Assembly (NCBI GenBank): GCA_964491945.1 | Contig: CAZBHO010000008.1 | Coordinates: 471-64,470 of the forward strand | Reading direction: 5' to 3' | DNA: 64,000 bases | From: an uncultured Verrucomicrobiota bacterium | GTDB taxonomy: Bacteria; Verrucomicrobiota; Kiritimatiellia; JAAZAB01 | In this document: in pieces, positions 1 through 64,000 of the stretch | Layout of the letters: each line of letters starts with the position of its first letter | Numbering within the stretch: the first letter of the stretch is position 1 | Notes under the pieces: model-generated | Told to the model about the DNA's origin: nothing | What the model saw: the letters and a program-made list of their open reading frames with translations, nothing else | Databases searched by the model: none | Translations under genes and position numbers: made by a program

Positions 1-154
1 CTTAACCAATGCAAATTCCTATTAACAACTTTCTATAGGGAGAGATGTTTTAACGAGACGGATAGCAGAAAGCTGTACGAAAAAATGTGGTATTTACGCT
101 TATTTATAGTAAGAGCTATTAGGAATTCTTTTATTCTTATATGATTGATAAATT

Positions 155-3100
155 ATGAATAAAAAGGCTCTAATTTATTTATCTAAATGGCTGTTAATTT
201 TAAAAGGAATAGGCTCGTATAGAAACTATTTTAATATTCTTTTTGCCTTTTTATGGCTTAATACGACTTTTGCTGTTCCTTTGCATAAAGCCGACGTTGA
301 TGAGCGGGATAAACAGACTGATGCTTCCAGTTCAGAACTGGCGCAACCATCGGATATTAGGGCAAGTGATGGGGAAATGGCAGGAAAAATTATTGTAAAG
401 TGGAGCGCTGTCCAATTTGCAAAAACCTATGAAGTGTGGCGTGCCGATAGCAATTTGTTAGCCTCTGCCGTTAAAATTGCTGACACAACAGCATCACAGC
501 ATTCTGATACGAATGTTTTAAAAAACCACACCTACTATTACTGGGTAAGAGCCATCAAAGATGAGTTTATGAGTATGTTTGGAGGTCCAGATTCAGGCTA
601 CACTAAACCTGATGCTCCGCAAAATGTGGCTGCTTCTGATGGGGAAAGCCCTGATTACATTACGGTGAGATGGAATCATTTTGATGACAACACCTCTTAT
701 GAGATATGGCGCGGTACAAATTCAAATTTTAAAGATGCAAAAAAGATAGGGATGTCAAAAGATTTGTTTTTTATTGATAAAACGGCAGATGCTGGAGTTA
801 TCTACTATTATTTTGTGAGAGCATCTTCAAAGCTTGGTGTTTCGGATTATAGCGAGCCAGATATAGGTTATACATTAAGTCCTCCGCTTCCTCCACAGGG
901 AGTGCGGGCAACTTCTGGAGCTTTTGCTGATAGAATTATTATCGAGTGGCTTACAGCCACTAATGCGCTTTATTACACAGTATGGCGTGGAACGAACAAA
1001 AATTCTCTTTTGATGCTCGCAACGGTTGCGCAGCCTCCATATGAAGATTCACAGGTAAGAGAAGACGTTACTTATCATTATTCAGTAAGAGCCGTTAACC
1101 TTGCAGGGTCAAGTCTTGATTCAAAAATTGTTTCTGCTTCCTGCTCAAAAGCTGCTGGATTGCTTCCTGCGCCTTCCGGTTTCTCTTATGCATTTTCAGC
1201 AAAAGACATGTCTTTAAAGTTGAAATGGAATTCAATTGATGGTGCAAAAGGCTATTCCATAAGGAAAGGTGAACGCAATTCTTTTCCCTACGCCACAAAC
1301 TTAATATCAGTTGGAAAAAATTCTTTTTATCAGGATAAAGCTGTGGAAGCAGGAAAAGAGTATTTTTATTGGATTGCTTCTGTGAATAGTTCTGGCACAG
1401 GTTTTTATAGTTCGGTTTTATCTGTGGCAATTCCGCCGGCAGTTCCACAAGAACTTAAGGCGAGCAAGGGCGATTTTATGAATGTTATATCACTACGCTG
1501 GCAGAAAGTAAGAAATGCTTCATTTTACGAAGTGTGGCGAGCAGATGAAGCGAATTTTACAAAGGCTCAAAAAATAGGCACATCAATTGCCACATATTAT
1601 GAAGATTATTCCGTGAAGCCAGGTGATAGTTTCTTTTATTGGGTTAAAGCCAGTGGAAGTGCAGGAGTAAGTGAACCATCAATTGCAGAAGAGGGATTTA
1701 CAGCTATTTCTGCTCCAAGCTGGGTTGATGCCAGTGATGGTGAGCTTAAAGGAAAAGTGCGTGTTCAGTGGGAGCCGGTCATAGGCGCCCAATATTATGA
1801 GGTCTGGCGTTCTGATAACTGGCAGAACTCTTCTGCACAAAGAATTGCGGTGCTGAAAAAGACAGATAATTTCTATTTTGATACAACAGTGCAGCCCGGA
1901 AAATTTTATTATTATTGGATTAAAGCAAAAAGCAAACATAAGTATAGCAACTTTTCTTCTTATGATATTGGTCATTCTCCACCAAAGACGCCATCTGTTA
2001 GTTCTATTCCTTCAAGAGTGTTCATTGCTCCAGTTGGAGTTAATGCCAGTGATGGACTCTATGCTGATTCTATAACAATTGTTTGGCAACCAGCTTACTA
2101 TGCAAAAAAGTATGAAGTCTTACGGAGTGAGACCGATAATTTAAATTCTGCTATTCGCATAGCCACAGTGAGCGCCAGAAGTTTTGCTGATTTTGCTATA
2201 GAGCCGGGTGTATGTTATTTTTACTGGGTTCGTGCCTTGAATGTTAAAGGGGAGGCCAGAGTGAGCTCTTGCGATGCGGGCTTTGCCACATTACCAGTGC
2301 CATCAGATTGCGTTGGGAATTCCTATGATGGAGGAGTGCTCTTGAAATGGAAGGGTGTTAAAAATGCTGATTTATATGAAATATGGCGTTCAAAAGGTTT
2401 TTCTATAAGCAGTGCAGAAAAAATTACAGAGCTTTTTGCTTCTTTCTATCAGGACAATGCGGCGGAGACTGGGGTGCGATATTACTATTGGATAAGGGCA
2501 AAAAACGCATTATGCAAGAGCGCATTCTCTGCGGCTCTTCCAATTATTACCCCACTAGGCAAGCCTGCCTCTATTAAAACATCTTATGGGGACTATTCGG
2601 ATAAGATAATGATTTATTGGTTGCCTGTCAGCAATGCGGTTTCTTATGATGTGATGCGTAGCTTAACTAAAGATATAACAAATGCGGCTATTATAGGCAC
2701 GGCAAATTCCACTAGTTTTTATGATAAAAGCGTGGAAGCTGGAGTGCGGTATTACTATTGGATAAGGGCAAAAAACCAAATTGCAAGTTCACCTGTTAGT
2801 GATGTTTCTATCGGTATGAAACGGTTTAGCGCCCCAAAAAATTTTTCGGTGAGCAAAGGCACTGATAGCAACGGGATTTATCTTGTCTGGAATGCGGTAT
2901 CAAATGCGGATGGCTATTTTGTTGTGCGTGCATTAACTAACGATGTATCGATGATAGATAGTGTTTTTTCTACTTCCAATACAAATATGCTTGATACAAC
3001 AGTGTTAGCTGGTCAAGCGTATGCTTATTGGATTTTTGCTACAAATAGTATTTGTGTGGGTGAGAGTAGCTTAACCAATATAGGTTTCAGAAGTTTGCCT

Positions 3101-4381
3101 GCTCCTGTTATTTATGAGTGTAGCGGCGGAGTTTATACAGATTGTGTGCGATTAAGCTGGGGAGCAATTTCAAATGCGGAGCTATACGAGGTGTGGCGCG
3201 CACAAACGAATATGCTTTCTAAAGCAAACAAAATTGCTGTTTTAAAAGAGACGGCTGGCAATGACTTTTCGGTCATTGCTGGTGCCCCCTACTATTACTG
3301 GGTGAGAGCAAGCAATTCGGTAGGCTATGGAATGTTTAGCTCAGCTGTATTGGGCTATAAGCTATTATCACCACCGAACAACATTACTGCTAGCGATGGC
3401 ACATATATTGACAGGGTGGAAATCAAGTGGAACGCTGTGGAAGGCGCAACCGCTTATGAGGTTTGGCGTGCTCCTTTCTCGGAAGAAGATACAAATTTCA
3501 ATTTGCTTGTTGTGGTGAAGTTGCCCTCATACTATGATACTAATTGCCTGCCTTTTATCACAAACTCCTATTTTGTCAGAGCCGTTTCTGCGCTATGTAA
3601 GAGCAGGTGTAGCCCCATTGAGAGAGGATTTTGCTCCCCTGCCACAAGTTTGCCTGCGGCGCCATCTTTTATATCTGCAAGCGATGGCGCTTATTTTGAT
3701 AAAATTTCTATAACATGGAATGCGGTAAGAGATGCAAGTTCTTATAGGATTTATCGTAGCGATAAATTCCAGCAAATCATTTCTTTAATTGCAATTGTTA
3801 ATGGGAATGAAACTTCTTTTGATGATTTTTCTTGTGAGCCAGCCCTTCCATATTTGTATTATATTGCCTCATGCAACAATGTTGGTGTGGGACTTTTAAG
3901 CAAACCAGATGAAGGATACAGGGCAGGAAATGGTGCGCCGGCTTCAGAAGTAAAGAGTTTCACTCAGGTTAATAACTTAAACAACCTTGACTTTGATGGC
4001 GATGGAGTTAGTGAGCTGGTTTGTTTCAATAAGAATTCTGGTGAACTAATTATACGCTCGTTTTCTTCTTCTTGGGCGGCTGTTATTCCTGTGGGCATTA
4101 GAGGCAGAGACTTTGTGATTTTACCGGGAGATTATGATGGTGATGGCAGAAACGATATTGCTCTTTACGAACAGGAAAGCGGGGAATGGCATATTTTATT
4201 TTCACCTATGGATGGCGTTGAGAATAGCGTTAATTTTAAATGGGGGGGAAATGGCTTCATTGTGGTGCCACCAGCAGATTTTGATGGTGATGGCGTTAAC
4301 GAAATAGCTCTTTATGAGCTGCAAACAGAAAGGTGGTATATAAAGAAAATGGATGGCACGATGTGGATAGGAGGAGATTGA
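155..4381 (+). CDS. Giant secreted/surface repeat protein: 13 tandem FN3-like ~93-aa modules followed by C-terminal FG-GAP/VCBS-like DxDGDG repeats
   Basis: 1408-aa ORF with a hydrophobic N-terminus (NILFAFLWLNTTFA). A unit with the signature 'SDGxx.D.I.I.W..V..A..YEVWRA....A.KIA.....Y.D......YYYWVRA' recurs 13 times; W in strand B and Y.Y.V.A in strand F are consistent with a fibronectin-III fold. The C-terminus carries DFDGDGVSELV, DYDGDGRNDIALYE and DFDGDGVNEIALYE, typical of FG-GAP/integrin-alpha-type blades. Confidence 0.7.
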   Translation: MNKKALIYLSKWLLILKGIGSYRNYFNILFAFLWLNTTFAVPLHKADVDERDKQTDASSSELAQPSDIRASDGEMAGKIIVKWSAVQFAKTYEVWRADSNLLASAVKIADTTASQHSDTNVLKNHTYYYWVRAIKDEFMSMFGGPDSGYTKPDAPQNVAASDGESPDYITVRWNHFDDNTSYEIWRGTNSNFKDAKKIGMSKDLFFIDKTADAGVIYYYFVRASSKLGVSDYSEPDIGYTLSPPLPPQGVRATSGAFADRIIIEWLTATNALYYTVWRGTNKNSLLMLATVAQPPYEDSQVREDVTYHYSVRAVNLAGSSLDSKIVSASCSKAAGLLPAPSGFSYAFSAKDMSLKLKWNSIDGAKGYSIRKGERNSFPYATNLISVGKNSFYQDKAVEAGKEYFYWIASVNSSGTGFYSSVLSVAIPPAVPQELKASKGDFMNVISLRWQKVRNASFYEVWRADEANFTKAQKIGTSIATYYEDYSVKPGDSFFYWVKASGSAGVSEPSIAEEGFTAISAPSWVDASDGELKGKVRVQWEPVIGAQYYEVWRSDNWQNSSAQRIAVLKKTDNFYFDTTVQPGKFYYYWIKAKSKHKYSNFSSYDIGHSPPKTPSVSSIPSRVFIAPVGVNASDGLYADSITIVWQPAYYAKKYEVLRSETDNLNSAIRIATVSARSFADFAIEPGVCYFYWVRALNVKGEARVSSCDAGFATLPVPSDCVGNSYDGGVLLKWKGVKNADLYEIWRSKGFSISSAEKITELFASFYQDNAAETGVRYYYWIRAKNALCKSAFSAALPIITPLGKPASIKTSYGDYSDKIMIYWLPVSNAVSYDVMRSLTKDITNAAIIGTANSTSFYDKSVEAGVRYYYWIRAKNQIASSPVSDVSIGMKRFSAPKNFSVSKGTDSNGIYLVWNAVSNADGYFVVRALTNDVSMIDSVFSTSNTNMLDTTVLAGQAYAYWIFATNSICVGESSLTNIGFRSLPAPVIYECSGGVYTDCVRLSWGAISNAELYEVWRAQTNMLSKANKIAVLKETAGNDFSVIAGAPYYYWVRASNSVGYGMFSSAVLGYKLLSPPNNITASDGTYIDRVEIKWNAVEGATAYEVWRAPFSEEDTNFNLLVVVKLPSYYDTNCLPFITNSYFVRAVSALCKSRCSPIERGFCSPATSLPAAPSFISASDGAYFDKISITWNAVRDASSYRIYRSDKFQQIISLIAIVNGNETSFDDFSCEPALPYLYYIASCNNVGVGLLSKPDEGYRAGNGAPASEVKSFTQVNNLNNLDFDGDGVSELVCFNKNSGELIIRSFSSSWAAVIPVGIRGRDFVILPGDYDGDGRNDIALYEQESGEWHILFSPMDGVENSVNFKWGGNGFIVVPPADFDGDGVNEIALYELQTERWYIKKMDGTMWIGGD
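400..3800. repeat. Intragenic tandem repeat array (about 280-nt unit, 13 copies, diverged) encoding the FN3-like modules
   Basis: Periodic recurrence of the YEVWR / YYYWVRA-encoding units. Near-identical 33-nt segments occur at 2474-2506 and 2751-2783 (32/33 identical). Confidence 0.6.
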
Positions 4382-4391
4382 TTTTTTACTG

Positions 4392-5267
4392 CTAAAGGAG
4401 AGCCATTAAAATTTCTGACTTTGATGCTTCTTCTTTGGCTTGTTCAATTATGTCTACAATATCATAGAGGGTAAGACCGAGCTTTTTCCATGTTTCTTCA
4501 TAGAGGGCAGGTGCAATTAGATCGCCACCATCCCCTATTTTTTGCTGATTGCATATATAGTTTGCGCTATGACATAAGAGGACAAGGCTTCTATATTCTA
4601 TATCTGCTCCGATAGGATTATGATGGAACATTATGGCAGCAATAATTTCAGCTGGTAGGTTCCATTTTTCAGCAAGCCAGGCTCCGACTTCTGAATGAGT
4701 TGTCCCCAGCACTTCAAATTCAGCGTTGCTTAAAGAGCATTTCTTTTCTTCACGTATGCGCAAAGCTTTAATGAATTCTGCGTGGAAGTGTTGATCTAGC
4801 ACAATTTTTCCAATATCGTGGACCAATCCGACCAAATGGAACAGGTCTTTTGAGTAAGCCTTACTAATATGATTTTTACAGAACTCATAAAGCACACTGG
4901 AAACTATTCCTGTGGAAATGCAATGTTTCCAGAATTCTTCTCTATTAAAATCACCTTCTCCTGCATCATGTCCAAAGCTTGAAAACACTGCTGTGGTAAG
5001 AGCAATGTTATTAACTGCATTCCAGCCGAGCCGAGCAATAGCAAGTTCAAGAGAATTGATTGGTTCTCTGCCTGCATAGAGAGGAGAATTAACCACTCTT
5101 AAGATTCTTGCAACCATAGGGGGGTCATCTTCAATTATCCGGGCAAGCCGCCTGGCATCCGATTGTGGGTCTTTCATAATTTGTCGTGCTTTTTCAAGGA
5201 CAACAGGGAGAGTAGGAAGATTCCTTATAGTTTCCAGCCTTAACTTAATTTCGGATGCTATATCCAT
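4392..5267 (-). CDS. HDOD-domain signalling protein (HD-related output domain)
   Basis: 291 aa with an 'HDIGKIVL' HD-like motif and HDOD-like architecture. It converges on the giant gene with a 10-bp gap. Confidence 0.65.
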   Translation of the reverse strand: MDIASEIKLRLETIRNLPTLPVVLEKARQIMKDPQSDARRLARIIEDDPPMVARILRVVNSPLYAGREPINSLELAIARLGWNAVNNIALTTAVFSSFGHDAGEGDFNREEFWKHCISTGIVSSVLYEFCKNHISKAYSKDLFHLVGLVHDIGKIVLDQHFHAEFIKALRIREEKKCSLSNAEFEVLGTTHSEVGAWLAEKWNLPAEIIAAIMFHHNPIGADIEYRSLVLLCHSANYICNQQKIGDGGDLIAPALYEETWKKLGLTLYDIVDIIEQAKEEASKSEILMALL

Positions 5268-5345
5268 CTTCGCACAAAAAATGATTTGCTTTTTTCTTGA
5301 ATAATTGCTATTTTCTCAATATATCAAGTCGTAAGAGATATATAT

Positions 5346-7796
5346 ATGGAAGAGAATGAACTAACACAAGCTTTTATTTCAGAAAGTTTAGAGATGCTGG
5401 ATGATGCCGAGCCAAAGATAGTGGCTCTGCAAGGTAGCGAGGGCACTGCTGTTCCTCTTGAAACCATCAATGCAATTTTCCGCCTATTTCATTCAATAAA
5501 AGGTAGCGCTGGCTTTCTGAATTTTAGCCAGATCACTTCCGTAACTCACGAGGCAGAAACTTTTTTGGATATGTTGCGCAAGGGGAAAACCACATTAAAA
5601 CCCGGTGATGTTGATGCGTTGTGCAGAGCGAGCGATTTATTAAGAAAGTTAATTGAGGAAGTGGCACAAACAGGAATTGATAGTGGTTATGATGCAGAGG
5701 CAAAAGAGGTGGTGGCGCTATTGAAAGAAGCTTGTTCAAAACCTGCCACTTCAAAAAGCAGTTCATCCATTGAGAACAAACCTAATTCTGACGTTGTGGG
5801 ATCAGCCAAAAATATGAATTCTAATAAAGAAAACGAAACTAAATCCGTTGAAACAATGAGTGATTCAGAAAAGGCTGATATGCTTATTGCAGAAGAGCCT
5901 GCTGTAAGCTCTGAAACAAAAATTGAAGAGGCAAAGCCTGATGTAAATGCATCTGCATCTTTTGGCGACAAAGTTCCACAAGCTATGAAAGCCGTCATCA
6001 CTCCTGATATGGCAAATTTATTTGTTCAGGAAGCTGATGAAGTGCTGGAAAATGCTGAGCAGGCACTTATTCAGGTTGAGGCAGATCCTGCAAATCTTGA
6101 TGCCATTCACAATGCCTTCCGCAATATACACACTTTCAAGGGAAATTGTGGTTTGCTGGAACTGCGCGATCTACAGAGGTTAAGCCATAAAGCGGAAACC
6201 GTGCTTGATGGAATGCGCAATCAAATTATAAAACCTGAAAAAGATATTATCAAAATTTTGCTAACTATAGTGGATATTTTCAAAAAGACTGTGGTAGAAG
6301 TTGGGCAGGGTGGAACAGGTGAAATAACAGGTTTTCTCGGTTTAAGCGATATGCTGGAAGAAATAATATCAGCCCATTCATTAGGGCAGGAAAGATCTGA
6401 TGCAGTTCCATTAAGCGAAAAACAAACTTCTATAGAAAAGCCAAAAGAGCAAGAAGCAAAAGTGGTAATCAAAGAGGAGGCTCACTCGGTACAGCAGAAA
6501 GAAGAGGAAAAAGGTGTTCTTTCGTTATCCAATACAAAAGAAGAAAGCTCTGTAAAAAGTAAGAGCGTTCAACAAGGGGGAATGACTGCGGCGGCGGCAT
6601 CACCTGCTGGACCTGCGGCTATGCTTAAGCGTGATATCAGGGTTAACGTTGATAAACTTGAACATCTTAATGACCTCATTGGTGAGCTGGTTATAGCAGA
6701 GGCAATGGTTACGCATAATCCAGATGTTCTGAAGTTGCGTTCACAATCTTTTGAAAGGGCAGCTCATCAGCTTGCGTTAATAACAAATGAATTGCAGGAT
6801 CTTTCAATGTCTTTGCGTATGATCCCTGTTGAAGCCACTTTCAAGAAGATGGTGAGATTGGTGCATGATCTTTCAAGTAAATTTGGCAAAAAGGTTAACT
6901 TGCAGTTGCTTGGTGTTGAAACGGAAATTGACAGGAATGTGGCAGAGCTCATTTCAGATCCGCTTGTACATATGGTAAGAAATTCAGTTGATCACGGAAT
7001 AGAAAAGCCTGAAGAAAGAAGGACAGCAGGGAAACCTGAAGTTGGCTCTTTGATTATAGAGGCAAAACATCAAGCTGGAGAAGTGTTGATAATAGTAACC
7101 GATGATGGACGTGGGCTTGATAAGGATAAAATTCTTAAAAAGGGCATTGAAAAAGGATTGGTTAAACCTGGCGCTTCCCTGAAAGATGAGGAAATATATC
7201 AACTCATTTTTGAGCCGGGTTTCTCAACGGCTGATAAAATTACTGACATTTCAGGTAGAGGTGTTGGGATGGATGTGGTGAAGAAAAACATAGAAAAAGC
7301 GCGAGGCAGAGTTGATATAAAGACAGAAAAAGGCAAAGGCACTTCCTTTATAATCCATATTCCTTTGACACTAGCCATTATTCAGGGAATGCTGGTGAAA
7401 CTTGGAAACAGCAGATTTATTATCCCGCTTTTATCAATCAGGGAATCTTTAAGACCAACCGCCGATATGATAAAGACAGTTGTGGGCAAAGGTGAACTTA
7501 TTTCCATTCGTGGTGACTTGCTCCCTTTATTTAGGCTAGCAAAGCTATTTGAGATTCCTGATGCAATAACAGATCCAACACAGGGAATAGTTGTTGTGGT
7601 GGAAGATGGCTTTAAAAGCGCAGCTCTTGTTGCAGATGATTTGTTAGGGCAACAACAAACCGTTGTTAAAAGTCTAGGTGAAGCATTCGGACATATGCTC
7701 GGAATCACGGGTGCTTCTATCCTCTCTGATGGGAAGGTTGGACTCATTCTGGATATAGCCGGAATAGTTAGACTTGCCACAGGTCAGATGCAGTAA
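5346..7796 (+). CDS. cheA: Chemotaxis histidine kinase CheA with two Hpt (P1) domains
   Basis: 816 aa. Two Hpt motifs (FHSIKGSAGFL and IHTFKGNCGLLEL), low-complexity linkers, a dimerisation region, a HATPase_c region (DDGRGLD, GRGVGMD) and a C-terminal CheW-like P5 domain. Confidence 0.9.
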   Translation: MEENELTQAFISESLEMLDDAEPKIVALQGSEGTAVPLETINAIFRLFHSIKGSAGFLNFSQITSVTHEAETFLDMLRKGKTTLKPGDVDALCRASDLLRKLIEEVAQTGIDSGYDAEAKEVVALLKEACSKPATSKSSSSIENKPNSDVVGSAKNMNSNKENETKSVETMSDSEKADMLIAEEPAVSSETKIEEAKPDVNASASFGDKVPQAMKAVITPDMANLFVQEADEVLENAEQALIQVEADPANLDAIHNAFRNIHTFKGNCGLLELRDLQRLSHKAETVLDGMRNQIIKPEKDIIKILLTIVDIFKKTVVEVGQGGTGEITGFLGLSDMLEEIISAHSLGQERSDAVPLSEKQTSIEKPKEQEAKVVIKEEAHSVQQKEEEKGVLSLSNTKEESSVKSKSVQQGGMTAAAASPAGPAAMLKRDIRVNVDKLEHLNDLIGELVIAEAMVTHNPDVLKLRSQSFERAAHQLALITNELQDLSMSLRMIPVEATFKKMVRLVHDLSSKFGKKVNLQLLGVETEIDRNVAELISDPLVHMVRNSVDHGIEKPEERRTAGKPEVGSLIIEAKHQAGEVLIIVTDDGRGLDKDKILKKGIEKGLVKPGASLKDEEIYQLIFEPGFSTADKITDISGRGVGMDVVKKNIEKARGRVDIKTEKGKGTSFIIHIPLTLAIIQGMLVKLGNSRFIIPLLSIRESLRPTADMIKTVVGKGELISIRGDLLPLFRLAKLFEIPDAITDPTQGIVVVVEDGFKSAALVADDLLGQQQTVVKSLGEAFGHMLGITGASILSDGKVGLILDIAGIVRLATGQMQ

Positions 7797-7825
7797 AAAC
7801 AAAAACGATAAATAAGGAGAAAACT

Positions 7826-8335
7826 ATGAATGCACAAGCAAATCAGCAAACTCAACAACAGAACACGGCAACAGTGCTGGCAGGAAAATATCTGACATTC
7901 AGACTCGCTGAAGAAGAATATGGAATAGAAATTCTTAAAGTTCAGGAAATTATTAAGATGATGGATATTACAAAGGTGCCACGTATGCCAGATTTCGTGC
8001 GTGGCGTAATTAACCTTCGCGGTAAAGTTATCCCCGTTGTTGATTTAAGACTTAAATTTGGGATGGAAGCCAAAGAGACTACAGAGAAAACCTGTGTTGT
8101 GGTTGTGCAGTTGCAGGGCACGGTTTCCAAAATAACGATGGGGGCTATAGTTGACGAGGTTTCTGAAGTGCTTGATATTTCTGCCGATCAGATAGAGCCA
8201 CCGCCTGAGTTTGGGACCAGCGTTGATACGGCTTTCATTCTTGGTATGGGCAAGGTGGGCAAGAAAGTCATTATGTTGCTTGATGTGGATAAGGTGCTTT
8301 CTACAAAGGAAATAGCGGCATTATCTAGTATGTAG
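7826..8335 (+). CDS. cheW: Chemotaxis coupling protein CheW
   Basis: 169 aa with a CheW-like domain (LTFRLAEEEYGIEILKVQEI...VINLRGKVIPVVDLR). RBS AAGGAG upstream. Confidence 0.85.
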   Translation: MNAQANQQTQQQNTATVLAGKYLTFRLAEEEYGIEILKVQEIIKMMDITKVPRMPDFVRGVINLRGKVIPVVDLRLKFGMEAKETTEKTCVVVVQLQGTVSKITMGAIVDEVSEVLDISADQIEPPPEFGTSVDTAFILGMGKVGKKVIMLLDVDKVLSTKEIAALSSM

Positions 8336-8352
8336 AATAGTTAAAATTTTTT

Positions 8353-8832
8353 ATGAGCCAAATTGTGGTTGGTATTGCCGAGATGGCAATATCAGATAAT
8401 CCTGAAGATGTTATCGTTACTTATTCGTTGGGGTCTTGTATCGGAGTAACGGTGTATGATCCTGTCTTACGAATTGGTGGGATGATACATTGTATGCTGC
8501 CTTTATCAAAGGTTGATGAAGAGAAAGCTAAAACCACTCCATGTATGTTTGTTGATACTGGAATTCCGCTGCTACTTACCGAATTATTTAAAATGGGTGT
8601 ACAGAAGAGCAGAGCCATCATTAAAGTGGCTGGTGGCGCAAATGTGCTGGATACGCAGGACCTTTTCAAAATAGGTGAACGCAACTACACTATTTTGCGC
8701 AAAATACTTTGGAAAAACAACATGCTAATAGCAGCAGAGCATGTTGGTGGAAACGTCTCAAGAACAATTAAACTTGAGATAGCAACAGGAAGGTTCTGGT
8801 TAAGAATAGCAGGGGTGGAAAAAGAATTATGA
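8353..8832 (+). CDS. cheD: Chemoreceptor glutamine deamidase CheD
   Basis: 159 aa; the N-terminus (GIAEMAIS....VIVTYSLGSCIGVTVYDP) has the conserved CheD Cys. Confidence 0.8.
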   Translation: MSQIVVGIAEMAISDNPEDVIVTYSLGSCIGVTVYDPVLRIGGMIHCMLPLSKVDEEKAKTTPCMFVDTGIPLLLTELFKMGVQKSRAIIKVAGGANVLDTQDLFKIGERNYTILRKILWKNNMLIAAEHVGGNVSRTIKLEIATGRFWLRIAGVEKEL

Positions 8833-9707
8833 ATACATTAGAAGCAATCAAAAAACGTATAGATTCTTATATAAAAATGCCAGCATTATCTTCTGACCTT
8901 TTGCAAGGAATACAAAATCCTGATGCAGATTTTCAGAAACTTGCCCAAAAGCTGCAATATGATCCCGGAACCACTGCCAACATATTAAAGTTGGCAAACT
9001 CCGCTTATTTTGGTGCTCCACAAAGTATTACCTCACTACGTGCTGCTTTTGTAAGGCTCGGCACAAAAAATATCTTCCAGCTGCTTGTTGCGCAGGGTAT
9101 GGCAGACACTTTGAAAGCGCCTTTAAAAGGATACGATCTGCAGCCTTATGAGTTTATGCATCACTCTGTTATGGTGGCTGTGGCAAGTGAAGAGATAGGT
9201 AAAATGCTTAAAATAAATACATCAGATATTATTTTCACTGCGGGACTGCTTCATGATATTGGAAAAATTATTCTTGATGATTTTATTGCAAAAGAGAGTG
9301 AGAAAGTTTCAAAAGCTATGCTTGAACTCAAACTTGATACCTGCACTGCTGAAGAGAAAACATTAGGAATAAATCATGCCGAAACTGGCGCAAGAGTTTT
9401 AGAAAAATGGCTGTTTCCAAAAGAACTGATAGAAGTAGCCCGCTTTCATCACCATCCTCATTATGCCAGCAACGAATTTTCGAAAAGCGTCAATATAGTG
9501 CACCTTGCCAATACTCTTGCTCATTCTATAGGAATTGGTGCTGGCAGAGCCGCTGCCCAATATACGCCTGATATGGAAGTAATGAAAGGATTGAAAATTA
9601 CCACCCCTATGCTGGAATATGTGGCAAGTCAATCGCTTTTAAAGATGAAAGAATTGAGCGATATCCTGGGCACAACTTCTAAAGCGAAACCAAAAAGAGG
9701 AGGTTAA
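8829..9707 (+). CDS. HDOD-domain signalling protein (second copy, inside the che operon)
   Basis: 292 aa with 'GLLHDIGKIILD' and a second His cluster 'ARFHHHPHY'. Overlaps cheD by 4 nt. Confidence 0.65.
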   Translation: MNTLEAIKKRIDSYIKMPALSSDLLQGIQNPDADFQKLAQKLQYDPGTTANILKLANSAYFGAPQSITSLRAAFVRLGTKNIFQLLVAQGMADTLKAPLKGYDLQPYEFMHHSVMVAVASEEIGKMLKINTSDIIFTAGLLHDIGKIILDDFIAKESEKVSKAMLELKLDTCTAEEKTLGINHAETGARVLEKWLFPKELIEVARFHHHPHYASNEFSKSVNIVHLANTLAHSIGIGAGRAAAQYTPDMEVMKGLKITTPMLEYVASQSLLKMKELSDILGTTSKAKPKRGG

Positions 9708-9713
9708 AAATTT

Positions 9714-10103
9714 ATGGCGTATAATATACTTATAGTTGATGATTCAAAATTGATGCGGCAGGTTATTGCCAAGACAATTCAAATTTCTGGCGTTGCCGTA
9801 GGCAAAATTTTTGAAGCTGGCAATGGCAAAGAAGCCCTTGCAATACTTTCGCAAAATTGGATAGATATTGTTTTTGCTGATATAAATATGCCAGAGATGA
9901 ATGGTATAGAGCTGGTAAAATCAATGTCAGAAAGTGGCATACTTAAAACTGTCCCGGTGGTGATCGTCTCTACCGAACGCAACATTACAAAAATAACAGA
10001 ACTACGAAACGAAGGTGTTAAAGCTTTTATAAACAAGCCCTTTACTCCTGAAAGCATACGCAATGTTGTCTGTGAAATACTTGGTAGTTCTGGCACAGGC
10101 TAG
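9714..10103 (+). CDS. cheY: CheY-like single-domain response regulator
   Basis: 129 aa receiver: 'ILIVDDS' acidic pocket, phospho-Asp in 'VFADINMPEMNG', conserved T (VIVSTE) and K (FINKP). Confidence 0.8.
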   Translation: MAYNILIVDDSKLMRQVIAKTIQISGVAVGKIFEAGNGKEALAILSQNWIDIVFADINMPEMNGIELVKSMSESGILKTVPVVIVSTERNITKITELRNEGVKAFINKPFTPESIRNVVCEILGSSGTG

Positions 10104-10138
10104 AGATAGTGACGTAAAAAAGAGAGAAAGGCAAAACT

Positions 10139-11651
<1,513 letters not shown>

Positions 11652-11678
11652 ATAACATTAATTGCATTGGCATATTTC

Positions 11679-12872
11679 TTATTTTATCACGAGCAACGCC
11701 AACGCAAGAAAAAAACAACCCATTAGCACTTTGCTTATCACCACATTTGATCTACTCCATATTAGTAGAGCTTCGTTACTTAGTCCCATATATATACCAG
11801 CAAACACAGCAATGTGTGGTATCAGAAACATAAAATTATAAAGAAAAAGCAGCATAAGATATTTTGTACGCATCCCCTCTGTTGAAATCATATAAACTAG
11901 CATTGGAAAATAAAGTTGCCCAGTGCAAGCACTTTCAAAAATAGTTACAATACAACCTGCCAAAAAACTTGCAAAAAAAATCCATTTTTGCGTAAAGAGC
12001 TTACGCATATAATCGTGCATTTTTTTCAGCATAACTGATGGCATTTTTAACGTTATAGCTTCTGCTGTACCATACATTTTAAAAAGAATGGCATCCTTAA
12101 AAGAAAACAAGGCAAAAATTGTTACTAATATGGCAACAAAATAGTTGAGCAATTTAGAAAAGAACGAATACAATGCAAGATGATGCAAAATCTGTAATAA
12201 TCCCAAGCCAATAACAAAATAAATTAAAAACACTGCTAAGCAGAAACCCAAACCAGCCACAAAAAGAAACTTCCTTTGCTTGCCTGATACAGAAAGTAGC
12301 GTTATCAGAAAAACCATAGTTGAAAAAGCACAAGGATTAAAGCCATCCAGCAGACCCGCTCCTGCGACAGTTATAACATTTAAAGAACTTACGTTGTTTA
12401 CATTAAACGAAATGTTGCTAAAGCTTCCAGCTGAAGATGTCCCGCTGGCATTAGAATATACTAAACCTTGATTATGCAGATTGATTTTTTGAGCAATAAG
12501 AAGATCCAAGTGAGGCAATAAATTTTGTAAAACAGCATCCTTCCCCGCGATATAACTTGTTTCATCAAAAAAAACATAGATATCCTGATTGAATGGAACA
12601 TTTAACTTGCGTTGCAAAACATAAAATCTTTCGTAATCGCTTCTTTTTAAAAGATCATAGGTTTTCAGGGCGATGTGATTCGCAAAATTTTCTTTTAATA
12701 GAGGTGAGATGCTTTCATAAACCTCACGGCATTTCTGACAGCCAAAATTATAGAAACATTCCACCAATACACAGGTAGATTCGTTTGTGTGGTTCTCTTG
12801 AACAGTGGCTGCAAAGATGGTTGAGCAGAAAAGAGACCACAATATAATAACAAGGCGCCATCTCATCAACAA
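11679..12872 (-). CDS. DsbD-like thiol:disulfide interchange membrane protein (periplasmic Trx-like CxxC domain + DsbD/CcdA transmembrane domain)
   Basis: 397 aa with a signal peptide. The N-terminal domain has 'FYNFGCQKC' (CxxC), a Ser/Asn-rich linker follows, and the TM domain carries 'GFNPCAF' and 'ESACTGQ' Cys motifs. Confidence 0.6.
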   Translation of the reverse strand: MLMRWRLVIILWSLFCSTIFAATVQENHTNESTCVLVECFYNFGCQKCREVYESISPLLKENFANHIALKTYDLLKRSDYERFYVLQRKLNVPFNQDIYVFFDETSYIAGKDAVLQNLLPHLDLLIAQKINLHNQGLVYSNASGTSSAGSFSNISFNVNNVSSLNVITVAGAGLLDGFNPCAFSTMVFLITLLSVSGKQRKFLFVAGLGFCLAVFLIYFVIGLGLLQILHHLALYSFFSKLLNYFVAILVTIFALFSFKDAILFKMYGTAEAITLKMPSVMLKKMHDYMRKLFTQKWIFFASFLAGCIVTIFESACTGQLYFPMLVYMISTEGMRTKYLMLLFLYNFMFLIPHIAVFAGIYMGLSNEALLIWSRSNVVISKVLMGCFFLALALLVIK

Positions 12873-12963
12873 AAATTACCCAAACATCTGAATAATGAAG
12901 CTCAATACAATCCAATAGCAAAAGCTAAAGGGAGCCTCTTATACAATCTGCTTATTAAAAAAA

Positions 12964-14373
12964 TTATCTTTTAGCAAGCACTTCGTCTATTGCTTCTTCA
13001 AAGACAGCTATTGATTCAAGCAGAGCATCTTTGGTAATCGTTAGTGGAGGAGCAATTTTGAGGCACTCGCCACCAACCCCTACAGGAGCAAACATAAGTA
13101 AGCCCTTCTGGAAGCAAGCGACGTTGATCTTTTGGGCAAGCTCTGGATTGGGCTCCTTTGTGCCGGGCTTAACCACCTGAATACCTGCCACAAGACCTCT
13201 GCCTGTTGCGCAGCCTAAAACATCAGGATATTTCTTTTGAATGCGATGTACTTCAGGCACAAGTATTTCACCAAGTTTGGCAGCCTTCTCTACCAGCCGT
13301 TCTTTCTTGATAATTTTTAGATTTGCTATCGCAGCAACCACTGGCAATGGAGACCCTGAATGAGTGGAAGTCATAGATCCGGGAGGATAGAGCTCTTGAA
13401 TATCACGCCTGCCTATTACTGCTGAAATGGGCAATGAAGAAGATATTCCTTTTCCACATGCAATTAGATCTGGCTTTATACCATAATGTTCAAAACAGAA
13501 CATCTTGCCAGTTCTGCCGAAGCCAGCTTGCACCTCGTCACAGGCAAGAACAATATCATACTCGCGACAAAATGCCTCCAGTTTCTTTGCATACTCATCT
13601 GGCAAAAAGTCCGGACCAACACCCTGATAGCTTTCCGTCATAACACCGGCAATGTCTTTTGGATTAATCCCCTTATCTTTTAGCGTCTGAATAAATAAGT
13701 CAAAAGAGGTATTCTCGTTTTTGTAGCCATCAGGAAATGGAACTTGAACAAATGTCCTATCGCCTTCACCTATCCATTTCTTGAGGCGTGGCATTCCACC
13801 AGCCATCTGTGCGCCAAAAGTTCTTCCATGAAAAGCGTTCTCAAACGAAACAAAATACTTCTTATGAGGTCCGTATTTCTCCATTGCATAAGTTTTTGCA
13901 AGCTTAATGCAGTTTTCAGTGGCTTCACTGCCAGTACTCAAGAGGAAGACCGTATATCGTTTTGGATCTGGCGAAATTGCCTGAAGCATCTTTGTAAGCA
14001 CTGCACGCTGTTCATGCACAAACACATAGGAAGCAAGCAAGCCTCTATCTATTACTTCTTTTAAAGCTTTGTTGATTTCTTTTCTGCCGTGTCCAGCGTT
14101 TGTAATAAGCACACCTGATGACCAGTCTATCCAGCGATTACCCCATTTGTCATAAACTATAAAATCTATAGCCTTATGCCAGACAATCGGAGGCTGCCCC
14201 ATCATTGAACGTGGTTCAGATTCCTGCAATGCCTTAAAAATTTTAAGCGATTGCGGCACAGGTATTTTTGTTTTGATCGTCCTATATTTCGTATGAACTT
14301 TTGGAACACTAACAGGTGTTAAGTCATATATTGCCATTTGATTTTTCCTTTCTTCTAACGTTTTATAACGCAA
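12964..14373 (-). CDS. Class-III (PLP-dependent) aminotransferase
   Basis: 469 aa with 'ACDEVQAGFGRTGKMF' (PLP-Lys motif of the AT-III family). 'HGRTFGA' also fits. Confidence 0.75.
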   Translation of the reverse strand: MRYKTLEERKNQMAIYDLTPVSVPKVHTKYRTIKTKIPVPQSLKIFKALQESEPRSMMGQPPIVWHKAIDFIVYDKWGNRWIDWSSGVLITNAGHGRKEINKALKEVIDRGLLASYVFVHEQRAVLTKMLQAISPDPKRYTVFLLSTGSEATENCIKLAKTYAMEKYGPHKKYFVSFENAFHGRTFGAQMAGGMPRLKKWIGEGDRTFVQVPFPDGYKNENTSFDLFIQTLKDKGINPKDIAGVMTESYQGVGPDFLPDEYAKKLEAFCREYDIVLACDEVQAGFGRTGKMFCFEHYGIKPDLIACGKGISSSLPISAVIGRRDIQELYPPGSMTSTHSGSPLPVVAAIANLKIIKKERLVEKAAKLGEILVPEVHRIQKKYPDVLGCATGRGLVAGIQVVKPGTKEPNPELAQKINVACFQKGLLMFAPVGVGGECLKIAPPLTITKDALLESIAVFEEAIDEVLAKR

Positions 14374-15611
14374 GGTTTTTCGCCATATCTTATTTCAACA
14401 TAATCACCATCATTTAAAATAGAAAGCCTTGCCGCTTCAACCACAAGCTCATTGATTGAACTGTTGGCAGGTGTGGCAAGAAGTCCTCTTTCATCTATTT
14501 CCTTTAAAATTTTCTGTCTTTCTTTCAGAGCATCTTGTCCAGCGAGAGCAGCCGTTTTTTCTTCTATAGTCAATGCAGCCTGAACAAGATTTGCCACAGA
14601 ATCATATCCGTAGCCAACAGGTTTATAGCCAGCTCCTTCCCATGGCACAAGCTTGTAAAAATCGGGATTAACATAGTTATAAAATGAGCCGCCACATCCT
14701 ATACCATCAAGATAACTGTGAATTACACCTCTAAATTGATCGTCATGAAATATCATTCCTGTTTTACCTTTACCTTCAAAAAACATCTCCAGACATTGCT
14801 CGTTGCTGCCCGCAGCATCGTCAGGATAACCAAGTCCATTTATAACGGAGAGCAATGCGCCGTTTTCAAATCTAACTCTGCCATTAGCCCAAAGATAACC
14901 TTCGTTGCCGTTTGGGAATTTACCTTTTACCCCTGAAACAGAAACTCCTATAGGCTTAAGCCCTGTTATAAAATAAACAAGATCAACATAGTGGCAGCCC
15001 ACATAAACAAAAGGATCTGTTTTATCGCAGGTGAACCAATTTTGAAAATTTGAATTGCGATAATAATATGGCTCTATTAACTTTGCTTCACCCATAACAA
15101 AACTTCCAAAGTGCCCTAAGGCATATTGCCTTTTTGCGATCAAAGCACGCCTATCAAAACGCTTGTGATATTCAACACCAACGAATAGTCCATGCTCATA
15201 AGCAAAATGTTCTATCTCCACTGCATGCTCATATTTAAGAACCAATGGCTTAACACAAACCACGTGTTGCTCGTTCTTTAATGCTTCCATAACAACTGCG
15301 TAATGAAGTTGATCGGGCATAGCCACAATGACCACCTGCCGCGGCGGAAGCTTTGAGAGAACCTCTTTATAAAGGTCAGGAAAAGCCTTATCCAAATTTT
15401 CAGATAAAGCGGGATATGGCGTAAAGGTTTGACCCGGAAATGCATTAACAATATCCGGCGATTCCATGAGAAATTTTAGCGGTCTGGCTTGCAGTGCGCA
15501 AACGCTAATATCACCTACTAATCCTATTCTCTGTAAATGATAAATAGAAGGCAGAATTAAGTCGTGCGTTATCATTCCGCCACCAACAATGCATACATTA
15601 AGCTTATTCAT
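14355..15611 (-). CDS. Gfo/Idh/MocA-family NAD(P)-dependent oxidoreductase
   Basis: 418 aa. N-terminal Rossmann 'LNVCIVGGGMITHD'. Overlaps the aminotransferase by 19 nt. Confidence 0.7.
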   Translation of the reverse strand: MNKLNVCIVGGGMITHDLILPSIYHLQRIGLVGDISVCALQARPLKFLMESPDIVNAFPGQTFTPYPALSENLDKAFPDLYKEVLSKLPPRQVVIVAMPDQLHYAVVMEALKNEQHVVCVKPLVLKYEHAVEIEHFAYEHGLFVGVEYHKRFDRRALIAKRQYALGHFGSFVMGEAKLIEPYYYRNSNFQNWFTCDKTDPFVYVGCHYVDLVYFITGLKPIGVSVSGVKGKFPNGNEGYLWANGRVRFENGALLSVINGLGYPDDAAGSNEQCLEMFFEGKGKTGMIFHDDQFRGVIHSYLDGIGCGGSFYNYVNPDFYKLVPWEGAGYKPVGYGYDSVANLVQAALTIEEKTAALAGQDALKERQKILKEIDERGLLATPANSSINELVVEAARLSILNDGDYVEIRYGEKPCVIKR

Positions 15612-15826
15612 AATGCCAATCCTTATCTAAAAAATGCAAAATAAGACTTCATATTAGAAAATTCACATCAAAAGTCAATAGGGAGGATAATGAATATATT
15701 TTTGAAGTTTTGAGTGGGATATGATTTTCGTAGGGCATGTTGAAGAGTTGTTGTAAGGATTAACTCAGAAATACTCGAGATCTCTGGAAGATTGAGAATA
15801 CTTCTATTTTTTTGCTATTAACTTTT

Positions 15827-15855
15827 TTGACAAAAAATTCTTGCATATATGCACA
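15827..15855 (+). promoter_or_regulatory. Candidate sigma-70-type promoter (TTGACA -35) overlapping a 12-bp perfect palindrome TGCATATATGCA (15842-15853); putative ArsR-type operator
   Basis: TTGACA lies at 15827-15832 and the perfect inverted repeat 14 nt downstream. A second half-site-like 'GCATATAT' sits at 15861-15868. The region is upstream of the permease operon that ends with arsR. Confidence 0.35.
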
Positions 15856-15921
15856 ATAAAGCATATATTGAAAAGCACTTTTTATGCAAACATTTTTGCT
15901 TACAGAAAGGAAATATAGAAG

Positions 15922-17304
15922 ATGAATAAGGAATTTAAGATATTGTTATACCTTATAGCAGGTTTTGTGATGTTCTATTTTCTACCGGTAGATTCAATCC
16001 GATTTCAAGACGCAGTGCTGGAGGCATTAAAACTTGCAAAGTGGTATGCACGTGAACATGTGCTCCTGTGCCTTGTGCCAGCATTCTTTATTGCCGGAGC
16101 AATAGGTGTTTTTATTAGCCAGAATGCTGTAATGAAGTATTTTGGACCGAATGCAAACAAATGGCTTGCTTATTCAGTAGCTTCTGTCTCAGGAACAATA
16201 CTTGCCGTCTGCTCCTGCACAGTGCTGCCTTTGTTTGGCAGCATATATATGCGTGGCGCAGGGCTTGGTCCTGCCATAGCTTTCCTTTACTCAGGCCCAG
16301 CAATTAATGTTCTGGCAATAGTTCTTACTGCCAGAGTGCTTGGCTGGCAGCTTGGTCTTGCGCGAGCAATAGGCGCTGTTGCCTTTAGTGTGATCGTTGG
16401 GCTACTTATGCATCTTATTTTCTTAAAAGAAGAACGCCAAAAAGCTGTGCAGGCTGCTGGTGTTTATATGGCTGATGAAGATAAAAAAGATAAACCGCTC
16501 TGGCAGATTGTTGTTTATTTTTTTTCTATGGTTGCCATTCTGGTTTTTGCAAACTGGGGCAAGCCTCTTGAGGAAACTGGTGTATGGTTTTTGATTTATA
16601 AGACTAAATGGATATTGACTACGCTTGCTGCAATTCTCCTGGCATTTTCTTTGTGGCGATTCTTTAGAGTATCTGCTACGAAAATAATTTTCGCTGCAAT
16701 ACCAGTGGTAATTCTGGCGCTATTGTTCAGAGATATGCCACTAATTACATTCACCGCCGGTTCAATTGCTCTTAGCGTGCTTATTTCCTTTGCTTCTGAT
16801 GAGTTAAAAGAATGGCGAGAGCAAACATGGGGCTTTGCAAAACAGATTTTACCTTTGCTTTTTGGTGGAGTGCTTGCTGCAGGGTTCTTCCTTGGTAGTC
16901 CTGAGGGGAAAGATGCTGGCATTATTCCAAACAAATGGATTCAAACTCTTGTTGGGGATTCGCCAGAAGTACTAATGAGCCTTATGGGATTTAATTCAAC
17001 ACAGGCTATACCGGAATGGATAAAAATTGTATGGCCTATTTGGACAAACTTTTTTGCTGCCATCACAGGTGCGTTGATGTATTTTGCTACTCTAACTGAA
17101 GTGCCGATATTACGTGGACTTCTTGATAGTGGAATGGGGCAAGGTCCAGCGCTTGCGTTGCTTCTGGCAGGGCCGGCGCTTTCTCTGCCAAGTATGCTTG
17201 TTATAAATTCCATTCTGGGTCCAAAAAAAGCGCTTACTTTTATTGCCCTTGTGGTTGTGATGGCAGCTTTGTGTGGAATAGGTTTTGGTGCTTTAATGCG
17301 TTAA
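15922..17304 (+). CDS. ArsP-like permease (PF03773/DUF318 family) with a CSC motif
   Basis: 460 aa, polytopic. 'LAVCSCTVLPLF' resembles the TPFcSCS motif of organoarsenical permease ArsP. The gene context (ArsR, thioredoxins, DGC) supports the call. Confidence 0.55.
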   Translation: MNKEFKILLYLIAGFVMFYFLPVDSIRFQDAVLEALKLAKWYAREHVLLCLVPAFFIAGAIGVFISQNAVMKYFGPNANKWLAYSVASVSGTILAVCSCTVLPLFGSIYMRGAGLGPAIAFLYSGPAINVLAIVLTARVLGWQLGLARAIGAVAFSVIVGLLMHLIFLKEERQKAVQAAGVYMADEDKKDKPLWQIVVYFFSMVAILVFANWGKPLEETGVWFLIYKTKWILTTLAAILLAFSLWRFFRVSATKIIFAAIPVVILALLFRDMPLITFTAGSIALSVLISFASDELKEWREQTWGFAKQILPLLFGGVLAAGFFLGSPEGKDAGIIPNKWIQTLVGDSPEVLMSLMGFNSTQAIPEWIKIVWPIWTNFFAAITGALMYFATLTEVPILRGLLDSGMGQGPALALLLAGPALSLPSMLVINSILGPKKALTFIALVVVMAALCGIGFGALMR

Positions 17305-17335
17305 AGATAAAATAAAAAAGAAAGGAGAGTAAAAT

Positions 17336-17569
17336 ATGAAAAAGATACAAGTGCTCGGTCCAGGGTGTCCAAAATGCAAACAGCTACTTGCGAACGTGGA
17401 ATCTGCAGTAAAAGAGCTAGGAATTCAGGTTCAAATAGAAAAGATAGAAAAAATTCAAGAAATAATGAAGTTTGGTGTTATGGGCACTCCCGCTCTTGTG
17501 ATTGATGGTGTTGTAAAGAGCGTAGGAAAGGTTTTAAAGTCTGAGGAAACTAAAAAACTTTTACAATAA
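17336..17569 (+). CDS. Small thioredoxin-fold redox-active disulfide protein (Thioredoxin_3-like)
   Basis: 77 aa with a 'GPGCPKC' CxxC motif. RBS AGGAGAG upstream. Confidence 0.6.
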   Translation: MKKIQVLGPGCPKCKQLLANVESAVKELGIQVQIEKIEKIQEIMKFGVMGTPALVIDGVVKSVGKVLKSEETKKLLQ

Positions 17570-17588
17570 AAAAGAGGAGGTATATTCA

Positions 17589-17990
17589 ATGGCTAATAAA
17601 ACAAAAAGAGCTGGCGCAGTAAAAAGCAGTTGCGCATGTGGTAGTGCCCCAAAACTCATATTTCCCTGTTCTGGAGGTTCGGATGTTGGTGAATTAACCG
17701 ATAGAACGGCTCGGAAACTCACGCAGGATGGTGCAGGCAGAATGTATTGCCTTGCAGGCATTGGTGGTAGAATTTCTGGCATTATGGCATCAACTGAGAG
17801 TGCTGCAAAAATTCTGGCGATTGATGGATGCCCGCTTGCTTGTGCAAAAAATACTTTATTGCAAGCGGGATTCAAAAAATTTGAACATATAGAGCTTTCC
17901 TCTCTCGGACTAGAGAAAGGCAAGTCTAAAGTTGGTCCAGTGAATATCAGCAAAATAGCAAAAGAAGCAAAAGCAAAACTTGTTTGTTAA
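17589..17990 (+). CDS. DGC-domain-like Cys-rich metal-binding protein (putative)
   Basis: 133 aa with a 'CACGSAPKLIFPCSGGSDVGELTDR' Cys cluster and a later 'DGCPLACAK' (DGC) motif. Confidence 0.45.
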   Translation: MANKTKRAGAVKSSCACGSAPKLIFPCSGGSDVGELTDRTARKLTQDGAGRMYCLAGIGGRISGIMASTESAAKILAIDGCPLACAKNTLLQAGFKKFEHIELSSLGLEKGKSKVGPVNISKIAKEAKAKLVC

Positions 17991-18002
17991 GGAGAATAAA
18001 AA

Positions 18003-18422
18003 ATGCATTTAAATAAGTTGTTTGTATCGGTAACCATTTTATCTTTGTTGAGTCTTCAGTTGCTAATTGCAGCAGATGAAGCCACAACGAATCAAGCACA
18101 GGCCACTTCACAAGAAAACACAGCAAAACCAAAAGCTTTGCCAAAATTACTTGATCTTGGTGCTGGTAAGTGTATTCCGTGCAAGATGATGGAGCCTATT
18201 TTAAAAGAGCTTAAGGAAAAATATGCAGGCAAGATGGAAGTTGAATTTATAGATGTGTGGAAGAATCAGGAGGCTGGCAGACAATATAAAATTAGAGTCA
18301 TCCCCACACAGATATTTTTTGCGCCAGATGGCAAGGAGCTGTTCCGTCATGAAGGCTTTTTTGGCAAAGAAGATATTCTGAAAAAGTGGAAGGAGCTCGG
18401 CTTTGATTTTGACAAGAATTGA
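18003..18422 (+). CDS. Secreted thioredoxin-family protein
   Basis: 139 aa with a signal peptide and a 'GAGKCIPCKMMEP' CxxC active site. Confidence 0.65.
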   Translation: MHLNKLFVSVTILSLLSLQLLIAADEATTNQAQATSQENTAKPKALPKLLDLGAGKCIPCKMMEPILKELKEKYAGKMEVEFIDVWKNQEAGRQYKIRVIPTQIFFAPDGKELFRHEGFFGKEDILKKWKELGFDFDKN

Positions 18423-18523
18423 AATTTTTTTGTTAGCTATATGGCAGGAGCAAAAATGGTATGAGCTTTTTTCAAAAGAGAGATATAACCTTTGATATAA
18501 ACTAGAGATAATACATTGTTAAT

Positions 18524-19218
18524 ATGCAAGAATTATTTGTTTTTCTTACAAACGCGATAGAAGGCTCTTTTATTATGGCCTTCACTGCTTCCTTTATATG
18601 GGGCATCTTAAGCATCGTTTTAAGTCCGTGCCACCTTGCCAGCATTCCTTTGATTGTAGGTTTTATTGATGAGCAGGGCAATGTATCAACTGGGAGGGCA
18701 TTTTTGATTTCATTGCTTTTTTCGGTTGGTATTTTGATTACAATAGGTTTGATTGGAGTAATAACTGCCGCACTAGGAGGATGATGGGGGATATAGGTTC
18801 TTTTGGTAATTATTTTGTGGCAGCGATAATGTTTCTGGTGGCATTGCATTTGTTTGATTTAATCCCTATGCCATTTACAGGACAAAACAAAGTTGGCATT
18901 AAGCGGAAAGGCTATTTGGCTGCATTTTTGCTGGGGCTAATTTTTGGTGTGGCACTTGGTCCTTGTACCTTTGCATATATGGCACCGATGTTGGCAATAG
19001 TTTTTAAAACTTCTGCAGAGTATCCTTTCTATGGAGCAAGTCTTCTTTTTATGTATGGGATTGGTCATTGTGGTATTATTGTGCTGGCTGGCACCTTTAC
19101 AGAACTTGTTCAGCATTATTTAAACTGGAACGAAAAATCGAAAGGGGCTCTAATTGTTAAAAGAGTGTGTGCAGTATTGATAATTCTTGCTGGAGTATAT
19201 ATGATTTGCACTGCTTAA
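18524..19218 (+). pseudogene. ccdA: CcdA/DsbD-family disulfide transporter split by a -1 frameshift (ORFs 18524-18784 and 18781-19218)
   Basis: ORF1 (86 aa) holds TM1-2 with 'LSPCHL'. ORF2 (145 aa) holds the second Cys, 'GPCTFAYMAP'. Joined, they give a 231-aa colinear CcdA. The junction lies in 'GGAGGATGATGGGGG' and the frames differ by 1. Confidence 0.5.
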
Positions 19219-19239
19219 TTTTTACAGGAGATTTTTGAG

Positions 19240-19551
19240 ATGAAAATTGAAGAAACCAGAAGGAAAGCACTTATATTTAAGGCGCTGGCTCATCCAGCCA
19301 GAATTATAATACTGGAGAGTTTGCAAAAGAAGGATAGGTGTGTTTGTGAATTTTTGCCTATTTTAAAGGTACATCAATCTGTAGTTTCACGGCATTTAAG
19401 TTGTCTAAAGAATGCTGGAATTGTGAGCGAGAAAAAAAGAGGTGTAAAGGTTTTCTATCATCTTGAGACGCCCTGTATAATTGATGCGCTTCGCTGTGCA
19501 TTAAAAGCCGCAAAAGAAGATATTAGAAAGAAAGCTGCTTCCTTAAGATAG
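19240..19551 (+). CDS. arsR: ArsR/SmtB-family metalloregulator
   Basis: 103 aa with a wHTH 'ALAHPARIIILESL' and a metal-site 'CVCEF' motif. Confidence 0.75.
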   Translation: MKIEETRRKALIFKALAHPARIIILESLQKKDRCVCEFLPILKVHQSVVSRHLSCLKNAGIVSEKKRGVKVFYHLETPCIIDALRCALKAAKEDIRKKAASLR

Positions 19552-19674
19552 TGAGCTTTACTAACTCAGAAGAACGGAAATTTTTTGCTGTTTTTTTAAG
19601 CTTTGCTCATATTTTTTATTCTGTGTATTGCACCATTGGTGCTGGTTAGTATAATTTTGGGTAAGAAGTGGATT

Positions 19675-21930
19675 TTATGAAAACAAGTTTTCTGATTCTG
19701 GTTCATTTTCATCTAGTTCAGTTTCGCCTTTTTGCAGGCGATTAACTAATGCTTCCAGTTTGGCAATATAGTATGCGGTATTTTCATCTCTATTATTAGG
19801 ATCCCATTCGGTTATCAATTTTGCATTTTGGAATGCTGTTACTTTAGGTTTATTGCCAGTTATGTAATAAGAGATGCGGTCGCCGGGCTGATAGTTGAGT
19901 TTACTTTTAAGAGCAAGTTCGTAAGCTGCGTTTCTGCCTCTTGCAGACTTTGTTATTTTTGATGAATATGCAGCAAGTGATTCGTTTAACGTTTCTGTTT
20001 TTGCGAGTTTATGGATATCAATTTTGTGGTCTTCTATGGCTGTTTTGTATTTTTGGAATAGTGGCTCAATTTCATTTTCTTTATTGGTTAGTTTAAGGAA
20101 GAGGTAGTCGCGCATAAATTCGCGCAAGTACATTTCAAGTCCACGTGATTTGAGTGCCGCTCCTTTTATGATTACTTCTCCATCTTTTGTAAGGAGCGCA
20201 TAATTTTTCATTTTATAACTAAAGATAGCCTCATATTCTCCATCAAATTCTAGTGTTATCCCCTGTGGTAAAGAAGCTTGTAGATTTGCCTTGAATTTTT
20301 CGTAATCTACTTGATTGTTAAAGGAGGGAGGCACGTAGTATATGCCATCCGTATCGGCTTCTACTGGGATAGCACCATTTTGTTTTAGCCAGTTGATGAT
20401 GTGTTTTACAATTCTTCTACCTTCTTCTGTAATTTTTTCTGCTGCGCTGAAGTCTGCAAAGCGTGCTTGTGGGAAGGCAAGATAGCCGTAAAAAGAATTG
20501 ATCAAAATTTTGAAAGCGCTTTGTGTGGCTTCTATATTTAATTTTTCTTCGTGAGATTTGGCTTTAGAGAGTTTCTTTTTGGCTTCTAATCTGAATTTTG
20601 TAAATTGTTCAAGCAAGGATAGAAAGACATTTAATTTATCGTTTGAAGGAGCGATTTTATTTGCGAGCATAATTGAAGGGTACAAAGAACGTACATCGCA
20701 ATGATGGATATTTTGTATAACGCCTTTTACAAAGACGTCAGTGTAGCCGCCTGCAAAAGTCTTTTGTGTATCTGGTTCCGGGAGGCTATGTTTTTGATGG
20801 AGATATTCTTTAAGTAGTAGGGTCTCAACTTTAACTGCATTTCCGCGCAAGCAGGTATTTTGGTAATCCATAGGGAGCATTTGTGCTTGAGCAAAATATG
20901 TTCTGGAGAGAAGCTCGCTTAAAGCTCTTGTTTCTTTAACGTCATCTAAGGCATATTTTATTACAAGTTCTGGATTTTTTGCTATCGTTTCTGATATTTT
21001 TTCGCCGGGGAGGTAAGTTCTATCTTTGCTTGCAACTTTGAAATGGATTGCGGCTTCTTTTAATGAATGTCCTTCCAGAGTTCTATGGGCAAGGTCGTAT
21101 ATTAGGATGAGGAAATAGATATCAACTATGTGGCGCCCTTCTATCTGGAATTTTTCAAAAGAGATAGTTCTTTCTGCTGCCATAAATCTGCTTGGATGCG
21201 AAGATATTTCGCTTCCATCGCGTCCGAGCGTAAGTTTTACTCCGAGTTTTTTTGCTCTGGCTGTTATATAAGGCAGGTCGAAAGAAAAAAGGTTATAGCC
21301 TTCTATGACATCGGGGTCACGTTCTTTGATAATTTTGACGAAATCTTCCAGCAATTTTTTTTCGTTCTCTTGTTCATCAAAGAGTATTTTTTCCCAGCCA
21401 GTTGAATCGGTTAGAGCGATCAATGCGATGCGATCACCATCACGTTCTGGATTGGAGAATTCAAAGCCGGGGCTAACCACAGTTTCTATATCTACCTGAA
21501 GGCGTTTCAAATTTTCGAATGGTAAATCCGTAAAGAGAAAAGTATTTGTTGATGCAAGGAATTGTTCAATAGGATCTTTTAGGGCAAGCAGGGTGGGAAA
21601 AGCTTCTGCTATTGTTTTATTCTTCTTTGAGTTTTTTTTTATTATGTCGATAGCCTGTTCATATTCTGGTATGTTATTAAAACAGACCAGGTGTTTTATA
21701 GGCAGATCGCCTTTAAGAATTTCTTTGTGTACATATTTTAAATTAAGCTGATCCAGCACATTGGCATCTTTAAGCCACATAAATGGCTGGAAGCATACAG
21801 TGTTGCATACTAGCTCGTTGGTATTGGTCCTTGTATAGATGCGAAGGGAAGCTAGCTCTTTCGTATTTTGTTTATTTTGTTGTTTGATAGGGGATATGGC
21901 TACTATTCTTGTAGAGTCATTTTTTTTCAT
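19675..21930 (-). CDS. polB: Family-B DNA polymerase (DNA polymerase II-like)
   Basis: 751 aa. All family-B motifs are present: Exo I (VDIET), Exo II (YNLFSFDLPYI), Exo III (YALDD), Pol A (DVRSLYPSIM), Pol B (KILINSFYGYL) and Pol C (ADTDGIYY). Confidence 0.8.
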   Translation of the reverse strand: MKKNDSTRIVAISPIKQQNKQNTKELASLRIYTRTNTNELVCNTVCFQPFMWLKDANVLDQLNLKYVHKEILKGDLPIKHLVCFNNIPEYEQAIDIIKKNSKKNKTIAEAFPTLLALKDPIEQFLASTNTFLFTDLPFENLKRLQVDIETVVSPGFEFSNPERDGDRIALIALTDSTGWEKILFDEQENEKKLLEDFVKIIKERDPDVIEGYNLFSFDLPYITARAKKLGVKLTLGRDGSEISSHPSRFMAAERTISFEKFQIEGRHIVDIYFLILIYDLAHRTLEGHSLKEAAIHFKVASKDRTYLPGEKISETIAKNPELVIKYALDDVKETRALSELLSRTYFAQAQMLPMDYQNTCLRGNAVKVETLLLKEYLHQKHSLPEPDTQKTFAGGYTDVFVKGVIQNIHHCDVRSLYPSIMLANKIAPSNDKLNVFLSLLEQFTKFRLEAKKKLSKAKSHEEKLNIEATQSAFKILINSFYGYLAFPQARFADFSAAEKITEEGRRIVKHIINWLKQNGAIPVEADTDGIYYVPPSFNNQVDYEKFKANLQASLPQGITLEFDGEYEAIFSYKMKNYALLTKDGEVIIKGAALKSRGLEMYLREFMRDYLFLKLTNKENEIEPLFQKYKTAIEDHKIDIHKLAKTETLNESLAAYSSKITKSARGRNAAYELALKSKLNYQPGDRISYYITGNKPKVTAFQNAKLITEWDPNNRDENTAYYIAKLEALVNRLQKGETELDENEPESENLFS

Positions 21931-21954
21931 AAGGCTTTTATTGGTTTTTGTAAA

Positions 21955-24483
21955 CTATCTTATATTCTCATCCAGCTTAATTGGAAGTGGATGAATATGC
22001 CATATATCGCGCACATATTCTTTTATTGTGCGATCACTTGAGAATTTGCCCATTCTTGCGACATTGAGTATTGCTGAACGTGTCCATTTTTGTTGATTCA
22101 GGAATAGGTTAGAGACTTTTTGCTGGCAGTGAAGGTATGGTCTATAATCTGCTAGCAAGAAGTAGTAATCTCCGAATTCAGTTAGTGCCTTGTGCAGGCA
22201 ACTGAACAGGCCCGGTGTTTCAGGTGAGAACTCGTTGCCTGCCAGTGAGGCAAGCACAGCCTGGAGTTCAGGATCTTTTTCTACGAATGCCATTGGATTA
22301 TATTGTGAGCGCATTTTAGCTATTTGTTCGGCGCGGTATCCGAATATGAAGATATTTTCCAGCCCCACCTCTTGAGCTATTTCTATATTTGCGCCGTCCC
22401 ATGTTCCTATTGTTATTGCGCCATTTAACGCTAGTTTCATGTTGCCTGTTCCTGAAGCTTCCATTCCAGCGGTTGATATTTGTTCTGAAAGGTCTGCTGC
22501 AGGTATGATAATTTCTGCTAAAGACACATCGTAATCAGGGATAAACACTACTTTTATTCTTCCGTTTACATCGGGATCGCTATTGATGCGATCTCCAAGA
22601 CTGTTAATTAGTTTAATTATGTGTTTGGCTTGTGTATAGCTTGGTGCAGCTTTGGCGCCAAATATGAATGTGCGTGGCACAATATCCATTGATGGATTTG
22701 CTTTTAGCCTGTGATATAGCGTAATTATATGCATTGCATTAAGGAGCTGCCTCTTGTATTCATGGAGGCGCTTAACCTGCACATCAAACAGTGAGTCAGG
22801 ATCAACTAGTTCACCTGTTTTTTTGCGTATGTATTGAGCGAGGCGCTCTTTGTTTTTGCGTTTAACTTCTCTAAATTTTTTCTGGAATTGCGAGTTATCA
22901 GCATATTTTTCTAATTTGCGGAGTTCGTCAAGATCTCTTATCCATTGGTCACCTATGGTATCGGTTATGAGTCTGGCAAGCAGAGGATTGCTCATCAGTA
23001 GCCATCTGCGTTGTGTGATGCCGTTTGTTTTGTTGCTGAATTTGCCGGGATACATTTCCGCAAAATCTTTGAAGACTCGTTCTTTGAGTAAACGTGTATG
23101 GAGTTCTGAAACTCCATTAACGGCATGACTGCCAACGATTGCCAGGTTAGCCATCCTAACTTGTTTTGTAGGACTTTCTTCTATGATGGACATTCTAGCC
23201 ATTTTTTCTAAATTGTTTGGGAAAGTTGCTACAACTTTTTGCAGGAAGCGATGGTTAATTTCATAAATTAGTTGAAGATGACGTGGCAGCACTTTTTCCA
23301 GAAGAGGAACAGGCCATTTTTCCAATGCTTCTGGCATTATTGTGTGGTTGGTGTAGCCAAAGGTTTTGAGGGTAATATCCCAGGCGGTGTCCCATGGCAG
23401 GTTAACCTCATCTCTAAAGAAGCGCATCAACTCAACGATGGCCAGGGTAGGATGTGTATCATTAAGTTGTATGGCGTTTTTGTGGGGAAAATCTTCCCAT
23501 TTATGGCTAACTTTCTGGAAACGGCGTATGATATCTCTTATTGAGCAGGTGCATAAGAAATACTCTTGTATAAGGCGTAGTTCTTTTCCTGCAGAAGTAT
23601 TGTCGGAGGGGTATAAAACTTTTGTTACTGTTTCTGCCCAGTTTTTTTCCTGCATAGCGTTTACGTAGTCGCCCTGGTTAAAGACTTCAAGTCGGAAGCC
23701 TTCACTTGCCCTTGAACTCCATAGTCGCAAGAAGTTAACCGTGTTAACGCCGTAGCCTATCACAGGAATATCATAGGGCACACCTTCAAAGAGTTGCCAA
23801 TCAACCCATGTTGGGGTTTCTATCCCTCTTGCGCCTCGCACATTTACAACTCTACCATAAACGAGCACAGGGATTGTGTATTCAGGTCTAATCATTTCCC
23901 ATGGGTAGCCATATTTCATCCAGTCATCTGGTTTTTCGCGTTGCCAGCCGTTTTCCAGTTCCTGTCTGAACATTCCGTGTTCATATCTTATGCCATAGCC
24001 ATAGGCTGGCAATTCCATTGTTGCCATAGAGTCAAGAAAGCATGCGGCAAGTCTGCCGAGACCGCCGTTGCCCAGTCCGGCATCACGTTCTTCTCGGCTG
24101 ATAATTTCCCAGTCTAGATTTAGTTCTTCAAGAGCCTTTTGGGCTTCTGACCAAACTTTAAGTGCAATCATATTGTTTGCTAGGAGTCTACCCATCAGGA
24201 ATTCCATTGAAAGGTAGTAAACTCTTTTAACATCGTGTTTAAAGTAAGCACCTTGCGTGGCGATCATTCTTTCAACAGCCAGATCGCGTATGGTGAGGGC
24301 AAGACTTAAGTATTTATCGTAATCAGTTCCCGAACTCCAATTCTTGCAACGGGTGTATTTTAAATGATGTTCTATTCCTCTGCGGATATCTTCTTTTGTT
24401 ATTTCTGTAGGTTTTTTTACGTAATAATCTGTTGAAAATGACTGTTCTTTTTCAATATCGCTCTTTTTCTTCGTCTTCTTCAT
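21955..24483 (-). CDS. glgP: Glycogen/alpha-glucan phosphorylase
   Basis: 842 aa with the PLP site 'EASGTGNMKLALNGA' and a typical N-terminal 'FLMGR' region. Confidence 0.9.
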   Translation of the reverse strand: MKKTKKKSDIEKEQSFSTDYYVKKPTEITKEDIRRGIEHHLKYTRCKNWSSGTDYDKYLSLALTIRDLAVERMIATQGAYFKHDVKRVYYLSMEFLMGRLLANNMIALKVWSEAQKALEELNLDWEIISREERDAGLGNGGLGRLAACFLDSMATMELPAYGYGIRYEHGMFRQELENGWQREKPDDWMKYGYPWEMIRPEYTIPVLVYGRVVNVRGARGIETPTWVDWQLFEGVPYDIPVIGYGVNTVNFLRLWSSRASEGFRLEVFNQGDYVNAMQEKNWAETVTKVLYPSDNTSAGKELRLIQEYFLCTCSIRDIIRRFQKVSHKWEDFPHKNAIQLNDTHPTLAIVELMRFFRDEVNLPWDTAWDITLKTFGYTNHTIMPEALEKWPVPLLEKVLPRHLQLIYEINHRFLQKVVATFPNNLEKMARMSIIEESPTKQVRMANLAIVGSHAVNGVSELHTRLLKERVFKDFAEMYPGKFSNKTNGITQRRWLLMSNPLLARLITDTIGDQWIRDLDELRKLEKYADNSQFQKKFREVKRKNKERLAQYIRKKTGELVDPDSLFDVQVKRLHEYKRQLLNAMHIITLYHRLKANPSMDIVPRTFIFGAKAAPSYTQAKHIIKLINSLGDRINSDPDVNGRIKVVFIPDYDVSLAEIIIPAADLSEQISTAGMEASGTGNMKLALNGAITIGTWDGANIEIAQEVGLENIFIFGYRAEQIAKMRSQYNPMAFVEKDPELQAVLASLAGNEFSPETPGLFSCLHKALTEFGDYYFLLADYRPYLHCQQKVSNLFLNQQKWTRSAILNVARMGKFSSDRTIKEYVRDIWHIHPLPIKLDENIR

Positions 24484-24716
24484 AGTGTTACCTCTTGAAA
24501 GAATTATTTAAATCCTCATAGATATTAGCAGTTAATAGTTCTACTAAGAGAGCAATTTTAAAACTTGCATATAACTTGCTTATAAAAACTCTTATGTAGG
24601 ATTATGCAGCTATTGTCAATTATAAAATTGTGGCATATTTCTTTAAAGAATAATAAATTATGTACTCTTTAGAAAAAAGAAATGCTATGGCATCTGGAAT
24701 GCTTTAAGCAAATGCT

Positions 24717-25427
24717 ATGAACTTTTTTTTGACAAAATGTAGTTTCATAAGACAGCGTGGACTGTTTTGTTTTTTATTGATTTTGGCAGAGGTGCTTTAT
24801 GTAGAGTGCTCTTTTGCGCAATTTTCTGGACCTTCCAAATTGAAACAGCTAGAAATGAAGGCAGAAGATAGAGATTTTTATGCAAAGCGCACAAAAGAGC
24901 TTGAAATGCGGCTGAGCGAAGCGGAGATGGTGATTTCTAATATGACACGTCAGCTGGAAAGTCAGCGTCCGCAGGAGGCAGCAAAGAGGATACAGGAGCT
25001 GGAAAGGAAAGCGCTTGCTTATGATGCCATAGTGCAGTCTGTTGAAAAAAAGGATGGCACATTGGTAAGCGTTTCCACAAAACTTTCCGAAGCAGAAAGG
25101 ATAAACAACGAGTTGCGTCAGAAAGTTAGCGAATTAGAGAAGAAGATAGTGGAGCTTGAAGATGAAATAAAGCGATTAAAGGATGTTGAAGCAGGGCTAC
25201 GCAGCACCATTCAACAGATGATGTTAGGAAACTTTGAATACTATGAGGTTAAGGAAGGCGATACGATCTCTTCAATAGCGGCAAAGCCCACTGTTTATGG
25301 TGATGCTTCCAAAGCAATATGGCTAAAGCAAGCTAATAGAAACTGGATAGCAGATTTTGATTCACTGGAGCCGGGCGAAGTTTTGATTATTCCACGTTTT
25401 CCACCAGCTGGTCGCTACGAATTTTAA
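24717..25427 (+). CDS. Secreted coiled-coil protein with a C-terminal LysM peptidoglycan-binding domain
   Basis: 236 aa. Signal peptide, a long coiled coil (QELERKALAYD...VELEDEIKRLKD) and a LysM motif (YEVKEGDTISSIAAK...PGEVLIIP). Confidence 0.6.
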   Translation: MNFFLTKCSFIRQRGLFCFLLILAEVLYVECSFAQFSGPSKLKQLEMKAEDRDFYAKRTKELEMRLSEAEMVISNMTRQLESQRPQEAAKRIQELERKALAYDAIVQSVEKKDGTLVSVSTKLSEAERINNELRQKVSELEKKIVELEDEIKRLKDVEAGLRSTIQQMMLGNFEYYEVKEGDTISSIAAKPTVYGDASKAIWLKQANRNWIADFDSLEPGEVLIIPRFPPAGRYEF

Positions 25428-25439
25428 CGAGGTATTTTA

Positions 25440-26216
25440 ATGAAGCCATTAACAGCAATTCTGGTTGATGATGAAGTTCTTACAAGATGGATAACGAAAA
25501 GAGCTATAGAAAATCTAGGGATAACTGTTTTTGAAGCGGAATCCTGTGCTGAAGCAGAGGGGAAATTTTTATCGCTTTCTTTTGATCTGGCTATTCTTGA
25601 CCACAGGTTGCCGGATGGTTTTGGAGTAGATATTTTAAGGAAACTACGCTCCAACAGATGGGGTGGTGTGGCAATATATCTTACGGCAGAGACGGAACTT
25701 ATAGATGAAGAGTTGCAGCGTAGTTTAGATATTTATAAATTGATCAAGAAACCACTGAATATAGAAGAACTAAAAGATGTGATTTCTGGGTTATCTATTG
25801 TTGGGAAAGGACAGGCAGCGCCATTGGTGGAAAGCGATTTCCGCAAGGTTGGCAATTTTAGTTTATTTGCTGGTAAGATGCTGTTAAATGAAGAATCGCT
25901 AGAAAAGGTTAGAAACGAATGCAGTAGCAGTGGCTGGGTTGCTGTGGATCTTAAGGATATTAATGCTATTTCGGAAAATGAAATAAAGATGCTTGTTGAG
26001 CTTGCGAATACTTGCAGAGAAAGGCGTGGTAGGTTTTGTGTTGTGGGGGCGAGTGGGAAGCTAATAAGTTATTTTATTGAGAAGGGGATTGATAAAGAAT
26101 TTGATATGGTTTCTGATGAAGATTTTTTGGAGGCGCTTTCTCGTAGACCAACATCAATTTGTGAGCGCTCTATGTTATTGGATAGCGTTATAATTCGTGA
26201 AAATAAACGAGAATAG
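25440..26216 (+). CDS. Response regulator with a STAS (anti-sigma-antagonist-like) output domain
   Basis: 258 aa. REC features: DD (10-11), phospho-Asp in 'AILDHRLPDG', T in 'YLTAE', K in 'LIKKP'. The C-terminal domain is STAS-like. Confidence 0.55.
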   Translation: MKPLTAILVDDEVLTRWITKRAIENLGITVFEAESCAEAEGKFLSLSFDLAILDHRLPDGFGVDILRKLRSNRWGGVAIYLTAETELIDEELQRSLDIYKLIKKPLNIEELKDVISGLSIVGKGQAAPLVESDFRKVGNFSLFAGKMLLNEESLEKVRNECSSSGWVAVDLKDINAISENEIKMLVELANTCRERRGRFCVVGASGKLISYFIEKGIDKEFDMVSDEDFLEALSRRPTSICERSMLLDSVIIRENKRE

Positions 26217-26219
26217 GCT

Positions 26220-28490
26220 ATGAAACAAATAATGCAATTTTTTAAAAGCGCAGAAAGTAGCAGGTTTCTTAATAAGATCGCTAAAATCGGTATGGTAATA
26301 TTTGCGGCGGCTGCTATTGGCGTTTCTATTTTCTTGTATGCAAAAGCTTTTTCGTTTAAGCCAGAGCCAACTGAAATTAAAGCCATGCACGAAGCTCAGT
26401 TCCTTGCGTTTATTCGTGATGCCAGAAATCTTGCCTTGCATATGCGCTTTGAGGAAGCGGAGAAGAAGTTGAGAGCTGCAATAGATCAGGCGCCAAACCA
26501 CAAATTAAAAGTTAGCGCCGCGTTGGCAATGGGTGAAGCTTTAATGATACATTCCCGCTATAAGGCGCATCCTTATGCTTTAATGACTATGCGATATCTC
26601 GAAGGTGTTCTGGAATTAAAAGATGAACTTACGGAAGAAGAAAAACGAAGAACCTACGAAGCAATTTTTCAGACGCTGACGATCCAGAAAGATGTTTCTA
26701 CCGCTTTGAAATATCTACCTGATGCCATTAAAGAGTTTCCATCTGATAAGGATAAGACGGCTATTTATGAACAGCTTATAAAATTATCTATGGAGTATGG
26801 CTCTTATAGCGGAACTTTGAAGTTGTTACAAGAAGCAAAAGAGCTATTTAAAAGAGGAGGTGATATTGACTTCATAACTTTTACGGAACTTCAGGCAAAG
26901 GAAAAAGCATTTTGGAATGAAGATTGGTTTAAAGAATATAAAGCCCGCTTTTCTCCTACAGAACCGGAAAAAGAACTTAAAACAAGTTTACTATCTGACG
27001 TTATAAAAGAGTATCAACGGATTGCGCAAAAAGCAAAAAAGGAAAGGAAGGCAGAATGTCTTTTCAGAATAGGGAGGCTTCTTGAAAGAGCTGGCGAATA
27101 TCAATCTGCGAAAAAGTATATGCAGGAGTTTTTAGATAGTAATCCTTCTTCCTTTGCCGATGAGGCAATGCTGGTTTTGATGAGAATAGGGATGGCAGAG
27201 GGGAACTTGCGAATGACGTTGGAGAACGCTTTTGCTTACATCAACCGTTATTGGGTTAATGATAAATCTTACGAAGCGCTTCTTGCTGCAATCAAGATGG
27301 CAGAAGAAAAATACAATTATGCTGATGCTTATAAGCTGGCAAACAACATTACGCAGTTGGCTGTTTGTGAAAAAAGAGAGCTTTTCCATCTTTATGCTGC
27401 ACGTGTGGCAAACAGGCTGGGACTTAATAATGAAGCTGCATGGCACTATATGCAGTATTTACAGTCCTTTCCTGACAATGCTCATCTGTCAAGTTTTTTA
27501 AGGACAATGGCAGATATATGTATTGAAAGGAATGATCTTGTGAGTGCAGATAGATGGTTGAATGAGTATTTAGTTCGTCTTCCCTTCACAAAGGAATCGG
27601 AAGATGTGCTATATCAACTCTGCCAGGTCCGTATAAAAAATAATGCGCCGTTGCCCGACATTCTATTTGTCGGGATGTTAACGTCTGAGATGAATCCTTC
27701 CAACCATCAAACTTTAGAGATACTTCTTGCTGTTGCCAGACAGATGGAAGAGGCAGGTGTTTATGGACTTGCTGAAAAGCAATATAATAAGATAGCACTT
27801 ATGAGATATGCACATGGCAAGGAAGATGGCAAAGAACCTTCAGATATTACTCAAATTATAGCTCAAGCCACTTTGGGCAAAGCACGTTGCCTGCTATTTA
27901 AAGGGGATCTTGTGAAAGCGGATCATCTGTTTAGGGAGATATGCCGCATTTATAAATCCGGGCCAGTTCGTTCAGAAGCAGCTTACTGGTGGGGCACTAT
28001 GGCTGTGGCTGAAGATCAACTCGAAGAAGCCCTGCGTAGATTCAATATGGTTAATAGAGATGAGTTGCCAAAAGACCTTGCTGCAAGATATGATTTCGAA
28101 GTAAATCTAATTGAAATTCAGAAGCGTGGCAAAACTTCGTATACGCTTGCGGCGCTGTTTGCAAACCTATCTCAACTGCCAGCTGCAGAACGCTATAAAT
28201 ATGCCAGCAAAGCCTTTGCTGCTTATTTTAAGAGAATGGAAGAACTAAATGATGTTGTCGGGATGAAGGCTCTGCTTGACTATGTGTCAAAAAGCCCCTA
28301 TGCCGAAAATGTTCCATTAAAAGATTATTATTTCCGTATGGCTTACAAGATGCTTAAAGATCAGCAGATAAGTGGCATTGTAATGAATGCTTTGTTAGGC
28401 GGCGGCACAAGATCGCTGACATCTGCTGAAATAAATGGAATTCAACAGCAAGCGTCTGATATAAAAGATGTTTTAACGAAAAATCTTTAA
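26220..28490 (+). CDS. Membrane-anchored TPR-repeat protein
   Basis: 756 aa with an N-terminal TM (IGMVIFAAAAIGVSIFLY) and multiple TPR-like helical repeats. Confidence 0.55.
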   Translation: MKQIMQFFKSAESSRFLNKIAKIGMVIFAAAAIGVSIFLYAKAFSFKPEPTEIKAMHEAQFLAFIRDARNLALHMRFEEAEKKLRAAIDQAPNHKLKVSAALAMGEALMIHSRYKAHPYALMTMRYLEGVLELKDELTEEEKRRTYEAIFQTLTIQKDVSTALKYLPDAIKEFPSDKDKTAIYEQLIKLSMEYGSYSGTLKLLQEAKELFKRGGDIDFITFTELQAKEKAFWNEDWFKEYKARFSPTEPEKELKTSLLSDVIKEYQRIAQKAKKERKAECLFRIGRLLERAGEYQSAKKYMQEFLDSNPSSFADEAMLVLMRIGMAEGNLRMTLENAFAYINRYWVNDKSYEALLAAIKMAEEKYNYADAYKLANNITQLAVCEKRELFHLYAARVANRLGLNNEAAWHYMQYLQSFPDNAHLSSFLRTMADICIERNDLVSADRWLNEYLVRLPFTKESEDVLYQLCQVRIKNNAPLPDILFVGMLTSEMNPSNHQTLEILLAVARQMEEAGVYGLAEKQYNKIALMRYAHGKEDGKEPSDITQIIAQATLGKARCLLFKGDLVKADHLFREICRIYKSGPVRSEAAYWWGTMAVAEDQLEEALRRFNMVNRDELPKDLAARYDFEVNLIEIQKRGKTSYTLAALFANLSQLPAAERYKYASKAFAAYFKRMEELNDVVGMKALLDYVSKSPYAENVPLKDYYFRMAYKMLKDQQISGIVMNALLGGGTRSLTSAEINGIQQQASDIKDVLTKNL

Positions 28491-28507
28491 AAATAGAAGG
28501 GCTTATT

Positions 28508-28888
28508 ATGAGTGAGCAAGAGATAATAGCAACGCTTATTAAGGGGCGTGATAGGTGTAGAAAACTTATACAGCTCTATAGGAATTTGCATCTTAATGAA
28601 GATGCAAATGGCGCTAAAAAATCTTATGACCTTACTTCTATGAATACAATCAGCGTTTTATTATCTCAGATGCTTGAGTGCTTAAGGAGCCTGCCACCAA
28701 AGCCGTCTTTAAAGATAACTTCTATGCCAGATAAGATTCAGGCAGAAAAAATAATGCAGGAAATTCATGATCTGATAGAGGGAGTAATTGTGGCAGAGCG
28801 TGAAATCAGAGAACGTTACCTAAAACAGAACACACCACCTGCTGGTGCCAGCAGGCTTTCTGCTTTGCGTTTATATGCCGGAGGATAG
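28508..28888 (+). CDS. Hypothetical protein (126 aa)
   Basis: ORF with an RBS (GAAGGG) immediately upstream of the sensor kinase gene. No recognisable motif. Confidence 0.35.
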   Translation: MSEQEIIATLIKGRDRCRKLIQLYRNLHLNEDANGAKKSYDLTSMNTISVLLSQMLECLRSLPPKPSLKITSMPDKIQAEKIMQEIHDLIEGVIVAEREIRERYLKQNTPPAGASRLSALRLYAGG

Positions 28889-28893
28889 AAAAT

Positions 28894-30192
28894 ATGGAAA
28901 CAACAGTTTTAACACAGGAAAAAGAGATTGCAGCCAAAACTGCGCAGGAGCGCAAGCAGACATTTGAAATTTTGAAAACAAACGAGGTGCTTGATCGCAT
29001 AAGAAACGCCTTTGAAGTTTTTGATGCTCAAAGCGCAATGTTGCAACGCTCATTTGAAAATCTGCGTAGGAATCTTGCAGAAGCCAATCATCAGCTTCAA
29101 TTAAAGAACAAAGCCCTTTCCGATAAAGTTCAGGAGCTCGAACAAATGTCTAGCCGTCTGCAGTGCATACTGGATAGTCAGGCAGATGCCGTGCTGGTGG
29201 TGGGTCCATGTTTAATTATAGAGCGATGCAATCCTGTTGCTGAAGTTTTGCTTGAGAAGCCACGAATGCAGATAGAGGGCAGTATATATTCTGATGTGTT
29301 AAATGGGCTTGGCAACTTACAGGCATTAAAGGCAGCTCTGGAAGAAGGGATTACCTGCGTTGATGAGCAACGGGCACATACTGATGCACATGGACAAAAG
29401 AGGATCGTGCTTGCAAGCATATCTCCCATTTACACGCAGGAACGCAAGATTATAGGGGCAGTGGAAGTTTTGCGTGATGTTACGCGCCTTCGCTTTTTAG
29501 AGGAGCGAATGCAGCATCAGAAGCGTATGGCAGTTTTGGGTGAAATGGCTGCAAGCGTGGCTCATGAAATAAGGAATCCGCTCGGAACCATAGAAGGCTT
29601 TGCAAGACTTTTAAAAAGCGATCTTGAGCGTGATAAATTGCATAACCATGCCAGACTTGCCTCAAAAATCATAGAAGGCGCCCAAAATTTAAATTACGTC
29701 ATTACCAATCTTCTTACTTATGCCAGACCTATGTCTTTGCAGTATGAGACCTTTGAGGCAGCTCACCTCCTTTCAACCAGTGCAGATCAGCTGATGCCAC
29801 TTGCGGCGCAATATAAAGTTCAATTGGATATAGTTCAGCCTGCTTCTCCCATATCTATAAATGGCGATATACGTCAATTGCGGCAGGTGATTGTGAATTT
29901 AGGTAGGAACGCCATTGAAGCCTGTAAAGCGGGTGGCAAAGTTTCCATTAGTATAACTGAACGGCGGCGGATGATAACGATTTCTGTGATTGATAATGGC
30001 TGTGGAATTAATCCAAAGGATCTGCCAAAGATTTTTGACCCATTCTTTACCCGCAAGGAAGGCGGCACGGGATTGGGGTTATCGCTTTGTCATAAAATAG
30101 TTGCTGCCCATGGCGGCGATATAAATGTAAACAGTGTTGTAGGGAAAGGCACCACTATCAATGTAGTGTTGCCACAATATGGAGGTAAGTAA
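28894..30192 (+). CDS. Sensor histidine kinase (PAS + HisKA + HATPase), NtrB/FlrB-like
   Basis: 432 aa with an H-box 'VAHEIRNPLGTIEGFARLL' and N/G boxes (GRNAIEA, DNGCGI, GGTGLGLS). Overlaps the downstream regulator. Confidence 0.8.
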   Translation: METTVLTQEKEIAAKTAQERKQTFEILKTNEVLDRIRNAFEVFDAQSAMLQRSFENLRRNLAEANHQLQLKNKALSDKVQELEQMSSRLQCILDSQADAVLVVGPCLIIERCNPVAEVLLEKPRMQIEGSIYSDVLNGLGNLQALKAALEEGITCVDEQRAHTDAHGQKRIVLASISPIYTQERKIIGAVEVLRDVTRLRFLEERMQHQKRMAVLGEMAASVAHEIRNPLGTIEGFARLLKSDLERDKLHNHARLASKIIEGAQNLNYVITNLLTYARPMSLQYETFEAAHLLSTSADQLMPLAAQYKVQLDIVQPASPISINGDIRQLRQVIVNLGRNAIEACKAGGKVSISITERRRMITISVIDNGCGINPKDLPKIFDPFFTRKEGGTGLGLSLCHKIVAAHGGDINVNSVVGKGTTINVVLPQYGGK

Positions 30193-30193
30193 T

Positions 30194-31657
30194 ATGGCAA
30201 GTTCAATAGAAACAGCTCTTGTGGTTGATGATGATGCCCTGATGCGTGAGTTCATTGTTGAAACGCTCAGACGCAATAAAATAGCTGTAACGGAAGCCAC
30301 CAATGGACTTGAAGCCAAAGAACTGCTAGAGCAAAATGAATATGATCTGGCATTTCTGGATGTCAAGATGCCAGGAATGGATGGAATGCAGCTCCTTAAG
30401 GCGATCAAGACTTTGAATATAGGGACACTTCCTGTCATCATTACGGCTTTTGGGACTGTGGAAAGAGCTGTTGAAGCAATGCGTTGTGGAGCTTATGACT
30501 TTTTGATGAAACCATTTTCACCAGAACAGGTGGAAATTATAATAAACCGCGCAAAAGAGTTGGTGGAACTACAAGCACAAAACGCCTATCTAAAAGAGGA
30601 GTTAGGCTGGATATTGCCAAAGGGCAAGCAGATTGTTGGGCAAAGCGAGGCAATAAAGAAGTTGATGCGCGATGTTGCGCAGGTTGCATCCTCTAATTCC
30701 ACAGTCCTCATCGCAGGGGAAAGCGGAACAGGTAAAGAACTGGTTGCGCTTGCCATTCACTCCTTAAGTCCACGCAAAAATGGACCTTTCATCAGAATGA
30801 ATTGTGCAGCAGTGCCGGATACATTGATGGATAGCGAGCTTTTTGGGCACGAAAAAGGCGCATTCACAAGCGCGGTTAATCGCAGAATCGGCAGATTTGA
30901 ACTTGCGAACAACGGGACATTGCTGCTTGATGAAGTTAGCGAAATGAACATAGGCGTACAGGCTAAGCTGTTACGTGTGTTGCAGGAGCACGAATTTGAA
31001 AGAGTTGGCGGAAGCCACACAATACAAACCAATGCCAGAGTTATTGCAACAACAAATCGCGTTTTGAAGCAATATGTTGCCGAAGGCAAGTTCAGAGAAG
31101 ATCTCTATTATAGATTGAATGTTGTGCCTCTTTATATTCCCCCTTTGCGGGAGCGCGTGGAAGATATTCCGCTTTTAGTCAAGGCTTTTGCGGAGCGTTT
31201 TGCTTATGCTAAAGATAAGAAAGCCGAACCAAAGGAGTTTAATCAGGAAGCCATTGATGCATTGAAAGCTTATAACTGGCCTGGCAATGTCCGTGAGCTT
31301 GAAAATCTTATGGAGCGTATATGTGTTATGGAAAACGCTCAAGTTATAACTATTGATATGCTTCCCCCAGAAATTCGTAATGGCAAATCAACAGCGCATT
31401 CTGTATCTATGGCTGTACCTGAAACTCATACGGCATCTAACGATCAGCCGGAAGCAGAATTAAGACAAGTTTCTTCTCCAGAGCAAGAAACAACAATGTT
31501 TAATATCCCCACTATTGAAAAAATCACCATATTTAAGGCTTTGAAGGCAACGGGTGGCAATAGGAAGAAAAGCGCAGAATTGCTTGGAATAAGCATCAGA
31601 ACGTTGCGGAATAAGCTTAATCAATATAAGCGTGAAGGAGAGAAAATAGAGGTGTGA
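30194..31657 (+). CDS. Sigma-54-dependent response regulator (REC + AAA+ sigma-54 interaction + Fis HTH), FlrC/FleR/FlgR-like
   Basis: REC (LVVDDD...FLDVKMPGMDG), Walker A 'GESGTGKELVA', the 'GAFTSA' sigma-54 contact motif, an R-finger region and a C-terminal HTH (KKSAELLGISIRTLRNKL). ATG 30194 is preferred over the track's 30179 because GGAGG lies 9 nt upstream. Confidence 0.85.
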   Translation: MASSIETALVVDDDALMREFIVETLRRNKIAVTEATNGLEAKELLEQNEYDLAFLDVKMPGMDGMQLLKAIKTLNIGTLPVIITAFGTVERAVEAMRCGAYDFLMKPFSPEQVEIIINRAKELVELQAQNAYLKEELGWILPKGKQIVGQSEAIKKLMRDVAQVASSNSTVLIAGESGTGKELVALAIHSLSPRKNGPFIRMNCAAVPDTLMDSELFGHEKGAFTSAVNRRIGRFELANNGTLLLDEVSEMNIGVQAKLLRVLQEHEFERVGGSHTIQTNARVIATTNRVLKQYVAEGKFREDLYYRLNVVPLYIPPLRERVEDIPLLVKAFAERFAYAKDKKAEPKEFNQEAIDALKAYNWPGNVRELENLMERICVMENAQVITIDMLPPEIRNGKSTAHSVSMAVPETHTASNDQPEAELRQVSSPEQETTMFNIPTIEKITIFKALKATGGNRKKSAELLGISIRTLRNKLNQYKREGEKIEV

Positions 31658-31660
31658 TCG

Positions 31661-31676
31661 TGGCATTTGACTTGCT
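31661..31676 (+). promoter_or_regulatory. Sigma-54 (-24/-12) promoter for the flgB operon
   Basis: TGGCAT-ttgac-TTGCT matches the TGGCAC-N5-TTGCW consensus with correct GG/GC spacing. It lies 14 nt upstream of the flgB ATG region. Confidence 0.55.
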
Positions 31677-31689
31677 TGAAGGAAGAAGA

Positions 31690-32044
31690 TATGACACCAA
31701 CAATTTCAACTTTGGCAACAGTTTTGGAAGCCACAAGCAAGCGCCAGAGTGTGCTTGCAAATAATCTGGCAAACGCTAATACACCTTTTTATAAAAGGCT
31801 GGATCTTAAATTTAAGGATGAACTTGCTAAAGCTATATCAAGCGGCGATATTAATGAGATCCAAAATTTTAAACCAACTATTGTTGAAGACACCACAACG
31901 CCAGCCAGACCTGATGGAAACAATGTTTCTCTGCAAAAAGAAATGGCAGAAATAAACGAGAACGCATTGCTTTTCAATTTTGCTGCTAAAGCTATTGCAA
32001 AAAAATTTGATGGGTTAAAGAAAGCAATCAAAGGAAGAGGATAA
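31690..32044 (+). CDS. flgB: Flagellar basal-body rod protein FlgB
   Basis: 'VLANNLANANTPFYKRLDLKF' matches the rod-protein N-terminal consensus. Start taken at MTPT (RBS GAAGGAAG) rather than the track's 31667. Confidence 0.8.
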
Positions 32045-32058
32045 TAAGGAGCTAGAAA

Positions 32059-32493
32059 ATGTCAGAAGTAAGTATAATGCCATCTCTACAAATAAGCGCA
32101 ACAGGGCTTGAGGCAGAAAGCCGGAGAATGGAGGTTATAGCTAATAACGTTGCCAATGCGCAAACAACGCATTCTAATCCAGCGCTTGTGTATAAAAGAA
32201 AAGAAGTTGTCTTTGCAGAGAAACTGGCAGAAGCCATCGGTACAGCTGGTGATGAAAAGAAATTACAAGGCGTTCAAGTTGCGAAAATAGCAGAGAACCC
32301 ACGTCCACCTAAAATGGTTTATAGACCGGGGCATCCTGATGCCAATGCGGAAGGATTTGTTGCTATGCCAAATATAAGCATCGTTGAAGAAATGGTTGAT
32401 ATGATGAATGCCTCTCGTACTTATGAGGCTAACCTTGCAGCGATGCGAACGGCAAAAGGAATGATAAATCAGGCGTTGGAAATTATAAAATGA
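32059..32493 (+). CDS. flgC: Flagellar basal-body rod protein FlgC
   Basis: 'ISATGLEAESRRMEVIANNVANAQTT' and a C-terminal 'YEANLAAMRTAKGMINQALEI'. Confidence 0.85.
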   Translation: MSEVSIMPSLQISATGLEAESRRMEVIANNVANAQTTHSNPALVYKRKEVVFAEKLAEAIGTAGDEKKLQGVQVAKIAENPRPPKMVYRPGHPDANAEGFVAMPNISIVEEMVDMMNASRTYEANLAAMRTAKGMINQALEIIK

Positions 32494-32554
32494 TTATTTT
32501 TTTCTTGCTTTATTTATGCTACAATAAGGGCTTGATGTTAAGGAGATGAATGCG

Positions 32555-32878
32555 ATGAATATCTCGGAACTTCAAAATTTACAGGGCAAAAGAATTGAAG
32601 AAAATCCAATGCTTTTACCCACTGCCACAGGCGCAGGCAAAGCACAGGGCGATGATGCTTCTTTCCGGGACGTGCTTGGCAAACTTGTAGAAAAAGTTGA
32701 TTCTCTGCAAAAAGATGCGGATAATTCAATAAAAGATTTAGTTACTGGGCAAGGCAATGTTAGTGTCCATAACGTGGCAGTGAAAATGGAAGAAGCAAGC
32801 GTCGCTTTTGATTTAATGATGGAAATACGAAATAAGCTGTTAGAGGCTTATCAGGAAATATCAAGAATGCAAGTTTAA
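32555..32878 (+). CDS. fliE: Flagellar hook-basal body protein FliE
   Basis: A ~107-aa protein with a FliE-like C-terminus (VAVKMEEASVAFDLMMEIRNKLLEAYQEI). ATG 32555 is preferred over 32546 because of RBS spacing. Confidence 0.75.
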   Translation: MNISELQNLQGKRIEENPMLLPTATGAGKAQGDDASFRDVLGKLVEKVDSLQKDADNSIKDLVTGQGNVSVHNVAVKMEEASVAFDLMMEIRNKLLEAYQEISRMQV

Positions 32879-32891
32879 GGAGTAAAGAACT

Positions 32892-34457
32892 ATGCCCAGT
32901 TCAATTCAAGTTATAGGTGTCCAGATAAAAGAATTATGGCGAAACTTCGGACCGAATCAGAAGGTGAGCATTATTCTTGCTTTATTGGTTTCGCTTGCTG
33001 CAGTTGCTGGTGTGTTATATTGGAGCTCAAGGCCTGACTTTCAGCTCCTATATTCTGGGCTTACTACCAAAGACGCTGCAGCAATGCGCGAAAAATTAAG
33101 TGATGAAAAGATACCTGTCGAGATCCGTGATTCAGGGCACTCCCTTTATGTTCCTGCAAAAGATGTCTATAGAGCAAGGTTGCTTCTTGCAAAGGAAGGT
33201 TTACCAAAGGAAAGTTCAACGGGCTTTGAGCTTTTTGAGCAACCGAAATTTGGTCTTACAGATTTTGCGCAGAAGGTTAATTATCAGAGAGCACTTGCAG
33301 GGGAACTGGAAAGGACTATTGCTGCAATGGAAGGCGTTGAAGCTGCAAGAGTGTTGCTGGTTCTGCCAAAAGATAAATTGTTTGCATCAGAAGCGGAGCA
33401 AAAAGCTAGTGCTGCAGTTCTGGTGACAACTCGCGGCGGTGCACTTCTTACCAGTGCGCAGGTGCAAAGCATAGTGAATCTCGTGGCAAGCTCTGTGCCG
33501 GGCCTTACGCCAAATGCCGTAAAAGTTTCTGACCATACAGGTAGGCTATTAACAAAAGCTGGCTCAACAGAAGATGAGTCATTCGATGCTGCAAGTGATC
33601 AGCTTGCAATTCAAGAGAAGCTTGAACAGATGCTTGCGAAGAAAGCGCAGGAGATGCTTGATATAGCGCTTGGAGCAGGGCAATCGGTTGTTAAGGTTAG
33701 TGCACAGCTGGATTTTAGCAAGATAGATAAACGCATAGAAAATTATGATATAGAAAATAGAACCGTTAAATCAGAAAGTATTCAATCTGAAAACACATCT
33801 ACTCCCGGCGGCGGTCCTGGCGGCTCGGTAGGAGTTGTTTCTCAAATTCCTGTAGGCTCACCTGCTGCTGGAACGGTTGAACAGCCTATGGCAAAAAGCA
33901 AGAAGGAGAATATTAAAACGGAATATGTTATTCCTTCTGAAGTGCAACAGATGACTGTGCGGGGTGGACGCATTGTTTCGCTTTCTGTTTCGGTCTGCCT
34001 TGCCAAAGGTGAAAAGCCACGTAACATTACTGAAATAGAGAATATGGTTAAAAATGCTGTTGGGTTTGTTGAGAATGAGACAAGAAAAGATACAATTAAA
34101 GTGGTTGAAATGGAATTTCCAACTGTGCCTGAAGCTCCGAAGCAGCCTCTCTGGAAATCGTTACCTGTTGGCTGGAGCACTATAGGCAATGTGGCTATGT
34201 GGTTGATTTTGGCGCTGGTTGTGTTTATAATAACCCGTAAGTTTATGGCTGGAATAACAGTCAAGCAGGAATCTGTTGGCGTTCCAGTGCAGAACCTTAC
34301 AGGAGCTGAAGGAGGTTTCCCGGGCGCTGTGGGCGGACAACGCCGAACAGCATGGGTGGATCAGGGACTTGAAAAGAACTTGTCAGAATTGAACCGTATA
34401 GCAGAACAGAATCCGAAAGCAATTGCTGCGTGGATAACGAGCGTTGCTAATCAATAA
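32892..34457 (+). CDS. fliF: Flagellar MS-ring protein FliF
   Basis: 521 aa with an N-terminal TM, 'YQRALAGELERTIAAMEGVEAARVLLVLP' and a C-terminal TM. Confidence 0.85.
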   Translation: MPSSIQVIGVQIKELWRNFGPNQKVSIILALLVSLAAVAGVLYWSSRPDFQLLYSGLTTKDAAAMREKLSDEKIPVEIRDSGHSLYVPAKDVYRARLLLAKEGLPKESSTGFELFEQPKFGLTDFAQKVNYQRALAGELERTIAAMEGVEAARVLLVLPKDKLFASEAEQKASAAVLVTTRGGALLTSAQVQSIVNLVASSVPGLTPNAVKVSDHTGRLLTKAGSTEDESFDAASDQLAIQEKLEQMLAKKAQEMLDIALGAGQSVVKVSAQLDFSKIDKRIENYDIENRTVKSESIQSENTSTPGGGPGGSVGVVSQIPVGSPAAGTVEQPMAKSKKENIKTEYVIPSEVQQMTVRGGRIVSLSVSVCLAKGEKPRNITEIENMVKNAVGFVENETRKDTIKVVEMEFPTVPEAPKQPLWKSLPVGWSTIGNVAMWLILALVVFIITRKFMAGITVKQESVGVPVQNLTGAEGGFPGAVGGQRRTAWVDQGLEKNLSELNRIAEQNPKAIAAWITSVANQ

Positions 34458-34489
34458 AAGTTTTTAAACTGATAAGGAGTAAAAACGGT

Positions 34490-35506
34490 ATGCCCATAAC
34501 ATCATTGGCTATTAAAAAAGAGCTAACAAATGATGAGAAAGTGGCAGTTTTAATTGCAAGCCTTGAAGCCAGACTTGCAGCTCAAGTTCTTCAGCAACTT
34601 GAGCCTTCGTTAATGTTAAGAGTAACGAAAGCACTGCGTGGACTTGGCATAGTGCCAGGTGAAGTGCGGGAAAAAACAATTGCCAGTTGCCTGCAGGGCA
34701 TTCATGAACTTGGCGAAGCTGTACATGGGGATGAAAATCTTGCTAATACATTGCTCGTTCAGGCTGTTGGTGAAAAAAAGGCTTCAGCTTTGCTTGCTGA
34801 TTCGCAACGTAGCACTTCAAATGCTTTTAGCGAACTGACAAGATTGAGCGCAGATCAAATTGTAACCTTATTGGTACACGAGCAACCTGCAGTTATTGCG
34901 CTTGTATTGAGATTTTTACCACCCCAACTTGCAGCGGAAGTGCTTGAATTGCTTCAAAGTGAAATACGCCGTAAGGTGATCGTTTGTATGTGCGTGAATT
35001 CCGAACCTTCTTCTGAAATCATAGCAAGAATGAATGAGCTTTTAAGCGCCAAAGTGGCGGCTGGTTCATGGAGCAAGAAATCGAGTGAAAGCGATAGAAT
35101 TGAGTTTGTTACGCAAATAATTCAACATTCAAAGAGAAATGTTGAAGAAGATTGTCTTTCAGCCATTCAGGAAAAATCTGAGGCATTAGCAAGTGCAATT
35201 CGCGATAAATTGTTCACCTTTGAAGATATTGTTAAACTCAGCGATGTTGCAATGAGACGTATAATGTCTGAAATAGATATGGGAGTGCTGGCAATTGCCC
35301 TGCGTAATGCTAATGCTGAACTTAAAGATAAATTCTTCCGTAACATGTCTAAACGCGCAGCTGAAGGCTTGAAACAGGAAATGGAATACTCACAAAAAGT
35401 GCGTCTTTCTGAAGTGGAAGCCAAACAGAAAGAAATTGTTAATATAATTAGAAATCTACAGGCTGAAGGACAGATAGCAGTTTCATCAGAGGATGAATAT
35501 GTCTAA
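34490..35506 (+). CDS. fliG: Flagellar motor switch protein FliG
   Basis: 338 aa with the C-terminal torque helix region 'MSKRAAEGLKQEMEYSQKVRLSEVEAKQKEIVNIIRNL'. Confidence 0.85.
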   Translation: MPITSLAIKKELTNDEKVAVLIASLEARLAAQVLQQLEPSLMLRVTKALRGLGIVPGEVREKTIASCLQGIHELGEAVHGDENLANTLLVQAVGEKKASALLADSQRSTSNAFSELTRLSADQIVTLLVHEQPAVIALVLRFLPPQLAAEVLELLQSEIRRKVIVCMCVNSEPSSEIIARMNELLSAKVAAGSWSKKSSESDRIEFVTQIIQHSKRNVEEDCLSAIQEKSEALASAIRDKLFTFEDIVKLSDVAMRRIMSEIDMGVLAIALRNANAELKDKFFRNMSKRAAEGLKQEMEYSQKVRLSEVEAKQKEIVNIIRNLQAEGQIAVSSEDEYV

Positions 35507-36098
35507 CACTATAGTCATCAGCAACGGTAAATCTGGGAAAATTACGATATCACCAGCGGTGAGAAACGGAAAGAAAGATACCGCACCTACGCAGAATCAA
35601 GAGCTTGATATGAATGCCATCCAGCAGCAAGCCCTAATAAAAGCTCAAATTGAAATGAAAAAAACTCTAGACAGCCACATCAAGGCTAAAGCTGAAGCTT
35701 GTAAAAAATGTATGGGAAAACTCAACAGCACTTTGGATGCCTTGCGGAATGAAATAGGAGAGCGTGTTATAGAACTATCTGTCAGAATAGCGGAGATAAT
35801 TCTTCATCACGCTCTACCGGATCGTCAAATGATATTGGAAATACTCAAGCAGACTTTAGCCCCTATTTCTGATTTGCAAGGCGTCCGTATCAGAATGAAT
35901 GCTGCTGATGTGGAAAATTTAAAAGAGAACAATGCTATGCCTGCCTTGCTTAATAGGATTGAACTTATTCCCGATCCAACGCTTGCTGCAGGTGATATGA
36001 TTGTGGAAAGCAAAAATGGCATATTTGATGCCAGAATAGATGAACGACTTAAACTACTTGAAGATAAACTAAAACATAGAGTGACACAAGGTGAATGA
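35493..36098 (+). CDS. fliH: Flagellar export/assembly protein FliH
   Basis: 201 aa, coiled-coil, positioned between fliG and fliI. Confidence 0.65.
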   Translation: MNMSNTIVISNGKSGKITISPAVRNGKKDTAPTQNQELDMNAIQQQALIKAQIEMKKTLDSHIKAKAEACKKCMGKLNSTLDALRNEIGERVIELSVRIAEIILHHALPDRQMILEILKQTLAPISDLQGVRIRMNAADVENLKENNAMPALLNRIELIPDPTLAAGDMIVESKNGIFDARIDERLKLLEDKLKHRVTQGE

Positions 36099-37422
36099 AC
36101 TATTATCAGCACTTAATCCAGATAAACTGCTTGAGGGCTTGGAAAAAGAAATATTTGTAAAGCAGGAGGGGCGGGTTTTTGAAGTTACAGGGCTCACAGT
36201 AAAGTCTATTGGTCCGCATCTTTCTATCGGAGATTTTGCCTGGATAGAAACAGATGGCGGAAATTCAGAAAAAAAATTCATTCCATGCGAGACAGTTGGC
36301 TTCCGTGATCCGTATGTTTTACTTATGCCAGTTGAGAGGCTTGGTGGAATAAGACCCGGCGCAAGAGTGATAAGAGGGAACAAAATGACAGTAGGGGCGG
36401 GTTACTCTATGCTTGGCAGGATAGTGGATGGACTCGGCAGACCAATTGATGGTGGACCAGAGTTTACGAATTTGGAAGAGATTGAAATTGAGAGAAATGC
36501 CCCGCCAGCTATGATGAGGAAGCCTTTAAAGGATGTGCTTGTTACTGGAATTAGAGCAATTGATTCTGTATTGACGGTGGCTGAGGGACAGCGCATGGGG
36601 ATTTTTGCTGGAAGTGGCGTAGGCAAAAGCGTGCTTATGGGCAGCCTTGCAAGGAATTCAAGTGCTACAATAAATGTTATTGCTCTTGTTGGGGAGCGTG
36701 GTAGGGAAGTTCGCGATTTTATTGAAAAAAATTTAGGTAAGGATGGTCTAAAAAAATCTGTTGTTGTGGCTGTTGCTTCTGATCAATCGCCTGTTATGAG
36801 AATTAAAGGCGCTTCCACTGCTATGGCTATCGCAGAGTATTTTAGAGATAGAGGCGAAAAAGTTCTCTTCTTGATGGATTCTGTTACACGCTGCGCTATG
36901 GCGCAAAGAGAAATAGGACTTGCTGTTGGTGAACCACCAACAACGAAGGGATATCCACCGAGCGTATTTGGATATTTAGCGCGTCTTCTGGAAAGATCTG
37001 GCTCTTCAGACAAAGGCAGCATAACAGCTTTTTTCACGGTTTTGGTCGAAGCAGATGATATGAATGATCCAATTGCAGATACGGTGCGTTCTATTCTTGA
37101 TGGACACATTGTGCTTTCGCGTCGCATTGCCGCAATGAATCATTATCCGGCAATTGATGTATTAAACAGCATAAGCCGTCTGATGAGCGATATTGTTTCT
37201 CCTCATCATAAAGAACTGGCAGCAAAAATGCGCAGTATAATGGCAGTTTATACTAAAGCTGAGGATCTGGTGAATGTTGGAGCCTATGTGCAGGGCTCAA
37301 ATCCAAAGATAGATGAAGCGCTAAAAAAGATAGACAGGATAAATGCATTTCTACAGCAAGAGCCGAATTTAAAATCATCTTTTGAAGATACAATAAAATT
37401 GCTGGAAAAGACTGTGTTATGA
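36091..37422 (+). CDS. fliI: Flagellum-specific ATPase FliI
   Basis: 443 aa with Walker A 'GIFAGSGVGKSVLMG' and Walker B 'LFLMDSVTR'. Confidence 0.9.
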   Translation: MNELLSALNPDKLLEGLEKEIFVKQEGRVFEVTGLTVKSIGPHLSIGDFAWIETDGGNSEKKFIPCETVGFRDPYVLLMPVERLGGIRPGARVIRGNKMTVGAGYSMLGRIVDGLGRPIDGGPEFTNLEEIEIERNAPPAMMRKPLKDVLVTGIRAIDSVLTVAEGQRMGIFAGSGVGKSVLMGSLARNSSATINVIALVGERGREVRDFIEKNLGKDGLKKSVVVAVASDQSPVMRIKGASTAMAIAEYFRDRGEKVLFLMDSVTRCAMAQREIGLAVGEPPTTKGYPPSVFGYLARLLERSGSSDKGSITAFFTVLVEADDMNDPIADTVRSILDGHIVLSRRIAAMNHYPAIDVLNSISRLMSDIVSPHHKELAAKMRSIMAVYTKAEDLVNVGAYVQGSNPKIDEALKKIDRINAFLQQEPNLKSSFEDTIKLLEKTVL

Positions 37423-37898
37423 AAAAATTTGAGTTTTCACTTCAAAAACTGTTGGATGTAGAAGAAGCTCATGAAAAGGCTGCTGAGCAAAAGCTCGCAG
37501 CCGCTAAACGCCAGTTGCATTCTGCACAGGAAGAGTTAAAGCGCATAAGGGCCAGAATGGATAAAGAAATCAATGCTATTGAAACATTCAAGGGCACACA
37601 AACAGCCAGACATAACTTAATGAATCACATCAAATATCTTGAAAGGCTTCAATATATGGTTGTTCAGCAATCGCAACGTGTGGCAGAATGTCAGATAGAG
37701 GTGGATAAATGTATAGAACTTCTGCATCAAATTATGAGGAAACGCAAAACACTTGAGAAGTTAAAAGAGCGTGAAAAAGCTATATGGCAGGAAGAGGAAA
37801 AAAAAACTGAACAGAAACAACTAGATGAATTTGCAGTAATAGGACACTATAGAGCTTCAATGAATAGCTCCATAGAAAATGTTAAACATCATACATAA
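37419..37898 (+). CDS. fliJ: Flagellar export chaperone FliJ
   Basis: 159-aa coiled coil immediately after fliI (4-nt overlap). Confidence 0.65.
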   Translation: MKKFEFSLQKLLDVEEAHEKAAEQKLAAAKRQLHSAQEELKRIRARMDKEINAIETFKGTQTARHNLMNHIKYLERLQYMVVQQSQRVAECQIEVDKCIELLHQIMRKRKTLEKLKEREKAIWQEEEKKTEQKQLDEFAVIGHYRASMNSSIENVKHHT

Positions 37899-37912
37899 AA
37901 CAATAAGACGAT

Positions 37913-38542
37913 ATGAAAATAGCATTTTTGATATTATGTTTTTTATGTGCAATTCTGGTTAATCTACTCATGTTTATTATGATGACAGGAATTGTTCCTT
38001 TTAGACCTCCACAGAAGCCTATCTATATAAAAGAACCTATAGTGCTTACAAAACAGTTTACTGGCACAAATGATATGGCAGCTATTGGGGCAACTCCTAT
38101 TTATAGCACTCTGGGCAATAAAGCTGTGGATGAACTGGTGGCTTCTCTTAAGGCTGAAAAGGAACAACTTGCCAAGAAAGCGGCTGAACTTGCCACTAAA
38201 GAAGAGCTGCAGGCTAAAACAATTGCCGCATTAAAAACTGAACTGCTTCAGCTGCAAGAAGCTTTAAATAAGCAAATAGTTGAAATACAAACCACAGAAC
38301 AGGCTAATTTAAAGAAACTTTCAGAAATGTATTCAAAAATGGATCCTGCTGGGGCAGCAAAGTTGCTTATAGAGATGGACAAGGAAAAAGCTGCCACCAT
38401 CTTGAGTCTTATGTCAGATAGGTCGGCGGCGGCAATCCTTGATAGCGCAGTGCAGGAAAAAGATAAAGGCACTGCTGCGGCAACTGCATGGACGGATATA
38501 ACTCGTCGGCATGAAGCCAAAAAGAAAGAAAAAACGAAATAA
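37913..38542 (+). CDS. MgtE-N-like flagellar protein (B. subtilis YlxF / FlbB / MotE family), membrane-anchored
   Basis: 209 aa with an N-terminal TM, a coiled coil and 'MDPAGAAKLLIEMDKEKAATILSLMSDRSAAAILDS' (MgtE_N-like). Its position between fliJ and fliK matches the Bacillus/spirochete operon. Confidence 0.5.
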   Translation: MKIAFLILCFLCAILVNLLMFIMMTGIVPFRPPQKPIYIKEPIVLTKQFTGTNDMAAIGATPIYSTLGNKAVDELVASLKAEKEQLAKKAAELATKEELQAKTIAALKTELLQLQEALNKQIVEIQTTEQANLKKLSEMYSKMDPAGAAKLLIEMDKEKAATILSLMSDRSAAAILDSAVQEKDKGTAAATAWTDITRRHEAKKKEKTK

Positions 38543-38554
38543 AGGAACTGGAAA

Positions 38555-40396
38555 ATGCCATCTTCAATAGCTGATGTATTGTTTGCAAAAAATACCACTG
38601 TTCCTGAAAAAGAAAATACAAGAGGCAAAATAGACCGCTCAGAGGAAAAAAATTCCTTCTCAAGCTTTGTCTCTAAAGCAATTATTTCAAAAGAAGAAAA
38701 TGGGCATAAAACAGAATATGATAATTCTTCTGTGAATGCCCGAAAGCTAACTGAAAATGCATATCAAGCTAAACAGGAAGAAACATCTTCTGATAATAAC
38801 ATATCAGAAAAGAAAGGGCTTGCTCCCAAAAATGAGTCACCTAAAGAAGAGGTTAACGGGAAAGATTTTGCTCAAAATGAGGAAACAGCAAAAGAAAATA
38901 AGGCTATCGTTCAGGGAGATACGGGAGCAGTAGCCGAAATTGATTTATCACAAAAGCAGGTTCAGCTTTTACAGGAAGATGCTCTTAATGCAGAGATCAA
39001 TGCTTCTGCCGCTTTATTGGAAGAAATGCAAAATTCTGATCAGGTTGTAACTGATTCTCTAAAAAATCAGGATTTAATGGGCAATAGCACAAAATTGTTT
39101 GCTGAAAATCTTATGTTTAATAATAATGGCGTGGCGGAAGAAGCAAATTCCGGCAGCGCAACCGCCAGAACTCCCGCGCTAGTTAGAGGAGAGCCTTCAA
39201 TATCCTCTCTTGTGCCGGAAGCTAAAAACCCCACGCCAAAAATTGCAAATAATAAACTGGGTCAATCGCTTGTCTCGCCAGGTGAGATTAATGATGTTGA
39301 TGCTGATACTGAAAATACAGTGAGAGTAAATGAAACAGAAGTAGAAGATAATACAGCGGAAGTTCAAGTAAATATCATTAAGAAAGAGATAAAATCGGCG
39401 CAGGAAATGTCTGTTAAGCCATTTGCTCAAAAGAGCGTTGCGGAAAAAACGCAAGAAAACAAATTGAATACTATATCAGACAAAGTGATGGTGACAGAGC
39501 AAAAGGGCGAGGAAATATTTCGTAATGCATCAAGAGGGCAGTCTGAAGTAACTGATAATATGAAGAATGGGAGTGTAGAGACTGACAATACAGAGCAACT
39601 GGTTAACAGGAAAGTTATAGAATTTGACGTCAAGAATGCACAGAAAAATGCTGGCGGTTCTGTGAAAGAGCAACAGATAGCTGGTAAAGAAGGTGCTACG
39701 AGCCATGGGAACACCTCGCAAAAAGATGCTTCCTTGAATAAAGAAGCTCGTGAAGGATTGCCTGATAAAAGCGAGCCCAATGTGAAAGTTGGAGGCTCAA
39801 AAGAGAAGATTATGGATGAAATTTCAAGCAATCTTCTCAAACAAAATGATAATGTGATGCATAATTTAAAGGCAGGACATCAGGTTGTTGAGCGTATGGC
39901 TACTCATAGGGTTCCAACACAGACAGGTTTTAATGAAATAGTCAGCCAGACTGTATCAAAGGTGGAGCATTTTCAATCGGTAATAGAGAACATAGATAGA
40001 TATGTGCTTTCAATGGTTAAGGAACCTTCTGGCAAGACGATTACGGTGACGCTCATTCCTGAATATCTTGGCAAGGTTGTTTTAAGTTGCAAAGAAGAAG
40101 GGACAAGGGTTGTGGTAGAGATACAAGCAGAAAACAATATGGTGCGTGAAATGCTGCAAAAAGAAGAAGCCACAATCAAATCTATGCTTGAACAGAATGG
40201 ATTTAAGTTGAGCCAATTTGATGTTCATACAAAATCTGAACAACAGGCCAGAAATAATGAGAGGAATTTTGAAGGAAGAGAAGAATATGATGGAGCAACA
40301 CAACGGCGCAACGAGGCAAAATCCCACAACGCTCAACCGACGAAAACGGGTACTGCTGCAACAGGCAGAAGGAATGGCTTCTGGTGGGTTGCCTAG
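38555..40396 (+). CDS. fliK: Flagellar hook-length control protein FliK
   Basis: 613 aa with a long low-complexity N-terminal region and a conserved C-terminal Flg_hook domain (TITVTLIPEYLGKVVLSCKEEGTRVVVEIQAEN...LSQFDV). Confidence 0.75.
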   Translation: MPSSIADVLFAKNTTVPEKENTRGKIDRSEEKNSFSSFVSKAIISKEENGHKTEYDNSSVNARKLTENAYQAKQEETSSDNNISEKKGLAPKNESPKEEVNGKDFAQNEETAKENKAIVQGDTGAVAEIDLSQKQVQLLQEDALNAEINASAALLEEMQNSDQVVTDSLKNQDLMGNSTKLFAENLMFNNNGVAEEANSGSATARTPALVRGEPSISSLVPEAKNPTPKIANNKLGQSLVSPGEINDVDADTENTVRVNETEVEDNTAEVQVNIIKKEIKSAQEMSVKPFAQKSVAEKTQENKLNTISDKVMVTEQKGEEIFRNASRGQSEVTDNMKNGSVETDNTEQLVNRKVIEFDVKNAQKNAGGSVKEQQIAGKEGATSHGNTSQKDASLNKEAREGLPDKSEPNVKVGGSKEKIMDEISSNLLKQNDNVMHNLKAGHQVVERMATHRVPTQTGFNEIVSQTVSKVEHFQSVIENIDRYVLSMVKEPSGKTITVTLIPEYLGKVVLSCKEEGTRVVVEIQAENNMVREMLQKEEATIKSMLEQNGFKLSQFDVHTKSEQQARNNERNFEGREEYDGATQRRNEAKSHNAQPTKTGTAATGRRNGFWWVA

Positions 40397-40430
40397 ATGC
40401 GCCTTAATTTTAAAAATGGAGGAATGAATT

Positions 40431-40931
40431 ATGGCAGTTCCAGCAACAGGTGAAGTTGGACTTAACCCCGCCGATTATGGTGCAAAAGTTAGCGATTCTG
40501 CCAACCAGCTTGGTAAGGATGAATTTTTAAAGCTTCTTGTTACTGAGCTTAAGAATCAGGATCCATTAGATCCTGTAGACAACAAGGAAACTATATCGCA
40601 GCTGGCGCAATTTAGCGCACTTGAGCAGATGAATAATCTTAACACGCAATTTGAGGCATACAGGCAGGATAACAGTTTGATGTTATCATGCTTACTAACA
40701 GGACAGGAAGCCACTCTTGTGTTGAAAGATGGTAGCGAAATAACTGGTGCTGTTGAAAAAGTTATATGGAAGAATGGCACGATGTTTATACAGATTGGTG
40801 GTATGCTTTACGATACTAAAAATATAGAGAGCCTGACTCTTGGCATTCATAGCTCAGAAGAAGGCTCTGAAGCCTCAGGTGATGGTTCTTCTTCCGAAGA
40901 GAGTAGTGAAGATACGGGAGAAGCAGGATAA
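40431..40931 (+). CDS. flgD: Flagellar hook assembly/capping protein FlgD
   Basis: 'DEFLKLLVTELKNQDPLDPVDNKE' N-terminal FlgD motif and an acidic C-terminal tail. Confidence 0.85.
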   Translation: MAVPATGEVGLNPADYGAKVSDSANQLGKDEFLKLLVTELKNQDPLDPVDNKETISQLAQFSALEQMNNLNTQFEAYRQDNSLMLSCLLTGQEATLVLKDGSEITGAVEKVIWKNGTMFIQIGGMLYDTKNIESLTLGIHSSEEGSEASGDGSSSEESSEDTGEAG

Positions 40932-40970
40932 ACATGAGAAACAAAAACCTATTAAGGAAGGAAGACTACA

Positions 40971-41834
40971 ATGATTAGAAGTATGTGGAGCGGCGTAGCA
41001 GGATTGCGTACGCATCAGCAACGCATGGATGTGATAGGTAACGATATCGCCAACGTTAATACGGTTGGTTATAAGCAAAGTGATGCAACTTTCAAAGAGC
41101 AGCTTGTAAGCACCATAAGAACGCCAGCTGAGGGCACGCCGGGAATGCAGATAGGGATGGGCGTCCAAATTGGTAGCATAAGCCGCGATTTTAGTGATGG
41201 TGTGCTTACGGAAACTTCTCGTTCAACTAACGTTGCCATATCTGGAAATGGTTTCTTTGCGGTTGGCGATGTTGGTTCAACTGAAGCTCAGTATTACACA
41301 AGGGCAGGCGATTTTATATTTGATACAGATCCAACTGGCACACATACCTATTTGCTCAATGGTGCAGGTAAAAGGTTGTTTGGTTATGATTCAACCGCGA
41401 CCATTGATCCAACAACAGGTGAGTATTCAGGCACACTCATTCCACTCGATTTACAATCAGGTGCACCAGCAGGTGAAGCAATAGCATCTGTTTCTATAAG
41501 TTCAACAGGCGTTGTGACTGTGACATACGTTGGTACAACAACCACGGCAACTTTTTATGTCCCTGTGGTAACATTTAATAATAGCACAGGTCTTAAAGCA
41601 GAAGGTGGCAACCTTTATACCAACGCAACACTTGGTGCAGGCCCAGCTAGCTTTCGTCAGGCTGGTTTCACTGGTGTTGGATCAATTTATCAGGGATATC
41701 TTGAAAACTCCAATGTGGACCTTGCAAAGGAATTTACGGAAATGATAGTGACGCAACGTGGATTCCAGGCTAACTCACGTTCAATTACCACTGGCGATGA
41801 AATGTTGCAGGAGTTGCTATCTCTGAAGAGATAA
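40971..41834 (+). CDS. flgE: Flagellar hook protein (FlgE/FlgG family; unusually short at 287 aa)
   Basis: N-terminal 'MWSGVAGLRTHQQRMDVIGNDIANVNTVGYK' and C-terminal 'LENSNVDLAKEFTEMIVTQRGFQANSRSITT'. It follows flgD. Confidence 0.7.
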   Translation: MIRSMWSGVAGLRTHQQRMDVIGNDIANVNTVGYKQSDATFKEQLVSTIRTPAEGTPGMQIGMGVQIGSISRDFSDGVLTETSRSTNVAISGNGFFAVGDVGSTEAQYYTRAGDFIFDTDPTGTHTYLLNGAGKRLFGYDSTATIDPTTGEYSGTLIPLDLQSGAPAGEAIASVSISSTGVVTVTYVGTTTTATFYVPVVTFNNSTGLKAEGGNLYTNATLGAGPASFRQAGFTGVGSIYQGYLENSNVDLAKEFTEMIVTQRGFQANSRSITTGDEMLQELLSLKR

Positions 41835-41896
41835 TGAATGAATAAACTAGAATAACATAACAGATTGGTTCCACTCCTTCTTTAAAAAGCTTTCTT

Positions 41897-41931
41897 CCCG
41901 ATGCGGGCTTTGAGCCCGCATCGTTTTTTTT
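41897..41931 (+). terminator. Rho-independent terminator after flgE
   Basis: A perfect 10-bp stem GATGCGGGCT-ttg-AGCCCGCATC is followed by TTTTTTTT. Confidence 0.8.
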
Positions 41932-42010
41932 ATTGACTTCAAACTTTAAAATGGCTAATGCTGTTAAAAATTTATTCTGGTTCATCATATTGAAAGCATA
42001 GAAATTTGTT

Positions 42011-42223
42011 ATGATAGCACTTACTGATTTGCACGGCAGGCTTTTCTTTATTAACGCGGATATGATAGAAAAAGTGGAATCAACTCCTGATACGCAAATT
42101 GTTCTTTCCAATTCGCATGTGTATTACGTAAAAGAAAAACCGGAAGAAGTTATTAAGCGCGTAATAGAATTTCGCAGGCAATGCACTATCGAAAAGGAAA
42201 AAACAGATAACAAAACATTATAA
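42011..42223 (+). CDS. flbD: Flagellar protein FlbD
   Basis: 70 aa. 'LTDLHGRLFFINADMIEKVESTPDTQIVLSNSHVYYVKE' matches the FlbD family, and the gene lies upstream of motA as in Bacillus and spirochetes. Confidence 0.7.
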   Translation: MIALTDLHGRLFFINADMIEKVESTPDTQIVLSNSHVYYVKEKPEEVIKRVIEFRRQCTIEKEKTDNKTL

Positions 42224-42247
42224 GGATGTTTCATAACAGGAGGTTAA

Positions 42248-43009
42248 ATGGATCTAGGCACGATTCTTGGAATAGTGATAGGCTGTATATGTATTATTGT
42301 TGCAATAGTGATGGGGGGTGGCTCGGGTTTTGTAAATTATCCATCTTTCCTTATTACTTTTGGCGGCACAATTGCGGCCACTTTGGTGCATTATCCTTTG
42401 CCTAAAATAATGGCAACTTTTGGAGTTGTTCGGAAAGCTTTTACAAACAATGAAAATGATTATAAGCTTCTGTTTCAACAATTGACAGCATTCGCCATAA
42501 AGGCAAGACGTGAAGGGATGCTTGCACTTGAGCAGGATATAGAAACGATGAAAGATCCTTTTATGAAAAAAGGCTTTCAGCTGGCTGTTGATGGAACACC
42601 TGTGGAAACCATACGTAGTGTGCTGGAAGAAGATATCCGCTCAATGCGTGATAGGCATAGTGTTGGGCAGAGCATATTTAGAGCAATAGCTGTTTATGCT
42701 CCCGCTTTCGGGATGATAGGCACTCTTATAGGTCTAATCCAGATGTTGCGTCAGCTGGAAAATCCTGCATCAATTGGCAAAGGAATGGCTGTGGCCCTTA
42801 TCACGACTTTGTATGGAGCGTTGATTGCGTATTTATTTGCACTTCCAATTGCAGGTAAACTTGAGCAACGCTCACAGGAGGAGTTGGCTTTGCGCCTTAT
42901 GACTATGGAAGGGATAATAGCCATTCAACAGGGAAGTACCCTTAAAGTTGTACAGGAAAAATTAACTTCATATATGCCGCCACAATTACGGCAGGAAGTA
43001 GTTTCGTAA
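42248..43009 (+). CDS. motA: Flagellar stator protein MotA
   Basis: 253 aa, MotA/TolQ/ExbB-like: four TM helices and the C-terminal TM3-4 'AFGMIGTLIGLIQML...GMAVALITTLYGAL'. Confidence 0.8.
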   Translation: MDLGTILGIVIGCICIIVAIVMGGGSGFVNYPSFLITFGGTIAATLVHYPLPKIMATFGVVRKAFTNNENDYKLLFQQLTAFAIKARREGMLALEQDIETMKDPFMKKGFQLAVDGTPVETIRSVLEEDIRSMRDRHSVGQSIFRAIAVYAPAFGMIGTLIGLIQMLRQLENPASIGKGMAVALITTLYGALIAYLFALPIAGKLEQRSQEELALRLMTMEGIIAIQQGSTLKVVQEKLTSYMPPQLRQEVVS

Positions 43010-43011
43010 AA

Positions 43012-43758
43012 ATGCAGTTTAATTTTTCAACTTCAGAAAAAATGAATAACGTTGATAGAGACTTTTCACCTTCATGGATGGTGACTTATAGCGATGCATT
43101 GTCTCTATTAGTGACGTTTTTTGTAATGCTTATGGCTTTTTCTGATGTGTCAAACTCTAGATTCTCAAACGCTATGAATTCTGCGCGTGAACAGCTTGGA
43201 GGAACTCAAAAGCAAAAAGAGTTTTTAACTAATTTTAAAAGTAGTATTCCTGCTCTTGACCCGCTGATAGAAAAAATTTTGATAAGTTATGCGGCAGCAC
43301 CGAAAAAATTACCAAAAGATATGCCTTTTTATTTTGTTCATCGTAGCGAAGGGTTGGCTGTGGTGCTTAATGGAAAAGACTTGTTTAAAGAAGGCACAGC
43401 AGTTGCATATGATAGCTATTATGACGAGATTTATGCCTCATTGCGGTCATTAAGCAGCATTGTTTCAAACGAAATAAAAATTGTAAGTATCTTGCCAGAG
43501 AGTGCAACAGTAAGATCGGAAAACACTAAAACGCCATGGGGACTTGCGGCAGAGAGGGCTGCTTTAGTGCTTGCAAAAATTTTAGATGGCAATGACAAGA
43601 TCGTGGAAAAAATGGCCACAGGCATCATTATAAATTCGGAAGAAAAGAATAAAGAGATATCCTCAAATGGTTTTCCTGAAGAGCAGATACAGGTGGTGTT
43701 TTGTGGATTAAACGATATAGAACAAATGCTACCAAGAGAGATTGTCAATCAAGATTAA
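43012..43758 (+). CDS. motB: MotB-like stator protein (degenerate OmpA-like C-terminus)
   Basis: 248 aa. The N-terminal 'WMVTYSDALSLLVTFFVMLMAF' matches the MotB TM/plug region, and 'ERAALVLAKILDG' is a weak OmpA-like motif. Confidence 0.65.
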   Translation: MQFNFSTSEKMNNVDRDFSPSWMVTYSDALSLLVTFFVMLMAFSDVSNSRFSNAMNSAREQLGGTQKQKEFLTNFKSSIPALDPLIEKILISYAAAPKKLPKDMPFYFVHRSEGLAVVLNGKDLFKEGTAVAYDSYYDEIYASLRSLSSIVSNEIKIVSILPESATVRSENTKTPWGLAAERAALVLAKILDGNDKIVEKMATGIIINSEEKNKEISSNGFPEEQIQVVFCGLNDIEQMLPREIVNQD

Positions 43759-44494
43759 GTATGAATGTTATATGAAATATTATGAGGCAAAAAAAATAGG
43801 TAAGAGCCAAAAATCTTTAATCACTGGTTTCAGCGATTATTCCGCTTTTAGTAATGTGCCACCTTTCATTTTGCAGATGGTGTCATTATGGAGCATCATA
43901 TTGACGTTTATGGTATTGATCGTTTCTCTATGCTCATTTGATAAACAGATGTTTGTTGATTATTCTGACAAAATTCGCAAGGAGTTTGGCATAGAAGTTT
44001 CTAAAAAATCCGACAATATAGGGGTGGATGATAATGATGAAACATCGTTATTACAGAATGTGCTGCTTGCTGCAGGTTTTTCTGCGAGTTCAAATTTAAT
44101 TGCTGTTGTGACCAATGATTTTAATGTTGAATTTTTTATACGCACTCCTGTGAGTTTTTCGGGCACTGATACCGGGCTTACTGCTAAAGATAGGGAATAT
44201 CTGGATAAATTTGGCAGTGTTTTTTTTAACTTGCCGGGTTGGAACGTTGGAGTATATTCCATAGGAAACGAGTGGGTTGAACATGATAAACAGATGATGC
44301 TTAATTTTGAAAGAGGTTCTGCTGTGGCACGATACTTGCATGCTGTCTGTGGTTTATCTCTGGAAAGATTGGTAGTCTGGAGTTCTTCTTATGAGCATTT
44401 TGCTATGATTTTTCCAGATATAAATGGTAAACGACAAAAAAAATTAGTTTTTTTAAGCTTGATAAAAATGAAAAAGAAGGCAAAAAATGCCTGA
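43742..44494 (+). CDS. Second MotB/OmpA-like protein (hypothetical; start uncertain)
   Basis: 250 aa with one TM (VSLWSIILTFMVLIV) and an OmpA-like C-terminus 'FERGSAVARYLHAVCGLSLERLVV'. Overlaps the motB end. Confidence 0.45.
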   Translation: MSIKIKYECYMKYYEAKKIGKSQKSLITGFSDYSAFSNVPPFILQMVSLWSIILTFMVLIVSLCSFDKQMFVDYSDKIRKEFGIEVSKKSDNIGVDDNDETSLLQNVLLAAGFSASSNLIAVVTNDFNVEFFIRTPVSFSGTDTGLTAKDREYLDKFGSVFFNLPGWNVGVYSIGNEWVEHDKQMMLNFERGSAVARYLHAVCGLSLERLVVWSSSYEHFAMIFPDINGKRQKKLVFLSLIKMKKKAKNA

Positions 44495-44542
44495 TGGTGT
44501 AGGTTATTGTTTGTAAAAAAATAAGCATATAGGAGAAAAGCT

Positions 44543-45172
44543 ATGGCAAAAGAACCTGAAGCTGGAGCAGCAGAAGCAGCAGGTGGAGCTCCTGCTGGAG
44601 AAGAAGGCGCCAGTCAACCGCAAGCTGGCCAAAAATCAAATATGTTGCTTTTAATAATCATTGGTGTTGCATTGATATTGGTTAGCGCAGTGGTAACATT
44701 TATTACTGTTAAATTGCTTGTGCCAAAGCCACTGGAAATAGCGGAGGCAACAGTGAAAGAAGAAAGCAAAGCTAAAGACGCTCATGGTGGTGGGGGAGGT
44801 GGGCATGGAGGAGGCGGTCATGGTGGTGGCGGTGGCGAACATGGAAAAGGTGGAGGTAGTGGCTCGTTGCTTTTCAGTCTTGGAGATATTTATGTGAACG
44901 TGGCTGAAACCAGAGCCACAAGAGCTCTAAAGGTTTCGCCTGTTTTGGTTGTAAGTGAGCCGACATTGGTTGAGCAATTAAAAGAATATCAGGCATTATT
45001 GCGTGATAGGATTATGGAGGCTGCTAGAAAAATGACGCTTGATGAATTAGATGGTCCTAATGGGCGGGATAATTTGAAGAAGGAGATTATTTCGCTTATA
45101 AATATGGCTATTAAAGATAAATTTAGTGGGATGGTTGTAGACGTATATTTTAATGATTTTCTGATACAATAA
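44543..45172 (+). CDS. fliL: Flagellar basal-body-associated protein FliL with a Gly/His-rich insertion
   Basis: 209 aa. An N-terminal TM, then 'HGGGGGGHGGGGHGGGGGEHGKGGGSGS', then the FliL core (LFSLGDIYVNVAE...VDVYFNDFLIQ). Confidence 0.75.
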   Translation: MAKEPEAGAAEAAGGAPAGEEGASQPQAGQKSNMLLLIIIGVALILVSAVVTFITVKLLVPKPLEIAEATVKEESKAKDAHGGGGGGHGGGGHGGGGGEHGKGGGSGSLLFSLGDIYVNVAETRATRALKVSPVLVVSEPTLVEQLKEYQALLRDRIMEAARKMTLDELDGPNGRDNLKKEIISLINMAIKDKFSGMVVDVYFNDFLIQ

Positions 45173-45186
45173 ATAATTAGACAGCT

Positions 45187-46188
45187 ATGGATAAAACTCT
45201 TTCACAAGATGAAGTTGATGCGCTGTTGCAGGCTGTAAAAAGCGGGCAGATGGTGCCTGAAGAAGAAGCCACGAAGAAAACGGCAGAAGAAGTTAAGGTT
45301 GTAACATACAATTTTAGGAAACCGCGTCTTGTCTCTGCTGATCAACTGCGTGGTTTTCATATGATACACGATAGTTTTGCCAAAACTTTGCAGAGCAGCC
45401 TTTTTACTAATCTGAAAACACAAGTTGAGGTTAAGCCCGTAGCCATAGATAATTTAACCTATGGTGAGTTTGTGTTATCTTTAATGAATCCAACTTTCAT
45501 TGCCATACTTAACACTACACCACCAACGGGAGAGCTTATTCTTGAAATCAACCTGCCAATTATGCTTATAATGATAGATATTATGTTAGGGGGGACGGGT
45601 TCACAAACGCAGGAAGCCAGAGAAATGACTTTTATTGAACAATCCATAGCGACAGGTTTGGTTGATTATATCCTTGCTGAATTAAAGAATGCATGGCTTT
45701 CCACGGTGGAGATGAATTTTAAAGTAGCCAGCATTGAATCCAATCCAGAATATGTGCAGGCAACAACACAGGATGCATCTGTGCTTAATGCCACGTTTGA
45801 TTTACGCATAGGCGAGGCCACAGGCACAATGAATGTGTGCTATCCTTATGAGATGATTCAACCGTTGTTTACAAAAATTTCAACTCGTATGAGTGGCAAA
45901 CGTGCTCAAACACAGCGTACACAGCAAGATAGAGAACTAATGTTAAAAGCACTTGGCAAGGTGATGCTGGATATTAGAGCACAACTTGGCATAAGCAGGA
46001 TTCTCACAAGCCAGCTGGGTAAGCTAAAACCAGGCGATGTCTTCCTTATTAACAAACGTATTGATGAACCTGTTGAAGTGTTTATAGGCAATCAGTATTG
46101 TTATCAGGCTCAACTTGGGGTGCGGCGTGGCAAGCTTGCTGTTAAGCTAATTCGTAATAGTTATGAAACTAACGGAGAAGTAAAATGA
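45187..46188 (+). CDS. fliM: Flagellar motor switch protein FliM
   Basis: 333 aa with the N-terminal CheY-P-binding region, 'YNFRKPRLVSADQLR' and a C-terminal FliN-like domain. Confidence 0.85.
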   Translation: MDKTLSQDEVDALLQAVKSGQMVPEEEATKKTAEEVKVVTYNFRKPRLVSADQLRGFHMIHDSFAKTLQSSLFTNLKTQVEVKPVAIDNLTYGEFVLSLMNPTFIAILNTTPPTGELILEINLPIMLIMIDIMLGGTGSQTQEAREMTFIEQSIATGLVDYILAELKNAWLSTVEMNFKVASIESNPEYVQATTQDASVLNATFDLRIGEATGTMNVCYPYEMIQPLFTKISTRMSGKRAQTQRTQQDRELMLKALGKVMLDIRAQLGISRILTSQLGKLKPGDVFLINKRIDEPVEVFIGNQYCYQAQLGVRRGKLAVKLIRNSYETNGEVK

Positions 46189-46221
46189 TTTTTGAACATG
46201 TAGGAATACAAGAGGTGTATT

Positions 46222-46695
46222 ATGGCAGATACCAGCGACAACGCTAAAACAACCAATGAGGAAATAACTCCAGAAGAAAAGGCTATGTTGGAACAGCTTG
46301 GAGCGGCTGCTTCACAGGAGGCTGGTGCAAAATCATCGGGAGATGCTCAATCAACTGTGGAAGTAAATCCTGTGGACCTGCCTCCGCTTGATGCAGGAAG
46401 TGCTCCACAACAACCTCAAACAGATGCCGAAAAAGAATTAAACCTTAAAATGTTGTTAGATATTCCTGTTGATATTCATGTTGAAATAGGGAATACACGC
46501 GCTTCAATAAGAGATATATTACGACTTGGGGTTGGCTCTGTAATTGAGCTGGATAGGATGGCGGGGCAATCAGCCGATATCATAGTGAATGGCAAAATTA
46601 TAGGACAGGGCGATATTGTGGTTGTTAATGAAACGTTTGGTGTCCGTATTACAAAGCTGGTAGGTTTGGAAGAAAGATTACAATCAATGAGATAA
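46222..46695 (+). CDS. fliN: Flagellar motor switch protein FliN/FliY
   Basis: 157 aa. C-terminal SpoA domain 'LLDIPVDIHVEIGNTRASIRDILRLGVGSVIELD...IIVNGKIIGQGDIVVVNETFGVRI'. Confidence 0.85.
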   Translation: MADTSDNAKTTNEEITPEEKAMLEQLGAAASQEAGAKSSGDAQSTVEVNPVDLPPLDAGSAPQQPQTDAEKELNLKMLLDIPVDIHVEIGNTRASIRDILRLGVGSVIELDRMAGQSADIIVNGKIIGQGDIVVVNETFGVRITKLVGLEERLQSMR

Positions 46696-46705
46696 TTTTG
46701 GCGCT

Positions 46706-47710
46706 TTATTTCTTCGTCAACGGCTCAGATGGTGCATAAAATATAATCTGTGAGCCAAAGTTCTCAAACTCAAATGGAACGTATAAAAAATCCTTTAATT
46801 TCATTAAAAGCGAATCTCTTTTCTCTGGTGGAACAAAGAAAAGCATAAAGCCACCCCCCCCTGCTCCAAGCAGCTTTCCACCTATTGCTCCAGCGGATAG
46901 CGCCGCTTCATATATTTGATCCACCAGGTCAGTGCTTATGTGCGAGCTTAATGATCTTTTTAACAACCAACCTTCATGAAGTAATTTACCGAACTCTACT
47001 AAGCTGGTATTGCTAGCAAGAATTTTGATAGCTTCCTGAACCATTTCTTTCATTGTGGACAATTCTTTTGCTCTGTTTGGTGTGTTCTTAATCTGCTCTG
47101 CTGCTATTTCGGACGCGTGTCTGGATAATCCTGTAAACATGAGAACCAAATGGTTATGGAAATCTTCTAATCTGGCTGGTGGCAGAATAATTGGTTCTAT
47201 TATAAACCGATCGCCCGGTAGAAACATTAATCTATTGAACCCACCTATCGCAGCTGTGATTTGATCTTGCACGCCAACGTTTTCTTTTAGGATATCTCGC
47301 TCTATATGTATGGCTTCTCGCGCAAGAGAGATTTTATCTGTCATATTATATTTTAGAGCATTTAAGGCATTAAGCAAACCGACGGTAAATGATGAACTGC
47401 TGCCAAGTCCAGATCTTGCAGGAAGGTCTCCATCATGGTGTATTTCCACACCATCCTGTATGTTTTTATATTTCAAACAGGCTCTTACAGAGGGATGTTT
47501 GATTTCATCTATTGTTTTAACTTCTTCCACCTTTGAATAAGCCACACGGTATTTATGCTCAAAAAAAGGAGGCAAATATCTGCATATCAGGTAACAGTAT
47601 TTATTTATACTTGTGGCAAGCACCTCACCGCCATGCTCATTATACCAGATAGGATAATCAGTTCCACCACCAAAGAAAGAGATACGATATGGCGTTCTTG
47701 TTATAATCAT
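46706..47710 (-). CDS. GHMP-family sugar kinase (HddA/heptose-7-phosphate kinase-like)
   Basis: 334 aa with the GHMP motif 'PARSGLGSSSSFTVGLLNAL'. Converges on fliN with a 10-bp gap. Confidence 0.6.
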   Translation of the reverse strand: MIITRTPYRISFFGGGTDYPIWYNEHGGEVLATSINKYCYLICRYLPPFFEHKYRVAYSKVEEVKTIDEIKHPSVRACLKYKNIQDGVEIHHDGDLPARSGLGSSSSFTVGLLNALNALKYNMTDKISLAREAIHIERDILKENVGVQDQITAAIGGFNRLMFLPGDRFIIEPIILPPARLEDFHNHLVLMFTGLSRHASEIAAEQIKNTPNRAKELSTMKEMVQEAIKILASNTSLVEFGKLLHEGWLLKRSLSSHISTDLVDQIYEAALSAGAIGGKLLGAGGGGFMLFFVPPEKRDSLLMKLKDFLYVPFEFENFGSQIIFYAPSEPLTKK

Positions 47711-47716
47711 AAGGAC

Positions 47717-48355
47717 TTATGATTTCTTTTTTTCTTTTTCGTTTATACCATCTAACTCTTTCCGGGTGGTTAATACGGCGTCAACCAGTCCGTAATCTTT
47801 TGCTTCTTCTGGTGACATATAGTAATCTCTATCTGTATCTTTTGCCACTGTTTCAACAGGTTTGCCTGTGTGTTTTGATAGTATGCCATTTAAGATGTCC
47901 CTTATTCTAAGGATTTCTTTTGCCTGGATACTTATATCAGAGGCAGCACCTTGCACGCCACCCCAGGGCTGATGCATCATTATTCTGGAATGAGGCAGAG
48001 CATATCTTTTGCCTTTCGTTCCAGCAGCAAGCAGAACTGCTCCCATACTGGCAGCTTGTCCAACGCAATAGGTTGCAACATCGCATTTTACAAACTGCAT
48101 GGTGTCATATATAGCCATTCCGGCCGTTACAGAGCCGCCCGGTGAATTTATATAAAAATGAATTTCTTTTGCAGAATCTTCTGCCTGCAGAAAGAGCAGT
48201 TGTGCCACTATAAGGCTGCTAACTTCATCTGTGATAGCTGTGCCTAAAAAAATAATTCTTTCTTTCAATAAACGTGAATAAATATCGTAGGCTCTTTCGC
48301 CCCTGCCTGTTTGCTCTACCACTATCGGTACTAACATCTGACTATGTGTTTGCAT
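47717..48355 (-). CDS. clpP: ATP-dependent Clp protease proteolytic subunit
   Basis: 212 aa with the active-site Ser in '[14 protein letters not shown]' and His in 'RIMMHQP'. Confidence 0.9.
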
Positions 48356-48370
48356 AAAGTTTCCTTTCTG

Positions 48371-49708
48371 TTAACGTTTAAAAAGCCTTGCAAATATGTT
48401 GCCACTGCCACCTATCTCGGCATTATTTAGCAGCCACTCCATCGTCTTCTCATATAATATGTGCATCTTTACACTCATAAATAAATCTCTTTTTCTTAAA
48501 TTTTCCTTATATTCATCAGGATTACGCCCTGCTGATAATGCTTGCTGCTCTATGTATGCATTAACCTCATCATCAGATACTTCAATATTTTCAGCTTTTG
48601 CTATGTCATAGATGATAAAATCCAATTTCACTCTCCTGGCAGCAGTATCCATCATTTGTTCTTTGTTGTTTTTAATGAACTCTTCTTTGTCAAAATCGTG
48701 TATGCCTGACATAAGAGCTCTTAATTTTATGGAGCTGGCCATTCGTTCGACTTCATCTACGATAAGAGAAGGAGGAATTTCCAAATCTGTTTTTTCTAAA
48801 AGATAATTTGATAATTCTTCGCGTAAAGCTTCCTTCTTTTTCTGGGCAGCAGCTTTTTCTAGAGCCGTTTTTATGCGGGCTTTTAGTTCATCTACTGTTT
48901 TAAATCCTTCGGGGTTTTTGCTCAAAAATTCATCCAGTTCTATAGGCTTCCATGTTAGTAAGGATTTTATTTTTACTTTATAAATCACCCTTTTGCCAGC
49001 AATAGATTTTACAGCGAAATTTTTCGGAAAATTTATCTCCACATCGCGCTCTTCATTAATGCCCATCCCTATTAGATGATCTTCAAAATTAAGATAAGGT
49101 TTAATCTTATTGGTTTCAACATCTCTGCCTATTGCTATAAAAGAATTTTTTAACGACGGATCCAATGCTTCTACTGGCTTGCCATCTATTGTTCCATCAT
49201 AATCGATAATAGCTGAGTCGCCATCTTCCATTTTTTGATGCTCACTTGGCTTTAATCCACCATATTCCATTAGTATTTCTTGTAAACGCTTTTCAACTGT
49301 TTCATCGGTTATAGTGGTTTCTTCGGGTTTCTTGAGTGGAATACCTTTATATTTTGGCAACTTAAGAGGAGGAACAACTTCAAGTGTCATTTCATATTCA
49401 AATGATTTGCCACGTTCAGGAATACCTTCTATATTAAGAAGCGCTATGGGTTTGATATTAGCTTCTTTTATTGCTTGTGCGTATGTCTCTTCAACAATAT
49501 GTTGTTTAACCTCTTCTTTTATATCCTTATTAAAGTGGTTATAAATAAGTTCTTTTGGAACAGATCCTCTTCTAAAGCCATCTAATTTTGCATTTTTTTG
49601 ATACAAATCTATAACTTTATTAAACACTTCATCCACTTTTTCTGATGGCATTTCAACCGATATTTTTTTACAACATGGAGATATTTCTTCAACTTTAACT
49701 GCATTCAT
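48371..49708 (-). CDS. tig: Trigger factor
   Basis: 445 aa with the N-terminal ribosome-binding 'GFRRGSVPKELI' motif and a PPIase/C-domain layout. Lies upstream of clpP. Confidence 0.85.
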   Translation of the reverse strand: MNAVKVEEISPCCKKISVEMPSEKVDEVFNKVIDLYQKNAKLDGFRRGSVPKELIYNHFNKDIKEEVKQHIVEETYAQAIKEANIKPIALLNIEGIPERGKSFEYEMTLEVVPPLKLPKYKGIPLKKPEETTITDETVEKRLQEILMEYGGLKPSEHQKMEDGDSAIIDYDGTIDGKPVEALDPSLKNSFIAIGRDVETNKIKPYLNFEDHLIGMGINEERDVEINFPKNFAVKSIAGKRVIYKVKIKSLLTWKPIELDEFLSKNPEGFKTVDELKARIKTALEKAAAQKKKEALREELSNYLLEKTDLEIPPSLIVDEVERMASSIKLRALMSGIHDFDKEEFIKNNKEQMMDTAARRVKLDFIIYDIAKAENIEVSDDEVNAYIEQQALSAGRNPDEYKENLRKRDLFMSVKMHILYEKTMEWLLNNAEIGGSGNIFARLFKR

Positions 49709-49820
49709 AAAAACACCATTATAAAAATTATAAAAAAATCTGCTGTTTTATTTGTTTGATAGAAAACCTACATTAAAGCAACAAAAGAGCCAACATTCAA
49801 TAGAAAAATGGAGGCTTATA

Positions 49821-51383
49821 CTACTCTTGCAAACTCATAAGAAACTCTGCATTGCTCTTTGTTTTTTTGAGTTTGCCTATAACCAGTTCCATTGCTTCCA
49901 CAGGTGGAACGCCATTCAGTGCTTTTCTCAATATCCATATTTTATTTAGCTCATCTGGATGCAAAAGCAGCTCTTCTTTACGTGTTCCAGATTTTTCTAT
50001 ATTGATTGCAGGAAAGATCCTTTTATCGACCAGATGTCTATCGAGACAAAGCTCCATATTGCCTGTGCCTTTAAACTCTTCAAATATAACTTCATCCATA
50101 CGACTGCCTGTATCAATCAACGCTGTTGCTATAATTGTAAGGCTACCTCCATTTTCGGTGTTTCTGGCAGCTCCAAAGAACCGTTTTGGCTTATGCAACG
50201 CGTTTGCATCAACACCACCTGAAAGTATTTTTCCGCTGTGTGGCTCAAGGGTGTTGTAAGCTCGTGCTAATCTCGTGATACTATCAAGCAGGATAACAAC
50301 GTCTTTTCCGCATTCCACCATTCTTTTTGACATTTCTATGACCATCTCAGCAACCTGCGTGTGACGTTCCGGTGGCTCATCGAAAGTGGAAGAAAGAACA
50401 TGCGCTTTCGTATTGCGTTCCATATCTGTAACTTCTTCTGGGCGTTCATCTATCAGTAGCACTATAAGATATACATCAGGATGATTTGCAGAGATGCTGT
50501 TCGCTATTTTTTGGAGCAGGACTGTTTTGCCCGTGCGTGGTGGAGCAACTATCAGCCCGCGCTGCCCCATACCGATAGGAGTAAAAATATCCATCACTCG
50601 CATAGATATTTCCGAGCTTTCTCTTTCAAGAATGAAGCGTCTGTTGGGAAATAGGGGAGTAAGATTTTCAAAGGGAATCTTGTGATCTGAGGTTGATGGG
50701 TCCCTGCCATTTATTTTATCTACACGCAACATAGCAAAGAATCTTTCTTTATCCTTTGGTGCGCGGATTTCGCCTTCTATCTGGTCTCCTGTGCGCAAGG
50801 CAAAACGTCTTATCTGCGAAGGAGAAATGTATATATCTTCAGGACACGGTAAATAGTTGTAATAGGGTGAGCGTAAAAATCCAAATCCATCTGGCAGTAT
50901 TTCTAAAACACCCTTACCGGACATTGTTCCATTTTGCCTTGCATTTGCTTTAAGTATTTCAAAAATAAGTTCATGCCTGCGAAGTGCACCCACATCTGTT
51001 ATTCCGAAACTTTCTGCAACTTTGCATAACATTGGCACACTCATTTTTTGTAGGTCAGATAGAAGAAGATGTCTGCCTCTATTTTGATTAGGTGTGGTAG
51101 CAGATGTAACTGTGGGAGAGTCAGTTGATGTCTGATTTGAATTTTCTGTTTGTAAAGGTGGCGCTTCTTTTCCTTCAGTGTTTGCAACCACGTTTCCATT
51201 TCCAAAATTTTTTATGTTTTCAGTTTCTTCGTGGGGCACACGACAAACAGGTGGTTGTGAATCGTTTGCATTGTATATTTTCGAATTACTGGTTCTCTCT
51301 TTTGTGTTTGAATTTTTGTGTTGCACACCACGACTTGTTCGCCGTGTTCTTGATGATGTGTTGTTTTGATTCTTTTCTTCCAT
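49821..51383 (-). CDS. rho: Transcription termination factor Rho with a ~100-aa N-terminal low-complexity extension
   Basis: 520 aa with Walker A '[25 protein letters not shown]', an RNA-binding domain and a hexamer C-terminal domain. The N-terminal 1-105 is Asn/Ser/Thr/Arg-rich. Confidence 0.9.
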
Positions 51384-51402
51384 TATTTGTTTTTCTCCAT
51401 CT

Positions 51403-52038
51403 TTAACTTGTTTTTTTTATATGGTTTAATAGGTTTGCTACTTGCTGCTTTAAAAAATTCTTATCGCCAGAGTTGATTAATACATAATCGGATAGTTTCA
51501 TTTTTTCATCTATAGGAAGCTGAGCATTGATTCTTAAAAGAGCATCTTGCCTCGTTAGGTTCCGATATTTTATTAGCCTTTCAATTTGTATATCCACAGG
51601 AGCTGCAACGCATATTATAGAATCCCAGCCTGTGGTGTACTTTTTCTCGAACACAAGAGGGATAATTGCCATCGCAAGAGCTGTTCCTTTAGCAGATTTT
51701 TTTTGTAAAGCAATATCCTTTTTCCATTGATCAATTATTTCCATAACAGGTGGATGCAATATCTCTTCAAGTTTCATCCTTGCGCTGTAGTCTTTAAACA
51801 CTATTTTGCCAAGCTTTTTTCTATCAATACCATGCCTATTGGCTGCCACAGTTCTTCCAAAAGTCTCTATGATTTTATTTGTTATTTTTTCATCAGATTT
51901 AAGCAAGTGATGAACTATTTCGTCAGCCTCAATAAGGCAAATATCAGGATATAGGTCCTTAAAGTAAGTAGCTGCTAGGCTCTTGCCACATGCTATTCCC
52001 CCTGTTAGACATATATACTTTAAGCATCTTTTATTCAT
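51403..52038 (-). CDS. coaE: Dephospho-CoA kinase
   Basis: 211 aa with a P-loop '[11 protein letters not shown]'. Confidence 0.8.
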
Positions 52039-54043
52039 TTTTTTGAGAGGTATCGTTCCTGGTATTTATTTTAAAAATAGCCTCGTGTGGGCTAGTGCCC
52101 TTTGGATCATACATTAAAGCCTCTTCTGCCTTAATCAGAGCTTCGTTAGTCTTCCCTAATTGCAAAAGGCGAGTGCTCTCTCTGGCAAGTTCTATAGCTC
52201 TTGCCTCCTCAAATGGTGTTATTACTCTAAAAACACGATACTTGGAGTTTTCCCATAACTTTATAAAATATCGGCTTTTATCCGGAGAAAACTCAAATAT
52301 CCTTGCTGGCGCAGAAGGCGATGGATTAAGCGCATTTATAAAATATCGCATCTGCAATTCTTCAAAATATGGATAAAATTCTCCCATAGAATACACAAGT
52401 AAAGAAACTCTATTGCTTGCACACCATCTTCTTAAGGCATCCTCATCATATAAAAACAATGCCTTGCCATATTCTTCAATTCGTTTGCGATTCCGCACAC
52501 TTTCATATTTTGGGTGTAATACAATTGGGCATCCACCATAAGCAAGCAGATATGCGCTCAATCCAAAATTGGCGAGTACTGGCTCGCCTCCTAAATTTTT
52601 TGTAATCCACTCTATTAGTTCCTTACGCTGTGTAAGATATGATATTTTATGTCCCCATTGTGAAGGGTTGGATATTGAGTTTGTCCCTTCAAGTACCACA
52701 CAAACAATGAGACAGGTTATTATAACCGTTCTTTTTAGTAAATTTTTCTCGGATAGTGCATCTTTAAACAGCCATCCGCATAATCCTGCACAGCATATAG
52801 CAAGAAAAACAAGAAAACGTTTAAATAAGAAAAAAGTTATTAAAGAAACAACGAAAAAAACAACTAACGTTATCCCTTCCTTCGCAACAAAGTGTTTTGC
52901 TCTTCTTACAAGTAGTATGGCTGCAAAGAAAGATGGGAAAAGTATTGCAGGAAATAAATAGAATGTCAACTCTAAATTTACAGAATCCAGTGCAGGAGTC
53001 CATAATATCCTCTGATTGAAGGTAAGGAGAGCAGGATCAGCAGGTTTTTTATTCAAAAATTTTAATTTTGCTAATAGTAATTCTGTGAAATGCCCATAGT
53101 TCTGCCAATAAGATGAGGCAAAAATAATTGATGTAAAGAATGGAATTAATGCCACAGTAACCTTGATGAGGATGTTTCTTATATTTTGTGTTTGTAAAAC
53201 TGGTATCTTGTTTAGGAGCAGAGCAATCAGCCCTGCATAACCGAGCAACATAGATGGCGAAAGAAGAAAAGAATGTGTTGCAAGATATGGATTTATTAAG
53301 CCAGCCAATATCAAAGCCAATAATGAAAAAGAAAAAACGCTAGTTTCTGCTTTCGTTAATCTGCACAGCACTGCCTTTATAAGCGATATCCCGTTAAAGA
53401 GCATTAAAGGATATTGTATTAAATCCCACGTTGTCATAGCAATTGCCAATGATATTGCGGCAAAAGCACTTGCTGTTAATAGGACTGACTGCTTTTGCGT
53501 ATTGAGTGCCACTGAATTTATCGCCATGTATAAAATAAGCAGGGGCAAGGCAAAGTTTTCGTGAGATAGCTCCTGCCCTGTAGAGCGCATAACGGAAGCT
53601 ATTCCTATTGCATAATAGAGCGTTCCCAAGAAGGATGCCATAATTGAGCCCGTAAAACTTTTTATCCATATTGCCATAAACACAATACCAAGAGAGAACC
53701 ATCCTATTGAGAGCAATCTTACTCTATCTTCAAGCGGAATAGATTTTGGCATCATTTTTGCAAGAAATGCATATACATATTCGGCACCTATTTCTAAATT
53801 TTTATGTGGATTGACTCCATATGGCCATTCTATTGCCTTGTCAAGTTCAGGTAGCCTTCCCGCTGAATAGAGCATTTCCACATAACGATACTCAATGGCA
53901 CTCTCGAGATCAAATGGTAAAGGATATCCAAAAACCTTGTATTGAGTAGCAAGCACGTAATATCTTACTAGAAATCCTGTTGCAAAAAGCAAAACGCAAA
54001 TCAGAGTAAAAATGAACACGCTTTTATTTTTTAATAACATCAA
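52031..54043 (-). CDS. Polytopic membrane protein with a C-terminal TPR; GT-C-like (PMT/ArnT/DUF2723-type) glycosyltransferase candidate
   Basis: 670 aa with at least 10 predicted TM helices and a periplasmic-loop 'FDLESAIEY' acidic motif. The C-terminal ~100 aa is TPR-like (LGKTNEALIKAEEALMYDP). Confidence 0.4.
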   Translation of the reverse strand: MMLLKNKSVFIFTLICVLLFATGFLVRYYVLATQYKVFGYPLPFDLESAIEYRYVEMLYSAGRLPELDKAIEWPYGVNPHKNLEIGAEYVYAFLAKMMPKSIPLEDRVRLLSIGWFSLGIVFMAIWIKSFTGSIMASFLGTLYYAIGIASVMRSTGQELSHENFALPLLILYMAINSVALNTQKQSVLLTASAFAAISLAIAMTTWDLIQYPLMLFNGISLIKAVLCRLTKAETSVFSFSLLALILAGLINPYLATHSFLLSPSMLLGYAGLIALLLNKIPVLQTQNIRNILIKVTVALIPFFTSIIFASSYWQNYGHFTELLLAKLKFLNKKPADPALLTFNQRILWTPALDSVNLELTFYLFPAILFPSFFAAILLVRRAKHFVAKEGITLVVFFVVSLITFFLFKRFLVFLAICCAGLCGWLFKDALSEKNLLKRTVIITCLIVCVVLEGTNSISNPSQWGHKISYLTQRKELIEWITKNLGGEPVLANFGLSAYLLAYGGCPIVLHPKYESVRNRKRIEEYGKALFLYDEDALRRWCASNRVSLLVYSMGEFYPYFEELQMRYFINALNPSPSAPARIFEFSPDKSRYFIKLWENSKYRVFRVITPFEEARAIELARESTRLLQLGKTNEALIKAEEALMYDPKGTSPHEAIFKINTRNDTSQKNE

Positions 54044-54067
54044 AAAGAGGGATACCTTTAAGCTTTT

Positions 54068-54937
54068 TCAAAATAATTCCATTTTTGTCAACTCTTTTGA
54101 CAGGGAGTGAAATTCTAATTCTTCGTATAGTTTTAATAGTCCTTTTTTATCAGGAGCTTTCATTGCGATTTCTCTCTGGTCAATCTGAATATCTAAAGCA
54201 GTATTTAATTCCATCATTTGCTGATTACGCTGTAAAATTGCCAGATTATTTTGAAGAGCAAGTCTTGCCTTTTCAGGCTTTAATAGATGTGCATTAGCTA
54301 TTATTTTTTCCAGCGAGCCATATTCATTTAGCCACTTTGCAGCAGTTTTTTTTCCGTCTCCAGGTAGTCCTTTTATGTTATCAGAATTATCACCAACAAT
54401 GGCTAAAAAATCAACTATTTGTTCTGGATATACACTCATTTTATTGAAAACTTCGGCTCGTCCCATCTTGACTTCTATGTGAGATGGTTGAAGGATAAAA
54501 ATTTTTTCATTTACAAGTTGCATTAAATCTTTATCAGATGTCAAAATTAAAATTTCATCAAAGTCTTTTGATAATTTGACTGCAAGCGTTGCTATAACGT
54601 CATCTGCTTCCGAATGTTCCAGGCGTTTGAAAGCAATTCCAGAGAGAGCGAGAAATTGTTCAATAAACGGGAATTGCATTTTTAACTTTTCGGGCATAGG
54701 TGGGCGCTGTGCTTTATAAGTTTCAAGCAAGGCTTTTCTTTCTGGAGGAATTCCGCCATCAAAGACAACGATAATCCCTTTTGGAGCGAACTTGTTGATC
54801 ACGCTATTTATCGTTTTAATAAAGCCAAATACGGCGTTCGTCGGTGTGCCATTTTTAGTGCTTAAAGATGGTATCGCAAAAAAAGAACGATAGGCAATGC
54901 CCATAGCATCAATAAGTAAAAAAGGATTTTTGTCCAT
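54068..54937 (-). CDS. 5'-3' exonuclease / FLAP-endonuclease family (Pol I N-terminal domain-like)
   Basis: 289 aa with 'LLIDAMGIAYRSFFA', 'VVFDGG...ETYKAQRPPMP' and an H3TH region. Confidence 0.75.
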   Translation of the reverse strand: MDKNPFLLIDAMGIAYRSFFAIPSLSTKNGTPTNAVFGFIKTINSVINKFAPKGIIVVFDGGIPPERKALLETYKAQRPPMPEKLKMQFPFIEQFLALSGIAFKRLEHSEADDVIATLAVKLSKDFDEILILTSDKDLMQLVNEKIFILQPSHIEVKMGRAEVFNKMSVYPEQIVDFLAIVGDNSDNIKGLPGDGKKTAAKWLNEYGSLEKIIANAHLLKPEKARLALQNNLAILQRNQQMMELNTALDIQIDQREIAMKAPDKKGLLKLYEELEFHSLSKELTKMELF

Positions 54938-54992
54938 ACCTGTAAAGACTATTGGGGTTAATTATAACAAAACATTAGAAAATATGATCAAA

Positions 54993-57900
54993 TTAACTTC
55001 CAGTATTTACCGCGGCAGATTCACCTGCTGTTACTTCAGGTTGCTCAATTTTGTTTCCTGCAGGATCAACCAACCTTGCTGTTACGAAAATCAATAAATT
55101 TTTCTTTATACTTTGTGTCGTCTTGCTTCTAAAGAGATAACCTACCAGAGGAATATCTCCTAGTATGGGGATCTTATCTTCTGTGGTTTGTTGATCTTCT
55201 TTTATTAAGCCGCCCATAACTACGGTTTGGCCATCGTAGACCTGTATCTTTGTGGTAATTTGTCGTGTATGGAATATTGGTTGACGCATTGTAATGTGTT
55301 GTGGCATCGAGCCACCTTCTGTTGGAACATCATAACCATAATCTATCCACTCAGCCAATTCTACCACCTGAGGGTTTAATTCAAGATCAATTGTATAAAA
55401 ATCGCTTCCCACAGTGGGCATACAGGAAAGGACAACACCGGTATCTCTTGTCTGGAACCCACCGGGGGTAATAACAACTCTGGTAAGTTGCTGGTTTCCT
55501 GTTGAGCCTCCGCTGGAAGTAGTTGTGCCAACCGATTGGACGTTTTGTTCAAATTCTGTAGGATAAATTAGTTCATGTACCACTTTAATTTCGGCATTTT
55601 GTCCGTTACGTGTTGTAACTTTTGGGGCAGAAAGTAAGTTGTTCCCAGTCTTTTGTTGCAGGGCATGGAGGATTACGGAGAGTTCTGGATTTGTAAGAAT
55701 GGATGAGATAGAGAATATTCCAGCCATACCGCCGCCCGGAGTGGCAACTATGCCTCCAGAAGATTTATCTAAATTGCGTAATCCTTTTGTAAAGGTATTC
55801 TTGTTTACTTGAATTCTTTCTCTTCCTGCTGGGAGAGGACTTGAACTCTTATTTTCAGCAATTTCCCAGTTATCAGTGAGCAGCCACTCAAGTCCTAATT
55901 CTTCAAGATCGGTCTGGTTAATCTCTACAAATCGTGCTTCTATTTCTACCTGAAGGGGTGGTTTATCTATGAGCCTCAAAATCCTATCAAAATCATCTAT
56001 ATTTTCTACTGTATTTTTAACAATCAGTAAGCCCAGGGCTGCGTTGTAAGTAATGGAACTTCCTACAGGGAATTGCACACCTGCATTAATAAAGAAGTTT
56101 TTAATTCCTAAGTGTTCAGGTGCACCACCTGCGGCGGGCTGAGCTCCACCAAGCGGCATTGTTTCTAATCCTGTTCCTCCACCAGCAGATTCGGCTGCGC
56201 CAGCACCTGCAAGGATGCTATCTATGACGCTTTTCTGTACACGTCGTGATACAGTTATCATATCACCATAAGGCATATTGGCAGGATATATCACAACACG
56301 ATTTTCGGTGATTCTATATTTCATACCTGTTACATCGCTGATATGCTCTATGATTTCCATCAGAGTCATAGGCCTTATTGCCTGAAGAGTAACTGTTGGA
56401 GGTTGATAAGCAGCCGTTAATGCTTCTACTCCACCTTCTGCAGGTTGTGTCTGTGTGGAGGAAGGCAATTTTAAGATGATGTTTACACCTTGTTTCTCTG
56501 GGTCCCTGATTTTGCTTTCTTCCATTAAGAAGCGAACAACATCCTGTAATCTTGCGTTATCCCAGTTTATATCAGTTATTTCTATCTGTTTTAGCTTATC
56601 CATTAATTGCCGCCTTTTAAGTTCGCTTTCGGTGCCTTTAACCTCTGTTGTGCCAGTTACAGCCATAGATTTTGCCTTTTTAGAGGGTTTAACAGGGGGT
56701 GTCCAGGTATCTCGTACCTGCGCCATTACTTCTTCTTTAAAGCGATTAAATTGATCTGTCTCTTGCTGATATTGTTCTTCTGCTATTTTCTTTAAATTTG
56801 CTGCGGCTTCAGTGTTTTTTGGATCCATAGCCAAAACTTCTTTAAAGTATTCTGATGCCTTATCCCACTCCTTAAGAATCATCCATTGCCTACCCTTATC
56901 CATTGTTTGACGAATTTTTGCTTTATAGGATGCATATTCGGGTTCTTCTCGCAGCGATTTTACAGGCGGTGGAGCAGCTTTAGCTTTTTTAAGATCTCTG
57001 TCAATTTGTTCTTTTAATCTCACTGCTTTTTGGTTCATGCTATTATGTATAAGCGATTGTTCAATCCATTTCCTTGCTTCTTCAAGATTTTCAGGAGTTG
57101 CACCTCTTTTTGCAAGGTCTAATGCTATTCTATATTCACATTCAGATCTGGCGATATTTGCCTGCTCTCTTACTTCTACTGTTCGTGGACGGCGTGGCAT
57201 AAGTTCCAGAGCTTTATTATACAAAGATACGGCTTCTTGGAACTCGTTCTTTAGCATTGCCTCTTGCGCTTGATTAATAAGTTTGAGTCCTTCCACTTCT
57301 TTCGCTTGCAAACGAATTTCTTCCTGCATTGCAAGCCGCTCTTCTTCCGTCGGTTCTCTCGGTGGTTCTTTAGGTTTTTCTACAACTGGTGCTGGTTTGG
57401 CTTCTGCAACAAGCGAGGTGCTTGCAGAAGGAGTTTCCTGAGCAGGTTTTATTTGGCTTGTGTCCTCTTGCTTTGATGGCTGATCTATTTCTTTAACTTC
57501 TTTTGCTTTTCTAGAAAACAAGCGTTGAAAGAAAGAAGGCTTTTCTTTACGAGCTTTGGTTTCTTCTTCTTTTGTTGTAGGTTCTATTTTTTCTATTTTT
57601 TTCTTTTCTTTAGGATGAGCTGTTGGTTCTACATCAGCTTTGATTGTTCGCTCAAGCTCAAAAGTTTCTTTTGATGCGGGGGGCGTTTCGATTGCGGCGG
57701 AAGAGGGAGGGGGTTCTTGGATGTCCCCATTCCTTTTTTCTCCTATAGTTTCTAGAGTTTTATTTTCTGCTTCTTTTGTTTCTTCCTTAATTTCTTTTTT
57801 CTCTTCGTTTATTTCTCTTTTCTTTTCTTCTGCTATCGCGATTGCCTTTTCTTCATCTTTTGCTGGTTCTGTGGCAATCATTTTTTCTTCTGCTGCTTTT

Positions 57901-58343
57901 GTTCCTTCTTCTTTTGCAGTGGCTGGCTGCTCACCTGCAGTTTCGGTGGTAAGGGATGAAACCTCCTCTGTTTTTTGTTCCTGCTTTTCTTTATTTTCTT
58001 CTGGTGTATCTTGGGTTGTTGTAGGTGTGGTGGTAACTTCAGTTGTTGCTGCTGCGTCTTTTGCTGTTTTTTCTGTCTCTATTGAAGATGCAGCCTTTTC
58101 TTGAGCAGATGTTGCTGGTTGAATTGGTTCTGATGGTTGTGCTTCATTTGGATGATTGGTTTCTATAGGCGCTGTGATTTCTGGAGGTTGTGTGGGTACA
58201 TCCTCCTTACCAGCTGTGGCATCTGTGATATTTTGGTCAGTGGTTGCTTCTTCTTGAGCAACTATTGCAAACACCCATAAAATACCAATTGCCACAAATA
58301 GAACAAATAACCCTCTTCTTGTTTTCTCCCTGTCACCTATCAT
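54993..58343 (-). CDS. pilQ: Type IV pilus/T2SS-type secretin (PilQ-like) with a long charged low-complexity N-terminal region and TPR-like repeats
   Basis: 1116 aa. An N-terminal TM/signal, about 300 aa that is E/K/T/P-rich, TPR-like helices (LYNKALELMP...), then N-domains and a C-terminal secretin domain (VVMGGLIKEDQQTTEDKIPILGDIPLVGYLFRSKTT...LLIFVTARLV). Confidence 0.8.
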   Translation of the reverse strand: MIGDREKTRRGLFVLFVAIGILWVFAIVAQEEATTDQNITDATAGKEDVPTQPPEITAPIETNHPNEAQPSEPIQPATSAQEKAASSIETEKTAKDAAATTEVTTTPTTTQDTPEENKEKQEQKTEEVSSLTTETAGEQPATAKEEGTKAAEEKMIATEPAKDEEKAIAIAEEKKREINEEKKEIKEETKEAENKTLETIGEKRNGDIQEPPPSSAAIETPPASKETFELERTIKADVEPTAHPKEKKKIEKIEPTTKEEETKARKEKPSFFQRLFSRKAKEVKEIDQPSKQEDTSQIKPAQETPSASTSLVAEAKPAPVVEKPKEPPREPTEEERLAMQEEIRLQAKEVEGLKLINQAQEAMLKNEFQEAVSLYNKALELMPRRPRTVEVREQANIARSECEYRIALDLAKRGATPENLEEARKWIEQSLIHNSMNQKAVRLKEQIDRDLKKAKAAPPPVKSLREEPEYASYKAKIRQTMDKGRQWMILKEWDKASEYFKEVLAMDPKNTEAAANLKKIAEEQYQQETDQFNRFKEEVMAQVRDTWTPPVKPSKKAKSMAVTGTTEVKGTESELKRRQLMDKLKQIEITDINWDNARLQDVVRFLMEESKIRDPEKQGVNIILKLPSSTQTQPAEGGVEALTAAYQPPTVTLQAIRPMTLMEIIEHISDVTGMKYRITENRVVIYPANMPYGDMITVSRRVQKSVIDSILAGAGAAESAGGGTGLETMPLGGAQPAAGGAPEHLGIKNFFINAGVQFPVGSSITYNAALGLLIVKNTVENIDDFDRILRLIDKPPLQVEIEARFVEINQTDLEELGLEWLLTDNWEIAENKSSSPLPAGRERIQVNKNTFTKGLRNLDKSSGGIVATPGGGMAGIFSISSILTNPELSVILHALQQKTGNNLLSAPKVTTRNGQNAEIKVVHELIYPTEFEQNVQSVGTTTSSGGSTGNQQLTRVVITPGGFQTRDTGVVLSCMPTVGSDFYTIDLELNPQVVELAEWIDYGYDVPTEGGSMPQHITMRQPIFHTRQITTKIQVYDGQTVVMGGLIKEDQQTTEDKIPILGDIPLVGYLFRSKTTQSIKKNLLIFVTARLVDPAGNKIEQPEVTAGESAAVNTGS

Positions 58344-58384
58344 AGATTGCTTGTTCTACCTTTGAGTGTTTATTTTTTGCTATT

Positions 58385-59467
58385 TTATTTTTTCTCCTCC
58401 TGATGAAGATCTTTTTGCTCTTCTTCAAGAGATAAACCTAAGTTGAACTCCTTGCCTGAAGACAAGTCAGAAACAATAACAGAATTAGTTTTAATGTCAA
58501 CTATCTTATGAGGTTTCTTGTTCAATTGGATTGTATCGCCTATTTTGCATATAAAAGTTTCACCGTTCAGAGTAAACAGGAGATGCACATAAATTGGGCC
58601 TTGTGTTCCTGTTTCACCCCTGATTAGCTTATATTTTTCACCTTTATTTTCGAATACAATTTCAGACTTATCTTCTTTGACTTTAACTCCACCTCTTGCT
58701 ACTTGCTGGATTATATTGGTATAGTAAACAAGTTGATATTTTTCTTCTTTTCCATCTTCAGAACGCAGTGTTATGGAGTCATTCAGTTTAATATATAAAT
58801 CTTTTCCACTTAGAGTGTTTCGCAGACCGAACTTTTCGCCTTCAGCTGTCTTTATTATGCTATGAAACACGAGTGGTAAAGAAAGTCTTGCTATTTTCAA
58901 TACTTTTAAAGTGGAGGCATAAGGTGGATGTGAATTTGCGTCATTTGGTAAAGTTCCTTGCCTGTATTCTTCTATGTTGGAGAACAAATCTCCATCGCTA
59001 TCAGTTTTTGAATCATCAGAAAAAGGATTAAGTGCATGAGATTTTTCGTAGTCATCTGGGATAAGGTCATTATCTGAATCAGCTGGTGGTCTTGCTGCTT
59101 CTTCTGGTTGAGATGCTTTACAGTTAAAATAAGGACATTCCTTTGCTTCTGGTGGAATTGGTCTACCACAGGAGACGCAAGCGATACGTTCTTCTGCTGT
59201 AAACATTTTATTTGAGCGGATAGTTATCTGGAATGGAGCAGAAAGACTTTCTATAGCATTTTGGACTGGCTCTGTGTCAAAAGATTTTATAGCAGAAGAG
59301 ATAGGTGCTTGTTGCTGTTCATTGATCATAGATTGTAAACGGCTTTTCTCTTTATCCACCAGGATGATAAGCAACAAAACAGAAGCTAGGAGTCCTATTA
59401 AAACTAGAGCAAAAATCAGTTTTTCGTAAGATTTTTTAAGCAGCTCTAAAATTTCGTTTATTTGCAT
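58385..59467 (-). CDS. Hypothetical membrane-anchored protein with a zinc-ribbon and Asp-rich loops; occupies the PilP position
   Basis: 360 aa with an N-terminal TM, 'CVSCGRPIPPEAKECPYFNC' (C4 ribbon), 'DSDNDLIPDD' and 'DSDGDLFSNIEEY' (Ca-binding-like), and a beta-rich C-terminal domain. Confidence 0.45.
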   Translation of the reverse strand: MQINEILELLKKSYEKLIFALVLIGLLASVLLLIILVDKEKSRLQSMINEQQQAPISSAIKSFDTEPVQNAIESLSAPFQITIRSNKMFTAEERIACVSCGRPIPPEAKECPYFNCKASQPEEAARPPADSDNDLIPDDYEKSHALNPFSDDSKTDSDGDLFSNIEEYRQGTLPNDANSHPPYASTLKVLKIARLSLPLVFHSIIKTAEGEKFGLRNTLSGKDLYIKLNDSITLRSEDGKEEKYQLVYYTNIIQQVARGGVKVKEDKSEIVFENKGEKYKLIRGETGTQGPIYVHLLFTLNGETFICKIGDTIQLNKKPHKIVDIKTNSVIVSDLSSGKEFNLGLSLEEEQKDLHQEEKK

Positions 59468-59479
59468 ATTTCTTCAATG

Positions 59480-60469
59480 TTATTTTGTTTTTTGTACAGG
59501 CTTACCAGCCATCTTCATTATTTCTGCTTCTTCAAACGAAGGAGCGAAGGAATATACGTCAATTTCCAATTTGACTTCTAAATCTTCTCTGCCAATTATT
59601 ATGTTTCTTGCAAAATACATATTAGTGTTTGTCCCTGCACTGGTAGCATCGTTTTTCTGCATGGCAGGGGCATTTTGGATATTAAAATCCTTTCTTGCAT
59701 TTTGAACTTCTAGGGATTTCAATCTGATAAATGTGGGTGTTGATGCGAGGCTATTTAATATAGATAACAAAGATTTTTCAGAACATCTAAAGTTTACCTT
59801 GAATTGTTCATTGGTATAGAGAGAAGAGCCAGATGTATCCTGCCTTGTGGGTTGTTCGGCTGGTTGAGGAGCCTCGCTGCCACCGCGCCCTCTCCCGCGT
59901 TTTGGTACAGTTTCTACTCCGCTTTCAAACACTTCCCTATTAACTAGCAACAATTCTTTTATATTAGCATTAACCATCAACGTACAGATTTGCTCTATTA
60001 TAAACAATTGTTTCATAAGACGTGGCACTTCTTCTGGTGTGGGAAGTTGTCCGCTGGCGTATTTTTCAAAGCCAAAAGCGTATTTTTCTGGCAATTTTAT
60101 TCCTTTCCGTTCCATTGTCGTTCGCAGCATCGAAAGTTTGTGTTCCAATAGCCTCATAAATTCTGTGTTGCTTATTTGCTTGATGTGCACAGCTCCACTT
60201 TGCAACTCATCGTTGAGGTTATTAAATGTGTATGCCATCTTAATTATATTTGAAGATAATATAGCGAGGTTTTTTTCGTTGGGATAGGGTTGCCTTTTTA
60301 CAAGTTGATCATAAGTTTCCAGCATTTGTTTTAACTCGTTTTTCTGAACGAGATATTTTTTATATGAAGATATCAATCCTGTGGCTATAAGAACTGCCAA
60401 AACTAGTGCCACACTCAAAAATGCAGCAAGCATCTTATATTTTTTTATCTTTTCTATATCAAAGTTCAT
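59480..60469 (-). CDS. PilO-like bitopic inner-membrane pilus assembly protein (putative)
   Basis: 329 aa with an N-terminal TM (MLAAFLSVALVLAVLIATGLI) and a coiled coil. It sits between the pilM/N fusion and the PilP-like gene. Confidence 0.35.
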   Translation of the reverse strand: MNFDIEKIKKYKMLAAFLSVALVLAVLIATGLISSYKKYLVQKNELKQMLETYDQLVKRQPYPNEKNLAILSSNIIKMAYTFNNLNDELQSGAVHIKQISNTEFMRLLEHKLSMLRTTMERKGIKLPEKYAFGFEKYASGQLPTPEEVPRLMKQLFIIEQICTLMVNANIKELLLVNREVFESGVETVPKRGRGRGGSEAPQPAEQPTRQDTSGSSLYTNEQFKVNFRCSEKSLLSILNSLASTPTFIRLKSLEVQNARKDFNIQNAPAMQKNDATSAGTNTNMYFARNIIIGREDLEVKLEIDVYSFAPSFEEAEIMKMAGKPVQKTK

Positions 60470-60478
60470 TCCATTCCA

Positions 60479-62179
60479 TTAAATTGGATTTTTTAACGCA
60501 ATTTCTAATTTAAATTGACGTGCAAAATCATTAGCAGTTGGCATAGGCAAATGTACGATAGTTGTTTCTTCGGAGAATATGTTGGATTTAATTAGAGCAT
60601 CTCTAAAATCAGAAACAGATTTATCGTTTGCCTTATCAAGAAAGATCAAGCCTTCTATCATAATGTGTGTTGCTGCAGGTTCAAATAACACTTTGTTCGG
60701 ACGTTGCCCCGCATTGTTAGAAGAGGTATTTACTTTTTTGTGCGGGGTGAGAGAAACTATCCACATTCCATCAGGCAAAGCAGCATATATGGCATCTAGC
60801 ACTTGAAGCCAATCGGTACGTCTTTGCGTCAGAGCAATTAAAGTATCTATCTTTTTGTTTAATAACTCCTGTTGCATTTTCAGAGGTTGCATTTTTTCTT
60901 CAACCTGTCTCAATTCTGCCACAGATGTTTCAGCCTTTGCTTTGCGGTCAGCAAGCATTCCTGTCATTTTGGCAAAAAAGAACCACCAGCTTGCCAGTAA
61001 CAGCACAAAAAGAAACGCGGCTGCTATCAGGAGAGGCTGCTTTTTACGGAAAGCTCGTTCATCAGCCATTTTTTGAGGTAATAAATTTATCTCCAGCGGG
61101 CAAGGGAATGCATGGCGAAGGGCAACCCCGACAACAGCCCCCATAACGTGCGCACAAGCACCCACTTCTTCTTCGGATATCCTTTCACTTACAAGGATGT
61201 TTCTGAAAGGATTTAGATACTCAACATCGGTCTTAAATTTTTCTTTAAAGAACTCATCTGTTCTGGAAATAATAGAAGTTCCTCCTGCAAGTAGTATAAG
61301 AGAGGGGGCACTTCCACCCTGTTGGGTTTTATAGAAGTTGATTGAGCGTTCTATTTCAACGTGTAGGCGGGTCATTACTCCTCTAATGGTTTTTGAAACT
61401 TTTGAGAGCACCTTGTCTGAAAAATCTTCGTAAGAACCGCCAAAAGCCACTGTGCCATGCGCAAATTTAAGCTCTTCAGCATCTTTGAATGGCAGATTAA
61501 ACTCTTTCATAATCTGTTGTGTGATTACATTGCCGCTACCAACAATTGGGAGATTTCGGCTGAAAAATTGCCCTTTCTCTAAAAAGACTAAATTTGTTGA
61601 GCGTGCTCCAATATCTACCACCAGAATACAATCTTCTACTTCTCCATAATTATATCGTACAGCATTACTAATAGCCATCGGCGCAACATCAATAACCTCT
61701 ATGTCATCAAGCCCTGCTGCCACCACGCAGTCTGTCATATTCTCCACAATTTCTTTCTTCATTACCACCAGCATAACGTTCAGTTCCTGTTCTGATGAGC
61801 CCATAAGTTGGTAATCCCATACAACCTCTTCTATGGGAAACGGCACGTTCTGCTGTGCTTCAAAAAGAATGGTCTGACGGATTTTACTGCGCTTTACAGG
61901 CGGCAATTTTACCAAACGCAGGAAAGCGGATTGCCCACTAAGAGATACTAGCGCCGGTGCCTTTGATATAGCCTTTTTCTTTAGTGCACGTTGGATAGTA
62001 TCAACTATGTTTAAGGAAATATCTGTTTCTCCGCTGATATTTTCTATACCAAGTGGCTCAACGCAAAGATTTATTGCTTCCAGCCCCTCTTTTGTAAAAA
62101 TGAATTCTCCTAACTTAAGCTCGCTTGAGCCAATATCCAGTGATATTATTCTGTTTTGTTGGCCACCAAAAAACATCAC
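60479..62179 (-). CDS. pilM: PilM-PilN fusion (actin-like ATPase-fold PilM + TM/coiled-coil PilN)
   Basis: 566 aa. The N-terminal 'IISLDIGSSELKLGEF' matches the PilM actin-like fold. At about residue 380 there is a TM (LLIAAAFLFVLLLASWWFFF) followed by a coiled coil typical of PilN. Confidence 0.65.
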   Translation of the reverse strand: MMFFGGQQNRIISLDIGSSELKLGEFIFTKEGLEAINLCVEPLGIENISGETDISLNIVDTIQRALKKKAISKAPALVSLSGQSAFLRLVKLPPVKRSKIRQTILFEAQQNVPFPIEEVVWDYQLMGSSEQELNVMLVVMKKEIVENMTDCVVAAGLDDIEVIDVAPMAISNAVRYNYGEVEDCILVVDIGARSTNLVFLEKGQFFSRNLPIVGSGNVITQQIMKEFNLPFKDAEELKFAHGTVAFGGSYEDFSDKVLSKVSKTIRGVMTRLHVEIERSINFYKTQQGGSAPSLILLAGGTSIISRTDEFFKEKFKTDVEYLNPFRNILVSERISEEEVGACAHVMGAVVGVALRHAFPCPLEINLLPQKMADERAFRKKQPLLIAAAFLFVLLLASWWFFFAKMTGMLADRKAKAETSVAELRQVEEKMQPLKMQQELLNKKIDTLIALTQRRTDWLQVLDAIYAALPDGMWIVSLTPHKKVNTSSNNAGQRPNKVLFEPAATHIMIEGLIFLDKANDKSVSDFRDALIKSNIFSEETTIVHLPMPTANDFARQFKLEIALKNPI

Positions 62180-62188
62180 GCTGACTTT

Positions 62189-62818
62189 CTAGAAGGATTG
62201 TCCTTTGATGAGTTCATAATTATCATAGGCAATAAAAGCAAATGGCGTCTGTTGTTTGTTGAGCAATAAACCCTCTACGGTCCTGCCGCTAAACATTCGC
62301 CACCATGGCTGCTTATCGGCTGGCTCGGCTTCTAGAGCAACAAGTTCGCCTTTGTAATAAACTTCTACTGCCACTCGCTCAACTACGCCATACCGGAATA
62401 AAGTCTGAGGTCTGATATACATAACACTTTGATGCTGCTTGCCTTTCATTATGTCTATATGAGTTACAGTCCCTTTTAGTAAAGTATAAGCACCTGTTTT
62501 TGGATGTTTAAGAACAGCATAATATCTGAATTCAAGTTCATCTATTATTTCAGATTTCGTATCAAATTTTACAAGGATTCTGTGCCATTCGCGTGGCTGT
62601 GCCATAGTCTCGCTTTCTGTTGTGGTATATTCAGGAGTTTTAACTATTGCCGCAGGACCTATACCAATCAGCTTTTTAATAGAAATATCTTCTTTAATCT
62701 CTGCAGCTCCTGATGGTTGAGTGGCGTTTGGTGCTGGTGCTCTTGTTGCAGGGCGAGCCTGTGGGCTGGCAGAGTATGTAAACAAACATAATAAGATGAA
62801 GAAAGATATAATCCTCAT
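62189..62818 (-). CDS. Hypothetical secreted protein, first gene of the pilus-like operon
   Basis: 209 aa with a signal peptide (MRIISFFILLCLFTYSASPQA) and a Pro/Ala-rich linker. Confidence 0.4.
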   Translation of the reverse strand: MRIISFFILLCLFTYSASPQARPATRAPAPNATQPSGAAEIKEDISIKKLIGIGPAAIVKTPEYTTTESETMAQPREWHRILVKFDTKSEIIDELEFRYYAVLKHPKTGAYTLLKGTVTHIDIMKGKQHQSVMYIRPQTLFRYGVVERVAVEVYYKGELVALEAEPADKQPWWRMFSGRTVEGLLLNKQQTPFAFIAYDNYELIKGQSF

Positions 62819-62993
62819 AGCATAGTCCCTTTCCCTTTACAAAAATTGAACCGATAAATATAGAGGATTGTATTTTTTTTCTTTCTGAAGTCAAATTGAA
62901 AAGAAAAAATTTTTTTTAGTAAGAGCTTGCGTTTTTTGTTTTTGTGAATAAGTTATTTATCAAAACATACGAAGGTTTAGAGAATGGCAGATA

Positions 62994-64000
62994 ATAACAT
63001 AAGAGCACAATCGTTGGCGCTACTGCAAGACCAGCGGCAGGTACAGATTCTGGCGCCTCAATTGCGGCAGTCGCTTGAGCTTCTACAGATGCCTGTACTT
63101 GAATTGCAATCTATAATTCAGCACGAATTAGAGCATAATCCCACTCTTGAGCAGAAATCTAAAGACGTCATTTCTATTGATGAAGTTGATGATAGTGCTG
63201 CTGGAACCATTCAAGATGATGAGCTTTCTTTTAAAAACGAGTTTGAAATCCTCTCAAAAATGGATGAAGAAAGCTATAACTATTTTCTGCAAGGGACAGA
63301 ACTTGAGCCATTTGATTCTGAAACAGAAAAGAAAAGAGATTTTTTCCTTACATCCAATCAGATTCCAGAATCTCTCCAGCAACATCTCACTGATCAGCTT
63401 ATGCTGGTTAATCTTTCTGAACGTGAGCATAAAATTGGAGAACTAATCATAGGCTCAATAAACGAAGATGGCTATCTTACGCAAACAGTGGAAGAACTGG
63501 CAGCTTCAACAGGATGTGAGGTTTCTTTAATTCAAGATGTTCTTGCTATCATTCAGGATTTTGACCCGATAGGAGTGGGAGCTTCTGATTTGAAAGAATG
63601 TTTGCTTCTGCAGCTTAATAGGCTTGGGCATGGTGAAGGGGTTGCTGCCCAGATAGTAAAGAGCCATCTTGATGCGCTTGCAAAGAAACATTATGGGGAA
63701 ATTGCTCGCGCTCTTGGGGTTAATGAGGCAGAAGTTATAAGGGCAGCAAAAGTTATCAGCACTCTTGATCCTAAACCGGGTAGACGTTTCAGTGCTGAAG
63801 CCACGCAATATGTTGTGCCTGAAGTTATTGTTGAGAAAATGGAAAATGGTGAGTATAGAGTTGTGCTCTGTAATGATCTTTTGCCTGCTCTGCGCATAAG
63901 TAAGCAATATAAAAAAATGCTTTATGAGGAAAAAACCACTGAGGAAGTTAAGCAATATATCAAAGAGCGAATGCGGGCAAGTGTGTTTCTCATAAAAAGT
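62994..64000 (+). CDS. rpoN: RNA polymerase sigma-54 factor RpoN (N-terminal ~335 aa; runs past the window end)
   Basis: Hand translation from ATG 62994 gives MADNNIRAQSLALLQDQRQVQILAPQLRQSLELLQMPVLELQSIIQHELEHNPTLEQ... (the Gln/Leu-rich region I of sigma-54) and later ...DPKPGRRF... The supplied ORF list omits it because the ORF is open at the window end. Confidence 0.8.

Follow-up and report, generated by a model that had tools for sequence, protein, structure and literature searches.

The analysed stretch of DNA, here called the window, is 64 kb long, and within it six co-directional open reading frames, all on the forward strand, fill positions 24717-31657 at the coordinates given by the first-pass annotation, as confirmed by an ORF check. 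The gene order is LysM, REC-STAS, TPR, p126, HK and RR54, followed by a -24/-12 promoter and flgB. The features of the region are listed below; protein domains come from Pfam (with additional profile tests for the REC-STAS product) and promoters from a motif search.

24688-24703, forward: sigma-54-type -24/-12 promoter motif TGGCATCTGGAATGCT, before the LysM gene
24717-25427, forward: exported protein, coiled coil followed by a C-terminal LysM domain, 236 aa
25440-26216, forward: REC-STAS response regulator, 258 aa
26220-28490, forward: TPR protein, exported or membrane-anchored, 756 aa
28508-28888, forward: p126, small cytoplasmic helical protein, 126 aa
28894-30192, forward: soluble histidine kinase (HK), coiled-coil, PAS, HisKA and HATPase_c, 432 aa
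30179-31657, forward: NtrC-family sigma-54 activator RR54, REC, AAA+ and HTH_8, 492 aa
31661-31676, forward: sigma-54-type -24/-12 promoter motif TGGCATTTGACTTGCT, before flgB
31691-41834, forward: flagellar operon flgB, flgC, fliE, fliF, fliG, fliH, fliI, fliJ, an unnamed gene, fliK, flgD and a flgE-like gene
41897-41931, forward: strong hairpin plus T-run resembling an intrinsic terminator, at the end of the flgB-flgE operon

The first five genes of the block follow one another at distances of 12, 3, 17 and 5 nt, and the last 14 nt of the kinase gene also belong to the activator gene, so that the earlier description of four tightly packed genes running into a histidine kinase and a sigma-54 activator was verified in its reading frames, gaps and overlap. 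The same annotation placed a promoter and flgB 4 nt past the activator stop; the promoter is there, on the forward strand, and starts at 31661, 3 nt after the stop codon (31655-31657). Homologues align from the methionine encoded by the ATG at 31691, which makes this codon, and not the TTG at 31667, the most likely start of flgB. This leaves 33 nt between RR54 and flgB, with no terminator in between, while flbD (42011-42223), motA and later genes start beyond the hairpin at 41897-41931.

Both the LysM and the TPR proteins carry export signals. The LysM domain was recognised by Pfam at 24.1 bits (cutoff 20.9) and follows a signal-peptide-like N-terminus and a coiled coil of about 110 aa; the C-terminal domain, ending IPRFPPSGRYEF, is conserved among homologues, and its best solved-structure match is the LysM domain of Kbp. 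The TPR protein has one N-terminal hydrophobic segment followed by TPR repeats, with a partial match to the YbgF/CpoB TPR model (49 bits, cutoff 90). Its N-terminus is signal-peptide-like in all 11 readable homologues, and the cytoplasmic tail, of only 3-22 aa, is unconserved. Model and structure comparisons found no specific similarity of either protein to a known flagellar scaffold protein. The kinase, with the H-box SVAHEIRNPL, has no transmembrane segment; since the LysM and TPR proteins are exported, there is no visible route by which envelope signals could reach it. Its partner RR54 carries the Pfam domains REC, Sigma54_activat and HTH_8, and its GAFTGA loop reads GAFTSA; against the curated FlgR and FlbD models it scored 313 and 379 bits, under the cutoff of 750.

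The REC-STAS product, which also has no membrane segment, contains a clear receiver (Pfam Response_reg, E=3.4e-14) with D11, D54, T82 and K104 conserved and the catalytic residues thus intact. The first-pass annotation had proposed a STAS output domain and named failure in an HMM search as grounds for dropping it. Pfam alone gave 18.7 bits, below the cutoff of 22.6; however, a profile of the C-terminal domain pulls out Pfam-certified STAS proteins, and hhalign against these gave 98.7% probability (E=2.4e-16), so the call holds. It is a divergent STAS domain, extended at the C-terminus by a conserved additional helix with the motif SRRxxSxCERSxLLDSV. The canonical STAS phospho-serine is not conserved (alignment and hhalign), and no RsbW-type kinase or PP2C phosphatase is encoded within the window; classical partner switching is not applicable to this protein.

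No Pfam family was found for p126, which is confined to PVC bacteria and has no membrane segment. Its predicted fold is a three-helix bundle resembling FlgN and FliT. It is present in all nine flgB-linked loci and missing from three Kiritimatiellae loci without adjacent flgB.

At least 13 distinct loci from several classes of PVC bacteria, with GC contents of 41-67%, show the same arrangement, which is conserved in Verrucomicrobiota, Lentisphaerota and Kiritimatiellae genomes. The full order from the LysM gene through RR54 to flgB is found in nine distinct loci, and nine of the 13 informative loci lead directly into flgB, which does not adjoin the block in the three Kiritimatiellae loci. One close relative excepted, the accessory proteins are 22-47% identical, against 49-71% for HK and RR54. 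What varies least is the trio of LysM, REC-STAS and TPR genes together with the sigma-54 promoter that precedes it. Directly upstream of it lies a different NtrC-type regulator, RR54#2, in L003, L006, L007, L008, L011, L014 and L015, with RR54#2 nearby in L001 and L010; in L001, L006, L010 and L011 this regulator is preceded by a sensor-less kinase (HK2) with the H-box RHRLRNFASG. Neither RR54#2 nor HK2 is encoded within the 64-kb window. In locus L015 the trio is present without the flagellar kinase/activator pair and without flgB; this, together with the Kiritimatiellae loci, means that the trio may not be flagellum-specific.

The motif at 24688-24703, a second sigma-54 promoter absent from the first-pass annotation, stands just 13 nt ahead of the ATG of the LysM gene. 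The strict sigma-54 motif has four matches in the window against 1.2 expected. The LysM-gene motif occupies the equivalent place in L001, L003, L007, L008, L010, L013, L014 and L015 and, as a weaker version, in L006, while the flgB motif is kept in L001, L004, L005, L006, L010 and L013. At least nine divergent loci have the two motifs at these matching positions and almost no strict-motif matches elsewhere. Given the conserved promoter before the LysM gene, the block lies on the output side of the cascade no less than on the input side. The distance from motif end to LysM start codon is only 12-14 nt; an almost leaderless LysM mRNA is therefore predicted, in spite of the Shine-Dalgarno-like sequence found there, which counts against the explanation preferred below.

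That the four genes came to lie beside the flagellar regulators by chance or local rearrangement, unrelated to them and sharing no function with them, is highly improbable: gene order is kept at the low protein identities, over the wide GC range and in the several PVC classes given above, the gaps are of 3-17 nt and the promoter is conserved. Conservation of gene order effectively refutes chance adjacency and, with the conserved sigma-54 promoters, upholds the proposed functional tie of the four genes to the two-component system and the rod operon. The first-pass annotation went further and saw a cell-envelope-sensing input layer, in which the LysM, TPR and REC-STAS proteins inform the PAS kinase about the state of the peptidoglycan or envelope and thereby gate the flagellar cascade. 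Tight linkage to HK and RR54 across lineages agrees with this, as do the peptidoglycan-binding fold of LysM and the intact REC-STAS receiver, which could accept phosphate from the neighbouring kinase; the literature leaves room as to which signals control FlrB- and FlgS-type kinases (PMC7064773, PMC12607845). However, two of the supposed sensors are exported while the kinase is soluble, no transmembrane transducer is encoded in the block, and the cytoplasmic tail of the TPR protein is short and unconserved. Moreover, the block itself lies behind a sigma-54 promoter, the canonical STAS serine is absent, and L015 carries the trio without HK and RR54. These results do not support the sensing layer, which we consider unlikely.

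An explanation with more to recommend it, if still an unlikely one, is that the trio is a general envelope or cell-pole module under RR54#2 control (for example, one that remodels peptidoglycan, or a polar landmark of the FimV, HubP or PodJ kind), which in some PVC lineages became joined to the front of the flagellar two-component system and rod operon. The constancy of the trio and its promoter, usually with RR54#2 just upstream and in L015 with nothing else, points this way, as do the Kiritimatiellae loci without adjacent flgB or p126 and the partial CpoB/YbgF match of the TPR region. Known polar landmarks likewise have a peptidoglycan-binding domain alongside TPR or Sel1 repeats; however, the proteins described here are without the large cytoplasmic client-binding region of landmark proteins, and most informative loci lead directly into flgB. 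Moreover, at least one of the Kiritimatiellae, Pontiella agarivorans, has a complete set of flagellar genes at another place in its genome (PMC10880615).

The best reading, which we hold tentatively, is that 24717-31657 is one sigma-54-transcribed operon, carrying accessory genes and two-component system together, and that, as its middle tier, it belongs to a flagellar sigma-54 cascade peculiar to PVC bacteria, with four accessory factors that are novel. Flagellum-associated two-component systems are known to switch on rod and hook genes (PMC7064773). In such a cascade the first tier, encoded outside the window, would in most relatives be the sensor-less kinase HK2 (about 220 aa) and RR54#2, just upstream, which, as gene adjacency suggests, would fire the promoter at 24688. 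The second tier would consist of RR54 and the soluble PAS kinase, whose genes end the operon; by the same reasoning, RR54 would fire the promoter at 31661 and hence flgB through flgE, fliF, fliG and fliHIJ included. Read-through from the first promoter could prime flagellar expression before amplification by RR54, because RR54 and flgB lie only 33 nt apart with no terminator between them.

All four accessory proteins are restricted to the clade, and the following roles can be proposed for them. REC-STAS may be a second phospho-acceptor, in which phosphorylation of receiver D54, and not of a serine, would set binding by the STAS domain and C-terminal helix; the partner is likely a kinase or sigma-54 activator, and binding would tune the cascade. 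There are precedents: the STAS protein PA3347 acts on FlgM under a REC-containing regulator (PMC8256260), and the single-domain receiver VemR binds RpoN2, driving flgG (PMC6637908). The exported LysM and TPR proteins would be peptidoglycan-associated periplasmic factors and not sensors, made early with the regulators to prepare or scaffold the flagellum insertion site. As a protein resembling FlgN/FliT-type chaperones, p126 may let the kinase/activator pair respond to the state of flagellar export or assembly, much as FliT couples that state to FlhDC.

The first-pass annotation held this architecture to be undescribed, and searches of the full text of open-access papers and preprints, and of key papers on the regulation of flagella by sigma-54, gave no description of it. 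Its two-component core resembles FlrBC below FlrA in Vibrio, FleSR in Pseudomonas and FlgSR in Campylobacter and Helicobacter, which likewise pair a soluble PAS and/or coiled-coil kinase with an NtrC-type activator and have a -24/-12 promoter directly before rod and hook genes (PMC7064773, PMC3930126). The two proposed tiers of sigma-54 control would be a further likeness; however, four extra conserved genes share the operon here, and the promoter presumably driven by the two-component system also heads fliF, fliG and fliHIJ, which in Vibrio and Campylobacter are upstream checkpoint parts. The first tier would differ as well: FlrA and FleQ are not known to be phosphorylatable NtrC-type regulators with a sensor-less kinase, as is proposed here.

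For REC-STAS, the closest comparisons are HptB/PA3346 (HsbR)/PA3347 (HsbA, STAS)-FlgM of Pseudomonas aeruginosa and SypE/SypA of Vibrio fischeri, where a receiver also controls a STAS protein whose contacts with other proteins affect the expression of flagellar or biofilm genes (PMC8256260). There, REC and STAS lie on separate proteins and a serine kinase and phosphatase act on a conserved STAS serine, whereas here the domains are fused, the serine is not conserved, RsbW-type kinase and PP2C phosphatase are absent nearby, and the cascade is a sigma-54 and not a sigma-28 one. VemR of Xanthomonas, encoded with rpoN2 and fleQ, is likewise an auxiliary receiver that accompanies flagellar regulators of the sigma-54 system, and it modulates the transcription of rod genes through binding rather than by recognising DNA (PMC6637908); it has no STAS output, and homology is limited to the receiver domain.

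The LysM and TPR proteins recall MotX/MotY of the T-ring, PflA/PflB, FimV/HubP, PodJ and CpoB, which combine a periplasmic peptidoglycan-binding module with TPR or Sel1-type repeats at flagella or poles. Apart from the partial CpoB/YbgF match the likeness is without specific homology, and here the features are split over two proteins, neither with a cytoplasmic domain. The predicted fold of p126, finally, is like that of the flagellar export chaperones FliT and FlgN, of which FliT also inhibits FlhD4C2.

The six plus-strand genes of the block were recovered in the ORF list at every coordinate given by the first-pass annotation (24717-31657), and the tight packing it had described was reproduced, with intergenic gaps of 12, 3, 17 and 5 nt and an overlap of 14 nt between the kinase and activator genes. 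The sigma-54 motif it had placed before flgB is also there: TGGCATTTGACTTGCT, from 31661, begins 3 nt past the activator stop codon. The most likely start of flgB is the ATG at 31691, and not the TTG picked by the ORF caller, because homologues align from that methionine.

Features of the block and of the flagellar genes downstream, in order along the window
24717-31657, + strand: six-gene block, consisting of the next six entries
LysM protein, 236 aa: C-terminal LysM domain (Pfam, 24.1 bits against a cutoff of 20.9)
REC-STAS protein, 258 aa: Pfam Response_reg (E=3.4e-14) and a STAS match that stays below threshold (18.7 bits, cutoff 22.6)
TPR protein, 756 aa: Pfam TPR repeats
p126, helical protein, 126 aa: no Pfam family
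HK, histidine kinase, 432 aa: Pfam PAS (PAS_4), HisKA and HATPase_c
RR54, NtrC-type sigma-54 activator, 492 aa: REC (E=1e-28), Sigma54_activat (E=3e-69) and HTH_8 (E=7e-13), with the GAFTGA loop as GAFTSA
Operon downstream of the block: flgB, flgC, fliE, fliF, fliG, fliH, fliI, fliJ, an unnamed gene, fliK, flgD and a flgE-like gene
41897-41931: strong terminator-like hairpin with a T-run, after the flgE-like gene, closing the flgB operon
42011-42223: flbD, 70 aa, not in the ORF list (Pfam E=6e-23), preceding motA
Past the hairpin: flbD, motA, motB, a motB-like gene, fliL, fliM and fliN

With the hairpin at 41897-41931 and flbD placed before motA, the flagellar cluster is divided between at least two transcription units. 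Another hairpin, at 28838-28855 within the p126 gene, was rejected as a terminator, being a by-product of the codons of the conserved PAGASR peptide. Upstream of the block lies a divergent glycogen phosphorylase gene, adjoined by a gene for a family B DNA polymerase with an exonuclease domain (19675-21930, - strand). Elsewhere in the window we observed a chemotaxis cluster at 5346-11651 (cheA, cheW, cheD, a gene for an HDOD protein, cheY, cheX and cheB), with a second HDOD protein encoded divergently to it (4392-5267); a 670-aa membrane protein (52031-54043, - strand) that matches the eukaryote-typical, C-mannosyltransferase-like Dpy19 family (PF10034, E=1.6e-13); and a pilus or secretion cluster (54993-62179, - strand) among whose products are a 1116-aa secretin with fused TPR repeats and a PilM-like protein of 566 aa.

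A word-indexed search of 5.8 billion sequences returned only two full-length relatives of the REC-STAS protein; an exact look-up in the contig index gave no match for it, and a metagenome scan with the alignment of its STAS domain gave no relative. A second metagenome scan, performed with p126, added two loci, and further related loci were gathered through gene context and additional scans. The order LysM, REC-STAS, TPR, p126, HK, RR54, flgB is found in nine distinct loci, namely the window, L001/L002, L004, L005, L006, L010, L011, L013 and a Logan contig. The three Kiritimatiellae loci (L003, L007 and L008) have LysM, REC-STAS, TPR, HK and RR54, without p126 and without flgB downstream, and L014 is a short contig with a LysM gene followed, again, by a REC-STAS gene, there of a long form (1082-2920). 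The organisms carrying the block are mostly uncultured and represented by metagenome-assembled genomes; the named records are MAGs of Verrucomicrobiota, Victivallaceae and Kiritimatiellae, together with Lentisphaerota proteins, and from this the window is assigned to a bacterium of the PVC superphylum. Compared with the window, the accessory proteins are 22-47% identical, except in the close relative L004 (71-88%), and HK and RR54 are 49-71% identical, in loci whose GC content ranges from 41 to 67%. Since the gene order is kept at such low accessory identity and over such a range of GC content, chance adjacency is excluded. An apparent REC-STAS-TPR fusion in L010 (P0038) was rejected as a functional fusion because the TPR gene of that locus falls into three ORFs on an apparent long-read contig, probably as a result of frameshift errors.

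A second -24/-12 motif, absent from the first-pass annotation, lies ahead of the block: TGGCATCTGGAATGCT, at 24688-24703, with 13 nt between it and the ATG of the LysM gene. In the window the strict pattern TGGCAY-N6-TGCW is found four times, against 1.2 expected. Given this motif of its own ahead of the LysM gene, the block itself is predicted to be sigma-54-transcribed. The strict motif recurs ahead of flgB in six further loci (L001, L004, L005, L006, L010 and L013) and ahead of the LysM gene in L001, L003, L007, L008, L010, L013, L014 and L015; the LysM gene of L006 has a weaker CGGCA variant before it. The motif-bearing loci hold almost no other strict sigma-54 matches. On the LysM side the motif ends 12-14 nt before the ATG (window, 24688-24719; L003, 1605-1635; L007, 8236-8266; L013, 5377-5409). 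Canonical sigma-54 promoters have the GC at about -12, and this geometry predicts an almost leaderless LysM mRNA, with a 5' UTR of only a few nucleotides, and yet in several loci a Shine-Dalgarno-like GGAGG is present within the -10 to -1 stretch before the LysM ATG. The flgB promoter of the window is similarly near its start codon (14 nt). When the regions upstream of the two promoters were searched for shared activator-binding sites, no common 9-mers were found, which is weakly consistent with different activators for the two promoters. In L013 the promoter and about 30 nt after it are duplicated almost exactly (5377-5392 and 6889-6904), the second copy standing just before REC-STAS, which may thus have a sigma-54 promoter of its own. 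A near-consensus motif, TGGCACGATACTTGCA, was also seen in the window at 44325-44340 (+ strand), inside the motB-like ORF and about 200 nt ahead of fliL, where it could serve as an internal promoter of fliL, fliM and fliN.

In most relatives, a gene for a second NtrC-type regulator, RR54#2, is found immediately upstream of the LysM promoter (L003, L006, L007, L008, L011, L014 and L015) or within a few kb of it (L001 and L010). The identity of RR54#2 to RR54 is 37-41%, and its phospho-accepting Asp is normal. RR54#2 is preceded in L001, L006, L010 and L011 by HK2, a sensor-less histidine kinase of 218-230 aa in which an H-box (RHRLRNFASG) is combined with HATPase_c; the 218-aa HATPase protein was rejected as an RsbW-like STAS partner on account of its histidine-kinase H-box. 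Neither the RR54#2 nor the HK2 gene is present within the 64-kb window. A conserved signalling cluster upstream of the block in L001 (1077-5827) and L010 (366-5306) encodes a REC-HisKA-HATPase hybrid kinase, a REC-HD-GYP protein, the sensor-less kinase and RR54#2, and hints at a c-di-GMP input to the first tier of the cascade.

Residues D11, D54 and K104 of the REC-STAS receiver do not vary, residue 82 alternates between Thr and Ser, and the acidic pocket and phospho-acceptor of a REC domain are in place. For the C-terminal half the first-pass annotation had set an HMM search as the check on its STAS call. Pfam scores this half below its cutoff, yet three other lines of evidence agree on STAS. 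An exhaustive search of 1.84 billion representative proteins with a profile of the C-terminal 136 aa retrieved 96 proteins, most of them 240-290 aa long and, in keeping with the REC-STAS architecture, carrying the domain C-terminally, and in the weak tail proteins of 106-123 aa with a Pfam-certified STAS domain (E 1e-9 to 1e-14). Alignment of 29 family C-termini with 12 STAS proteins by hhalign gave a probability of 98.7% (E=2.4e-16), with some selection bias, as the 12 proteins came from the family profile's own matches. The AF2 model (pLDDT 78) follows STAS in the order of its strands and helices and adds a single further helix at the C-terminus. On this evidence we retain the STAS call. The best solved-structure sequence match of the domain is 4hyl; a Foldseek search with the REC-STAS model was dominated by receiver domains, which were its top matches, and did not reach the STAS half. 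The phospho-serine column of SpoIIAA (S58 position) is not conserved in the family and is Glu in the window protein, and none of the larger window ORFs scanned encodes an RsbW/SpoIIAB-type kinase, an anti-sigma factor or a PP2C phosphatase. Conservation in the family is highest in the extra C-terminal helix, whose motif is (L/G)RRL(S/T)SxCERxxLLDSVV, and this helix makes a good candidate for a binding surface. Long forms of REC-STAS (555-612 aa) were also observed, with about 350 unannotated aa between REC and STAS (P0039, P0047, P0049, P0053, P0054 and P0086).

The p126 family comprises 42 protein clusters, all unnamed, whose named sources are Lentisphaerota and Verrucomicrobia. Its gene is present in 9/9 flgB-linked loci and in 0/3 Kiritimatiellae loci without an adjacent flgB. 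We rejected p126 as an HPt phosphotransfer protein because no histidine is invariant in an alignment of 25 sequences. No Pfam FlgN or FliT match was obtained even at E<=1, and neither family was among the solved-structure sequence matches. We regard a chaperone-like role in flagellar export as a reasonable lead.

The first-pass annotation had seen in the block an envelope-sensing input layer, and the distribution of its proteins over the cell compartments argues against this. In all 11 TPR homologues with a readable N-terminus a short basic stretch is followed by one hydrophobic segment, a pattern predicted to be a signal peptide or signal anchor. The N-termini of the LysM proteins likewise look like signal peptides, and peptidoglycan binding is predicted from the LysM domain, which scores above the curated threshold on a predicted-exported protein. 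The HK translation has no hydrophobic or membrane segment. By prediction, then, two block proteins are periplasmic and four cytoplasmic, and the block encodes no link between the compartments; this is the main argument against the sensing layer. Compared with solved structures, the TPR and LysM proteins gave only generic TPR, CpoB and Kbp-LysM matches and no specific similarity to known flagellar scaffold proteins. The TPR protein does not reach the equivalog cutoff of CpoB/YbgF of the Tol-Pal system (TIGR02795, 49.3 bits against 90.1, over 60 residues of TPR only). In the landmark proteins FimV, HubP and PodJ, a peptidoglycan-binding domain and a large cytoplasmic client-binding region are joined in one membrane-spanning protein, whereas in the block the LysM domain and the TPR repeats belong to different exported proteins, with a cytoplasmic tail of <=22 aa. 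Downstream, MotB (43012-43758) is followed by a second MotB-like membrane protein (43742-44494), and Pfam finds an OmpA-like peptidoglycan-binding domain in neither. The idea that the LysM protein replaces this domain was set aside, as both proteins keep degenerate OmpA-like motifs, seen by eye (AAERAALVLAKIL and FERGSAVARYL).

We tentatively propose, as the best explanation though one that is possible rather than probable, that the block forms a clade-specific middle tier in a flagellar cascade run by sigma-54, to which it adds four accessory proteins. Judging from adjacency only, HK2 and RR54#2 would act on the LysM promoter, this promoter would express the block, HK and RR54 included, and RR54 would then act on the flgB promoter; read-through over the terminator-free 33-nt gap between RR54 and flgB could supply priming expression. 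REC-STAS would be a protein-binding modulator under aspartate-phosphorylation control, p126 a chaperone-like coupler, and the LysM and TPR proteins would act early in the periplasm as factors for peptidoglycan-associated assembly. We infer every functional step of this model. The tie of these genes to the flagellar sigma-54 cascade, already claimed in the first-pass annotation, is borne out by an order strongly conserved over relatives, with both promoters kept in place. L015 holds RR54#2, LysM, REC-STAS and TPR only, followed by unrelated convergent genes; the main rival explanation is that the LysM, REC-STAS and TPR trio is a general envelope or pole module controlled by RR54#2 and only secondarily fused to flagellar genes, which we regard as rather unlikely. 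Improbable, too, is a further proposal, that REC-STAS, through its C-terminal helix, and a FlgN/FliT-like p126 form a new partner switch controlled by the receiver Asp and not by a STAS serine. Such a switch would gate a sigma-54 enhancer-binding protein or its kinase, and not a sigma/anti-sigma pair, and would couple the state of flagellar export or insertion to the cascade, with the exported LysM and TPR proteins marking the peptidoglycan insertion site.

The signal sensed by flagellum-associated two-component kinases is an open question even in Vibrio and Campylobacter. Within the clearly laid-out two-promoter cascade that we propose as its setting, the locus offers four conserved proteins as candidate accessory factors, of which three carry no specific family annotation. 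They are a REC-STAS subfamily set apart by its C-terminal motif, an unannotated 126-aa family, and the exported LysM/TPR pair. Should the target of REC-STAS be a sigma-54 activator or that activator's kinase, STAS partner switching would reach past sigma/anti-sigma control.

Full-text literature searches turned up no account of the block, of regulators of the REC-STAS type or of how PVC-superphylum bacteria control their flagella, so that the architecture appears undescribed, as had been suggested. The closest parallels are FlrBC, FleSR and FlgSR. In these systems, once the MS ring, the rotor and the export apparatus are in place, soluble kinases and NtrC-type activators switch on the rod and hook genes from their sigma-54 promoters (PMC7064773); FlrB localizes to the pole, and its PAS domain governs its activity (PMC12607845). 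HK and RR54 are like these pairs in having a membrane-free HisKA/HATPase_c kinase, an NtrC-type regulator and a -24/-12 promoter before rod and hook genes. As for orthology to FlgR, FlrC or FlbD, RR54 reaches no cutoff of the curated equivalog models (NCBIfam FlgR, 313 bits against 750; FlbD, 379 against 750; best, AtoC, 469 against 714), and the assignment of HK and RR54 to the flagellar two-component type is a functional one, made from gene context only. The promoter they would drive also heads fliF, fliG and fliHIJ, in contrast to the checkpoint arrangement of FlrBC, FleSR and FlgSR, and therefore the known checkpoint logic cannot apply unchanged. With SpoIIAA/RsbV partner switching REC-STAS has the STAS fold in common, whereas the conserved serine is absent here, and no RsbW-type kinase or PP2C phosphatase was found among the larger window ORFs scanned. 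Precedents for an auxiliary receiver or STAS protein in flagellar transcription are provided by HptB, PA3346 and the STAS protein PA3347, which act on FlgM (PMC8256260), and by the receiver VemR, which binds RpoN2 (PMC6637908).

Follow-up and report, generated by a model that had tools for sequence, protein, structure and literature searches.

Within the 64-kb stretch of DNA that was analysed (the window), five co-oriented minus-strand genes occupied positions 62818-54993 and encoded, in gene order, products of 209, 566, 329, 360, and 1116 aa, separated by gaps of 9, 9, 12, and 41 nt. All five ORFs were thus found at the coordinates and on the strand given in the original prediction, which had read them as a pilM/N, pilO-like, PilP-slot, and secretin operon with components unlike those of canonical pilMNOPQ; the analyses below confirmed that reading. 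The genes lie at 62189..62818, 60479..62179, 59480..60469, 58385..59467, and 54993..58343, respectively, and these and all feature coordinates below are on the minus strand. A 165-bp gap separates the first gene from the divergent rpoN and carries a sigma-70-like sequence, TTGACT-16 nt-TACAAT (62867..62894, match 10/12). This was the top-scoring match of the scanned region, where the total of promoter-like matches did not exceed the shuffled expectation, so it is regarded as a candidate promoter only. Genes for an exonuclease, a Dpy19-like protein, coaE, and rho lie 3′ of the operon. Genes for a pilin, prepilin peptidase, PilB, PilC, or PilT were not found in the window; the motor and fibre genes are predicted to reside elsewhere in the genome.

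The products were compared with curated NCBIfam profiles, among which NF042912, NF042425, NF038287, NF045709, and NF042424 represent the Akkermansia cluster. The top match of each product was one member of that cluster, in the order Amuc_1102, Amuc_1101, Amuc_1100, Amuc_1099, and Amuc_1098. Two matches exceeded their cutoffs, namely Amuc_1102_rel for the 209-aa protein (E=4.3e-22, 78.6 bits versus 55) and the Amuc_1099 family for the 360-aa protein (E=1.9e-15, 57.3 bits versus 50). The other three fell below the equivalog cutoff, the level at which the same function is presumed: Amuc_1101_fam for the 566-aa protein (E=2.4e-143, 479.2 bits versus 650), the Amuc_1100 family for the 329-aa protein (E=4.2e-38, 131.6 bits versus 180), and the Amuc_1098 family for the secretin (E=2e-134, 449.5 bits versus 750). 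These scores therefore do not guarantee that the proteins function as their Akkermansia counterparts do, and they place the operon on a distant branch of the Amuc_1098-1102 families.

A relative of the PilM-PilN protein was encoded in 486 species-level genomes. Across the best 80 loci, one strand repeatedly carried the 209-aa gene, pilMN, 329-aa gene, 360-aa gene, secretin, exonuclease, Dpy19-like, coaE, and rho in this order, and MAGs bearing the labels Kiritimatiellia, Lentisphaerae, or Verrucomicrobiia showed synteny of the block and its four downstream genes. This recurrence in 80 loci and family E-values of 1e-15 to 1e-143 exclude chance. The Akkermansia Amuc_1098-1102 cluster, published as "type IV pili" or the MUL2 locus (PMC5332112, PMC10688800, PMC13174399, bioRxiv 10.64898/2025.12.30.696933), consists of these five families, arranged and oriented alike, and likewise has coaE and rho downstream. 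It also shares the PilM-PilN fusion, the Amuc_1101 profile being 608 positions long, and its proteins are reported to be abundant in envelope fractions (PMC5332112). These two neighbors are those drawn for Akkermansiaceae MUL2 loci in PMC13174399, in which a figure legend names a secretion channel, dephospho-CoA kinase, and rho. However, the operon proteins are distant from those of Akkermansia, and the host is Kiritimatiellia/Lentisphaerae-like rather than a member of the Akkermansiaceae. Flagellar and chemotaxis genes lie nearby in the window; A. muciniphila, in contrast, is a non-motile species according to PMC12418764.

The leading 209-aa protein belongs to the Amuc_1102 family (MUL2A) and, as predicted, is a secreted product of the first gene, with a Sec-type signal peptide (MRIISFFILLCLFTYSASPQA) and an Ig-like fold. 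It matched the Amuc_1102 structure at the sequence level (PDB 7dsz, phmmer E=3.9e-9), and an Amuc_1102-type gene stood upstream of pilMN in 76 of 80 related loci. A prepilin identity was considered and rejected, since the signal peptides of the orthologs have an A-x-A|Q-type end and the prepilin motif G-F-T-L-x-E was absent from them.

The 566-aa product of the second gene (Amuc_1101 family, MUL2B) starts with GTG, with an ATG one codon on. Its residues 11-356 matched PilM (PDB 3jc8_Ma, E=3.5e-33) and residues 362-561 matched Myxococcus xanthus PilN (3jc8_Na, E=2.8e-6). The PilM assignment was also reached with TIGR01175 (140.9 bits, above the 133-bit cutoff) and Pfam PilM_2 (PF11104, E=1.5e-39); the Pfam PilN match was weak (E=0.17). 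Pfam, NCBIfam, and PDB matches together delimit a cytoplasmic actin-like PilM domain (aa 8-356, 61112..62158). It is followed at the fusion junction by an INLLP motif (aa 364-368, 61076..61090, in EINLLPQK), and then by the single TM segment detected by hydropathy (aa 383-401) and a PilN-like part (aa 402-566) that, by its 3jc8_Na match, would be periplasmic (together 60482..61033). In canonical systems, the N-terminal INLLP peptide of PilN binds PilM. The match to 5eou_A, an engineered PilM-PilN(1-12) chimera, extended through residue 369 of the fusion, and C360, P361, E363, L366, and P368 at the junction were invariant in 16 family members. Judged from these matches, the protein is a genuine PilM-PilN fusion, as had been proposed. 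One might suspect instead that the unusual features are artefacts, a frameshift having joined PilM to PilN and a wrongly called start codon having lengthened the secretin, given as a prior that MAG-derived sequence can contain errors. Nevertheless, no break interrupts the fusion ORF, almost every one of the 120 homologs listed is 553-605 aa long, and the median length of the orthologous ORFs across 80 related genomes is 571 aa. With the invariant INLLP junction motif, these lengths ruled out both a frameshift and a mis-joining of two genes.

The same suspicion bears on the secretin, whose predicted size of 1116 aa was confirmed. It consists of a signal peptide, a low-complexity stretch at aa 31-335 (about 300 aa, rich in E/T/K/A/P by composition), TPRs at about 340-545, a conserved N-domain region, and the core at aa 894-1093. 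Pfam Secretin (E=1.7e-37) and TPR matches were obtained; the N0 domain was not detected by sequence. The Amuc_1098_fam match spans residues 332-1100 and leaves the N-terminal extension of about 300 aa outside the profile, a difference from Amuc_1098. That this extension is of low complexity and not conserved in sequence would agree with a misplaced start codon, but 54 of 58 secretin ortholog ORFs were 852-1144 aa long and carried N-terminal extensions and signal peptides. Family-wide conservation thus refuted an artefactual origin, which we regard as exceedingly improbable.

The third gene encodes the Amuc_1100 family protein, whose noted length of 329 aa and PilO-like character were both borne out. 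It comprises an N-terminal TM anchor, a helical stalk, and a ferredoxin-like domain of the PilO/GspM type that contains disordered insertions, and it could be linked to the solved folds of PilO, EpsM, and PilN. Membership of the PilO family did not extend to sequence, as no Pfam PilO match was obtained; the GspM model matched weakly (27.8 versus 60 bits), and when profiles were compared, the 329-aa family and the PilN part showed no significant similarity. The folds of the Amuc_1100 and Amuc_1102 homologs agreed with the crystal structures of Amuc_1100 (6KNY/6LAD/6LAF) and Amuc_1102 (7DSZ). In published work (PMC5332112, PMC10688800), Amuc_1100 resides at the cell surface or on the pilus, a location at odds with a PilO-like inner-membrane role.

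For the 360-aa protein in the PilP slot (Amuc_1099 family), the TM anchor, four cysteines, two Asp-rich loops, and beta-rich C terminus that had been noted were all verified. One N-terminal TM segment (aa 17-35) precedes Cys97, Cys100, Cys111, and Cys116 (CVSCGRP...CPYFNC), which form a zinc-ribbon-like Cys4 knuckle by their positions (aa 97-116, 59120..59179). The four cysteines of the proposed C4 zinc ribbon are present, whereas the Pfam Zn_Ribbon_1 match was sub-threshold (E=0.011). Because its predicted location is the periplasm, the knuckle may hold disulfide bonds instead of Zn. The strict CxxC...CxxC pattern occurred in at least 33 of 53 orthologs and the knuckle was missing from a Verrucomicrobiales-type member (P0014). 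Two DxDxD loops follow at residues 130 and 156 (aa 130-170, 58958..59080; DSDNDLIPDDYE and DSDGDLFSNIEE) and are putatively Ca2+-binding and of TSP3 type, an assignment made from the motif and from PF18884, precomputed on 7 homologs, with no direct match on the 360-aa protein. Among 14 aligned homologs the four cysteines and D156/D158/D160 were invariant or nearly so, and the three aspartates did not vary at all. In Verrucomicrobiia, the 268-aa proteins of this slot differ in lacking the TSP3-type loops as well as the knuckle. The all-beta region at aa 187-345 (58433..58909) contains a domain that does have the PilP/GspC HR fold; a Foldseek search against the PDB did not recover the PilP/GspC match at a significant level (best E 0.012, PilP 3jc8_Pa at rank 48). 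Despite its HR fold, this TM-anchored adaptor is not an ordinary PilP lipoprotein.

Compared with canonical type IVa pilus systems of Pseudomonas, Myxococcus, Neisseria, and Thermus (3JC8, 2YCH, 5EOU, 2RJZ, 2Y4X), the operon keeps the M, N, O, P, Q order, the PilM domain, the PilN INLLP motif, the PilO fold, the PilP HR fold, and the secretin core. It departs from them in joining PilM to PilN, which is separate and bitopic in canonical systems; in a PilO-like protein that, at about 330 aa, bears disordered inserts and gave no match to Pfam PilO; in a PilP-like protein that is anchored by a TM segment rather than through a lipobox and that adds Cys4 and TSP3 modules, whereas canonical PilP is a lipoprotein of about 180 aa with an HR domain; in a secretin with TPRs and no AMIN match in Pfam or NCBIfam, whereas PilQ has AMIN domains; in the extra Amuc_1102-like leading gene; and in a window without pilin or motor genes.

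Several of these departures recall the type II secretion system (T2SS; PDB 3OSS, 6HCG, 1UV7, 6GHU). If the module belonged to such a machine, a short pseudopilus would expel folded cargo, for example glycoside hydrolases and sulfatases, through the secretin; the fusion would take the role of GspL, and the 329-aa and 360-aa proteins those of GspM and GspC, respectively. The joining of PilM to PilN gives the GspL layout of a cytoplasmic actin-like domain, TM helix, and periplasmic ferredoxin-like domain; the TM-anchored 360-aa adaptor with its HR domain would resemble GspC; and the 329-aa protein has GspM-like and EpsM-like fold matches. GspD was the best canonical secretin model (176.4 bits, cutoff 351.35) ahead of PilQ TIGR02515 (137.7, cutoff 284.35), but the secretin ortholog profile matched PilQ (6w6m, 4.3e-31) and GspD (6i1x, 4.8e-31) equally well. 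All Gsp equivalog models, including GspD, GspL (E=0.083), and GspM, scored far below cutoff; the cytoplasmic domain is a true PilM; and the 360-aa protein appears to lack the PDZ or coiled-coil C-terminal domain of GspC. Relatives carry type IV filament genes (prepilin or PilB/PilC/PilT type) beside the cluster, which ties it to type IV filament machinery. In locus L063, the adjoining ATPase cleared the GspE cutoff (631.7 versus 630.25) but also scored 634 on the PilB model; in L007, upstream prepilins matched GspG and GspH models; and one Kiritimatiellia-type locus had five prepilin-type genes directly upstream. In Verrucomicrobiia loci, PilC/GspF, PilB/GspE, and PilT adjoin the cluster, the PilT-family retraction ATPase scoring 462.6 bits against a cutoff of 319.1. 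Such an ATPase is typical of type IVa pili, not of T2SS. With the gene order also T4aP-like, we consider a T2SS-like machine unlikely.

Thus, the operon is probably the PVC-group ortholog of Amuc_1102-1101-1100-1099-1098 (MUL2), forming the envelope-spanning alignment module and outer-membrane channel of a type IV-filament machine. From the family membership, fusion, folds, and synteny observed here, we infer its protein-protein contacts, topology, and fibre nature as follows. The cytoplasmic PilM domain would be joined covalently to a PilN segment of its own (INLLP, TM helix, periplasmic domain), which would pair with the PilO-fold Amuc_1100 homolog in the periplasm. The membrane-anchored Amuc_1099 homolog would span the periplasm, and its HR domain would dock on the N-terminal domains of the secretin, which bears TPRs. 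The motor and platform of the inner membrane (PilB/PilC with or without PilT, predicted to lie elsewhere in the genome) would in this way be linked to the outer-membrane pore. Through this pore, a fibre of pilin or pseudopilin would be extended and possibly retracted, and the Sec-exported Amuc_1102-like Ig-fold protein may be an additional, lineage-specific periplasmic or surface component.

The same hardware could serve a different purpose, a retractile type IV-like fibre or channel importing large glycans or glycoproteins to the periplasm, the cargo in this Kiritimatiellia-like host being other polysaccharides. In Akkermansia, MUL2 reportedly has an important part in acquiring and transporting mucin (PMC13174399, bioRxiv 10.64898/2025.12.30.696933, and the review PMC12418764). 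PilT adjoins the cluster in Verrucomicrobiia, and the operon is kept across free-living and gut lineages in a housekeeping gene neighborhood, suggesting a core physiological role. However, the sequence here bears on no cargo, none of the five proteins gave a glycan-binding domain match with Pfam or NCBIfam, and PMC13174399 itself favours attachment to surfaces. The requirement for mucin/polymer acquisition and the TLR2 activity of Amuc_1100 are phenotypes reported only for A. muciniphila (PMC5332112), and a role in acquiring polymers (mucin) is known only from published Akkermansia genetics. An uptake device is a tentative possibility.

The original prediction held the adaptors to be undescribed. 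This was wrong, as all five proteins fall in curated NCBIfam families, two have crystal structures, and the cluster is published. The adaptors of the operon thus belong to already named families, and its novelty is that of a divergent relative of the Akkermansia-type cluster.

The operon comprises five minus-strand ORFs, encoding a 209-aa protein (g209, 62189-62818), a 566-aa PilM-PilN protein (pilMN, 60479-62179), a 329-aa protein (g329, 59480-60469), a 360-aa protein (g360, 58385-59467), and a 1116-aa secretin (54993-58343), with intervening gaps of 9, 9, 12, and 41 nt, respectively. This anatomy, coordinates included, is that of the original prediction, which was also right that the parts deviate from pilMNOPQ. 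NCBIfam assigned one family to each product, with bit scores read against the curated cutoffs. The 360-aa protein (Amuc_1099_fam, E=1.9e-15, 57.3 bits versus 50) and the 209-aa protein (Amuc_1102_rel, E=4.3e-22, 78.6 versus 55) passed, and the 1116-aa (Amuc_1098_fam, E=2e-134, 449.5 versus 750), 566-aa (Amuc_1101_fam, E=2.4e-143, 479.2 versus 650), and 329-aa (Amuc_1100_fam, E=4.2e-38, 131.6 versus 180) proteins scored below the cutoffs. With Pfam, the 1116-aa protein matched the secretin core and TPRs, the 566-aa protein matched PilM_2, and nothing else in the operon was recognised. Judged by these profiles, the operon is of the Akkermansia muciniphila Amuc_1098-1102 cluster type. Its adaptors, earlier taken to be undescribed, belong to a system that is already catalogued, with five curated families, two crystal structures, Akkermansia genetics, and a synteny survey in Verrucomicrobiales.

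In the 566-aa protein, residues 11-356 matched Myxococcus xanthus PilM (E=3.5e-33) and residues 362-561 matched M. xanthus PilN (E=2.8e-6), with one TM helix (aa 383-401) after the junction. The junction carries EINLLPQK; in canonical systems, free PilN attaches to PilM through its INLLP peptide. The match to an engineered Pseudomonas aeruginosa PilM-PilN(1-12) chimera (5EOU) spans the fusion junction, and C360, P361, E363, L366, and P368 are invariant among 16 aligned family members. Nearly all of the 120 best database matches are 553-605 aa long, which rules out a frameshift artefact as the source of the fusion. On sequence grounds, the 566-aa protein is a natural PilM-PilN fusion.

Amuc_1100, the Akkermansia counterpart of the 329-aa protein, is among the most-studied gut microbiome proteins, as a TLR2 agonist and probiotic effector. 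A single-sequence PDB search with the 329-aa protein missed Amuc_1100; a profile of 25 orthologs was required, and its alignment to the Amuc_1100 crystal structures was nearly full-length (E=1.3e-13). A word-indexed homolog search returned 3 matches, compared with 1132 clusters at 50% identity (E<=1e-3) from an exhaustive search. Structure prediction was run on database proteins. The AlphaFold model of the family, built with 65 homologs, reached a pLDDT of 85.6, and its N-terminal hydrophobic helix runs unbroken into a long stalk helix, suggesting a bitopic inner-membrane topology. The Amuc_1100 homolog has both the position and the fold of PilO. hhalign gave no sequence-level support for PilN/PilO kinship between the 329-aa and PilM-PilN families (probability 5.7%). 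Position and fold, both PilO-like, indicate an inner-membrane location, with which the published placement of Amuc_1100 on the surface or the pilus is at odds.

Unlike PilP, the 360-aa protein has a TM anchor (aa 17-35) and lacks a lipobox. Its model had an overall pLDDT of 78.8. To the C-terminal beta region, where the pLDDT was about 90, we assigned a GspC/PilP-type HR fold, putatively secretin-docking; this assignment is new for the "uncharacterized" Amuc_1099 family. The segment that separates the anchor from the HR region contains a Cys4 knuckle (C97, C100, C111, and C116) and two DxDxD loops (130 and 156). Both features are kept in homologs, and several of these carry a PF18884 TSP3_bac annotation. 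The stretch from Cys4 to the loops should be periplasmic, so the Cys4 unit may be disulfide-stabilised rather than zinc-bound. Verrucomicrobiia counterparts are about 268 aa long and carry neither Cys4 nor TSP3-type loops; these insertions in the operon's own branch are also new here.

The secretin consists, in order, of a signal peptide, a low-complexity part, a TPR block, a conserved N-domain region, and the core. Directly after the signal peptide, an E/T/K/A/P-rich stretch of about 300 aa (aa 31-335; within 54993-58343, minus strand) is predicted to be disordered; its sequence is not conserved among orthologs, and it is much shorter in Verrucomicrobiia secretins (852-899 aa in total). Against PDB, the ortholog profile matched PilQ (4.3e-31) and GspD (4.8e-31) in a way that does not separate the two, with coverage limited to the TPRs, N3, and the core; no N0 domain was detected by this comparison.

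The 209-aa protein resembled Amuc_1102 (PDB 7DSZ, E=3.9e-9), whose fold has been likened to archaeal pilin (PMC13174399). Ordinary Sec signal peptides were found in this protein and its orthologs, and a prepilin cleavage motif was found in none of them. Despite the archaeal-pilin likeness of its fold, the 209-aa protein is, by its predicted signal peptide, not processed as a type IV pilin.

A candidate sigma-70-like site (TTGACT-16-TACAAT) precedes the first start codon by 49 nt, inside the 165-bp spacer between the operon and a divergent rpoN (sigma-54; 62984-64000, plus strand, cut by the window end; TIGR02395, E=2.6e-63). rpoN was rejected as a conserved upstream neighbour, having no match in the best 80 of 486 related loci. 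Downstream, with small gaps on the same strand, follow genes for a 5'-3' exonuclease, a Dpy19-like GT-C membrane protein, coaE, rho, trigger factor, clpP, and a GHMP kinase, so that 12 co-oriented genes with very short gaps or overlaps run from the operon through the GHMP kinase (46706-62818, minus strand). The pilus-like module is set in a housekeeping array, not in an island. Rfam and tRNA scans of the window gave zero matches.

To place the operon among its relatives, one genome per species was scanned with a PilM-PilN profile, which confirmed 486. Almost all of the best 80 were MAGs with a Kiritimatiellia, Lentisphaerae, or Verrucomicrobiota/Verrucomicrobiia label, and the closest PilM-PilN proteins (no more than 60-61% identity) came from Kiritimatiellia-labelled MAGs. 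At that distance, the genome behind the window is absent from the scanned representatives, and its lineage is probably Kiritimatiellia-like. By tblastn of the window proteins against these 80 loci, a single gene order on one strand was found wherever contigs were long enough: g209, pilMN, g329, g360, secretin, exonuclease, Dpy19-like, coaE, rho. The whole module with its downstream neighbours reaches Kiritimatiellia- and Lentisphaerae-labelled genomes, well beyond Akkermansiaceae, which is new here.

The Dpy19-like protein (670 aa, polytopic; 52031-54043, minus strand) matched Pfam Dpy19 (E=1.6e-13) and no NCBIfam family. Dpy19 proteins are C-mannosyltransferases of the GT-C family, best known from animals. 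In 38 of the best 80 related loci, the block from secretin to rho holds this gene. For a functional tie to the cluster, synteny is the one support, and the same block also holds unrelated housekeeping genes; no WxxW motif was seen on reading the five operon proteins. A link such as envelope protein glycosylation is putative.

Neither a prepilin motif nor a PilB/PilT-type Walker box was found in the 64-kb window, whose larger ORFs were all explained by chemotaxis, flagellar, regulatory, and housekeeping functions. Plus-strand flagellar (fliF, G, H, I, J, fliK, flgD, a hook/rod gene, motA, motB, fliL, fliM, and fliN) and chemotaxis (cheA, W, D, X, B, and HDOD proteins) clusters occupy 32892-46695 and 5346-11651, so the host is probably motile. 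Between fliJ and fliK, a 209-aa ORF (37913-38542, plus strand) gave a weak, sub-threshold match (E=5.2e-9, 36 bits versus a 110-bit cutoff) to FlbB, the collar protein of spirochaete periplasmic flagella. Genes for sigma-54-type two-component regulators lie at 28894-31657, and a 751-aa family-B DNA polymerase with polymerase and exonuclease domains (19675-21930, minus strand) adjoins a glycogen/carbohydrate phosphorylase (21955-24483). A 1408-aa protein (155-4381, plus strand), in which numerous Ig-like and fn3 repeats are accompanied by FG-GAP repeats at the C-terminus, is probably a large protein of the surface or adhesin type.

Also new here is that, in relatives, the cluster is linked to prepilin genes or to pilB/pilT/pilC. 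Verrucomicrobiia loci carry convergent PilC/GspF, PilB/GspE, and PilT genes immediately past the exonuclease (in L063, 17222-21361, minus strand; model scores 402, 634, and 463 bits, respectively). In the Kiritimatiellia-type locus L007 (562-4162, plus strand), whose PilM-PilN is 58% identical to that of the window, five prepilin-type genes, including Verru_Chthon cassette B/C/D-like proteins, stand directly upstream of the cluster on the same strand and are followed by an unannotated 1035-aa ORF.

Sequence and fold comparisons show the identities of the operon's parts, and the data support an alignment-subcomplex plus secretin module of a type IV filament machine. By analogy with T4aP and T2SS structures (3JC8 and 3OSS), the PilN part would pair with the PilO-like 329-aa protein, and the secretin N-domains would be the contact site of the HR domain. 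Traits of both systems are combined: T4aP-like are the order of the genes (M-N-O-P-Q), the presence of a true PilM, and a PilT close by in relatives, whereas the GspL-like fusion, the TM-anchored GspC-like adaptor, and GspE/GspG-type scores of neighbours in relatives are T2SS-like. We favour a pilus-forming, possibly retractile machine, whose output, following the Akkermansia literature, may be polymer adhesion, polymer acquisition, or both; the chief alternative is secretion of a T2SS-like kind.

In Akkermansia, the cluster's products, including TLR2-active Amuc_1100, are abundant in the envelope fraction (PMC5332112), and a review describes it as a gene cluster for type IV pili, in which Amuc_1098 is PilQ (PMC10688800). 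It is now called MUL2 and is reportedly important for mucin acquisition (bioRxiv 10.64898/2025.12.30.696933; PMC13174399). The MUL2 neighbours drawn for Akkermansiaceae, namely a secretion channel protein, dephospho-CoA kinase, and rho, have the same arrangement as in the window (PMC13174399).

A broader reading, which we consider rather unlikely, sees in the operon the core of a trans-envelope machine, ancient and passed on by vertical inheritance, that would be neither classical T4aP nor T2SS and that is common to Verrucomicrobiia, Kiritimatiellia, and Lentisphaeria within a housekeeping block. Lineage-specific parts (the Sec-exported Amuc_1102 Ig-fold protein, the periplasmic Cys4 and Ca2+-loop PilP/GspC hybrid, and the TPR secretin with its long disordered tail) would adapt the type IV filament engine to large-glycan capture or import in polysaccharide-degrading PVC members. 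If true, Amuc_1100-family proteins would be inner-membrane PilO equivalents, not pilus-surface proteins.

For annotation, such genes should be labelled as an Amuc_1098-1102-type pilus-like system, not as hypothetical proteins or FtsA. The machine encoded with Amuc_1100 has so far been mechanically poorly defined; the conserved module, the PilO-fold Amuc_1100 homolog, and the Amuc_1099 HR domain give it a concrete, testable architecture, and raise the puzzle of the route by which a PilO-like protein of the inner membrane could come to the host.
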